From Escherichia coli O127:H6 str. E2348/69 (GTDB taxonomy: Bacteria; Pseudomonadota; Gammaproteobacteria; Enterobacterales; Enterobacteriaceae): 64,000 bases of DNA. Under the pieces are notes generated by a model, which was not told the DNA's origin, did no database searches, and saw only the letters and a list, made by a program, of their open reading frames with translations. Made by a program: the position numbers and the translations under genes. This document shows, in pieces, positions 1 through 64,000 of the stretch; positions within the stretch are counted from its first letter, which is position 1; every line of letters begins with the position of its first letter. The stretch lies in assembly GCF_000026545.1 (NCBI RefSeq), contig NC_011601.1; one strand, given 5' to 3'.

Positions 1-162
1 TAGATAAGCCGTCTCTTCCAGCGAGTTGTATTCTTCGAGTGACATCAGAACACAAGCCTCTCCATTCTGACGAGTAATGAGGATCGGGGCATGATCTTCA
101 ACGGCTTTCATCATTGTTGCCGACAAATTCTGACGCGCTTCGCTGTAGCTAATTGTACGCAT
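1..162 (-). CDS. yefM: YefM antitoxin, N-terminal 54 codons (gene continues beyond window start)
   Basis: Reverse-strand ATG at 160-162; translation [54 protein letters not shown] recognised as YefM; sits beside the his operon as in E. coli. Confidence 0.85.
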
Positions 163-177
163 GTAAATCTCCTCTTT

Positions 178-195
178 TGTACAGTTCATTGTACA
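178..195. promoter_or_regulatory. Putative yefM-yoeB operator: two TGTACA core palindromes just upstream of yefM
   Basis: TGTACA at 178-183 and 190-195, about 16-30 bp upstream of the yefM start; YefM-YoeB is known to autoregulate via TGTACA-core palindromes. Confidence 0.5.
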
Positions 196-376
196 ATGAT
201 GGGTGTTAATTAACTATTTATTAATTAGTTTGTAGATCAAGACATTGTCAGCGAGACGAAAAATCAGGCTTTGCTCTTTTTGGTGCTGTCAAGTAAGAGG
301 ACAGTCCTCTTAGCCCCCTCCTTTCCCCGCTCATTCATTAAACAAATCCATCGCCATAAAATATATAAAAAACCCC

Positions 377-406
377 TTGCTTTCTAACGTGAAAGTGGTT
401 TAGGTT
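377..406 (+). promoter_or_regulatory. Probable his operon promoter (-35 TTGCTT, -10 TAGGTT-like)
   Basis: TTGCTT at 377-382 followed about 17-18 bp later by TAGGTTAAAA, roughly 40 bp upstream of hisL; position consistent with the classical his promoter. Confidence 0.45.
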
Positions 407-444
407 AAAAGACATCAGTTGAATAAACATTCACAGAGATTTTT

Positions 445-495
445 ATGACACGCGTTCAATTTAAACACCACCATCATCACCATCATCCTGACTAG
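445..495 (+). CDS. hisL: his operon leader peptide (16 aa, 7 consecutive His codons)
   Basis: ATG 445, TAG 493-495; translation MTRVQFKHHHHHHHPD; followed by attenuator hairpin. Confidence 0.93.
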   Translation: MTRVQFKHHHHHHHPD

Positions 496-557
496 TCTTT
501 CAGGCGATGTGTGCTGGAAGACATTCAGATCTTCCAGTGGTGCATGAACGCATGGGA

Positions 558-594
558 AAGCCCCCGGAAGATCACCTTCCGGGGGCTTTTTTAT
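558..594 (+). terminator. his attenuator, rho-independent terminator hairpin plus U-run
   Basis: GC-rich inverted repeat AAGCCCCCGGAAG...CTTCCGGGGGC followed by TTTTTTATT, between hisL and hisG. Confidence 0.88.
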
Positions 595-640
595 TGCGCG
601 GTTGTTAACGGTTCAGACAGGTTTAAAGAGGAATAAGAAA

Positions 641-1540
641 ATGACAGACAACACTCGTTTACGCATAGCTATGCAGAAATCCGGCCGTTTAAGTGATGAC
701 TCACGCGAATTACTGGCGCGCTGTGGCATTAAAATCAATCTTCACACCCAGCGCCTGATCGCGATGGCAGAAAACATGCCGATTGATATTCTGCGCGTGC
801 GTGACGATGACATTCCCGGTCTGGTGATGGACGGCGTGGTAGACCTTGGGATTATCGGCGAAAACGTGCTGGAAGAAGAGCTGCTTAACCGCCGCGCCCA
901 GGGTGAAGATCCGCGCTACTTTACCCTGCGTCGTCTGGATTTCGGCGGCTGCCGCCTTTCGCTGGCAACGCCGGTTGATGAAGCCTGGGATGGCCCGCTC
1001 TCCTTAAATGGTAAACGTATCGCCACCTCTTATCCTCACCTGCTCAAGCGTTATCTCGACCAGAAAGGTATCTCTTTTAAATCCTGCTTACTGAACGGTT
1101 CTGTCGAAGTTGCGCCGCGTGCCGGACTGGCGGATGCGATTTGCGATCTGGTTTCCACCGGTGCCACGCTGGAAGCTAATGGCCTGCGCGAAGTCGAAGT
1201 TATCTACCGCTCGAAAGCCTGCCTGATCCAGCGCGATGGCGAAATGGAAGAATCCAAACAGCAACTGATCGACAAACTGCTGACCCGTATTCAGGGTGTT
1301 ATCCAGGCGCGCGAATCAAAATACATCATGATGCACGCACCGACCGAACGCCTGGATGAAGTCATCGCCCTGCTGCCAGGTGCCGAACGCCCAACTATTC
1401 TACCGCTGGCGGGTGATCAACAGCGCGTAGCGATGCACATGGTCAGTAGCGAAACCCTGTTCTGGGAAACGATGGAAAAACTGAAAGCGCTGGGTGCCAG
1501 TTCAATCCTGGTCCTGCCGATTGAGAAGATGATGGAGTGA
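641..1540 (+). CDS. hisG: ATP phosphoribosyltransferase
   Basis: ORF track 602-1540; true ATG at 641 gives [17 protein letters not shown]...; first gene after attenuator. Confidence 0.95.
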
Positions 1541-1545
1541 TCGCT

Positions 1546-3916
<2,371 letters not shown>

Positions 3917-3917
<1 letters not shown>

Positions 3918-4983
3918 TGAGTCAGAAGTATCTTTTTATCGATCGCGATGGAACCCTGATTAGCGAACCGCCGAGTGATTTTCAGGTGGACCGTTTTGAC
4001 AAACTCGCCTTTGAACCTGGCGTGATCCCGGAGCTGCTGAGGCTGCAAAAAGCGGGCTACAAGCTGGTGATGATCACTAATCAGGATGGTCTTGGAACAC
4101 AAAGTTTCCCGCAGGCGGATTTCGAAGGCCCGCACAACCTGATGATGCAGATCTTCACCTCGCAAGGCGTGCTGTTTGATGAAGTGCTGATTTGTCCGCA
4201 CCTGCCCGCCGATGAGTGCGACTGCCGTAAGCCGAAAGTAAAACTGGTGGAGCGTTATCTGGCTGAACAAGCGATGGATCGCGCCAACAGTTATGTGATT
4301 GGCGATCGCGCGACCGACATTCAACTGGCGGAAAACATGGGCATTAATGGTTTACGCTACGACCGCGAAGCCCTGAACTGGCCGATGATTGGTGAGCAAC
4401 TCACTAAACGAGACCGTTACGCCCATGTAGTGCGCAACACCAAAGAGACGCAAATTGACGTCCAGGTGTGGCTGGATCGCGAGGGTGGCAGCAAGATTAA
4501 CACCGGCGTTGGCTTCTTTGATCACATGCTGGATCAGATCGCCACCCATGGCGGTTTCCGTATGGAAATCAACGTCAAAGGCGACCTCTATATCGACGAT
4601 CACCACACCGTCGAAGATACCGGCCTGGCGCTGGGCGAAGCGTTAAAAATTGCCCTTGGCGACAAACGCGGTATTTGCCGCTTTGGTTTTGTGCTGCCGA
4701 TGGACGAATGCCTTGCCCGCTGCGCGCTGGATATCTCTGGTCGCCCGCACCTGGAATATAAAGCTGAATTTACCTACCAGCGCGTGGGCGATCTCAGCAC
4801 CGAGATGATCGAGCACTTCTTCCGTTCGCTTTCATACACCATGGGCGTGACGCTACACCTGAAAACCAAAGGTAAAAACGATCACCACCGTGTAGAGAGC
4901 CTGTTCAAAGCGTTTGGCCGCACCCTGCGCCAGGCCATCCGCGTGGAAGGCGACACCCTGCCCTCGTCGAAAGGAGTGCTGTA

Positions 4984-4984
<1 letters not shown>
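3917..4984 (+). CDS. hisB: Bifunctional histidinol-phosphatase / imidazoleglycerol-phosphate dehydratase
   Basis: ATG at 3917 ([14 protein letters not shown]...); HAD-like N-terminus and IGPD C-terminus; overlaps hisC stop by 1 nt. Confidence 0.95.
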
Positions 4985-7062
<2,078 letters not shown>

Positions 7063-7069
<7 letters not shown>

Positions 7070-7674
7070 CAGAACAACAACGTCGCGAACTGGACTGGGA
7101 AAAAACCGACGGACTGATGCCGGTGATTGTGCAACACGCGGTATCTGGCGAAGTGCTAATGCTGGGCTATATGAACCCGGAAGCTCTGGACAAAACCATC
7201 GAAAGCGGCAAAGTCACCTTCTTCTCGCGCACTAAACAGCGACTGTGGACCAAAGGCGAAACGTCGGGTAATTTCCTCAACGTAGTAAATATTGCGCCGG
7301 ACTGCGACAACGACACGTTACTGGTGCTGGCGAATCCCATCGGGCCAACCTGCCACAAAGGCACCAGCAGCTGCTTCGGCGATACCGCTCACCAGTGGCT
7401 GTTCCTGTATCAACTGGAACAACTGCTCGCGGAACGTAAATCCGCCGACCCGGAAACCTCCTACACCGCCAAACTGTATGCCAGCGGCACCAAACGCATT
7501 GCGCAGAAAGTGGGTGAAGAAGGCGTTGAAACCGCACTGGCAGCAACGGTACATGACCGCTTTGAGCTGACCAACGAGGCATCTGACTTGATGTATCACC
7601 TGCTGGTGTTGTTGCAGGATCAGGATCTGGATTTAACAACGGTAATTGAGAACCTGCGTAAACGGCATCAGTGA
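7063..7674 (+). CDS. hisI: Bifunctional phosphoribosyl-AMP cyclohydrolase / phosphoribosyl-ATP pyrophosphatase
   Basis: 203 aa [24 protein letters not shown]...; last gene of his operon. Confidence 0.95.
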
Positions 7675-7743
7675 GTGGCGTGCTGAGCAGGTGTGATGTT
7701 GTTGCCACACCCGGAGCCATTGCCCGATGCGCAAGCTTATCGT

Positions 7744-7802
7744 GCCTACACATTATCTCAACACACGTAGGCCGGATAAGATGCGCCAGCATCGCATCCG
7801 GC
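7744..7802. repeat. REP (repetitive extragenic palindrome) element
   Basis: GCCTACA...GTAGGCCGGATAAGATGCGCCAGCATCGCATCCGGC, typical enterobacterial REP sequence between hisI and wzzB. Confidence 0.8.
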
Positions 7803-7839
7803 AAAAAAAACGGGCATGGTGTCACCACCCTGCCCGTTT
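7803..7839 (-). terminator. Rho-independent terminator for wzzB (possibly bidirectional with the his operon)
   Basis: Hairpin CGGGCA-14 nt-TGCCCG; on the minus strand it is followed by an 8-nt U-run (A8 at 7803-7810 on plus strand); lies between convergent hisI and wzzB. Confidence 0.75.
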
Positions 7840-7859
7840 CTCTTAAATGCACAATAATA

Positions 7860-8840
7860 TTATTTCGCGTTGTAATTACGCAGCGCGTTACGCCCAAGCA
7901 CAATCCCCGCGCCAACCATGCCGCCCAGCAGCACAGCCAGAATCAAGGTAATTGCTTTCTTCGGGCTATCGCGACGAATAGGTAACGTCGGTTTCATTAC
8001 ATAGCGGTAAGCATGAATATCAAGTTTATCAACGTCAAGATTGTCGATATCCAGCAGGTTTTGACGAGTCTGATAGTAGTTTGATGAGAACACCAACGGA
8101 CGGGTCGCTTCGTGCTTAATCATCGACTCCAGCGCTTCGCTCCCCAAAAGGAACATAGTATCCTGGGTTACGTCCTGTGTCTGTTGAATCTGCGGCTTTG
8201 TCACCTGCGCCTGATTCGCATACTGCAACGCTTCCTGAATCTGACGGATACGCAGATCTTTCTGTTCTTGAGCGACCACTTCCTGCGTCTTCAGAGAATC
8301 CTGCAAGTTTTTCATTTGCAGCGCGATGTTGTCTTTCAGGTCTTGTTCCAGTTCTTCATTTACCCAGTCGTCAACTTGCTGGATATACTTCGCCAGCTGC
8401 TTCTGCGCACCTTCAGGTGTTTTACCGACATAAGAAACCGCTAAAGGTAATGACTGATTTTTAACGGTAGGCTCAATGGTCAGTTTTTCAGGTTCTTCCT
8501 GATTATCCAGCGTTTCTGCTAATGCAGAAAATGTCGTGCTGAAACGACCAATTAACATCGACTGGATCTCAGACACTTTCGGCGCTGCCGAACCATAAAT
8601 CACATTTATGGCATTGTTATAACCAGCGATTTGTCCCACATCAGGTTGAGTAACGATAGCTGTTGAAGTCCACTTTTCTTTGGCAACGGCCAGATACCCT
8701 ATAGCCAGGGCAATAGCCACAATGACAGAAATGATGATAGTCATCTTGCCGCGCCATAGTTGGACCAGTAAATCAATCAAATCAATCTGTTCCGGATCAT
8801 GGTTTTGCCCAGAAACATTATTATTTTCTACTCTCATCAT
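7860..8840 (-). CDS. wzzB: O-antigen chain length determinant (polysaccharide co-polymerase)
   Basis: ORF track 7860-8894; recognised Wzz sequence begins M(M)RVENNNVSGQNHDPEQIDL..., start taken at tandem ATGs 8837/8840; two TM segments flanking a periplasmic coiled-coil region. Confidence 0.9.
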   Translation of the reverse strand: MMRVENNNVSGQNHDPEQIDLIDLLVQLWRGKMTIIISVIVAIALAIGYLAVAKEKWTSTAIVTQPDVGQIAGYNNAINVIYGSAAPKVSEIQSMLIGRFSTTFSALAETLDNQEEPEKLTIEPTVKNQSLPLAVSYVGKTPEGAQKQLAKYIQQVDDWVNEELEQDLKDNIALQMKNLQDSLKTQEVVAQEQKDLRIRQIQEALQYANQAQVTKPQIQQTQDVTQDTMFLLGSEALESMIKHEATRPLVFSSNYYQTRQNLLDIDNLDVDKLDIHAYRYVMKPTLPIRRDSPKKAITLILAVLLGGMVGAGIVLGRNALRNYNAK

Positions 8841-8983
8841 TACCCTAACGGACGAAATAATTTTAAGTCGCCATAGTTTAGCGATAATCGCCATGAATGC
8901 TATAGGATAAATGATAAAAACAATGAATTATTACAAAGGGAACATGAGAGAATCAGGGCGAAAATCGCCCTGATAACAGGATG

Positions 8984-10159
<1,176 letters not shown>

Positions 10160-10340
10160 TCAGAATTAACTTAACTGTGAATCATGATGTTTTTAGCATC
10201 CTGATAAGAGCTAAAAGTTTTAACGCTACGTTGTTCGATGGTCAACGCAACGAAAAACAATTCAGATTTTCTTTATAAGAATAGCTGATATTTATTAAGT
10301 TAATATTAAGCAGTGAAATTTAGTCTATAAGATAATTGGC

Positions 10341-10372
10341 AAAAAAAAGCCCGGTGCAATATACGCCGGGCC
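10341..10372 (-). terminator. Rho-independent terminator downstream of gnd
   Basis: Hairpin GCCCGGTGCAATATACGCCGGGC with an A8 run on the plus strand (U-run on minus strand), 27 nt downstream of the gnd stop. Confidence 0.75.
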
Positions 10373-10398
10373 TCAATTTTATTGTTGGTTAAATCAGA

Positions 10399-11805
10399 TT
10401 AATCCAGCCATTCAGTATGGAACACACCTTCTTTATCAATGCGCTTATAAGTATGCGCACCGAAATAGTCACGCTGTGCCTGGATCAGGTTCGCAGGCAG
10501 AACAGCGGCACGGTAGCTATCGTAATAGGCAACCGCAGCAGCGAAGGTCGGAACCGGGATACCGTTCTGTACTGCATAAGCAACGACATCACGCAGCGCC
10601 TGCTGGTAGTCATCGGCAATTTGCTTGAAGTACGGAGCCAGCAGCAGGTTAGCGATCTGCGGATTTTCGGCATAAGCATCGGTGATTTTCTGCAGGAACT
10701 GCGCACGGATAATGCAGCCAGCACGGAAAATCTTCGCGATTTCGCCGTAGTTCAGATCCCAGTTGTACTCTTCAGACGCCGCACGCAGCTGAGAGAAGCC
10801 CTGAGCGTAAGAAACGATTTTGCCCAGATACAGCGCACGACGAACTTTCTCGATGAACTCACCTTTGTCGCCAGCTGGCTGCGCTTGCGGGCCAGAGAGA
10901 ACTTTAGATGCGGCAACACGCTGCTCTTTCAGAGAAGAGATATAACGTGCAAACACAGACTCGGTAATCAGCGACAGCGGTTCGCCGAGATCCAGCGCGC
11001 TCTGGCTGGTCCATTTACCGGTACCTTTGTTAGCCGCTTCATCCAGGATCACATCAACCAGGTAGTTACCGTCTTCATCTTTTTTAGTGAAGATGTCTTT
11101 GGTGATGTCGATCAGGTAGCTGCTCAGTTCACCGTTATTCCACTCGGTAAAGGTCTGTGCCAGTTCTTCGTTAGAGAGATTCAGGCCACCTTTAAGCAGA
11201 GAATAGGCTTCAGCAATCAGCTGCATATCACCGTATTCAATACCGTTGTGAACCATCTTCACATAGTGACCTGCGCCATCGGCACCAATATAGGTAACGC
11301 ATGGCTCACCGTCTTCAGCTACTGCGGCGATTTTGGTCAGGATCGGAGCAACCAGTTCATAGGCTTCTTTCTGGCCACCAGGCATAATGGAAGGACCTTT
11401 CAGCGCGCCCTCTTCACCACCGGAAACACCGGTACCGATGAAGTTAAAGCCTTCGGCAGAAAGCTCACGGTTACGGCGAATGGTGTCCTGGAAGAATGTA
11501 TTACCACCATCAATGATGATGTCACCTTTATCGAGGTACGGCTTGATGGAATCAATAGCAGCATCCGTGCCAGCACCTGCTTTCACCATTAACAGGATGC
11601 GACGAGGCGTTTCCAGAGATTCAACAAACTCTTTCACCGTATAGTAAGGAACCAGTTTCTTGCCTGGATTTTCGGCAATCACTTCTTCCGTCTTTTCACG
11701 GGAACGGTTGAAAATAGAGACGGTATAACCACGGCTTTCGATGTTGAGCGCAAGGTTGCGCCCCATCACTGCCATACCGACTACGCCGATCTGTTGCTTT
11801 GACAT
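10399..11805 (-). CDS. gnd: 6-phosphogluconate dehydrogenase (decarboxylating)
   Basis: 468 aa [21 protein letters not shown]... Confidence 0.96.
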
Positions 11806-11925
11806 TGTTTACTCCTGTCAGGGGTGGTTACCGCCAAGTGTGCGGCTTGGATATGATGCAGATGTTAATATAAATACAGGTAAATCTCACATGTAATGTC
11901 AATGAGAATTGAAACAATGAAAACT

Positions 11926-12825
11926 CTACATTGCTATCCAGTTTTCATTTTTAAGAGAGCATTCATTTCCGGATATGTACCATTGTTTAGGCGCGATGAC
12001 TAGCTTATCTTCTGACCTGTTTAGCCATGCCCCCCACCAACTATATGTGCTGTTTGCAATAATATTATTATTACACAATGACATTAAATACATATCAATT
12101 ACACTAAATTTGTTTTCATCAGCATCAGCAACCAAGCAATTGCTATATTTTGAGAATTTTTCCTTTGCCCATATGACATCATCTGTAAAGATTATAAATG
12201 TCTGAGAGCCACATTCACTTTCAATGTATTCCATTGCACTAATATAATAATCCATACTTAGAGTGCCGTGAAATTTTGCAGCATGTTTATTATTTACATA
12301 ATCTCCACGTCGCACATGAATTGACGTTATATTCTTAGAGTCAGTAATTAAGGAATATATTTGTAGGTTATGACATAACACGCGAAGATCATCACGTATT
12401 TCAAAAAGGGGCAAAATTAAATCCCTATGTTCATTTAATAATTTAGAATCTTGGTAAAATGAGAATAGACACGCAACATCAATGTTTTTAATTGATTCCG
12501 GATTGTAATAAGAAGCATCATTTAATGAATATTTATTACACAGTTTAATTGCAGTGAACTGAAGAAAACTGTTAAGCAGTGGTATTTTTTTATGTTTCCT
12601 CAAACGATTTATTTTTACTTTTTCATCTTTAGAACTAAACCTATCAAAAATAATTTTAAATTGATCAAGCTCAAGATGTCGTATAGTATCTTTTTGAGGC
12701 TGGTTGAAATAATAACTATCATCAAGCACTAATATAGTATCAGGAAAATGTTGCTTAAGGATATAGGCTGCAGCATATTGGAACATTTGATTACCTAACC
12801 CACCGGATAGACAGCAATACATCAT
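11926..12825 (-). CDS. Alpha-1,2-fucosyltransferase (GT11 family); last gene of O-antigen cluster
   Basis: 299 aa; GT11 hallmarks GGLGNQMFQYA near N-terminus and HVRRGDY motif; very AT-rich DNA. Confidence 0.8.
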   Translation of the reverse strand: MMYCCLSGGLGNQMFQYAAAYILKQHFPDTILVLDDSYYFNQPQKDTIRHLELDQFKIIFDRFSSKDEKVKINRLRKHKKIPLLNSFLQFTAIKLCNKYSLNDASYYNPESIKNIDVACLFSFYQDSKLLNEHRDLILPLFEIRDDLRVLCHNLQIYSLITDSKNITSIHVRRGDYVNNKHAAKFHGTLSMDYYISAMEYIESECGSQTFIIFTDDVIWAKEKFSKYSNCLVADADENKFSVIDMYLMSLCNNNIIANSTYSWWGAWLNRSEDKLVIAPKQWYISGNECSLKNENWIAM

Positions 12826-12832
12826 TAAGTCC

Positions 12833-13570
12833 TTATTTAACTAATGCTTTAATAAAATGATATGTACAAGAAAGAAAACTCATTATACTTTTCTTTTTAA
12901 GAAATTCTCGCAAAGAATACCCAGCACATTCATAATATGCCAGTTTAGACTTCTGTGTTGAATTTGAGTGAACACGGTAATTTAACAAAGGCTCTTCCAT
13001 ATTATCCCAACGTGGTTTTAAGCTTCGCATTCTTAACCACAAATCATAATCTTCAGAGTTAAAACCACCATTATACCCTCTTGTTTTAAGAAACAAATCT
13101 TTTCTGAACATTATTGAAGGATGTGCGAAACAGTTTCGAAACATTATATATCTATTTATTAATTTTTGTCTGGGGTAAAGCCTTACACCTAAAAAACCAT
13201 CATTTTCATCAATTAGATTTATTGAGGTTCCAATTAAATCAAGTTCATTATCTATAAGATATTTAATTTGCTTTTGAAGTCGGTTAGGTAAGGCTATGTC
13301 ATCAGAATCCATCCTCGCGATGATATCATATTTAGCTTTGGATATTGCCAAATTTAAAGAAAAAGCCAATTGCCCTATATTGGTTTCAATAATATTAACA
13401 TTCTCTGTTTGTTTTATGTTATTTTTTAAGACACGGGCAATGTCACTGGCTTCATTGCCATTAGCAACAATTATTAACTCATATTTTTTATAAGTTTGAT
13501 TCAATATGCTATTTATCGCAGGCATTACATATGAATCATATTTATTTATACACATAATTACAGAAATCAT
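12833..13570 (-). CDS. GT2-family glycosyltransferase (O-unit)
   Basis: 245 aa; GT-A N-terminus and DSDD (DxD) motif; AT-rich. Confidence 0.75.
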   Translation of the reverse strand: MISVIMCINKYDSYVMPAINSILNQTYKKYELIIVANGNEASDIARVLKNNIKQTENVNIIETNIGQLAFSLNLAISKAKYDIIARMDSDDIALPNRLQKQIKYLIDNELDLIGTSINLIDENDGFLGVRLYPRQKLINRYIMFRNCFAHPSIMFRKDLFLKTRGYNGGFNSEDYDLWLRMRSLKPRWDNMEEPLLNYRVHSNSTQKSKLAYYECAGYSLREFLKKKSIMSFLSCTYHFIKALVK

Positions 13571-14737
13571 TTAAACATCTTCCTTTCTAGCGCATATAGT
13601 TTTTATAACCACTAAATATGAAAATATAAGCGGCAATATGAAAAATATCATATTTACAAAATTATTATACATCATCGCAAATATGCAGGCCATAATGACA
13701 AATGGTTGAAAAACAAATGCAAAAGGAGACGTATTTCGCTGTAAATATATTAATTGAATTATGAACCCAACCAAATAGGCATATATTACGCTGAATATAC
13801 CCAATGAAACATAAGCACTTCCTACAAAACCTATAGGTGAGGTAACATCTGGAAACTCCAAGCTAATTGGTGACGCTGGAATGATTTTTTGAGGTAAAAA
13901 CCAATTGAAGAAATAAAACACATCCTGTATATTATTTTGAATAACATAGTTAAAATTAACAACAGGTGAACCGAAATAAAAACCGCCAACAAATCTAAAT
14001 AAAAAATCAAAACTCAATGATAAATTTTGTTCAGGATTTCGAATTATGCGCGTAAATGAAAATAAAAAAATGACTACACCTCCTATTATAACTCCTTTAT
14101 TAATAGATATTCTCCGTCTGGAAAATAGCATCAAAGCTAATAAAACATATAATAAAGATTGCAATTTCGCATAACTAATAAATTTGATTATTATAACCAA
14201 TATACTTATAAAAACAATAGCTCGATTATCTTTTATCAAACGAGATATACCATACATAATAATACCAAAATAGCCCAACATTACAGATATTCCATGTATT
14301 CCCAGCGGAGATGAAGCAATCTGAGACTCTATTGTTTGAGCAGAGACACCACCGCTAATATATATATTATATATATTAGCTTCGTGCATGTAATACTGGG
14401 TTACAATTAAACTTATTACATTTGAATAAAAAACAAACTTTAATAACCCATTATAAAAAGAAAAGTTGTATAAGTAGTGGCTTCTATGGTTGCTATGTTT
14501 TTGATAATTAAATAAATACGCAAAAAAAGCCCCAAAAAGAAAAAACAAATAAAAAACTAAAGATATAAAAAACACCGTATAATCAGGTTTTTGATTAAAT
14601 ATAAAGAATGAATTCCATTCTTCTTCACTGGTATATAATTGAAAAAAAGTGTTTAAAACGATTGACATTAAAATTAATATAACGGGATTAAAGAAACGTC
14701 TAAAATCATTACTTTTTGGAATTGTTATCTGCATCAT
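13571..14737 (-). CDS. wzy: O-antigen polymerase
   Basis: 388 aa, highly hydrophobic multi-TM protein with no soluble-domain motifs; position between wzx and GT genes; AT-rich. Confidence 0.7.
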   Translation of the reverse strand: MMQITIPKSNDFRRFFNPVILILMSIVLNTFFQLYTSEEEWNSFFIFNQKPDYTVFFISLVFYLFFLFGAFFAYLFNYQKHSNHRSHYLYNFSFYNGLLKFVFYSNVISLIVTQYYMHEANIYNIYISGGVSAQTIESQIASSPLGIHGISVMLGYFGIIMYGISRLIKDNRAIVFISILVIIIKFISYAKLQSLLYVLLALMLFSRRRISINKGVIIGGVVIFLFSFTRIIRNPEQNLSLSFDFLFRFVGGFYFGSPVVNFNYVIQNNIQDVFYFFNWFLPQKIIPASPISLEFPDVTSPIGFVGSAYVSLGIFSVIYAYLVGFIIQLIYLQRNTSPFAFVFQPFVIMACIFAMMYNNFVNMIFFILPLIFSYLVVIKTICARKEDV

Positions 14738-14744
14738 CTTAATC

Positions 14745-15398
14745 TTATTCCGAGTCTGGATATTTAAATTCTGAAAGAATCAGTTCTAGTTCTTCATAAT
14801 CTTTTTCCCACCATTTCATTTTTTCCAACTTATTTCTTGTATCATCATTAAAACGATAATAAAGTACTTTACAAGGAACCCCTGCAGCAACAGCATAAGG
14901 AGGTATATTCTTAGTAACAACTGAGCCAGCCCCAATAATAGCGCCATTACCTACAGTTACTCCATCCAATATAACCGTATTCGCACCCAAACATACATCA
15001 TGACCAATCATAATTCTTTTGGTTTCTTCAAATGTATGCGAATCCGGAGGTGGACAGCTTTTAGAAAGCCAATGTATTGAATTTTTCCCATAACAGAATG
15101 GATGCGTCGATATATATTCCGACACAGGATGTTTACCTAATCCCATTTTCACACTTTCTGCAATAGAACAATACCGACCGATTGACGTGTTCAATATTGT
15201 ACAATTCCTCTGAATATAAGTATGACGTCCAATATTTGAATTATAAAGCAATGTATTGTTATACACTTTTATATTCTCCTCAAATGTTACATGCCTTATT
15301 CTCGCTCCGGGATAAACACTAACGCCTTGAAAACATAGAATAATGTTTTTAATTAAATAGCATATAGGTAACAGTATATATTCTTTTATTATATTCAT
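14745..15398 (-). CDS. Hexapeptide-repeat O-acetyltransferase
   Basis: Left-handed beta-helix repeats (IGHDVCLGANTVILDGVTVGNGAIIGAGSVV); ATG at 15398 overlaps wzx stop as ATGA; ORF track extends to a GTG at 15461. Confidence 0.7.
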   Translation of the reverse strand: MNIIKEYILLPICYLIKNIILCFQGVSVYPGARIRHVTFEENIKVYNNTLLYNSNIGRHTYIQRNCTILNTSIGRYCSIAESVKMGLGKHPVSEYISTHPFCYGKNSIHWLSKSCPPPDSHTFEETKRIMIGHDVCLGANTVILDGVTVGNGAIIGAGSVVTKNIPPYAVAAGVPCKVLYYRFNDDTRNKLEKMKWWEKDYEELELILSEFKYPDSE

Positions 15399-16666
15399 CT
15401 TGCTCTCATTAATAAAAATATTCCGCCAATTGAAAAAGATATACTTGCATATGCTATCCACATCATGCCGCCAATTGAAATAGAGTTATTTCCTTTCATG
15501 AAATGGAATAAAATAAACATGCTTAATGCAGAAATAATATTACTGAACAGTATAATTCCCCCTGCGTTTAATCGAACAAGGTTTGTATAGATAAATGTAT
15601 ATGGTATATTTATTAAAACTGAGAGGCAAATAAGAGCTAAAGCCCCCCCTCCATGATTAGCTATATAATGATTTCTTGTCCATAAATATAAAATATCAGA
15701 TGAAAATATTATTGTCAGACCAATAGGGAAAGCTAATACCAATAGCATAATTATCATTTTTTTTAACGATAGAACATTAAATATACTCTTTTCCCCTTGT
15801 GATGATAAAGCTGGTAACAATGACTTCATCAAAGGATATTGTAGCTGTAAAAAAGATAATCCCAGTTGTGCAACAATAACATATACTCCATATAACTGTG
15901 TTTCCACGTAGTGTGATAATAATATTTTATCTAACTGTGAAACAAACACACCAACAATCACACCAAATGAAAATATATAGTTCTCTTTAACCAAATCAAT
16001 TAATTGAATCAATATATTATTATCTATTAAGCCTTTAAGATCTATATTATTGCGAGTAATCCATAAAAAATTAAAAATAAATTCTATACAGGTAACCACT
16101 GCGAAGGAAACTATATATACTATAGGTTCTGGATTTACCATCAATGAAATCAGCGCGACACAATGTTTACATGAAAAAAAACACACTTGGCTTAAATTAG
16201 TATTAAATTGCTTTTGAGTACCATTCCAAAAACCTATATTGAGATTATTTGCAAATTGAAATAGGAATTGAATTGCAAGCAATCTTATACAAAACTCTAA
16301 CTCCCTACTGCTATGCCCTGCATTAAACCATCTAAATGCCAACCAACCAGCCGAACTGGTTAGAAAAACCGCCCCAACAAAAGCAACAGCAATATATATC
16401 CAAAAATATGCAAAAAATATGTTTTCTGGCGTATTCGTTTTAGCAATATCGCGAGGCATAATCTGCGAACACCCAGCATCCAGAATAAGTAACATAGCCT
16501 GGATACTTAAACAAGCAGAGACGATACCCCATCCATGGGGACCTAGTAGCTTGATATAAAAGGGTATAAGGACTATTATCCCCCCCCCCATCCAAATCAT
16601 ACCAATGTAATTAAACATTGTGTTTCGTAAGAATATATTATTTTTAAAAGAGGATATTATTGACAT
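15395..16666 (-). CDS. wzx: O-antigen flippase
   Basis: 423 aa polytopic membrane protein, position and hydrophobicity typical of Wzx; contains a G9 tract (plus-strand C9 at 16579-16587). Confidence 0.7.
   Translation of the reverse strand: MSIISSFKNNIFLRNTMFNYIGMIWMGGGIIVLIPFYIKLLGPHGWGIVSACLSIQAMLLILDAGCSQIMPRDIAKTNTPENIFFAYFWIYIAVAFVGAVFLTSSAGWLAFRWFNAGHSSRELEFCIRLLAIQFLFQFANNLNIGFWNGTQKQFNTNLSQVCFFSCKHCVALISLMVNPEPIVYIVSFAVVTCIEFIFNFLWITRNNIDLKGLIDNNILIQLIDLVKENYIFSFGVIVGVFVSQLDKILLSHYVETQLYGVYVIVAQLGLSFLQLQYPLMKSLLPALSSQGEKSIFNVLSLKKMIIMLLVLAFPIGLTIIFSSDILYLWTRNHYIANHGGGALALICLSVLINIPYTFIYTNLVRLNAGGIILFSNIISALSMFILFHFMKGNNSISIGGMMWIAYASISFSIGGIFLLMRAR
16579..16587. repeat. Homopolymeric C9/G9 tract inside wzx coding sequence
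   Basis: CCCCCCCCC on plus strand, encoding GGG (MIWMGGGIIVL) near the Wzx N-terminus. Confidence 0.9.
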
Positions 16667-16678
16667 ATAGATGTTTTT

Positions 16679-18052
16679 TTATTTTTCTTTTAATAAATTA
16701 ATAATAATTGCCGTATTATTTTCCATCACGAGCTGATCACCTCTTGATTCAACGTTCAAACGCACAACAGGTTCGGTGTTGGAGGAGCGCAGGTTAAAGC
16801 GCCAGTTGGCAAAGGCCATACTGATGCCATCGGTGCGATCCACCGCCAGCGCCTCACGGCTAAAATGCTGTTCCACGCGGTTAATCGCCTCAACGGGGTG
16901 CGTGAGTTTGCTGTTGATCTCACCACTTGCCGGAAAAGCCGCCATCCGGTCGCGCACCAGTTCGCCCAGCGTTTTCCCTTTCAGGCACACCAGTTCGGCG
17001 ACCAGCAGCCACGGGATCATGCCGCTGTCGCAGTAAGCGAAATCACGGAAGTAATGGTGGGCGCTCATTTCGCCACCGTAGATAGCGTCTTCCTTACGCA
17101 TACGTTCTTTAATAAAGGCGTGTCCGGTTTTCGACATTATTGGCGTACCGCCTGCGGCAGTCACCACATCAACGGTGTTCCAGGAGAGACGTGGATCGTG
17201 GATGATCTTCGCGCCGGGATTTTTTTCGAGGAACGCCTCTGCCAGCAAACCGACAATGTAGTAACCCTCAATAAACTGCCCTTTTTCGTCAAACAGGAAA
17301 CAGCGGTCAAAATCGCCATCAAAAGCAATGCCCATATCCGCGCCGTGTTTAATGACCGCATTGCGGGTGTCGTCGCGACATTCCGGCAGTAGCGGGTTAG
17401 GAATACCGTTGGGGAAATTGCCGTCCGGCGTGTTATGCACTTTGATTAACTCCACCGGTGCGCCGAGGGCTTTAAAGCGGGCTTCAATGGCGTCCACCAC
17501 CGGACCCGCCGCGCCGTTCCCGGAGTTAATCACCAGCTTGAGCGGCGTGAGGTTTTTGACGTTGATATAACCGAACAGGTGATCAACGTAAGCTTCACGC
17601 AGATTGATTTGCTGATAGCGACCGCGTTTGGTTTCATCGACGGGAGGGAAGTCGTTGGCTTCTGCCAGACGCTGGACATCGCGCAGTCCGGTATCACCGC
17701 TGATCGGGCGAGCCCCCTCGCGCACCAGCTTCATGCCGTTGTAATCCATCGGGTTATGGCTGGCAGTAACTTCGATGCCGCCATCCACGCCGAGATGGAA
17801 CGTAGCGAAATAGATCTCTTCGGTGCCGGACATGCCGATATCCAGCACATCGACGCCCGCATCCTGTAAACCTTTCGCCAGCGCCAGTTTTAAGGTTTCG
17901 CTGGTGAGGCGGACATCACCACCTAAAACAATAGTTTTCGGTTTGAGAAATTCGCCATAGGCACGCCCAATACGCCAGGCAATATCTTCATTCAGTTCTT
18001 CGCCTAATTTTCCGCGAATATCGTAGGCTTTAAAGCAGGTTAATTTTTTCAT
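16679..18052 (-). CDS. manB: Phosphomannomutase, O-antigen copy
   Basis: 457 aa [16 protein letters not shown]..., TASHNP active-site motif; near-identical to the colanic copy cpsG except for the last ~20 residues. Confidence 0.93.
16750..18052. repeat. manB direct repeat, copy A (O-antigen locus)
   Basis: Aligns with 33740-35042 at offset 16990, roughly 96 percent identity by eye; homology ends exactly at the ATG. Confidence 0.8.
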
Positions 18053-18055
18053 TTA

Positions 18056-19513
18056 TTAGTCATCTATTTTGTAACGTTCTTTTTGACGAACAATATCATC
18101 CTCACCTAAATAATCTCCTGAACTAACTTCAATAAGATTGAGAGGAATTATACCTGGATTTTCAAGGCTATAAGTAGCACCCAGAGGAATATAAACGGAT
18201 TCATTAGCAGTAACTAAGAAAGTTTTATTATTTAACGTTACTTTTGCTGTACCTGAAAGGACAATCCAATGCTCTGAACGATGATGATGCATACGTAAGG
18301 ATAGCCCTTCCCCTGGTTTAACGACAATCTTTTTGACCTTATATCGATCTCCCTGTTCTATAGCATCAAACTTTCCCCAAGGACGAAATTCCTCGCGATG
18401 TGATAGATATTCAGAACGTTCTTGCATTTTAAGCATTTGAACAATTTTCTTAACATCCTGAACTTCGGATTTTTTTGAAACTAGAATTGCATCTTTCGTC
18501 TGAACAATAACAATATCCTCCACACCTACAGCGGCTACTAAGGCTGACTCCGAATGAATATAATTATTTTTTGTATTATAAGTCAGGATATCACCTTTGC
18601 AAACGTCCCCTGTAGGAGTTTTATCACTAACGTCCCACAATGATTGCCAAGATCCAACATCGTTCCAACCAATATCAACGGGATAGACTATACAACGCTT
18701 TGTTTTTTCCATTACTGCAAAATCAATTGATTCCGATGGACAATTTTGAAAAACATCTTTCGAAAGTCGTATAAAATCAAGATCATGGTAGGACGAAGAA
18801 ACTGTTTTTTCACATATATCGTATATATCAGGTCTGTATTTTTTTAACTCCTCTAAATATACTGATGCTTTGAACATAAACATCCCACTATTCCAGAGAT
18901 ATTTACCTGAGGAGATATACTCTTCAGCCCTTGAGCGATTAGGTTTTTCAACAAATTGTTCCACGTGATAGAATGTATTACCAACTCCACGTTGTGATTC
19001 TTTAACTATACTCCCTTTTTCTATATAACCGTAACCAGTTTCTGCATAATCAGGAATAATACCAAATGTTAAAATATTTCCTTGTTCAACAATTGAAATG
19101 GAATTTTTAATAGCATTACAAAAAACATCTGTTTTGTTTATAACATGGTCAGCTGCAAGAACTAAAAGTATAGGATCTTGTTGTTCATTACGCTTTAAGG
19201 CTGTAAATGCTGAAAGTGCTATAGCTGGTGCAGTATTTCTTCCACATGGTTCAAGAATAATGTTATCGCTTAATTGGTTTATTTGACGCAATTGTTCTGC
19301 GACCACAAAACGATGCTGCTCGTTAGTTATTACTAATGGAGTTTCGCAAGAAAGCGGGGATAGTCGTAATAAAGTTGACTGTAATAAAGTATTCTCACCT
19401 GATAATTGCAGAAATTGCTTCGGATAGTGCTCTCTTGAGAGGGGCCAAAGACGGCTACCCGTACCACCAGCCATTACAACAGCAATCAACGGTACATCAG
19501 ACATTTTTGACAT
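18056..19513 (-). CDS. manC: Mannose-1-phosphate guanylyltransferase, O-antigen copy
   Basis: 485 aa; [11 protein letters not shown] motif; AT-rich and clearly diverged from the colanic copy cpsB. Confidence 0.9.
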
Positions 19514-20000
19514 CCTTTTTATCTAAACCAATAACAGCACTTGGATCATGATTAAAATAAGCTCGGCTGTTAGCGTGAACATTGTTACTGGCGAGCAGCG
19601 CGTCCGGCGTCAGCCAGCGGTAATCGTCATGCTGCTCATCCGGCAGTAACAGCTCTTCTTCCGCTACCCTGAAGCGAAAACCGAGCACCACATAGTGAGT
19701 GGTGAAATCCGTGCCGGAGAAGTTGTCGTCATAAAAGTGCTGCCAGACACCGTAAAACTGGCCTGCTGTTATCTGCAGACGCAGCCCCAGTTCCGCCATC
19801 GTCAGCCGCTCAAATGCGGCTTCCAGCGTTTCGTCTTTCTGCACGCGCCCTCCCGGCACAAACCAGTAACCCTGCGCCGGGCGGTTGGTTCTTTTGCCAA
19901 GCAGAAACTCGCCGCGACTGTTCTCGACAATAAAGTCGAGAGAGACAAGCGGAGTGGAGCGCACTACCGTGGCAAAGTCTTCCTGACGTAAAAACATCAT
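19497..20000 (-). CDS. gmm: GDP-mannose mannosyl hydrolase (Nudix), O-antigen copy
   Basis: 167 aa [13 protein letters not shown]...; Nudix box [23 protein letters not shown]; matches the colanic copy closely except for the C-terminal ~18 residues. Confidence 0.9.
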
Positions 20001-20965
20001 TACCCCCGAAAGCGGTCTTGATTCTCAAGGAACCACTGGTAAGTGCTGGCAAGCCCCGCTTCCAGTGAGATTTCGTGATACCAGCCAAGCTGATGCAGGC
20101 GCGTCACATCCAGCAGTTTGCGCGGCGTACCATCCGGTTTACTGGCATCAAAAACCACCCGACCTTTGTAACCCACCACTTTGGCGATGGTTTGCGCCAG
20201 TTCACGGATGGTGCAGTCAACGCCCGTGCCGACGTTAATGTGCGACAACATCGGCTGGGTGTTTTCCAGCCAGACTTCGTGCGCCAACTCCATCACATGA
20301 ATGCTTGCCGCCGCCATATCATCGACGTGCAGAAATTCGCGCATCGGTGTACCGCTGCCCCACACCACCACGTCCGGTGCATTCTGTGCCGTCGCCTCGT
20401 GGAAGCGACGCAGCAATGCAGGTATCACATGGGAGTTACTCGGGTGGAAGTTGTCATGCGGCCCGTACAGGTTGGTCGGCATGACTGAGCGGTAATCGCG
20501 TCCGTACTGGCGATTGTAAGATTCGCACAGTTTGATCCCGGCGATTTTGGCAATAGCATAAGGCTCGTTAGTCGGCTCCAGCGTGCCCTTCAACAGCTCG
20601 CTTTCTGCCATCGGCTGTTTTGCCAGTTTCGGGTAGATACAGGACGATCCAAGAAACAGCAGTTTGTTCACGTCGTTCTGATGCGCGGCGTGAATGATGT
20701 TGCTCTCAATCATCATGTTCTGGTAGATGAAATCCGCCGGATAGGTGTTGTTGGCAACAATGCCGCCCACTTTCGCCGCCGCCAGATAGACCTGGTCAAT
20801 GCGTTCGCTGGCAAAGAAATCATGCACCGCGCGGCTGTCCAGCAGGTTCAGCTCGTCGCGGGTGCGTAATACCAGTTCCACATCACCGCGCTGTTCGAGC
20901 TGCCGCCTGATGGCAGAACCGACCATTCCGCGATGGCCAGCGATAAAAATGCGTTGTCTACTCAT
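20000..20965 (-). CDS. fcl: GDP-L-fucose synthase, O-antigen copy
   Basis: 321 aa; protein identical to the colanic copy at 38376-39341. Confidence 0.95.
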
Positions 20966-20967
20966 GC

Positions 20968-22089
20968 TTATGACTCCAGCGCGATCGCCACGTCGTAGCC
21001 GTGAGATTTCAGCAGAGAGTGTTTTTTCGCCGCTTCGAGGTCATTAGCCACCATTTCAGACACCATCTCTCTGAGGGTGATTTCCGGTTTCCAGCCCAGT
21101 TTTTCGTGCGCTTTGGTCGGGTCGCCGAGCAGCGTTTCAACTTCAGCCGGACGGAAGTAGCGCGGATCAACCTTAACGATTACATCTCCAGGTTTAACTG
21201 CTGGAGCATCCTCACCATTAACAGAAACCACTATCCCCTTCTCATCTACACCTGTGCCTTCAAAACGCAGTTTGATTCCGACTCGCTCCGCCGCCATTTC
21301 CACGAACTGACGCACGGAGTACTGAACGCCGGTCGCGATGACGAAATCTTCCGGCTGTTCCTGTTGCAGCATCATCCACTGCATTTTTACGTAGTCTTTG
21401 GCATGGCCCCAGTCACGCAGGGAATCCATATTGCCGAGGTACAGGCACGATTCCAGCCCCTGGGCGATGTTTGCGATTGCGCGGGTGATTTTGCGGGTAA
21501 CGAAGGTTTCGCCGCGGCGCGGGGATTCATGGTTGAAGAGAATACCGTTACAGGCGTACATGCCGTAGGATTCGCGGTAGTTAACGGTGATCCAGTAGGC
21601 ATACAGTTTGGCGACCGCATACGGAGAGCGTGGGTAGAACGGCGTGGTTTCTTTCTGCGGAATTTCCTGCACCAGACCGTACAGTTCAGAAGTGGAAGCC
21701 TGATAAAAACGGGTTTTCTTTTCCAGACCGAGGAAGCGGATCGCCTCCAGCAGGCGCAGCGTACCCATCGCATCGACGTCAGCGGTATATTCCGGTGACT
21801 CAAAAGAAACCGCAACGTGACTCATTGCGCCCAGGTTGTACACTTCATCCGGCTGCACTTCACACAAAATGCGCGTCAGGTTGGAGGTATCTGTCAGATC
21901 GCCATAATGCAGATGGAATTTCGGGTTGCAGGTGTGCGGATCCTGATAAATGTGATCCACGCGCTCGGTGTTGAATGACGATGCACGACGCTTAATACCA
22001 TGCACCTCGTAACCTTTTTCCAGCAGAAACTCTGCCAGGTAAGAACCGTCTTGTCCGGTTATGCCAGTAATGAGAGCGACTTTAGCCAT
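20968..22089 (-). CDS. gmd: GDP-mannose 4,6-dehydratase, O-antigen copy
   Basis: ATG at 22089 gives [18 protein letters not shown]...; ORF track begins at an upstream TTG (22119). Confidence 0.93.
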
Positions 22090-22115
22090 TTTACATTTCC
22101 TGTTCTTAAAAATAC

Positions 22116-23132
22116 TCAACCTAAAATAATGCTTTTATATGCTGAAGCATAGTTCTCGATAACAAATTTCCCGGAGGCACGAATTGCCTGTTCCCGATAA
22201 TTTTCATAGTCATCGAATATTTTATCCAATTTATATCCAATGTCGTCTTCAGTATTTTCCACAAGTAACCCATTACCCTCAATTAATTCAAAACATCCGC
22301 CCACATCACTTAACAGGAGTGGTATTGCAGCTGTGTGAGCCTCAAGGCCTGACATAGGCAAACCTTCACTATCGGATATCAGTGAAAATAAATCATACTC
22401 ATGATAGTTATAAAAATTATTGACCTCACCCAAAAAATGAATATTTTCACATTCACTGAATTGTTTCTTCAATGATTCTAACCTTTCCCCCCCTCCTACG
22501 ATATGGAGGCTATACTGGGGCTTTTTCGATATTACATTCGCTAACAACTCGGGGCGCTTAGGGTGTGTTAACCTACCAACAAACAGAACCTTATACTGGA
22601 GTTGTTTATTATTACATCTCGGCATCTGAGGCACTGAATTCGATACTGTGATTATCTTTGGTTCTTTTATACCAATATTCTCAATTGCCTTTTTTTCATC
22701 ACTTTTGGAAACACACCATATAACATCAGTTAATAAAGAAAGGTATTTTTCCACAATGCAAAAAATTGATTTTAGGCGACCACCATTATATAAACAAGAC
22801 CATCCATGCGAAACATAAATACATTTAAAGTCGACTAGTAATCGAACTAACCTGGCATAAACTCCGGCATTAGCAGAACTTGCTATTAACGTTGAAATGT
22901 TATTTTCTTTTAAAATTTTTCTCAATTTAAACAATGTAAGGAAGTCAAAATATTTTTTAATACCTGGTATGACAAAAACTCCGGCAAAGACATCTTTATG
23001 TGTGAGCCATCCTTCTTCAGATGTAATAAGAAATATATTACATTCCTCTTTAATAAGGTTAGATATTTCATTTACCCATGTTTGTGCACCACCAATTTCT
23101 GATTTTGTAACAATAAAACCAACATTTTTCAT
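22116..23132 (-). CDS. GT4-family glycosyltransferase (O-unit)
   Basis: 338 aa; GT-B fold features and a C-terminal EX7E-like region; AT-rich. Confidence 0.7.
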
Positions 23133-23150
23133 ATATCAAAATTCCAAAAA

Positions 23151-24170
23151 TTATTTTTTATATCCATTTGGATTGTTTGTTTGCCAACGCCATACATCTT
23201 CGATCATTTCTTTCAATTTTTTTTCCGCTTTCCAGGAAAGCTTTTTATGTGCTAAATCAGCAGACGCCCATGACTCCGCAACATCCCCCTCACGTCTATT
23301 ACAAATAGCAACAGGTATACTCTTTTTAGTGACTATCTCAAACATTTTTACAATCTCTAAAACAGAATAACCTTGACCAGTGCCTAAATTAAAAGCTTCA
23401 TAATTGACATCATTTAAAAACATATATTCTAATGCTTTAACATGCCCTTTAGCCAAATCACAGACATGTATATAGTCTCTTACTCCTGTACCATCTTTAG
23501 TTGGATAATCGTTGCCATAAATATTTAATACAGGAAGTTGATTTTGTGCAACTTTAGATATATAAGGAACCAGATTATTAGGAATCCCGTTAGGATTTTC
23601 ACCAATCATCCCGGACTTATGTGCTCCGATTGGATTAAAGTAACGCAGTGCAATTACTGATTTATTATTATCACTATCACAATAATCACTCAAAATTATT
23701 TCTATTATAAATTTCGATGTCCCATATGGGTTTGTAGTTTCACCAATTCGTCTATCTTCCGTATGGGGAGGGATACTGTTATTCCCATAAACAGTAGCAG
23801 AAGAGCTAAATATCATTTTATTAATGTTATATCTCTTCATGCATTCAAGTAATACTAAAGTTCCACCAACATTATTAGAATAATACTCTAAGGGCTTTAA
23901 CTTAGACTCACCTACAGATTTTAACGATGCAAAGTGAATTACAGCATCGATATGGTGTCTTGAAAAAATCTCATCAAGTAGATTTTTATCACGGATATCA
24001 CCTTGATAAGAAATAATTTTCTTATTAGTTATTTGCTCTACTCTTTTTAATGATTCTATAGAGGAATTGACAAAATTATCTATCGAAACGACATCATGAC
24101 CATTATTAAGTAACTCAAGTATGGTATGGGATCCAATATATCCTGCACCGCCTGTTACGAAAATCACCAT
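23151..24170 (-). CDS. UDP-hexose 4-epimerase (GalE/Gne-like); first gene of O-antigen cluster
   Basis: ATG at 24170 gives MVIFVTGGAGYIGSH...; YGTSK catalytic motif; ORF track extends upstream to a TTG at 24239. Confidence 0.85.
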   Translation of the reverse strand: MVIFVTGGAGYIGSHTILELLNNGHDVVSIDNFVNSSIESLKRVEQITNKKIISYQGDIRDKNLLDEIFSRHHIDAVIHFASLKSVGESKLKPLEYYSNNVGGTLVLLECMKRYNINKMIFSSSATVYGNNSIPPHTEDRRIGETTNPYGTSKFIIEIILSDYCDSDNNKSVIALRYFNPIGAHKSGMIGENPNGIPNNLVPYISKVAQNQLPVLNIYGNDYPTKDGTGVRDYIHVCDLAKGHVKALEYMFLNDVNYEAFNLGTGQGYSVLEIVKMFEIVTKKSIPVAICNRREGDVAESWASADLAHKKLSWKAEKKLKEMIEDVWRWQTNNPNGYKK

Positions 24171-24199
24171 ATAAACCTCCTTTACCATGAGGATTGAGA

Positions 24200-24245
24200 G
24201 AAAAACACACGCTACCGCCCTTGGCTTAACAGTTACCAACTCACT
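24200..24245 (-). promoter_or_regulatory. JUMPstart region with ops element (RfaH-dependent antitermination) in O-antigen operon leader
   Basis: Plus-strand CACGCTACCGCC at 24208-24219 is the reverse complement of the ops consensus GGCGGTAGCGTG; lies between galF and the first O-antigen gene. Confidence 0.8.
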
Positions 24246-24479
24246 GAAAATGAATCATAGGTACTAAGCATTTAATACTTTTCACTATTTTCCAATTGTC
24301 TAACCAAACGAAGTCAGATACAAGGAAAATCTATGTCCGAGCGATACTTGCGGTAACTTATTGTTATTAAATACTTTAAATAAAAGACAGGAACATTCTT
24401 ATAATGTAAGCATCTCTGCTTTTGAATGTTCACTGCCGTTCTATTTTTATTCAATCCACCATATATGGATGATTAATTT

Positions 24480-25373
24480 TTATTCGCTTAACAGCTTCTC
24501 AATCCCTTTACGGAACTTCGCCCCTTCTTTCAGGTTGCGTAGTCCATACTTCACAAACGCCTGCATATAACCCATTTTTTTACCGCAGTCGTAGCTGTCG
24601 CCGGTCATCAGCATGGCATCAACGGACTGTTTTTTCGCCAGCTCGGCAATGGCATCAGTCAGCTGAATACGTCCCCATGCACCAGGCTGAGTACGTTCAA
24701 GTTCCGGCCAAATATCGGCAGAAAGCACATAGCGACCAACGGCCATGATGTCTGAGTCCAGCGTCTGCGGCTGATCCGGCTTTTCGATGAATTCAACAAT
24801 GCGGCTGACTTTACCTTCACGATCCAGTGGTTCTTTTGTCTGAATGACTGAGTATTCAGAGAGCTCACCCGGCATACGTTTTGCCAGCACCTGGCTGCGT
24901 CCCGTTTCATTGAAGCGCGCAATCATGGCAGCAAGGTTGTAGCGTAGCGGGTCGGCGCTGGCGTCGTCGATCACAACGTCTGGCAGCACCACGACAAATG
25001 GATTGTCACCAATGGCAGGTCGCGCACATAAAATGGAGTGGCCTAAACCTAAAGGTTCACCCTGACGCACGTTCATAATGGTCACGCCCGGCGGACAGAT
25101 AGATTGTACTTCCGCCAGTAGTTGACGCTTCACGCGCTGTTCAAGGAGAGATTCTAATTCATAAGAGGTGTCGAAGTGGTTTTCGACCGCGTTCTTGGAC
25201 GCATGAGTTACCAGGAGGATTTCTTTGATCCCTGCAGCCACAATCTCGTCAACAATGTACTGAATCATTGGCTTGTCGACGATCGGTAGCATCTCTTTGG
25301 GTATCGCCTTAGTGGCAGGCAACATATGCATCCCAAGACCCGCTACCGGTATAACTGCTTTTAAATTCGTCAT
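24480..25373 (-). CDS. galF: UTP-glucose-1-phosphate uridylyltransferase paralogue
   Basis: 297 aa [43 protein letters not shown]... Confidence 0.95.
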
Positions 25374-25615
25374 TATTTTCCTACCTCTAAGTGGCTGATA
25401 GTGCGTAAATTATTGCCATAGGTTAGCCAAACGGTATGGCTATATACCATAGCTTAGTTCCGCATAACTTTGATTAAACCTTACGATAACACTACACACC
25501 ATCAGCATCTGGGTTACTCGGATTACTCGGAAATCCACATACTGATAATTTAATCAGTACCTCTTTCCGAATAATCGTAGTCCAACCTGGTCCTTTTTTC
25601 TCTGACTCGTCTGCA

Positions 25616-26611
25616 TTACTCAGAAACAAACGTTATGTCGTCTTTTTTGGCATGAACGAATTCATACTGCAGAGTTCGATCCAGACCTTGCGACAGCGTA
25701 TACGGTGCCACAAAACCTGAAGAATGCACTTTCGTTGCGTCAAACTGTGTTGTTGCGCAGAATTTTTTCACGCGCACAGAGCTGACAGCGTATTTTTTGC
25801 CAGTAATTTTGCTCAGGATATCAAAGCAATATCCACCCAGCATTCCTAGTGGGTAAGGCAAGTGCATAGAAGGGATCTTTTTGTTTAGGCTTTGTTCAAC
25901 TTCAGCAACCAACTGGTTCATATTCAGGTCTGGCTTATCAACGTAGTTATAAACCTCGTAACCTGCGGCAACATTCTTCAGTTTGTACTTGATAAACTCA
26001 ACAATGTTTCCAACATAAGCCATGGACTTATAGTTAGTCCCTGCGCCCACCATCATAAACTTGCCGCCAGCGATCTGTTTCAGCAAGTTATAGACGTTAC
26101 CGCGGTTCCGTTCACCGAAGATAACGGTAGGACGGATGATGGTTAATGAACGTTCTGTTGGTGCTTTGTTATACCATTCACGCAGCACTTCCTCTGCCTG
26201 CCACTTACTTTTGCCGTAGTGGTTGAAAGGATCGTGTGGATGGTTTTCGTCAGGGTTGTGTTTGTTCAAACCATAAACAGCAACGGAACTGGTAAAGATG
26301 ATATTTTTAACGCCATTTTTTTCCATGGCCGCCAGCACATTGCGGGTACCCTGAACGTTGACATCATAATAGAGAGAAGTAGGGCTGACGTCATCGCGGT
26401 GTTCCGCTGCCAGTAGTACAACAGTGTCAAAACCGGCTAACGCCTGGTCGAGTGCCTGTTGATCACGAACATCGCCAATCTGTGTGATTTCTGGATAAAA
26501 GTGGCTCTGCTGTTTGTCCAGGTTCTTGATATTAAAGTCAGCAATTGCCGTTTCAAGTAGTCGGGTTCCTACGAATCCGGAAGCTCCTATGAGCAAAACG
26601 TTATCGTTCAT
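25616..26611 (-). CDS. gne: NAD-dependent epimerase (Gne / Z3206-like UDP-GlcNAc or GlcNAc-P-P-Und 4-epimerase)
   Basis: 331 aa MNDNVLLIGASGFVGTRLLE...; YGKSK motif; sits between wcaM and galF, where some E. coli lineages carry gne. Confidence 0.8.
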   Translation of the reverse strand: MNDNVLLIGASGFVGTRLLETAIADFNIKNLDKQQSHFYPEITQIGDVRDQQALDQALAGFDTVVLLAAEHRDDVSPTSLYYDVNVQGTRNVLAAMEKNGVKNIIFTSSVAVYGLNKHNPDENHPHDPFNHYGKSKWQAEEVLREWYNKAPTERSLTIIRPTVIFGERNRGNVYNLLKQIAGGKFMMVGAGTNYKSMAYVGNIVEFIKYKLKNVAAGYEVYNYVDKPDLNMNQLVAEVEQSLNKKIPSMHLPYPLGMLGGYCFDILSKITGKKYAVSSVRVKKFCATTQFDATKVHSSGFVAPYTLSQGLDRTLQYEFVHAKKDDITFVSE

Positions 26612-26768
26612 AAATCACTTTAGTCTGGTTGTTACGTAAGAAACACAAGATAAAGATGAGTACCTTCCCTGAGTAGTCAATGCTGCCCAGCCCCAGCTTT
26701 AACAGTTAGTGTGAGGATTATAATCTTTTAGAACATTATATCCAGTAAGTTTATGAATGGTCGCAAAT

Positions 26769-28163
26769 CTACTCCCTCCGTTCTGGCAATCTAAAGTTAA
26801 TCTTTTCCACATTAACAATGTGGTGATTAACTCTGTCGATATCGACGGAGCTTTGCCCTTTTTCATTCACCGCATGAACATTTGCAAGTGACAGCAGTGT
26901 TTCTTTTTTCGCCATAAAGACGCCGCGAACGTCTTTGCGCATGTCGAAGTTCATGCTCAATGCGGGTCCAACTGAGGATTCCTGCATCACCTTGATATTT
27001 CGCATAAAAAGATGTTGCGGTTTGTTGTGTAACTCCAGCGACGCACGCTTCATCTCAATGTTAGTCAGCGCCACAAAGGAGACAGCATTCCCGGCAGAGA
27101 TTTGGATACCGCGCAATTTATAAGCAAGATGGGTGTTATCCATTTGAATATTATTCACTCGGAAATTTTGCGGTATTGAGAGATATTTGCCTTTAATTAC
27201 CCCATAGCCGATTAACATCCCAGCGCTATTAATCATTTCAATATTATCAATCACGAAATTGTCACAACCGTAAATAGCAACTGTCGCGTTATCAATGCCT
27301 GCTTTCTTGCTGAAATCCGGCGTGATATTGCGGGCTTTGATATTACGAATAACAAAATGTTTACCATTTTCAACATGGATCAACTGCCGACAATCCGATC
27401 CCGTGATATTCGCCACGACAAAGTTTTTCACTGCCTGGTCTTCCGGGTAGTTATTATCGTAGGTACTTCCCGCAAGGCCTATGCCGATACCCCAGTTGAT
27501 TTTGCCGTTGGTACAGTTGATGCGCTCGATGACATGGTCAGATATCAAAATATCACGGTCGTTAATCGCCACGTTCCATTCAATGGCGTCGCCCTGTAAA
27601 TCACTAAATTTACAGTTGGTGATGTTGGCACCGATAATCTGGTTATGAAATCCCTGGCGTAAGATGGCGTAATTAGCGTGGCTAACGGTCAGGTTATCGA
27701 TGGAGAGGTTACGCATTACTCGTTTGTTTTTGCCGCCGATATAAATCTGCGTTACCGGACCAAAGCCGCTCATCGTCAGCCCTTTGATGGTGCAGTCAGA
27801 GCCACGCACATCCAGGGTGATGTTATGCATACTGCCACCCTCCTCCCCTGTCACCTGGCTGCTGTCCTGTAAGACAAATCGCCCTCTGCCGTTGCCGCGC
27901 AGGCTTCCAAGGATGTGTAACGTTTTACCTGCAGGAATGAAGATGCCGGTGTTGATATTGTCGCAAACCAATCCGGCAGGCACGACGACCGTTTGCCCTT
28001 CGCCGAAGGCTTGTTTAAATGAGGCGATCCAGTCGTGTGGGTTGTAGTCGTTAATGTTAACGCTTTGTCGGGCGGGAAGTGCACGGGCGAAAGGGGTATG
28101 GAGGAAGGCAAGCGCGGAGCTTGCCGTCAGGAAGGTGCGTCGGGAGAGTTTTTTAAATGGCAT
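26769..28163 (-). CDS. wcaM: Colanic acid biosynthesis protein WcaM
   Basis: 464 aa with twin-arginine signal ([15 protein letters not shown]); last gene of colanic operon. Confidence 0.9.
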
Positions 28164-28173
28164 ACGTTCTCCT

Positions 28174-29394
28174 CTATAAAGCCTGCAGCAAGCTGGCGAG
28201 TTCTCGATTAATCACCTGCTGGTTAAAATCGTGTTCGACTTTTTCGCGCGCACGTTTGACGACCGGAGCCAGTTCGTCGGTGTTCAGTTGGCTAAACGCC
28301 GCCAGTCGTTGCGCCAGTGCGCGAGCATCGTTCTCAGGCACCAGCCAGCCGGATTTATCGGCCTCCACCAGTTCTGGTATTCCGCTATGCAGAGTTGAAA
28401 CAACCGGAATGCCGACCGCCATCGCTTCCATTAGCGCCACCGGAATACCTTCCATATCGCCATCCGCACCCGTTATCGATGGCAACAGGAAGACATCCGC
28501 GTCGTCGAGCATCGCTTTCACTTCATGGCTCGGTTTAAAGCCCGGCATCTCTACCACATCTTCCAGTTGATATTGTTCGATGAGCGTGCGCAGGCGTCGT
28601 TCCCACGGGCCAATGCCGAGGATGCGATAGCGAAATGCCACGCCCTGCTCTTTCAACTGCCGGCAGGCTTCGATCGCCACATGCAGGCCTTTTTTCTCGG
28701 TTAAGCGTGCGACGGAGATGATTTCCAGCGGCGTTGCGGGCGCTTTCACCGGACGCGGGCTAAAGCGCGTCATGTCCACGCCCATACGCGATACGGCGAT
28801 TTTTTCCCTCGGACAGCCCATTTTTTGCAGCCTTCCGGCCCACAAATCGCTTATCGGTAACATCAGGTCGCCACGGCGAAACAGTTGTTGATATTCGGGA
28901 GTGTAGTGGTTGAGCACGTCCCGACTGGAGATATCAATACCGTGGAAGATAGTGGCAATTTTGCCGCGAATGACACCCAGTTCGCGTAGTTTTGCTGCGG
29001 TTACCCCCGCAGGGCCAAAATGAGCGATGAACACATCGGCGCGAAACGGTGTTGCGACCTGACCACAAATGGCAGACAAAATCAGGTTCCGCGACTCGGC
29101 GCCATAGCGTTTGAGGTTGAGCGCCTGCCAGGTATTTTTACGATGAATGCCGCGTAACGTCTGGCTGGCGCGGTGGCGCAGTTTCGCCACTTTGCCCGTA
29201 GGTTCGTCCTGTAACCAGCGGGTTCTGGCAGCAAGGTTGTATTTCGTCCATGCCGCGTGGGTGTTCTGGGTGTCGCCTTTTTGCAGCGCGACAATCTCCA
29301 CCTCAAAGCCCATATCAATAAACGCGGTAATTTGATTGAGGACGAAGGTTTCCGACGACAGCGGAAATTTCAGTAAAAAGAAGCCGACCTTCAT
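28174..29394 (-). CDS. wcaL: Colanic acid glycosyltransferase (GT4)
   Basis: 406 aa; position and family match. Confidence 0.9.
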
Positions 29395-30671
29395 TTCACC
29401 TCCCCGATGCGTTCAAGCACAGATTGCACCATCTGCATTCCTGTATGACGCTCACGACTGACAGCTTCGTTAAGTCGTGCGTTCAGCGCCGGAAGCTGGC
29501 CTAAGGTATCCGCAACCATCGCTTGCAGGCTGCCGTCCAGTAAATGACGGATATCAATTGCCATCTCTGGTAGCCCCAGTTGTTGCATAATCCCGGCGGA
29601 TTTATGTTCATAGTTGATGGCAATCGCCGGAGTAGCAAAGTTCATTGAGATAATGGCTGAGTGCAGGCGCGTACCGACGGTGAGTTCACAGGCACCGAGA
29701 ATTTTGCCCATTTCCAGATCGTTGAGTTCATCCATCACCACGTGGTAACGGGCAGGATCGCTGATGTGCTGGCGCAGGTTGAGCGCCACCATGCGGTCGT
29801 CTTTGTTATAGCTGTCGATGCCCGTACAGGTGGAGAGCGCAATAACCTGATAGCCTTCGTCGAGAATGCGATTGACCACCCCGGCAAAGGCTTTTTCATA
29901 CGCTTGTTGAGTGGTGCCGAGACGTTTGTCGAACGGTGCCAGTTCGCGCAGGGTAATTGCCACCGTTTTCTGTTGTGCGGCAACGTCCAGCCAATGTTGA
30001 ACGGCATAGCTGGCGGTGAAGTCTTCTGTGTGGTGATCGACCAGCCACGCGGTATCGACGCCATGTTCCACTTTTGCGGTGGTGATATTGCTGCGTTTCA
30101 TCAAATCAAGGCTGACCGATTCGCGCAGGATCAGCGCGTCACAGTGACCAAAAACGTAGTTCGCCAGTTGGTTAAATTGCTCATCCTGGAACGGGCCGAC
30201 GCTGTGACCAATCATAAACAGCGGCTTTTTCGCCATGAAAGTGCAAAGCGCATGTTCAAACTGCGGAACGCCATAGAGATCGACAAAAAACGATCCGCCG
30301 ACCTGAATAATGGCGTCGTAACCTGACAGCAGGCGCACGAAGTCGGTGAATCCCTGGGCGATGGCGATATTACGCAGCTTGCCAGTGTCGGTGACGCGTG
30401 AGAGCAATACCTGGTGCTGATAGCGGCGACGGAGGACTTTTTTAACGCGCCCGACAACGCCCGCCGCGCTGTTGTGTTGTTTCATTTGCAGGAACAGCGG
30501 ATCGCCCATTACCGGGCGGTTGAGCAGCCAGGAAGAACTGACCGGATAGCGGCTCATCACGTCCACTTCGGCATGTGGATTGAGGATGTTGATGGCATCA
30601 AGTAAGCCGCGCAAGATGGCGCTGTCGCCACGATTGCCGCAAGTGTGGTTGCCCAGAATAAGTAATTTCAT
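29391..30671 (-). CDS. wcaK: Colanic acid pyruvyl transferase
   Basis: 426 aa; position and family match. Confidence 0.9.
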   Translation of the reverse strand: MKLLILGNHTCGNRGDSAILRGLLDAINILNPHAEVDVMSRYPVSSSWLLNRPVMGDPLFLQMKQHNSAAGVVGRVKKVLRRRYQHQVLLSRVTDTGKLRNIAIAQGFTDFVRLLSGYDAIIQVGGSFFVDLYGVPQFEHALCTFMAKKPLFMIGHSVGPFQDEQFNQLANYVFGHCDALILRESVSLDLMKRSNITTAKVEHGVDTAWLVDHHTEDFTASYAVQHWLDVAAQQKTVAITLRELAPFDKRLGTTQQAYEKAFAGVVNRILDEGYQVIALSTCTGIDSYNKDDRMVALNLRQHISDPARYHVVMDELNDLEMGKILGACELTVGTRLHSAIISMNFATPAIAINYEHKSAGIMQQLGLPEMAIDIRHLLDGSLQAMVADTLGQLPALNARLNEAVSRERHTGMQMVQSVLERIGEVK

Positions 30672-30742
30672 TTTTTCCTCATAAATTTGGTGCCAGGTGA
30701 GGTTATGTTGTTGTTTTTATTGCCGGAGCCTAAAACAACCAT

Positions 30743-32221
30743 TCACCCCGCCCGTAAAAGCATTTTCATTTTTTCGCTGCGACAAAACTGACGCTTCACT
30801 TCCACCACCAACGAATGGCGCGACAGCACAATCATCACCACAAACGCCAGCACGCCCGCGGCTATTTGCACCGCCAGCAGCATCCCCAGCGCCAGTTGCC
30901 CTTTCAGCACAATGCCCAGTGCATAACTGACCACCAGCGTCGGCAGCGAGAGATAAAACGGCAGCCACAAACTCAGGATGTACTGGCGATAACTGGAACC
31001 AAGAACCGGTTTAATCATCACGAAGTAACTCAGAATGGTGTTGATAATCTGCACCAGCAGGAAACCGAGCGTGACGCCGATTGCGCCCGCCATCTGCCCA
31101 CCAATAACAATCGCCGGAATAAACAGAAATGTTTTGAATACGTTGAATTTAAAGCTGATATCGACCCGCGCTTTCGCCATCAGCAGCGAACCAATCGGGT
31201 TACCTACGGAGCGCAGCAGACCCACCACACACAGCAATTGCAGCACCGGAATAATGCTGTTCCACTTTTCGCCAAATACCAGCGGTACAAAGTTATTTGA
31301 CACCACCATCAGCCCGAGCAGCGCCGGAAAGTTGATAATCCCCACCACCGACAGCAGCTTGTAGAAGTTGACGCGCAGCTTTTCGGTATCGTCCTGAATT
31401 TTGGCGAATGCCGGAAACAACACACGGGTGATGATCGGGTTCAGCTTCATCGGCGGCACAACGGCCACGTTGTACGCCAGGTTGTATCCCCCTGCCACGC
31501 CCGCGCCGAGAATACGCGCCAGCACCAGCGTTGAAAGGTTGGTATTGAGATAGTTGATGATGCTGTCCGCCGTCAGCCAGGCACCAAAGCGTAAGTTCGG
31601 CGCAACAGACGCCAGCGAGAAATGCAGACCGGGGCGATAAATTTTCCGGCCAAAGTAGCCAAATAGCAGCGTTCTCACCGCACTATTGACCAGATAACCG
31701 AGGATCGCGGTCATCACCAGCGGCCAGAAATGGGCGCTAACCACTGTAAAAGTGAAGCCCGCCAGCACCGCGCTGGTTTCGATCATGCCGATTTTGTTGA
31801 ACTCCAGCTCCTTCTGCATCAACGCGCGGAACTGTTGCCCGTGGGGGATCACCACAAACGCCAGCGACAATGTTTTAATCAACGGTGCCAGGTCCGGGTT
31901 ATTCAGCACGTCGCCAATGGCATCACTCAACAAAAACACCGCCACGCACACCACAAGCCCCAGCCCGACGTTCAGCCAGTACAGCGTGGTGAGTTCCAGG
32001 TGGCTGATTTCTTTTCGCTGAATAATCGAGTTAGCGATACCGAAGTCAGAAAGCGTATCTGCCAGCGCGATGATCACCAGCGACACGGTAAGCAAACCGA
32101 ACTGGTGGTTGTCGATAATGCGCGCCAGCACGGTCATCTGCACCAGCCCGAGGCCGATGATGATCACCGTGGCAATCGCCGACCACTTCGCGCCGCTGAT
32201 GGTTTTTTCACGTAAGCTCAT
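30743..32221 (-). CDS. wzxC: Colanic acid repeat-unit flippase
   Basis: 492 aa polytopic membrane protein. Confidence 0.9.
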   Translation of the reverse strand: MSLREKTISGAKWSAIATVIIIGLGLVQMTVLARIIDNHQFGLLTVSLVIIALADTLSDFGIANSIIQRKEISHLELTTLYWLNVGLGLVVCVAVFLLSDAIGDVLNNPDLAPLIKTLSLAFVVIPHGQQFRALMQKELEFNKIGMIETSAVLAGFTFTVVSAHFWPLVMTAILGYLVNSAVRTLLFGYFGRKIYRPGLHFSLASVAPNLRFGAWLTADSIINYLNTNLSTLVLARILGAGVAGGYNLAYNVAVVPPMKLNPIITRVLFPAFAKIQDDTEKLRVNFYKLLSVVGIINFPALLGLMVVSNNFVPLVFGEKWNSIIPVLQLLCVVGLLRSVGNPIGSLLMAKARVDISFKFNVFKTFLFIPAIVIGGQMAGAIGVTLGFLLVQIINTILSYFVMIKPVLGSSYRQYILSLWLPFYLSLPTLVVSYALGIVLKGQLALGMLLAVQIAAGVLAFVVMIVLSRHSLVVEVKRQFCRSEKMKMLLRAG

Positions 32222-32222
32222 A

Positions 32223-33617
32223 TCAATATGCCGCTTTGTTAACGAAGCCTTTGAATACCGTCAGGAAAACGATTTTGATATCGAACCAGACGCTCCATTC
32301 GCGGATGTACTCAAGGTCGAACTCGACGCGTTTTTCCATTTTCTCCAGTGTGTCGGTTTCGCCGCGCCAGCCGTTAATCTGCGCCCAGCCGGTAATGCCC
32401 GGTTTCACCTTATGGCGCAGCATGTAGCCTTCAATGAGCTGTCGATACTGTTCGTTATGCGCCACCGCATGCGGACGCGGACCGACAATCGACATCCCGC
32501 CAGTCAGCACATTGATAAACTGCGGCAATTCGTCCAGCGAGGTGCGGCGCAGAAAGTTCCCCACTTTGGTGACGCGCGGATCGTTCTGCGTCGCCTGAGT
32601 CACCACTTTGTCGTTCTCCATCACTTTCATGGAACGGAACTTCCACACTTTGATCGGCTTGCCATCCATGCCATAGCGAGTCTGGCGGAAAATAACCGGC
32701 CCTGGCGAACTGAGTTTCACCGCCAGCGCAATACAGCACAGCACCGGGGAGATCAGCAGCAGAATAAGCGTCGCCAGCACAATGTCTTCCGCACGTTTGA
32801 GCAGGCGGTTAACCCCGGAAAGCGGCGTGTCGTAAAGCGGCACCACCGGAACGCCGTTCATCTCTTCGAGACGTGAATGGAGAATGTTGAAGGTAAAGAC
32901 GTCGGGGATCAGCAGCACCGAACAGGTGGTGTCCGCCAGTTGATGGACCAGTTTTTTCACTCGCGCGCCGTCGCACATTTGCATCGCGATATAGACGTTA
33001 TGAATCTTGCCCGCTTTCGCATCCTCGACCAGCTGTTGCAGATTGCCCGCCCAGTCGTTAGAAACGCCACCCGGTTTCGGGTCGTGGTAAACGCCCACCA
33101 CTTCAAACCCTAACCACGGCTGATTACGGAAGCTCTCCATCAGCATTTGTCCGGCGGCTAAATCTCCCGCTACGGCGACCATACGCTTGTTATAGCCATG
33201 ATTACGCAGCCAGCCCGCCCCAATGCGAATACATGAACGGCAAACCACCAGTCCGATACTGGTCAGCCCATACCACGCCAGCCAGATTTTCAGTTGCGTG
33301 TCGAAATCATTATTGAACGCCACCAGTCCGGCGCTGAAAATCACGCTTAAGGTCCAGTTTTGTAGCAACAGGGCAAATTCTGTCGCTGCCCGAACACCGC
33401 GCCATGAGCGATAAAAATCGGTGATGCCGCCCAGCATCTGGAACACCACCAGCGTAATCAACGCCACCAACAGGTGCATGTAGAGGAATGACAGTCCGCT
33501 CACTTCGCAAACCAGCCATAGTCCGGCAAACATGATGGTGATATCTGAAAAGCGTTGCACCATAGAGATTAACGATGCATTGGTTTTCGCTCGCTCGCGC
33601 TTTTTTAGATTTGTCAT
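32223..33617 (-). CDS. wcaJ: UDP-glucose:undecaprenyl-phosphate glucose-1-phosphate transferase
   Basis: 464 aa; N-terminal TM helices and C-terminal polyisoprenyl-phosphate hexose-1-P transferase domain. Confidence 0.92.
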   Translation of the reverse strand: MTNLKKRERAKTNASLISMVQRFSDITIMFAGLWLVCEVSGLSFLYMHLLVALITLVVFQMLGGITDFYRSWRGVRAATEFALLLQNWTLSVIFSAGLVAFNNDFDTQLKIWLAWYGLTSIGLVVCRSCIRIGAGWLRNHGYNKRMVAVAGDLAAGQMLMESFRNQPWLGFEVVGVYHDPKPGGVSNDWAGNLQQLVEDAKAGKIHNVYIAMQMCDGARVKKLVHQLADTTCSVLLIPDVFTFNILHSRLEEMNGVPVVPLYDTPLSGVNRLLKRAEDIVLATLILLLISPVLCCIALAVKLSSPGPVIFRQTRYGMDGKPIKVWKFRSMKVMENDKVVTQATQNDPRVTKVGNFLRRTSLDELPQFINVLTGGMSIVGPRPHAVAHNEQYRQLIEGYMLRHKVKPGITGWAQINGWRGETDTLEKMEKRVEFDLEYIREWSVWFDIKIVFLTVFKGFVNKAAY

Positions 33618-33671
33618 CGTTGTTCCTGTTATTAGCCCCTTACCCGCAGTGGGGTAAGGGAAGATCCGACA

Positions 33672-35042
33672 TTACTCATTCAGCAACGTCAGCAGAGTTC
33701 GCGTTCGCGCTTCCATCAGCGGCACATCACCGCGCGATTCCACATTCAACCGCACCACCGGTTCGGTGTTGGAGGTGCGCAGGTTAAAGCGCCAGTCGGC
33801 AAAGGTCATGCTGATGCCATCGGTACGATCCACCGCCAGCGCCTCACGGCTAAAATGCTGTTCGACGCGATTAATCGCCTCAACGGGTTGCGCCAGTTTG
33901 CTGTTGATCTCACCGCTTGCCGGAAACGCCGCCATCCGGTCGCGCACCAGTTCGCCCAGCGTTTTTCCTTTCAGGCACAACAGTTCGGCTACCAGCAGCC
34001 ACGGGATCATGCCGCTGTCGCAGTAAGCGAAATCACGGAAGTAATGGTGAGCGCTCATTTCGCCACCGTAGATGGCGTCTTCCTTGCGCATCCGTTCTTT
34101 AATAAAGGCGTGTCCGGTTTTCGACATTACCGGGGTGCCGCCTGCGGCAGTCACCACATCAATAGTGTTCCAGGAGAGACGCGGATCATGGATGATCTTC
34201 GCGCCGGGATTTTTTTCGAGGAACGCTTCTGCCAGCAGGCCGACAATGTAGTAGCCCTCGATAAACTGCCCTTTTTCGTCAAACAGAAAACAGCGGTCAA
34301 AATCGCCATCAAAGGCAATGCCCATATCCGCGCCGTGTTTGATGACCGCATTGCGGGTGTCGTCGCGACATTCCGGCAGCAGCGGGTTAGGAATACCGTT
34401 GGGGAAATTGCCGTCCGGTGTGTTGTGTACTTTGATTAATTCCACGGGCGCGCCGAGGGCTTTAAAGCGGGCTTCGATGGCGTCCACCACCGGACCCGCT
34501 GCGCCATTCCCGGAGTTAATCACCAGCTTGAGCGGCGTGAGGTTTTTGACGTTGATATAACCGAACAGGTGATCAACGTAAGCGTCACGCAGATTAATTT
34601 TCTGATAGTGACCGCGTTTGGATTCATCAACGGGAGGGAAGTCGTTGGCTTCTGCCAGGCGCTGGACGTCGCGCAGTCCGGTATCACCGCTGATCGGGCG
34701 AGCCCCTTCGCGCACCAGCTTCATGCCATTGTAATCCATCGGATTATGGCTGGCGGTAACTTCGATGCCGCCATCCACGCCGAGATGGAACGTGGCGAAA
34801 TAGATCTCTTCGGTGCCGGACATGCCAATATCCAGCACATCGACGCCCGCATCCTGTAAACCTTTCGCCAGCGCCAGTTTTAAGGTTTCGCTGGTGAGAC
34901 GAACATCACCGCCTAACACAATGGTTTTCGGTTTGAGAAATTCGCCATAGGCGCGACCAATGCGCCAGGCAATATCTTCATTCAGTTCTTCGCCTAATTT
35001 CCCGCGAATATCATAGGCTTTAAAGCAGGTTAATTTTTTCAT
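33672..35042 (-). CDS. cpsG: Phosphomannomutase, colanic acid copy
   Basis: ATG at 35042 gives [16 protein letters not shown]...; ORF track extends upstream to 35090. Confidence 0.95.
33740..35042. repeat. manB direct repeat, copy B (cpsG, colanic acid locus)
   Basis: See copy A. Confidence 0.8.
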
Positions 35043-35132
35043 GTCGTTACCCTTTTTCAGGCAATAGTTGGCCCTGACCGAAGCGGCCAATTTTGTTTTT
35101 GTCGTTATTTACACCGCGGTTTCGCATTCATT

Positions 35133-35233
<101 letters not shown>

Positions 35234-35234
35234 T

Positions 35235-36671
35235 TTACACCCGTCCGTAGCGATCCGCGAAGCGCACCACATCATCCTCTTCGAGATAAGAGCCGGAGCG
35301 CACTTCAATTAAATCGAGCGGAATTTTCCCCGGGTTTTCCAGGCAGTGCGTCGCCCCCAGCGGAATATAAATGGACTCGTTTTCACCAAGCAGTTTGATA
35401 TCACCGTCAATAGTGACTTTTGCCGTTCCCGCAACCACTACCCAGTGTTCCGCGCGGTGATGGTGCATCTGTACTGACAAGCCTTCGCCCGGTTTCACGG
35501 TGATGCGTTTCACCTGGTAGCGGTCGCCCGCGTCGATAGAGTCATATTTGCCCCACGGACGATACACTTCGCGATGTACCCGATGCTCATGACGACCATC
35601 GGCTTTGATCTGCTCGACCACTTTTTTCACATCCTGCACCGCGTTACGGTCGGCAATCAGCACCGCATCTTTGGTCTGCACCACTACCAGATCTTTCACC
35701 CCGACGGTGGTGACCAGGCCAGATTCGGCGTATACATAGCTGTTTTCAGTTTTGTGATTAATCACATCGCCGTGGCAAACGTTGCCCTCGGCGGTGTGGG
35801 CGCTGATCTCCCATAATGAAGACCAGGAACCGACATCGCTCCAGCCCGCATCCATCGGCACCACAACGGCATCTGCCGTACGTTCCATGACCGCGTAATC
35901 CACCGACTCTTCCGGGCAGGCCAGAAACGCTTCTTCATCCACGCGAATAAAATCGAGATCCGGATCGACGGCGCTCATCGCTTTTTCACAGGCGTCGAGA
36001 ATATCCGGGCGATATTTTTTCAGTTCTTCGAGATAGCGTCCGGCGCGGAACAGGAACATGCCGCTGTTCCAGTAATATTCGCCGCTTGCCACATAGGCCT
36101 GGGCGGTTTCCAGATTCGGTTTTTCGACAAACTGCGCCACTTCAAAGGCCACCGTATCCTGCTCACCCGCAGACACTTCACCGCGACGTATATAGCCATA
36201 ACCGGTTTCTGGTAGATCCGGCACAATGCCAAAGGTCACCAGCTTGCCCGCTTCGGCATACGGCATGGCATTACGCACGGCGGCACGGAACGCGTCTTCA
36301 TCGGCAATCACATGATCCGCCGCCAATACCAGCATTAACGGGTCGCTCTCCGGGCTATGACGTTTTGCCGCCAGCGCCGCCAGTGCAATGGCAGGTGCAG
36401 TGTTACGCCCTGCCGGTTCGAGAATAATGTTCTCGGTGAGTTTGTTCAGTTGACGCAGCTGTTCCGCGACAATAAAGCGGTGCTGCTCATTGCAAATCAC
36501 CACCGGGCTTTCGCACTCCACGCCGTTCAGGCGACAGATGGTGGTTTGCAGCATGGTGAGATCGCCTTTCAGGCATAAAAACTGCTTGGGGTAAAGTACG
36601 CGGGAAAGCGGCCATAAGCGGCTACCAGAGCCACCTGCCATCACAACTGGATAGAGTTTCGACTGCGCCAT
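35235..36671 (-). CDS. cpsB: Mannose-1-phosphate guanylyltransferase, colanic acid copy
   Basis: 478 aa [23 protein letters not shown]... Confidence 0.95.
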
Positions 36672-36673
36672 AA

Positions 36674-37897
36674 TTATCCCCGAATATCATTTATAAATTG
36701 ACGTAACACGTTCTCTTTATCGAGTGTGCGTTCGGCATATTCACGTGCCACCGTGTTGTGTTTGGGCAGCAGGAGCGCCTGACGGATCCCCGCCACCAGC
36801 GCCTCGACCGATTCCGGTTCTACGCAAACCGCAATGCCCGGAAAGGTTTCGCAAAGCTGCCCCAGTTCTGTGTGGGCCTCTGCGGTAATCACCGCGTTAC
36901 CGCCTACCGCCAGAATATTGGTCAGTTTCGACGGCAATACGGCATCTGCCGCGCCGCGTTTTTGCACCACCAGATGGCAATCGCCCATCTTCAGCAGTGC
37001 GGGTAAAGCGTCATACGATTGCAGCGGGAAAAATTGCATGTTGCGCAGTCCACGCTGCTGCGCCATTTTTTCCAGCCGCGCTTTGCCGCCGCCCTGCCCG
37101 ACAATGGCAAAAATCAGCGGTTCATCGCGCAGACGATCGGCAGCTTCAATAACGTTTTCCAGCCCCTGCTTTTCACCAATATTGCCGGAGTAAAGAATGA
37201 TTTTTTTGTTATCCGGCAGGTCAAGCTGGTTACGAAGGGCGTCAACATCGGCATCTGCAACATGCTGAAAACGGGCAATTTCCGACCAGTTGGGGAAGAA
37301 GATGACGTTTTCCGCCGCCACGCCTTTTTCGATGGCTTTATTCATCATCGAACGCGAAATCGTGGAGACGTTATCGACGTTATGCAGTCCGCTACGTTCG
37401 AACGCCGTTGCCAGCTGTGCCACTTTGCCGCCTTTGCCTTTTCCGGCAAGGCCCAGCCCCAGCATGGCGTCCACTTCGTAATCCTGAATATGCAGCACGG
37501 TACGCGCACCAGAGAGCTTCGCCAGCAGGCGCATTCCCGGCGTGCAAAACAGCGTTGGCACTACGCCGATAATGCGATCCGGCTTCCAGCGACGTTGCGC
37601 CATCAGTGGAAAGAAACTGCTGACGGCAAAACTGCCGAGATGCAACAAGCGTTTCAGGGTGCTCGGCTGTTTTGGCACGTACAGCGGGCAGCGCCACACC
37701 GTGGCGGCCCCCTCTTCTCGTTTGTAGCGCCAGGCGGAATAGTTCTCACCCACCTGCCATTGCGGGTAGTAAGGCGGTGCGGTAATGACCCGCACCTCAT
37801 GACCTTGTGCCGCCAGCCATTCCACCATCTCGCCGGTGTATTTGCCGATGCCGGTTAACTCCGGCGAGTAGTTAATGCCGTAGACCAGTATTTTCAT
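36674..37897 (-). CDS. wcaI: Colanic acid glycosyltransferase (GT4)
   Basis: 407 aa. Confidence 0.9.
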
Positions 37898-38376
37898 AAT
37901 CCGGGTACTCCGGCACGCTTCTCAGCGAGAAAATAGGCGCGGCTGTTAGCGTGAACATCGTTACTGGCGAGCAGCGCGTCCGGCGTCAGCCAGCGGTAAT
38001 CGTCATGCTGCTCATCCGGCATTAACAGCTCTTCTTCCGCTACCCTGAAGCGAAAACCGAGCACCACATAGTGAGTGGTGAAATCCGTGCCGGAGAAGTT
38101 GTCGTCATAAAAGTGCTGCCAGACACCGTAAAACTGGCCTGCTGTTATCTGCAGACGCAGCCCCAGTTCCGCCATCGTCAGCCGCTCAAATGCGGCTTCC
38201 AGCGTTTCGTCTTTCTGCACGCGCCCTCCCGGCACAAACCAGTAACCCTGCGCCGGGCGGTTGGTTCTTTTGCCAAGCAGAAACTCGCCGCGACTGTTCT
38301 CGACAATAAAGTCGAGAGAGACAAGCGGAGTGGAGCGCACTACCGTGGCAAAGTCTTCCTGACGTAAAAACATCAT
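37894..38376 (-). CDS. gmm: GDP-mannose mannosyl hydrolase (Nudix), colanic copy
   Basis: 160 aa (wcaH); Nudix box present; tandem ATGs at 38376/38373. Confidence 0.93.
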
Positions 38377-39341
38377 TACCCCCGAAAGCGGTCTTGATTC
38401 TCAAGGAACCACTGGTAAGTGCTGGCAAGCCCCGCTTCCAGTGAGATTTCGTGATACCAGCCAAGCTGATGCAGGCGCGTCACATCCAGCAGTTTGCGCG
38501 GCGTACCATCCGGTTTACTGGCATCAAAAACCACCCGACCTTTGTAACCCACCACTTTGGCGATGGTTTGCGCCAGTTCACGGATGGTGCAGTCAACGCC
38601 CGTGCCGACGTTAATGTGCGACAACATCGGCTGGGTGTTTTCCAGCCAGACTTCGTGCGCCAACTCCATCACATGAATGCTTGCCGCCGCCATATCATCG
38701 ACGTGCAGAAATTCGCGCATCGGTGTACCGCTGCCCCACACCACCACGTCCGGTGCATTCTGTGCCGTCGCCTCGTGGAAGCGACGCAGCAATGCAGGTA
38801 TCACATGGGAGTTACTCGGGTGGAAGTTGTCATGCGGCCCGTACAGGTTGGTCGGCATGACTGAGCGGTAATCGCGTCCGTACTGGCGATTGTAAGATTC
38901 GCACAGTTTGATCCCGGCGATTTTGGCAATAGCATAAGGCTCGTTAGTCGGCTCCAGCGTGCCCTTCAACAGCTCGCTTTCTGCCATCGGCTGTTTTGCC
39001 AGTTTCGGGTAGATACAGGACGATCCAAGAAACAGCAGTTTGTTCACGTCGTTCTGATGCGCGGCGTGAATGATGTTGCTCTCAATCATCATGTTCTGGT
39101 AGATGAAATCCGCCGGATAGGTGTTGTTGGCAACAATGCCGCCCACTTTCGCCGCCGCCAGATAGACCTGGTCAATGCGTTCGCTGGCAAAGAAATCATG
39201 CACCGCGCGGCTGTCCAGCAGGTTCAGCTCGTCGCGGGTGCGTAATACCAGTTCCACATCACCGCGCTGTTCGAGCTGCCGCCTGATGGCAGAACCGACC
39301 ATTCCGCGATGGCCAGCGATAAAAATGCGTTGTCTACTCAT
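38376..39341 (-). CDS. fcl: GDP-L-fucose synthase, colanic copy
   Basis: 321 aa (wcaG); identical protein to the O-antigen copy. Confidence 0.95.
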
Positions 39342-39343
39342 GC

Positions 39344-40465
39344 TTATGACTCCAGCGCGATCGCCACGTCGTAGCCGTGAGATTTCAGCAGAGAGTGTTT
39401 TTTCGCCGCTTCGAGGTCATTAGCCACCATTTCAGACACCATCTCTCTGAGGGTGATTTCCGGTTTCCAGCCCAGTTTTTCGTGCGCTTTGGTCGGGTCG
39501 CCGAGCAGCGTTTCAACTTCAGCCGGACGGAAGTAACGCGGATCAACGGCGATAATCACATCACCCGGTTTAACGCCCGGCGCGTCATGCCCGGTGACGG
39601 AAACCACAATGCCCTTCTCTTCAACGCCCGTGCCTTCAAAGCGCAGTTTGATGCCCAGCTGTGCTGCCGCCATTTCCACGAACTGACGCACGGAGTACTG
39701 AACGCCGGTCGCGATAACGAAATCTTCCGGCTGTTCCTGTTGCAGCATCATCCACTGCATTTTTACGTAGTCTTTGGCATGGCCCCAGTCACGCAGGGAA
39801 TCCATATTGCCGAGGTACAGGCACGACTCCAGCCCCTGGGCGATATTGGCGATTGCGCGGGTGATTTTGCGGGTAACGAAGGTTTCGCCGCGGCGCGGGG
39901 ATTCATGGTTGAAGAGAATACCGTTACAGGCGTACATGCCGTAGGATTCGCGGTAGTTAACGGTGATCCAGTAGGCGTACAGTTTGGCGACAGCATACGG
40001 AGAGCGTGGGTAGAACGGCGTGGTTTCTTTCTGCGGAATTTCCTGCACCAGACCATACAGTTCAGAGGTGGAAGCCTGATAGAAACGGGTTTTCTTTTCC
40101 AGACCGAGGAAGCGGATCGCCTCGAGCAGGCGCAGCGTACCCATCGCATCGACGTCTGCGGTATATTCCGGTGACTCAAAAGAAACCGCAACGTGGCTCA
40201 TTGCGCCCAGGTTGTACACTTCATCCGGCTGCACTTCACGCAAAATGCGTGTCAGGTTGGAGGTATCACTCAGGTCGCCATAATGCAGATGGAATTTCGG
40301 GTTGCAGGTGTGCGGATCCTGATAAATGTGATCCACGCGCTCGGTGTTGAATGACGATGCACGACGCTTAATACCATGCACCTCGTAACCTTTTTCCAGC
40401 AGAAACTCTGCCAGGTAAGAACCGTCTTGTCCGGTTACACCGGTGATGAGAGCGACTTTTGACAT
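39344..40465 (-). CDS. gmd: GDP-mannose 4,6-dehydratase, colanic copy
   Basis: 373 aa [18 protein letters not shown]... Confidence 0.95.
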
Positions 40466-40491
40466 GTCTTATTCCTCTGTATTTTTTGAAT

Positions 40492-41040
40492 TTATTCAGT
40501 TTCAACGCGTTCGCGTATCACCACTGCGGGATTCCCCCGGCAAACCACATTTGCCGGAAGCGTTTTAAAAACACTGCTTCGTGCACCCACGACGGTGCCG
40601 TCGCCAATCGTGACGCCAGGGGCAACAAAAACATCGGTTGCCAGCCAGCATTTCTCGCCAATCACAATAGGCGTAGCATTAATGGTGAAATGTTGACTTG
40701 CATGGTCGTGGCTACCGGTGCATAAATAACTTTTTTGCGATATCACCGAATGTGCGCCAATGGTTATTTCACCGAGGGTATATAAATTGACGTCATCGCC
40801 GACCCACGCGTAATCACCTAAGGTTAATTTCCACGGATAGGTAATTTTTACTGACGGACGAATAACTACGTTTTTTCCTATTTTTGCGCCGAATAAACGT
40901 AATAAAAATGCCCGCCAGCGATACAATACTTGTGGCGACCAGGCAAATATTGTTGCCTGTACTGCCCACCATAATTGCACTTTAATAGCGTTGCCGCCCC
41001 GGAACCCTTTCGGCACCGAGAAACCGCTTAAATCTTGCAT
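40492..41040 (-). CDS. wcaF: Colanic acid acetyltransferase (hexapeptide repeat)
   Basis: 182 aa. Confidence 0.9.
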   Translation of the reverse strand: MQDLSGFSVPKGFRGGNAIKVQLWWAVQATIFAWSPQVLYRWRAFLLRLFGAKIGKNVVIRPSVKITYPWKLTLGDYAWVGDDVNLYTLGEITIGAHSVISQKSYLCTGSHDHASQHFTINATPIVIGEKCWLATDVFVAPGVTIGDGTVVGARSSVFKTLPANVVCRGNPAVVIRERVETE

Positions 41041-41055
41041 TGGTTCTCCTTATAT

Positions 41056-41802
41056 TCAGACTTTGTTATATAAGGCTTTCGTCTTTGAGGTAGTACGTTG
41101 GCGTAAATGCCAGGATAATTCAGCCCAAAAGCCAGGTACATGTAATATTTGTCGTTGGACTTTTTTCGCGTCAGCACACAATTCCATATTATTGGTGGTA
41201 GATACCCCACCCATGGAAAATTCAGACACCAGGCCATTGAGTTTTTTAAATGCATAACCGGCTTTATACATTTTGGCTGCCAGCGCGTAGTCGGAAGAAA
41301 CTTTATATTCCAGGTCATAACGCCATTTTTTCAAGCCGGATACAGGGAAAAATATCGCCTGATGACTGGCGGGCAGGCTGTGATAAATATACCAGCCCGG
41401 TTTGGCGCTACGTTTAATTTTATGCCCGTCGCCAAAATCCAGCAGCGCATCGCCGGTGATCATCATGTTATCTTTTTGCATTTTTAACTTACGGACAAAA
41501 TTTGCGGCATCCTGATGAAAAATATCGCCCGAATTGAGAAACAACGCGAACTTGCCTTGTGCCATCGCAATGCCTTTGTTCATGGCGTCGTAGATACCGT
41601 TATCTGGCTCGCTGACAAAGCGTAGGTTATAGATACCATTGAGATTTTCCAGATACTCACGGGTGCCGTCATTGGAACCGCCATCGACAACAATCCATTC
41701 GAAGCTGATATCGTCCACCTGCGCCAGATGCGCCAGCGAGGCATGTGTTTTGACTATCCCTTCGAGGTTACGAAACGCGACAGTGATTATGCTAAGCAAC
41801 AT
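41056..41802 (-). CDS. wcaE: Colanic acid glycosyltransferase (GT2)
   Basis: 248 aa. Confidence 0.9.
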
Positions 41803-41812
41803 GTTCTTATTC

Positions 41813-43030
41813 TTACCTCGTAATATTTAACGCTTTTCGCAAAATAAACGGACAGACGATTAAAAATGCATATTCCGGGCTAAATATCGAACCGGTAAAA
41901 AACAGCGATACCGGAGTAAAAAGATATAATTGCACGCGAAAATTGCGGTTATCACCAAAAGCGTTGATCATCATTTTTATCACTTTCCCCATGTACCACA
42001 GCGATAAAAACACCGCGAACCAGGAAAAATAAATAATCAGCAGATACAAACCATTGTCTATGGTTTTTCCGACATCCGCACCGTTAAATATTCCGAATGA
42101 TGCGACATATTCATAAAGTGAGCCAAATCTGACTACACCGTCAATATGGGTCAAAGAATAACCGACCATCACCAGCGGACCGACAATACGATAATACGAT
42201 GACGATCCTTCCGTACCTAAATCGCCCAGACGGGTGGAAATATAAGGAAATGCAATTACCACACCAACCAGGAATACAGCCAGAGAAATCAATGCTAACG
42301 GTAACTTTTTCTTAATCGCCTCTTTATTCAGATATTGAAATGCCCACTCCAGCAAATAAAACAGGATAAAGGTCATAACCCCTGAAAACGATCCGGATAA
42401 TATTATCCCTGCGAGAATCATAGCATCGGTTTTAGGCGTTTTGATACCAAACTGTTTGATGCTGAGCCAAATTGAGATTAATGCCAGAGCGAAAAATGCC
42501 GGTTCGAAATAAAGTGCTGTCGTGCGCTTGCCGCCGAATTTAATGAAATTCAGCACATAGCTGTTGCTGTAAATCAGATATTTAGAAATCGACTCCATAA
42601 TACTGCTGCCGCCGGTGAGGATAATTTGCGCCATCTCCACCGCCGCCAGCGCCACCACCAGCCCGACCACCAGATAAAAGAAACGTAATATCTTGCGATG
42701 GTTGTGTGGCGAAATCGTTTTAAAGCGAATACTCCACACCATGCCAATAATGATCACAATATAGACAAACAGCATGGTTGAAGTGACGTATTTACTGGCA
42801 TCCAGCGACTGACCAAACAGATAGTTAAACGCCGTGAGTCCCGCACCAATCCCTAAGGCAATCATCAATTTTTTAACGCTGATGCGTTCTAAAAACAGCA
42901 GTAACAAGACAGGTAAAAAAGTGACGATAGTGATGGGGAAACTTTCACCAAGCTGGGCGATTTTGACGTTAACCAGCAGGTAGATCAGCGGCAGCAGCAG
43001 GTAGCTACAGATTCTGATAGAAGTTGACAT
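41813..43030 (-). CDS. wcaD: Colanic acid polymerase
   Basis: Start taken at ATG 43030 ([19 protein letters not shown]...); ORF track extends to 43102; multi-TM protein. Confidence 0.88.
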
Positions 43031-44222
43031 ACTCCTCCAGCATCTGTTGTCCACTGTAGGCGGCGCGGCTGCGCTGGCTGAACCCGGCCAACGTGGTACC
43101 AAATATCGCCTGCGCGATTTCCGGTTTGCTTAATTGCACCAGTTGCAGCACCTCTTCTTCGCTGACGGTTTTACCGCCGGATTTTTGCAACACTTCCCGC
43201 GCCGCGTCGCTATGGGTGGCAATCACCGGCACGCCAATCGATAGCGCCTCACACAAAATCAGCGGGTAGTTATCGACGCGAGAACTGAACACCAGCGCAT
43301 CCATCTGATTGAGCGCGCTCATCAACTTGCGCTTGTCAGTTTCAAAGCCGTGATTAACCACGTTGCCAGCGGTGAACGGCGAGAACTTACCAAAGGTATG
43401 CAGTTCGATTTTGTCGCCCAGCGCCATCATCTCGCGCACCAGTTGCTGGTTAGTTTTGCCGTCGTAACGCAGGTCATGCGCCACCACCGCGATTTTCGGC
43501 TTACCCTGGGTTTCGCGCACCGGAGGCAAGTCCGCCAGAATCGCTTCGGTTGCCATATCAATGCCATTATTGATAATCCGGCAACGCCCTGGCCCGTACA
43601 GACTATTGAAAGCATCAGCCACATGCTGGCTGGGGGAAATAAACTGACAGCCCAGTGCCAGCATCTCGCGGAATAACTGGCGTTTGCCCGCCACCAGTTG
43701 GTGTGCGCGATCAATCTTCACCGGCGGATAGTTATTTAAGGTCGGGCATTTCTGGCAGCCTGTTTTCCAGCCTTCGCAACCGTCGGTAAAGGCGCAGCGT
43801 CCGGTAACACTCCAGTGGTCGTGCAGCGTCCAGACCAGAGTGACGTCCGGTTTATGGTTTTTCACCTTTTCGCAAAAGCGCACCACGCTCTTAAGATTTA
43901 GCCAGTAGCTGTGCAGCACATGAAAATGCAGGACCACCGGACCCGGTGTGCGAGTAATGGTGCGATATAACTCATTGAAATTGCCGAACAGATCGCGATT
44001 AAACAGACGAAACAGGGCAATGTTCGCCATCGCGGTCATCCGCGGCGTATGTTTGATGACCTGCGGATAGTTTTGATGGCTGACGCTCTCTTTGCCGCCT
44101 TTGCCGTAGCCGTAGACAAAATGTGACGCCAGCCCCTGTTGCAGCGCACGCTGGTGGAGATCTAACGCCACACCTGCCGCTCCGCCTTCCGCCAGTCGCA
44201 CATTAAATTGCAGAATATTCAT
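43005..44222 (-). CDS. wcaC: Colanic acid glycosyltransferase (GT4)
   Basis: 405 aa. Confidence 0.9.
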   Translation of the reverse strand: MNILQFNVRLAEGGAAGVALDLHQRALQQGLASHFVYGYGKGGKESVSHQNYPQVIKHTPRMTAMANIALFRLFNRDLFGNFNELYRTITRTPGPVVLHFHVLHSYWLNLKSVVRFCEKVKNHKPDVTLVWTLHDHWSVTGRCAFTDGCEGWKTGCQKCPTLNNYPPVKIDRAHQLVAGKRQLFREMLALGCQFISPSQHVADAFNSLYGPGRCRIINNGIDMATEAILADLPPVRETQGKPKIAVVAHDLRYDGKTNQQLVREMMALGDKIELHTFGKFSPFTAGNVVNHGFETDKRKLMSALNQMDALVFSSRVDNYPLILCEALSIGVPVIATHSDAAREVLQKSGGKTVSEEEVLQLVQLSKPEIAQAIFGTTLAGFSQRSRAAYSGQQMLEEYVNFYQNL

Positions 44223-44707
44223 TTAATTACCTTCACTCGCGCTTTTTCTCCCACCACCAGCGCGTTGTCCGGGACAGAGTCGAGCACCACGCTGCCCGCG
44301 CCCACGGTGACGTTGTTACCAAGCGTGATATCACCAAGAATAATGACGTTGGCACCGAGTTCGACGCCGTTGCCAATGTGTGGACATGCCATGTTATCGG
44401 CACCACGATTGCCGATAGTGACGCCGTGGCGAATGGTAAAATCATCCCCCGCAACCACGTTTTTATTGATCACTACGGCGTAACCGTGATGGATAGTAAA
44501 GCGGCGGCCAATGGTTGCGGCTGCCTGGATTTCATAACCGAAAAAGCATTCGGTGATAATGCGATACAGCACCAGCAGCGGTGCCGCCCACAGATTGTTG
44601 AGGACGTTCTTTTTGCGCCACACCGAACAAAAATGAGCAACACGATAGGCAAGAACCATGCAGCACGGGCGTAAACTCCAGCTGTTGGCGCGCAGATCTT
44701 CCAGCAT
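44219..44707 (-). CDS. wcaB: Colanic acid acetyltransferase (serine acetyltransferase-like)
   Basis: 162 aa hexapeptide-repeat protein. Confidence 0.9.
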   Translation of the reverse strand: MLEDLRANSWSLRPCCMVLAYRVAHFCSVWRKKNVLNNLWAAPLLVLYRIITECFFGYEIQAAATIGRRFTIHHGYAVVINKNVVAGDDFTIRHGVTIGNRGADNMACPHIGNGVELGANVIILGDITLGNNVTVGAGSVVLDSVPDNALVVGEKARVKVIK

Positions 44708-44709
44708 CT

Positions 44710-45549
44710 TTAGCGCCCCCGAATACCATCAGCCAGACGTTTGCCGTTACGCACCGACAGCAGCGTCAACAAGGTGCGCCAGGTCATGCGTTTATTACGG
44801 ATCTGGTAGAGGGTAAACAGCTGATATTTTTTACTGGCCCGGTCGAATTTGTCTTTGTGCTTGCGGTAAAAGTGGAAGTATCCGGAGAATTTTTTCGGTG
44901 ACGAGGTGATCTGCATTTCACCGTGATTGATATGCAGGATCTGCGTCGCTTCTTCCACTTTCCACGGTTCGCCATACTCCACCACCATCCGCAGGAAGAT
45001 GTCGTAATCCTGTGCCGCTTTCAGTTCGGTATCGAACAAACACTCTTTGAAACGCCATGCCCAGGTAAAGACCTGATTGCCAATGATATTGCGTTTATAG
45101 AACAGGCGGCGTGAGTACGGCGATTTGGGATACAGTGGTAAGCTTGCCGGTTGGGAATAAACTTCTCCCTGGCATACGTAGTCGTTAGCGTACAAAAAGG
45201 CGTGAGTGACCAGTTGCTGTTTATGGGCGAGGAAGACGCTCAGACGGTTGGGTGTCCATTCGTCATCGTCATCGATCCCGGTAATGTATTCCCCTTGCGC
45301 CAGCATAATCGCCTGGTTACGTACCGCGCACGCCCCGCTGTTAATGTCGTTGTGAATGTAGGTAATACGCGGATCGTTGAGGGCGGTAACGTACTGTTGC
45401 AGTTGTTCCCAGGAGGTGGAGCAATCATCCACGATGATCATCTCCCAGTTGCTGTAGTCCTGGCGCAAAACCGATTTTATTGCCCGAATCGCCAGTTGTT
45501 GGCGGTTCCAGGTTGGCATATAGATTGAGATCAGCGGATTGTCTTTCAT
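44710..45549 (-). CDS. wcaA: Colanic acid glycosyltransferase (GT2)
   Basis: 279 aa; DDCS/DDD motifs. Confidence 0.9.
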   Translation of the reverse strand: MKDNPLISIYMPTWNRQQLAIRAIKSVLRQDYSNWEMIIVDDCSTSWEQLQQYVTALNDPRITYIHNDINSGACAVRNQAIMLAQGEYITGIDDDDEWTPNRLSVFLAHKQQLVTHAFLYANDYVCQGEVYSQPASLPLYPKSPYSRRLFYKRNIIGNQVFTWAWRFKECLFDTELKAAQDYDIFLRMVVEYGEPWKVEEATQILHINHGEMQITSSPKKFSGYFHFYRKHKDKFDRASKKYQLFTLYQIRNKRMTWRTLLTLLSVRNGKRLADGIRGR

Positions 45550-45612
45550 AGGTTGTACTCCCGGAGTGTCGAGATGTTCTGCCGGTTTATAAGCTTGTTT
45601 ACGGGTTCTGTT

Positions 45613-45716
45613 GCCGGATGCGGCGTGAGCGCCTTATCCGGCCTACGGAGCTGGTTTGCTTGCCGGATGCGGCGTGAAGGTAGGTCGGATAAGATGCGTC
45701 AGCATCGCATCCGACA
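45613..45716. repeat. BIME / REP cluster between wcaA and wzc
   Basis: GCCGGATGCGGCGTGAGCGCCTTATCCGGCCTAC followed by a second REP GTAGGTCGGATAAGATGCGTCAGCATCGCATCCGAC. Confidence 0.8.
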
Positions 45717-45726
45717 GCGGATGTCG

Positions 45727-47889
45727 TTATTTCGCATCCGACTTATATTCGTATTCGTAATAGCCATAATCCTGATACGCGCTGGCGCGGCGGAAGATGG
45801 AGTTCAGAATCACCCCTTTCACCGGAATACCGTTTTGCTCAAAGCGGCTCAGACTGGTTTCCACTTCTTTCAATGTGTTGACCGCATAGCGCGCCACCAT
45901 TAACGTGGTTCCGACATGACGACCAACAATTGCCGCATCGGTCACTGCCAGAATCGGCGGCGTATCAATCAACACCAGGTCATAGTTTTTACTCGCCCAG
46001 TTCACCAGTTCGGCAAAGCGTTCGCTCATCAACAGTTCAGAAGGATTTGGCGGTACCTGACCGCGCGGGATCAGGTCAAATTTGGCAATAGAGGTCGGTT
46101 TAGCTGCGGTAGTAATATCGCCCTGACCAATCAGAATTTCCGACAGGCCATTAACGTTATTGGTGCCCAACAGCTCGTGGGTGTAGCCTTTGCGCATATC
46201 GCAGTCGATCAACAACACGCGTTTATTGGTCTGGCTGATCACCGCCGCCAGGTTGGCGCAGACAAAGGTTTTACCGATTGACGGGCTAACCCCGGTCATC
46301 ATCAACACATTGTTCTGCGCCTGCATCATCGCGAAGTGCAGACTGGTACGCAGACTGCGGATGGCTTCAATCGCCAGATCGGTTGGATTCCCCACCGCCA
46401 GTAGCTGGCTCTGTTTATAGCGTTTAACTCCTTTGATGGTTTTGACGCTATCGCGCGCTTTCTGCCATTCCGACAACGGGATGCTGGCATAGACGCTGAT
46501 ACCTTGTTCTTCCAGCACCTGCGGGCTTTCGATGCCGCGATTAAACAACGAGCGCAGCAGCACACCCACGATAGAGAGCATCAGGCCGAGGATAATCGCC
46601 CCAAGGATAATCAGCCCTTTCTTCGGTTTTAGCACGCCAGGCTGGGTGATTGCCGGGTCAACAATGCGCACATCGCCGACGGTGCTGGCTTCGGTGATTT
46701 TCAGCTCCTGCTCTTTATTCAGCAGTTGCATATAGACCTGCTGACCAGACTCGACATCGCGGGTCAGACGGACAATTTCCTGCTGGGTTTTCGGCATCGC
46801 CGTTACGCGACCATTAAGTTTGGCTTTTTCGTCTTCCAGCGCCTGCCGTTTCTCCAGCAGCGTGCGGTACGCCGGGTGAACTTTGGTGTACAGCTTGGAG
46901 ATTTCCGCCTCTTTAAAGGTCAGTTCGTTCAACTGGGCGTCGATGTTCACCATCGAATCGAGCACCGCTTTCGCTTCCAGCGGCAGATCAACAGAATCTT
47001 TATCCTGACGGAAGGCATTCAGTTTGTTTTCGGCAACATCGAGGCGGCTACGTACTTCCGGTAACTGTTGCGCGAGGAAAGCGAGACTTTTCGACGCTTC
47101 CGCCGATTTGCGCTCAATATTTTGTTCCTGATAGTTACGGGCGATGCTGTTAAGAATGTCGCGGATCTGTTCGCGATCTTCACCGGTATAAGTCAGGCTC
47201 AGTACGCCTGCGTCTTTGCCGTTCTCCGTTACCGTCAGGCTGTTTTGCAGTTGATTGATCATCCCCAGCGTGGAGTATTTGGTGACGGTAAACTCACTGC
47301 CCGGGCGGGCGTGAATGGCTTCAACCATCAGCGTGACGCCTTCTTTTTTCAGCATCTGGCCCGCTTGCCCACGGGCGCTAAAGCCGCCATCACTGCTCAG
47401 GGTGTAGTTTTTATCGTCCAGCACATTAAGCGTAAACACCTGATCCGCCATCTCTTTCGGGCGGTTAAAGGTGGTCACTTTCACCGTTTCGTTCTGACGT
47501 CCCATCAGGCGATCCCAGCCCGCACCGAAAATCGGGAACGTGTTTTTGCTCACCGCAATATCGAGGTCGAGATCGTCCACCGTTTTACCAAGCACCAGGC
47601 GCGAACGAATCAACTGGATCTCGGCGTCCGATGCAGGCGGTTTGTTGGCTAACGCCGATCCGATATCCTGCACTAACGAATTGCCGCTGCTTTGCTCGAT
47701 TTGTACCAGTGCGTCGGCACTATAAATCGGCGTGGCGAAGAAGGTGTAAACCACGGCACAAAGGGCGAATACAGCGGTGATGCCAATCACCCACCAGCGC
47801 GCTTCAATGACGGTGCCGACCAGGCGACCAATATCGATTTCATCACTGCCCGTTACCGGAGCGGCATGTTGTTTTACTTTTTCTGTCAT
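45727..47889 (-). CDS. wzc: Tyrosine autokinase of capsule export (BY-kinase)
   Basis: ATG at 47889 gives MTEKVKQHAAPVTGSDEIDIGRLVG...; Walker A GVSPSIGKT; C-terminal Tyr cluster YQDYGYYEYEYKSDAK; ORF track extends to 47925. Confidence 0.95.
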   Translation of the reverse strand: MTEKVKQHAAPVTGSDEIDIGRLVGTVIEARWWVIGITAVFALCAVVYTFFATPIYSADALVQIEQSSGNSLVQDIGSALANKPPASDAEIQLIRSRLVLGKTVDDLDLDIAVSKNTFPIFGAGWDRLMGRQNETVKVTTFNRPKEMADQVFTLNVLDDKNYTLSSDGGFSARGQAGQMLKKEGVTLMVEAIHARPGSEFTVTKYSTLGMINQLQNSLTVTENGKDAGVLSLTYTGEDREQIRDILNSIARNYQEQNIERKSAEASKSLAFLAQQLPEVRSRLDVAENKLNAFRQDKDSVDLPLEAKAVLDSMVNIDAQLNELTFKEAEISKLYTKVHPAYRTLLEKRQALEDEKAKLNGRVTAMPKTQQEIVRLTRDVESGQQVYMQLLNKEQELKITEASTVGDVRIVDPAITQPGVLKPKKGLIILGAIILGLMLSIVGVLLRSLFNRGIESPQVLEEQGISVYASIPLSEWQKARDSVKTIKGVKRYKQSQLLAVGNPTDLAIEAIRSLRTSLHFAMMQAQNNVLMMTGVSPSIGKTFVCANLAAVISQTNKRVLLIDCDMRKGYTHELLGTNNVNGLSEILIGQGDITTAAKPTSIAKFDLIPRGQVPPNPSELLMSERFAELVNWASKNYDLVLIDTPPILAVTDAAIVGRHVGTTLMVARYAVNTLKEVETSLSRFEQNGIPVKGVILNSIFRRASAYQDYGYYEYEYKSDAK

Positions 47890-47891
47890 TC

Positions 47892-48335
47892 TTATACCTG
47901 CTCTGCGTTCAATGCCTGCGCCCACTGGCGGGCAGACCGTTCAAGTAATGTGTACACCGCTGCAAACGTTTCCCGGCTTTTGCGATACGGATCGGGGATT
48001 TCACATTCGTTATCCCAGTGACCAAACAGCATCACTTTGCCGCGCATCTCAGGTGCCATCTCGCATAAGCGTTCGATATGGCGCTTTTCCATGGTCAAAA
48101 TCAGGTCATAGTTGCGACACAGGCGGCGGCTGATTTGCCGTGCACAGTGACCTTCCAGAGACAGTTGATGTTCTGCGGCGACGCTGATAGCGGTAGGATC
48201 AGCGCCCTTACCGACCAGCGCGCCGAGTCCAGCGGACTCCACTTTCAGTTCCGGGTGATAACGTTGCAGTAAGCGTTCCGCCGTCGGGGAACGGCAAATA
48301 TTGCCGACACAGACAACTAAGATGTTGTTAAACAT
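47892..48335 (-). CDS. wzb: Low-molecular-weight protein-tyrosine phosphatase
   Basis: 147 aa; CVGNICRSP P-loop. Confidence 0.95.
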   Translation of the reverse strand: MFNNILVVCVGNICRSPTAERLLQRYHPELKVESAGLGALVGKGADPTAISVAAEHQLSLEGHCARQISRRLCRNYDLILTMEKRHIERLCEMAPEMRGKVMLFGHWDNECEIPDPYRKSRETFAAVYTLLERSARQWAQALNAEQV

Positions 48336-48340
48336 GACGA

Positions 48341-49480
48341 TTACCAGTTATGAATGTCGCTGGCTGTATCCGTCATGTAACGGACACCGCTAATAGTTGG
48401 CAGCAACTGATTGATCAGACGGTTCCAGCGGGAAACCGGGGCGGTGGTGACATACACCACGTCATAAGGTTGCAGGCGGAATTCTGTCGCCATCACCAGC
48501 GACGTCGCATCGGACATATCCAGCTGGTAGATATTGGCAATCTTGCCGTTACGCCCGCCCTCGCCTTTCAGCGGACGAATGACAAAGATGCCGCTGGCGT
48601 TGGAGGTGGTCATGTCGATACCTTCAGCATTACCCAGGGCTTCAGTCAGGGTCATGCCGCTAAAGTCCATTTTCAGGGTGCTCTGTTTCTTCACTTCACC
48701 CATCACAAACACTTTCAGATCATCATTACGCGGCACGTAGAGAATATCGCCGGGGTAAAGCAGTCGGTTCTGATTGAGGTCGCCGTTTTGCATCAGCGCC
48801 TGCAAAGAAATGCGTTCTTCACGACCATTGTGTGTTAGCACCACGTTGCGCCAGTCAGCGGTGTCGGTCAGGCCACCTGCGGCGTTGATGGCGTCGAGAA
48901 TGGTCAGTGGTACGTTGGTGATCGCCTGTTGACCGGATTTATTCACCTGACCGGAGATATAGGCTTTTTGTGAGCGGAAGGCGGCGATATTAACGTCCAC
49001 CTGCGGGTCAGCGATGTACGTCGCTAAGCGCCCGGTAATATCACTGCGGATTTCAGCGAGCGTTTTCCCGACTACGTGAACCTTGCCGATATACGGGTAA
49101 AACATAGTGCCGTCAGGCTGTACCCAGTTGCCGGTGTCGCTGGAGCTGCGGTACTGACCGGCTGGCGTGGTGAGTTCCGGGTGATCCCAGACGGTGACAT
49201 TAAGAACGTCCCCCGGCCCGACGCGATACTGGTAATTCGCGATCTCACTTTCCAACGTCATATTGGGGCGCGCTACATTCGGGCGTGGGCGTAATTGGTC
49301 AATCAGGCGCGGGGTCAGCGGATAAACATTCACCATTTTGTCGAGATCGAAATCAGCGTCCTGCTGTTTGATGACGTCTTTGCCCATCGTCGACATATTG
49401 CTGCCCGGAAGTACTGTGCAACCGCTTATCAAGGTTACTGACACCAATAATGGCATCAATTTCATTTTGGATTTCATCAT
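48341..49480 (-). CDS. wza: Outer-membrane polysaccharide export lipoprotein
   Basis: 379 aa; lipoprotein signal with LISGC lipobox. Confidence 0.95.
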
Positions 49481-49658
49481 TGTTTATTTATCACTTTGGC
49501 AGAGTAATTATCCTGTGCACTATTAATAGCAATGTCGCCATGCACATTTACCTTGCAGTTAATTGAATAAAAATTTAACTGGCATCAGTCCTAAAAAAAT
49601 TGATTTCATCCGCAGGCTATTGACAGAATAATTCAGACTGGTCTTTCAGGCATCCAGA

Positions 49659-49670
49659 CACGCTACCGCC
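49659..49670 (-). promoter_or_regulatory. ops element in the colanic acid (cps) operon leader
   Basis: Plus-strand CACGCTACCGCC is the reverse complement of GGCGGTAGCGTG; about 180 nt upstream of the wza start on the transcribed strand. Confidence 0.8.
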
Positions 49671-60662: not shown

Positions 60663-61511
60663 TCATGCTCCGTCTGGTTGCCAGCCATCCGTATACCAGA
60701 TATGCAACAACGCATAAGAACGCCAGGGTTTCCAGCGCTCGGCATAACGGCGGATTTGTGCCGGCGTCATTCCCGGAAATCGCTGTTTAATCAGATAATC
60801 ATCCGGCAGAAAAACATCTTTCGCCTGCCAGCCACGCAAAGCAAAATAATTTGCAGTCCAGCGCCCGATACCCGGAAAGGTTTGCAGCGTTTTCATCGCT
60901 TGTTCTACGTCGCCCGGTATTGTCATTGGTAAGGTGCCCTCCAGCGCCGCATTTGCCAGATGAATCAGCGCCTCTGCCCGTTTCAACGGCATACCTAACG
61001 CTTTTAATGCCTGCGGGTCGGCTACTGCCAGCCGCTGAGGCGTGGGGAAGCAGACATAATCCGGAAAATCATCCAGCCGTTCGCCATAAAGCTGTACCAC
61101 TTTGGCAGTCAATTTTGCCGCTATCGCCACGCTCACCAGTTGGCCTAAAATCGCCCGCACGCCCTGCTCAAAAGCGTCAACACAACCAGGTAAACGCAAT
61201 CCTGGCCGCGCCGCGCCTAACTTGCCCAACGCACCGTTAACAATCTGCGGGTTACATTGCAGATCAAACAGGCGGCTCATTTTCGCCAGACACTCTGCGG
61301 CAACGGGTTCTAAACCTGCACTTAAATTTATGTGCAGAGTATTGCGGGCTATATCCGGAATAGCAGTCACCACGCCGCGATATTCGCCCACCGTCAGACT
61401 ACGGGCATAATAATCGTCCGCAACCGTTTCAACACCGCTCACCGCACGGGCGGCGAGAAATCCCAACATCCACGACCAGTCATATGGCGGCTGCCAGTTC
61501 AGGGTATACAT
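60663..61511 (-). CDS. alkA: 3-methyladenine DNA glycosylase II
   Basis: 282 aa MYTLNWQPPYDWSWMLGFLAARAVSGVETV... Confidence 0.93.
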   Translation of the reverse strand: MYTLNWQPPYDWSWMLGFLAARAVSGVETVADDYYARSLTVGEYRGVVTAIPDIARNTLHINLSAGLEPVAAECLAKMSRLFDLQCNPQIVNGALGKLGAARPGLRLPGCVDAFEQGVRAILGQLVSVAIAAKLTAKVVQLYGERLDDFPDYVCFPTPQRLAVADPQALKALGMPLKRAEALIHLANAALEGTLPMTIPGDVEQAMKTLQTFPGIGRWTANYFALRGWQAKDVFLPDDYLIKQRFPGMTPAQIRRYAERWKPWRSYALLHIWYTDGWQPDGA

Positions 61512-61644
61512 CGCATCTCCTTTTTAATCCGCTTTCAGCATAAACGTTATTCAGACGCTACGCTTTGCTTTCATATTCCGGTTGTCGCGACGGCAACATT
61601 TCGCTAAAGTCTCGCCCCTTCTTCACCGGCATGGGGATTATTTC

Positions 61645-62997
61645 GTGTTTATTGGTTTTGATTACGGTACAGCAAACTGTTCAGTGGCGGTCATGCGCGA
61701 CGGTAAGCCGCAATTACTGAAAATGGAAAACGACAGCACGCTGCTGCCTTCAATGCTTTGCGCGCCAACGCGTGAAGCGGTAAGCGAATGGCTGTACCGC
61801 CATCATGACGTTCCGGCAGACGACGATGAAACGCAGGCGCTGTTACGACGGGCGATTCGTTATAACCGCGAAGAAGATATCGATGTTACGGCGAAAAGCG
61901 TGCAGTTCGGTCTTTCCTCACTGGCACAGTACATTGATGATCCAGAAGAAGTGTGGTTTGTGAAATCACCAAAATCGTTCCTCGGTGCCAGCGGCTTAAA
62001 ACCGCAGCAGGTAGCGCTGTTTGAGGATCTGGTCTGCGCAATGATGTTGCACATTCGCCAACAGGCGCAGGCGCAGCTGCCGGAGGCAATTACTCAGGCG
62101 GTGATTGGTCGCCCGATCAACTTCCAGGGGCTGGGCGGTGATGAAGCAAACACCCAGGCGCAAGGGATTCTGGAACGCGCGGCGAAGCGTGCCGGGTTTA
62201 AGGATGTGGTATTCCAGTACGAGCCGGTCGCGGCTGGGCTGGATTACGAAGCCACCTTGCAGGAAGAAAAACGAGTGCTGGTAGTGGATATCGGCGGTGG
62301 TACGACTGACTGTTCATTGCTGCTGATGGGGCCGCAATGGCGTTCGCGTCTCGATCGTGAAGCCAGCCTGCTGGGTCATAGTGGTTGCCGTATTGGTGGT
62401 AACGATCTGGATATCGCACTGGCGTTTAAGAACCTGATGCCGTTACTGGGCATGGGTGGCGAAACCGAAAAAGGCATCGCCCTGCCGATTCTGCCGTGGT
62501 GGAATGCGGTTGCGATCAACGACGTTCCTGCGCAGAGTGATTTCTACAGTAGTGCTAACGGTCGTCTGCTTAACGATCTGGTACGCGATGCCCGTGAACC
62601 GGAAAAAGTGGCCCTGTTACAGAAAGTCTGGCGTCAGCGTTTAAGCTATCGCCTGGTACGTAGCGCAGAAGAGAGCAAAATTGCGCTTTCAAGCGTAGCG
62701 GAAACCCGCGCCTCACTGCCGTTTATCAGCGATGAACTGGCTACGCTGATTAGCCAGCAAGGGCTGGAAAGCGCCCTCAGCCAGCCACTGGCGCGGATTC
62801 TGGAACAGGTGCAACTGGCGCTGGATAACGCCCAGGAAAAACCGGACGTTATCTATCTGACCGGCGGTAGCGCCCGTTCGCCGCTGATTAAAAAAGCGCT
62901 GGCAGAACAGTTGCCGGGCATTCCGATTGCAGGCGGCGATGACTTTAGCTCCGTCACCGCCGGGCTAGCACGCTGGGCGGAAGTGGTGTTTCGTTAA
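61645..62997 (+). CDS. yegD: Hsp70-family (actin-like ATPase) protein YegD
   Basis: Start taken at GTG 61645 (MFIGFDYGTANCSVAV...), no in-frame ATG upstream; ORF track starts at TTG 61582. Confidence 0.85.
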   Translation: MFIGFDYGTANCSVAVMRDGKPQLLKMENDSTLLPSMLCAPTREAVSEWLYRHHDVPADDDETQALLRRAIRYNREEDIDVTAKSVQFGLSSLAQYIDDPEEVWFVKSPKSFLGASGLKPQQVALFEDLVCAMMLHIRQQAQAQLPEAITQAVIGRPINFQGLGGDEANTQAQGILERAAKRAGFKDVVFQYEPVAAGLDYEATLQEEKRVLVVDIGGGTTDCSLLLMGPQWRSRLDREASLLGHSGCRIGGNDLDIALAFKNLMPLLGMGGETEKGIALPILPWWNAVAINDVPAQSDFYSSANGRLLNDLVRDAREPEKVALLQKVWRQRLSYRLVRSAEESKIALSSVAETRASLPFISDELATLISQQGLESALSQPLARILEQVQLALDNAQEKPDVIYLTGGSARSPLIKKALAEQLPGIPIAGGDDFSSVTAGLARWAEVVFR

Positions 62998-63009
62998 TTG
63001 AAAAATGGC

Positions 63010-64000
63010 TCAGCAACGGCTTAAATCTGCCTGCGCCTGAGCCAGTTTTTCTGCCGCCTGACGTAGCGGTTCCATCAACGGCATGGTCCGTGCTGGCGCA
63101 TGAAGGCGGAATCGCTGCAACTCTGTCGCACCGACAGTTAGCGCCGATTCCAGCCGATGTCGTTTGGCGGCTATTTTTGCCATTACCGCTTGTCTGTCTG
63201 CAGGCGTTATCGCTTCATTCGGCCTGAACACAAAACGGCGTTCACAGCTCGCTTTCCAGTCGATAACCGCCTGGGTCAGATGATCACCAAAACCTTTTAC
63301 TTGCTTAACGCTCCGTCGGGTAACATCCGCTGCTGTTTCAATACCAAAGGACCGTAACGCCGCTTTACGCGCAGGGCCAACGCCGGGAATAGAGGCAACA
63401 TCAATAAAAAATCCCTCCAGAAACTTCTGCTTCTGCCGTTCCCTTGCGATGTCGTGAAGTGCTGCCAGAGCGCGTTTCTCCTCTTCCGGTAACCCGAGAA
63501 TTTCGTCCTTCATTTTTTCGAGCATCGCCCGTTTGGCGATAAAACCTTCCAGCCCGCCCAACTGTTGGATCTGGCTGACTAAATGGTCATAGTCCATTTT
63601 CGCGCGATTAAATGCCTCACGGCGTTGCTGGATTTCTGCTTTATAAGCTTTGCTTGTCAGACTGCCAATAATCCAGATAGCCGCCAGCACAGGAACCAAA
63701 ATAATATAACGCGGTTCTGCCTGAAGGCCGCAAAGCAACAGCGATAACGCTGACAGTGCGATCTCAATCAGAATGATGTATTCACGCCTTAAAAGGCCTA
63801 AAGGAAGCGGCCTGCCAGTCGGTTGAAAATGATCGGGTAATGGCAGTTGCAATGCTGGTGGTGCTACTGACGCCATCACCATCGCCCAGACTTTCGCCAG
63901 CACAAAATTCCCGCCGGTGGTAATGACCTCTTCGCCGAGATCAATAAAATAGATAACGCCTTGATTATCCAGCGCACACCACGGGCAGTCGGTCAAATGA
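63010..64000 (-). CDS. yegI: YegI-like protein, C-terminal portion (gene start lies beyond window end)
   Basis: ORF open to the window edge; stop at 63010-63012; position after yegD as in E. coli; contains a hydrophobic segment and C-terminal helical region. Confidence 0.7.
   Translation of the reverse strand, partial: HLTDCPWCALDNQGVIYFIDLGEEVITTGGNFVLAKVWAMVMASVAPPALQLPLPDHFQPTGRPLPLGLLRREYIILIEIALSALSLLLCGLQAEPRYIILVPVLAAIWIIGSLTSKAYKAEIQQRREAFNRAKMDYDHLVSQIQQLGGLEGFIAKRAMLEKMKDEILGLPEEEKRALAALHDIARERQKQKFLEGFFIDVASIPGVGPARKAALRSFGIETAADVTRRSVKQVKGFGDHLTQAVIDWKASCERRFVFRPNEAITPADRQAVMAKIAAKRHRLESALTVGATELQRFRLHAPARTMPLMEPLRQAAEKLAQAQADLSRC

Follow-up and report, generated by a model that had tools for sequence, protein, structure and literature searches.

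Recruitment of RfaH requires an RNA polymerase that is transcribing through an ops element, and RfaH reportedly reads this element as non-template DNA. RfaH is further said to replace NusG on the polymerase, to suppress pausing and Rho-dependent termination, and to be able to couple a ribosome via S10. A K92 study is also said to have dealt with the control of colanic acid by RfaH. The non-template strand also carries ops in the leaders of waaQ (rfaQ), hly and kps, at 27 to 817 nt from the start site, and RfaH ChIP signal is found there from ops onward, as at wza; hly and kps possess variant ops sequences (GCATG, GCATA), and the waaQ leader additionally yields RirA, an RfaH-interacting RNA. 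Group 1 capsule loci (K30 of E. coli E69, Klebsiella K loci) carry a JUMPstart element before a wza-wzb-wzc block that is followed by serotype genes. Their JUMPstart is situated after galF and before wzi and their expression is constitutive, whereas the one described here follows an Rcs-dependent promoter next to yegH. A stem-loop after wzc reportedly attenuates transcription in a group 1 cluster, with RfaH aiding read-through.

For colanic acid, a JUMPstart/ops before wza is already known; it has been described for the K-12 cps (wza-wca) operon (Hobbs & Reeves 1994; Stout 1996; Stevenson et al. 1996) and belongs to any E. coli that is colanic-acid-proficient. The wza promoter itself is activated by the Rcs phosphorelay by way of RcsB and RcsA. 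Transcription downstream of wzc requires RfaH (PMC3673037), and wca transcription is attributed to JUMPStart-RfaH antitermination (PMC9976346, citing Stout 1996 and Hobbs & Reeves 1994). The most detailed data come from CFT073 (PMC9765446, Hustmyer et al. 2022), where Data set S2 lists the wza ops GGCGGTAGCGTG at 2424966-2424955, at -190 and on the non-template strand of the UTR. In an hns stpA mutant of CFT073, RfaH ChIP-seq signal extends from wza to wcaL, and it is absent in an rfaH mutant; the hns stpA peak at 2385426-2425127 spans the colanic-acid and the O-antigen operons as one RfaH-occupied tract of 39.7 kb. A sigma-70 peak is located upstream of wza in derepressed CFT073, and the yegH-wza spacer is bound by H-NS. 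Wild-type wza falls into class I (no polymerase), whereas the CFT073 O-antigen operon is transcribed and RfaH-bound in the wild type, and wza-wcaM is termed a cryptic RfaH-regulated locus in need of an initiation signal. What was measured at wza is recruitment rather than an effect on elongation, and Data set S3 lists neither a wza start nor a traveling ratio. The identical 12-mer occurs at the RfaH-bound CFT073 sites of wzx, rfaQ, tssH and c4518, and one exact ops within ushA is without RfaH binding (PMC9765446).

The DNA analysed here, hereafter the window, is a stretch of 64,000 nucleotides from the EPEC strain E. coli O127:H6 str. E2348/69 (NC_011601.1), with gene names taken from the RefSeq annotation of an identical strain and from O127:H6 records. 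Its minus strand carries, after the divergent yegH, the colanic acid operon wza-wcaM, gne/galE, galF, a second JUMPstart, the O127 O-antigen genes, gnd, ugd, wzzB and the his operon. The GC content is approximately 54% in the wca operon, 29-36% in the O127-specific genes and 35% in the yegH-wza spacer. The coordinates of the features are compiled in Table 1.

Table 1. Features of the wza region and of related parts of the window (position 1 is the first letter of the window).
Feature	Position	Strand	Remarks
ops element GGCGGTAGCGTG, predicted RfaH recruitment and pause site	49659..49670	minus	exact match
JUMPstart element, 3' end formed by ops	49659..49697	minus	39 nt; Rfam RF01707
wza ORF	48341..49480	minus	379 codons; ATG at 49480; intact
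Leader from ops to the wza start codon	49481..49658	minus	178 nt
Possible upstream ORF (MPVKFLFN*)	49585..49559	minus	8 codons
wza-wzb-wzc-wcaA..F-gmd-fcl-gmm-wcaI-manC-cpsG-wcaJ-wzxC-wcaK-wcaL-wcaM	26769..49480	minus	~22.7 kb, ORF list
wzc-wcaA spacer, REP/BIME-type palindromes	45550..45726	minus	177 nt
Second JUMPstart/ops	24208..24246	minus	RF01707, 52.5 bits, E 3.8e-9; full match
Candidate sigma-70 promoter TTGTTA(49864-49859)-17-TTAGCT(49841-49836)	in conserved block 49822..49865	minus	predicted start ~49829
Candidate sigma-70 promoter TTGCCT(49856-49851)-17-AACACT(49833-49828), TG-preceded	in conserved block 49822..49865	minus	predicted start ~49821
Best E. coli consensus promoter match TTGGAG-17-CATAAT	49786..49814	minus	predicted start ~49779
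RcsAB-like box D (near-palindrome), minus TAATATAATTCTTA, plus TAAGAATTATATTA	49884..49897	minus	10/14 vs TaAGaatatTCctA, either orientation
RcsAB-like box C TAAAGAAACTCCTA, then AAAA	49919..49932	minus	10/14 matches
RcsAB-like box B TAAGAAATATCGCA	49964..49977	minus	9/14 matches, 6/6 invariant positions

The minus strand upstream of wza reads ...CAGTGTATTGGTAGCTAAAAAGCCAGGGGCGGTAGCGTG..., in which GGCGGTAGCGTG runs from 49670 down to 49659 and matches the 12-nt ops consensus GGCGGTAGnnTG exactly. Counted from the A of the wza ATG, the element extends from 190 nt (5' G) to 179 nt (3' G) upstream. The earlier note had placed the 12-mer on the transcribed strand, some 180 nt ahead of wza, which agrees with this distance of 179-190 nt and with the orientation, as the element is on the sense (non-template) strand of wza that ops function needs. 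As single-stranded DNA, GGCGGTAGCGTG is predicted to form a small hairpin of the GCG/CGC type. Searching the complete window for Rfam families with their gathering thresholds (35 bits for RF01707) returned four matches, two of which are full-length JUMPstart elements with the ops 12-mers as their 3' ends; the wza copy scores 57.3 bits (E 1.6e-10) and covers model positions 1-38 of 38. Of 5426 complete E. coli genomes, 4817 contain the 81-mer centred on the wza JUMPstart/ops; the site carries no annotated feature in any of the E. coli records listed, nor in RefSeq. RfaH itself is presumably encoded by the E2348/69 genome outside the window, given that rfaH was found in 5425 of the 5426 complete E. 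coli genomes.

Short motifs recur, and the exact but RfaH-free ops in CFT073 ushA illustrates that a functionless chance occurrence of the 12-mer is conceivable. For the wza copy such an origin has next to no probability and was excluded. The window contains two exact copies of GGCGGTAGCGTG (49659-49670 and 24208-24219, both on the minus strand), against a chance expectation of 0.02 per window and with none of 100 dinucleotide-preserving shuffles reaching two. Furthermore, the wza copy is part of a full JUMPstart, is located on the correct strand of an operon leader, is conserved across genera and has an RfaH-bound counterpart in CFT073. With two mismatches allowed, the search yields 10 sites where 4.9 are expected, and the motif is no longer special.

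Within E. coli, the 660-bp yegH-wza spacer aligns without indels to those of K-12 MG1655 and CFT073 (reference coordinates of NC_004431.1). The stretch from JUMPstart to the wza ATG is 100% identical among the window, K-12 and CFT073, and the CFT073 ops is likewise at -190; the roughly one dozen substitutions that distinguish the K-12 cps and CFT073 wza leaders from the window all lie upstream of JUMPstart. A further difference is the wza gene itself, which is frameshifted in CFT073 and intact here. Because the leader is identical to the one with RfaH ChIP signal in CFT073, the window ops is identified as a known RfaH site, and judged by this identity 49659-49670 is the already described RfaH loading site of the cps/wca operon, as in K-12 cps. 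The claim of a second ops element in the colanic acid operon leader is thereby borne out, by the full JUMPstart match as well as by the ChIP-bound counterpart; RfaH loading and the membership of ops in the transcript are taken from CFT073 ChIP and promoter prediction rather than from E2348/69 itself. Very probably, ops at the 3' end of JUMPstart is situated in an untranslated leader of approximately 300-350 nt of wza-wcaM and serves RfaH antitermination of this operon.

Outside E. coli, a scan with a JUMPstart pattern (one genome per species) provided 105 loci, in 11 of which wza is located downstream. These 11 wza leaders belong to Escherichia, Salmonella enterica subsp. diarizonae and several Citrobacter species. 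The retrieval pattern demanded an exact match at 25 of the 39 positions of JUMPstart, and the 95% invariance that the element shows in this set is therefore largely by construction; the independent information consists in the matches at the same wza distance in other genera and in the behaviour of the flanks. In the Salmonella and Citrobacter species, JUMPstart is found at the same distance from wza as in the window. An nhmmer profile of the promoter region detected no further homologues among the 105 JUMPstart loci. Across eight sequences from these three genera, 72.5% of the leader columns between ops and wza are invariant, which is close to the figure for codon positions 1+2 of wza (71.8%) and far above those for the third codon positions (29%) and the variable stretch 49705-49821 (15%).

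This conservation downstream of ops, far beyond that of neutral sequence, also bears on a different reading, according to which JUMPstart works at the RNA level, either entirely or in addition, as a leader hairpin or as a processed RNA that titrates RfaH in the manner described for RirA, the RfaH-interacting RNA from the waaQ leader. The Rfam class is indeed a cis-regulatory RNA with a 5-bp stem that the wza copy can form. We regard an RNA role as very improbable, as ops is established to be read as non-template DNA (Artsimovitch & Landick 2002) and RNAalifold on the 11 leaders found no compensatory change (covariation term +0.26), with the stem positions themselves fixed by the retrieval pattern. 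Reading of ops by RfaH from the non-template DNA strand is the preferred explanation.

The leader sequence immediately before the wza ATG is GTGATAAATAAACA, without a canonical Shine-Dalgarno sequence, as a review likewise states for the operons of waaQ and rfb. Apart from one possible uORF, no ORF lies between ops and the wza ATG. The uORF has 8 codons, MPVKFLFN* (ATG CCA GTT AAA TTT TTA TTC AAT TAA), with AGGA 3 nt upstream of it. All 11 leaders preserve its start, frame and stop, and 10 of them encode the identical peptide; the changes TTT>TTC, TTA>CTT and TAA>TAG are synonymous or stop-preserving, and Salmonella has three replacements. A longer leader ORF starting at ATGTGCATGG was rejected, its frame being conserved in neither Salmonella nor Citrobacter. 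The uORF overlaps a conserved CAGTTAA/TTAACTG inverted repeat, and structure and coding in the leader are therefore inseparable with the present data. It is conceivable, if unlikely, that the leader is more than a spacer, in that the uORF or hairpin may provide the first ribosome contact with the RfaH-modified polymerase or a decision point for translation, Rho or a small RNA. The uORF/hairpin would then constitute a second checkpoint after RfaH loading, of a kind that to our knowledge has not been described for the cps operon.

All three candidate promoters in the yegH-wza spacer lie upstream of ops, which would be located 109-159 nt into the predicted transcripts. Two of them overlap within the block 49822-49865, which is conserved in Escherichia, Salmonella and Citrobacter (57% invariant columns) and, as far as sequence can tell, may hold two overlapping promoters. 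The third, TTGGAG-17-CATAAT, is the sole promoter-like match of the spacer scan and has the same sequence in K-12 and CFT073; its lack of conservation in Salmonella and Citrobacter is the reason why it was not accepted as a certain promoter. Given the CFT073 ChIP data and these predictions, it is very unlikely that all wza transcripts start downstream of 49659. No intrinsic terminator was detected by a scan of the wza leader, and matches inside the operon are no more numerous than in shuffles.

Further upstream, the earlier note had pointed to a near-palindrome at about 49882-49900 as a potential RcsAB box. The near-palindrome exists with a shift of one base (box D), is conserved and is a plausible RcsAB box; it is, however, only one of three similar RcsAB-like boxes. 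Compared with the consensus TaAGaatatTCctA, as given in a figure legend of PMC4325325, box D agrees at five of the six invariant positions, whichever way it is read. Conservation across Escherichia, Salmonella and Citrobacter extends to all three boxes and is seen in the right half TCCTAAAA of box C and in ATTTA[A/G]GAAATATCGCA of box B. The strict RcsB homodimer pattern TN(G/A)GAN4TC(T/C)NA has no match in the spacer. Equally good matches to the RcsAB consensus turn up in 23% of shuffles of the AT-rich spacer (P about 0.2) and are not enriched in the spacer itself, and the consensus score was consequently rejected as evidence; the case for RcsAB boxes rests on conservation.

The rcsA promoter offers a described operator for comparison, in which a pair of RcsA/B boxes is located some 170 bp ahead of the start and box1 overlaps TGAATTGCCATTAATATA (PMC11879457). 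The K-12 rcsA promoter comprises a box1 region TGAATTGCCATTAATATAATTCCGT and, 34 bp later, a box2 candidate TAAGGATTATCCGAAAAA. Box D shares the exact 12-mer TTAATATAATTC with the rcsA box1 region (46 of 1000 shuffles reach a shared 12-mer), box C resembles the box2 candidate, and boxes C and D are 35 bp apart. Both pairs of RcsAB-like boxes are situated far upstream of the start in AT-rich, H-NS-bound DNA and have the right half TCC[T/G]AAAA in common. They differ in the order of the box types, which is inverted at wza, and in the third box (B) at wza. In our reading, wza may thus possess a two-box, possibly three-box, RcsAB operator that includes box D.

For a wza box, binding of RcsA-RcsB and a loss of induction upon mutation have reportedly been demonstrated; this published and mutated box may be the TAAAGAAACTCCTA site. 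Box D may not be the operative RcsAB box, the functional one being TAAAGAAACTCCTA (49919-49932) or TAAGAAATATCGCA (49964-49977) and box D serving, for example, as an UP-like or H-NS site. This is a considerable possibility, somewhat below an even chance: the three 14-mers are alike at 9-10 of 14 positions and only box B meets all six invariant positions, besides the frequency of such matches in shuffled spacers and the presumed identity of the published box. On the other hand, box D is conserved in the three genera and contains the exact 12-mer of the rcsA box1 region, where RcsA/B binds; with two boxes in the rcsA operator and a like spacing of C and D, both may be used.

Taken with the leader, these elements suggest the following course, for which we infer where exactly transcription starts, how strongly RfaH affects colanic-acid output in E2348/69, the barriers overcome and the RcsAB-binding boxes. 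Initiation would be a separate step, with the AT-rich (35% GC) promoter region silenced by H-NS and RcsB together with RcsA activating the promoter via RcsAB boxes 60-190 bp upstream of the start. The polymerase would then transcribe 109-159 nt and pause at ops, where the ops bases of the exposed non-template strand would fold into the small hairpin that the N-terminal domain of RfaH reads. RfaH would open and, instead of NusG, clamp the polymerase; once refolded, its C-terminal domain could bind S10. The modified complex would resist pausing, Rho-dependent termination and barriers such as the REP cluster after wzc, so that the distal genes are expressed. Local features that fit this course are the 22.7-kb length of the operon, the wza start without canonical Shine-Dalgarno sequence and the REP cluster after wzc. 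The role of the element would be that, after the Rcs envelope-stress pathway has fired the wza promoter, the polymerase reaches the far end of the 22.7-kb operon, including the GDP-fucose genes.

The wzc-wcaA spacer, which harbours the REP cluster, folds as RNA with -65.4 kcal/mol (z = -5.45), and none of 200 shuffles folds as well. Its position is the one where the literature puts the RfaH requirement, namely downstream of wzc (PMC3673037), and it is analogous to the stem-loop mentioned above for the group 1 cluster. The REP cluster is likely to be an internal polarity point for the RfaH-modified polymerase, the link to RfaH being one that we infer.

Alternatively, JUMPstart/ops could be genuine and conserved and yet largely dispensable, with Rcs-dependent initiation determining nearly all of the colanic-acid output. 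In the wild type the operon is silent, and RfaH binds it only once H-NS/StpA are removed (CFT073), no traveling ratio or expression effect is given for wza in PMC9765446, and the GC content of wca is an ordinary ~54% compared with 29-36% in the O127-specific genes. Dispensability is nevertheless quite improbable in view of a JUMPstart kept at equal wza distance in three genera, an adjacent leader with 72.5% invariant columns as opposed to 15-29% for neutral proxies, the published RfaH requirement beyond wzc together with the cited K92 study on RfaH and colanic acid (Navasa 2014), and an operon of 22.7 kb that includes a strongly structured REP cluster. A contribution of RfaH to the expression of the distal genes is the reading that we prefer.

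The second JUMPstart/ops of the window precedes the first O127 O-antigen gene (ATG at 24170) by 37 nt. It has in common with the wza copy the identical 12-mer, the full Rfam match and the location on the sense strand of a long polysaccharide operon. In the O-antigen operon, the 37 nt lead to a start codon with a strong AAGGAGG Shine-Dalgarno sequence, whereas at wza 178 nt separate ops from a start codon without a canonical one; the O-antigen operon body is AT-rich (29-36% GC), and its CFT073 counterpart is active in the wild type, in contrast to the silent wza. That both polysaccharide operons share an RfaH logic, as had been proposed for the window, holds for JUMPstart/ops on the sense strand of each and for the CFT073 RfaH tract over both. 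It is the elongation logic that is common to both operons and not the initiation logic, the wza promoter being silent without Rcs activation or H-NS relief. Counter-silencing of H-NS by RfaH was shown for AT-rich operons; with ~54% GC, wca may depend on it less, and it is probably of greater weight for the O-antigen operon.

The GDP-fucose genes had also been noted as duplicated in the two operons, and gmd-fcl copies are indeed located at 19550-22095 and 37926-40471, including a run of 1,513 bp with perfect identity. The copies constitute a 2.5-kb direct repeat, 18,376 bp apart. The window has matches at 100% in NZ_CP059840.2, NZ_LT827011.1 and NZ_LT903847.1. NZ_CP059840.2 (RefSeq E2348/69) is 100% identical on both sides and lacks exactly 18,376 bp, with the crossover inside gmd; the genome is without wcaI to wcaM, galF, the JUMPstart of the O-antigen operon and the first two O127 genes, and its remaining O127 genes are placed behind the wza leader. 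This gap is either a genuine deletion that arose in the laboratory or a collapse during assembly; the full region is retained in other O127:H6 assemblies.

The leader separating ops from wza is invariant in 72.5% of its columns across Escherichia, Salmonella and Citrobacter. Within wza, codon positions one and two are conserved to the same degree, against 29% for position three. Covariation support for an RNA fold of this leader was looked for and not found. The leader contains a candidate upstream open reading frame (uORF) of eight codons, MPVKFLFN*, whose start, frame and stop are preserved in all 11 wza leaders compared. Changes within it are exclusively synonymous or stop-preserving in Escherichia and Citrobacter, with three replacements in Salmonella. 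The candidate uORF overlaps a CAGTTAA...TTAACTG inverted repeat, which is itself conserved.

The two RfaH-dependent leaders of the window are differently built. The first O-antigen gene possesses a strong AAGGAGG Shine-Dalgarno sequence and lies just 37 nt from ops, whereas wza is 178 nt from its own ops and lacks a canonical Shine-Dalgarno sequence. Further upstream lies TTGGAG-17-CATAAT, the sequence that best fits the sigma-70 consensus ahead of wza in E. coli, but Salmonella and Citrobacter do not share it. Conservation in these two genera is found instead in a block just upstream of it, TTGTTACCTTGCCTG...GTTAGCTGnAACA, which may be the true core promoter of wza rather than the consensus match.

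Features of the window by position.
Feature	Position	Strand	Remarks
Direct repeat, gmd-fcl-gmm', O127 and colanic-acid copies	19550-22095 and 37926-40471		2.5 kb each
O-antigen leader	24170-24246	-	
algC RNA motif (Rfam RF02929)	35047-35096	-	full-length, 77.3 bits; between manC (cpsB) and cpsG, colanic-acid operon
wzc-wcaA spacer	45550-45726	-	cluster of REP/BIME-type palindromes (GCCGCATCCGGCA..., GCCGGATAAGGCG...)
ops-to-wza leader	49481-49658	-	
Candidate uORF MPVKFLFN*	49559-49585	-	8 codons; AGGA 3 nt upstream
TTGGAG-17-CATAAT	49786-49814	-	top sigma-70 match upstream of wza
WP_162829205.1	49789-49938	+	49-aa 'hypothetical protein', RefSeq (PGAP)
Conserved block	49822-49865	-	
CRP-like palindrome, TGTGA-N6-TCAnA	50099-50114	+	TGTGACATTTGTCATA; 25-40 nt upstream of yegH start (50139)

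On the strand opposite wza, the CRP-like palindrome falls within a block conserved across all three genera. The open reading frame of WP_162829205.1, annotated in E2348/69, CFT073 and many further genomes, spans the wza promoter and the RcsAB-like boxes, and probably represents regulatory DNA mistaken for a gene.

Inside the colanic-acid operon, the wzc-wcaA spacer has a predicted RNA fold of -65.4 kcal/mol (z -5.45), and its REP/BIME cluster is therefore likely an internal attenuation or mRNA-stability point. The O127 manC-manB pair, in contrast to the colanic-acid manC (cpsB)-cpsG pair, has no spacer like the one carrying the algC motif.

The gmd-fcl-gmm' copies of the two operons lie 18,376 bp apart, with perfect identity over 1,513 bp. 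Exactly these 18,376 bp are missing from NZ_CP059840.2, one RefSeq assembly of E2348/69, with the crossover within gmd. As a consequence, wcaI-wcaM, galF, the O-antigen JUMPstart/ops and the first two O127 genes are gone from this assembly, and the remaining O127 genes come to lie downstream of the wza leader. The absence is either a real deletion or an assembly collapse.

In CFT073 (NC_004431.1 2423638-2424776), the strain of the RfaH ChIP study, wza is annotated as frameshifted, and the resequencing of that study reports indels in wza and wzb (PMC9765446); the RfaH-bound operon of this strain is partly decayed. Exact JUMPstart matches also occur on contigs labelled Arthrobacter, Bacillus, Chryseobacterium, Flavobacterium, Lachnospiraceae, Peptococcaceae, Erysipelotrichia and Tenericutes (scan loci L013, L018, L027, L068, L069, L070, L075 and L076). 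As these are mostly short contigs or MAGs, the matches most likely stem from public assemblies that are mis-binned or contaminated with enterobacterial DNA.
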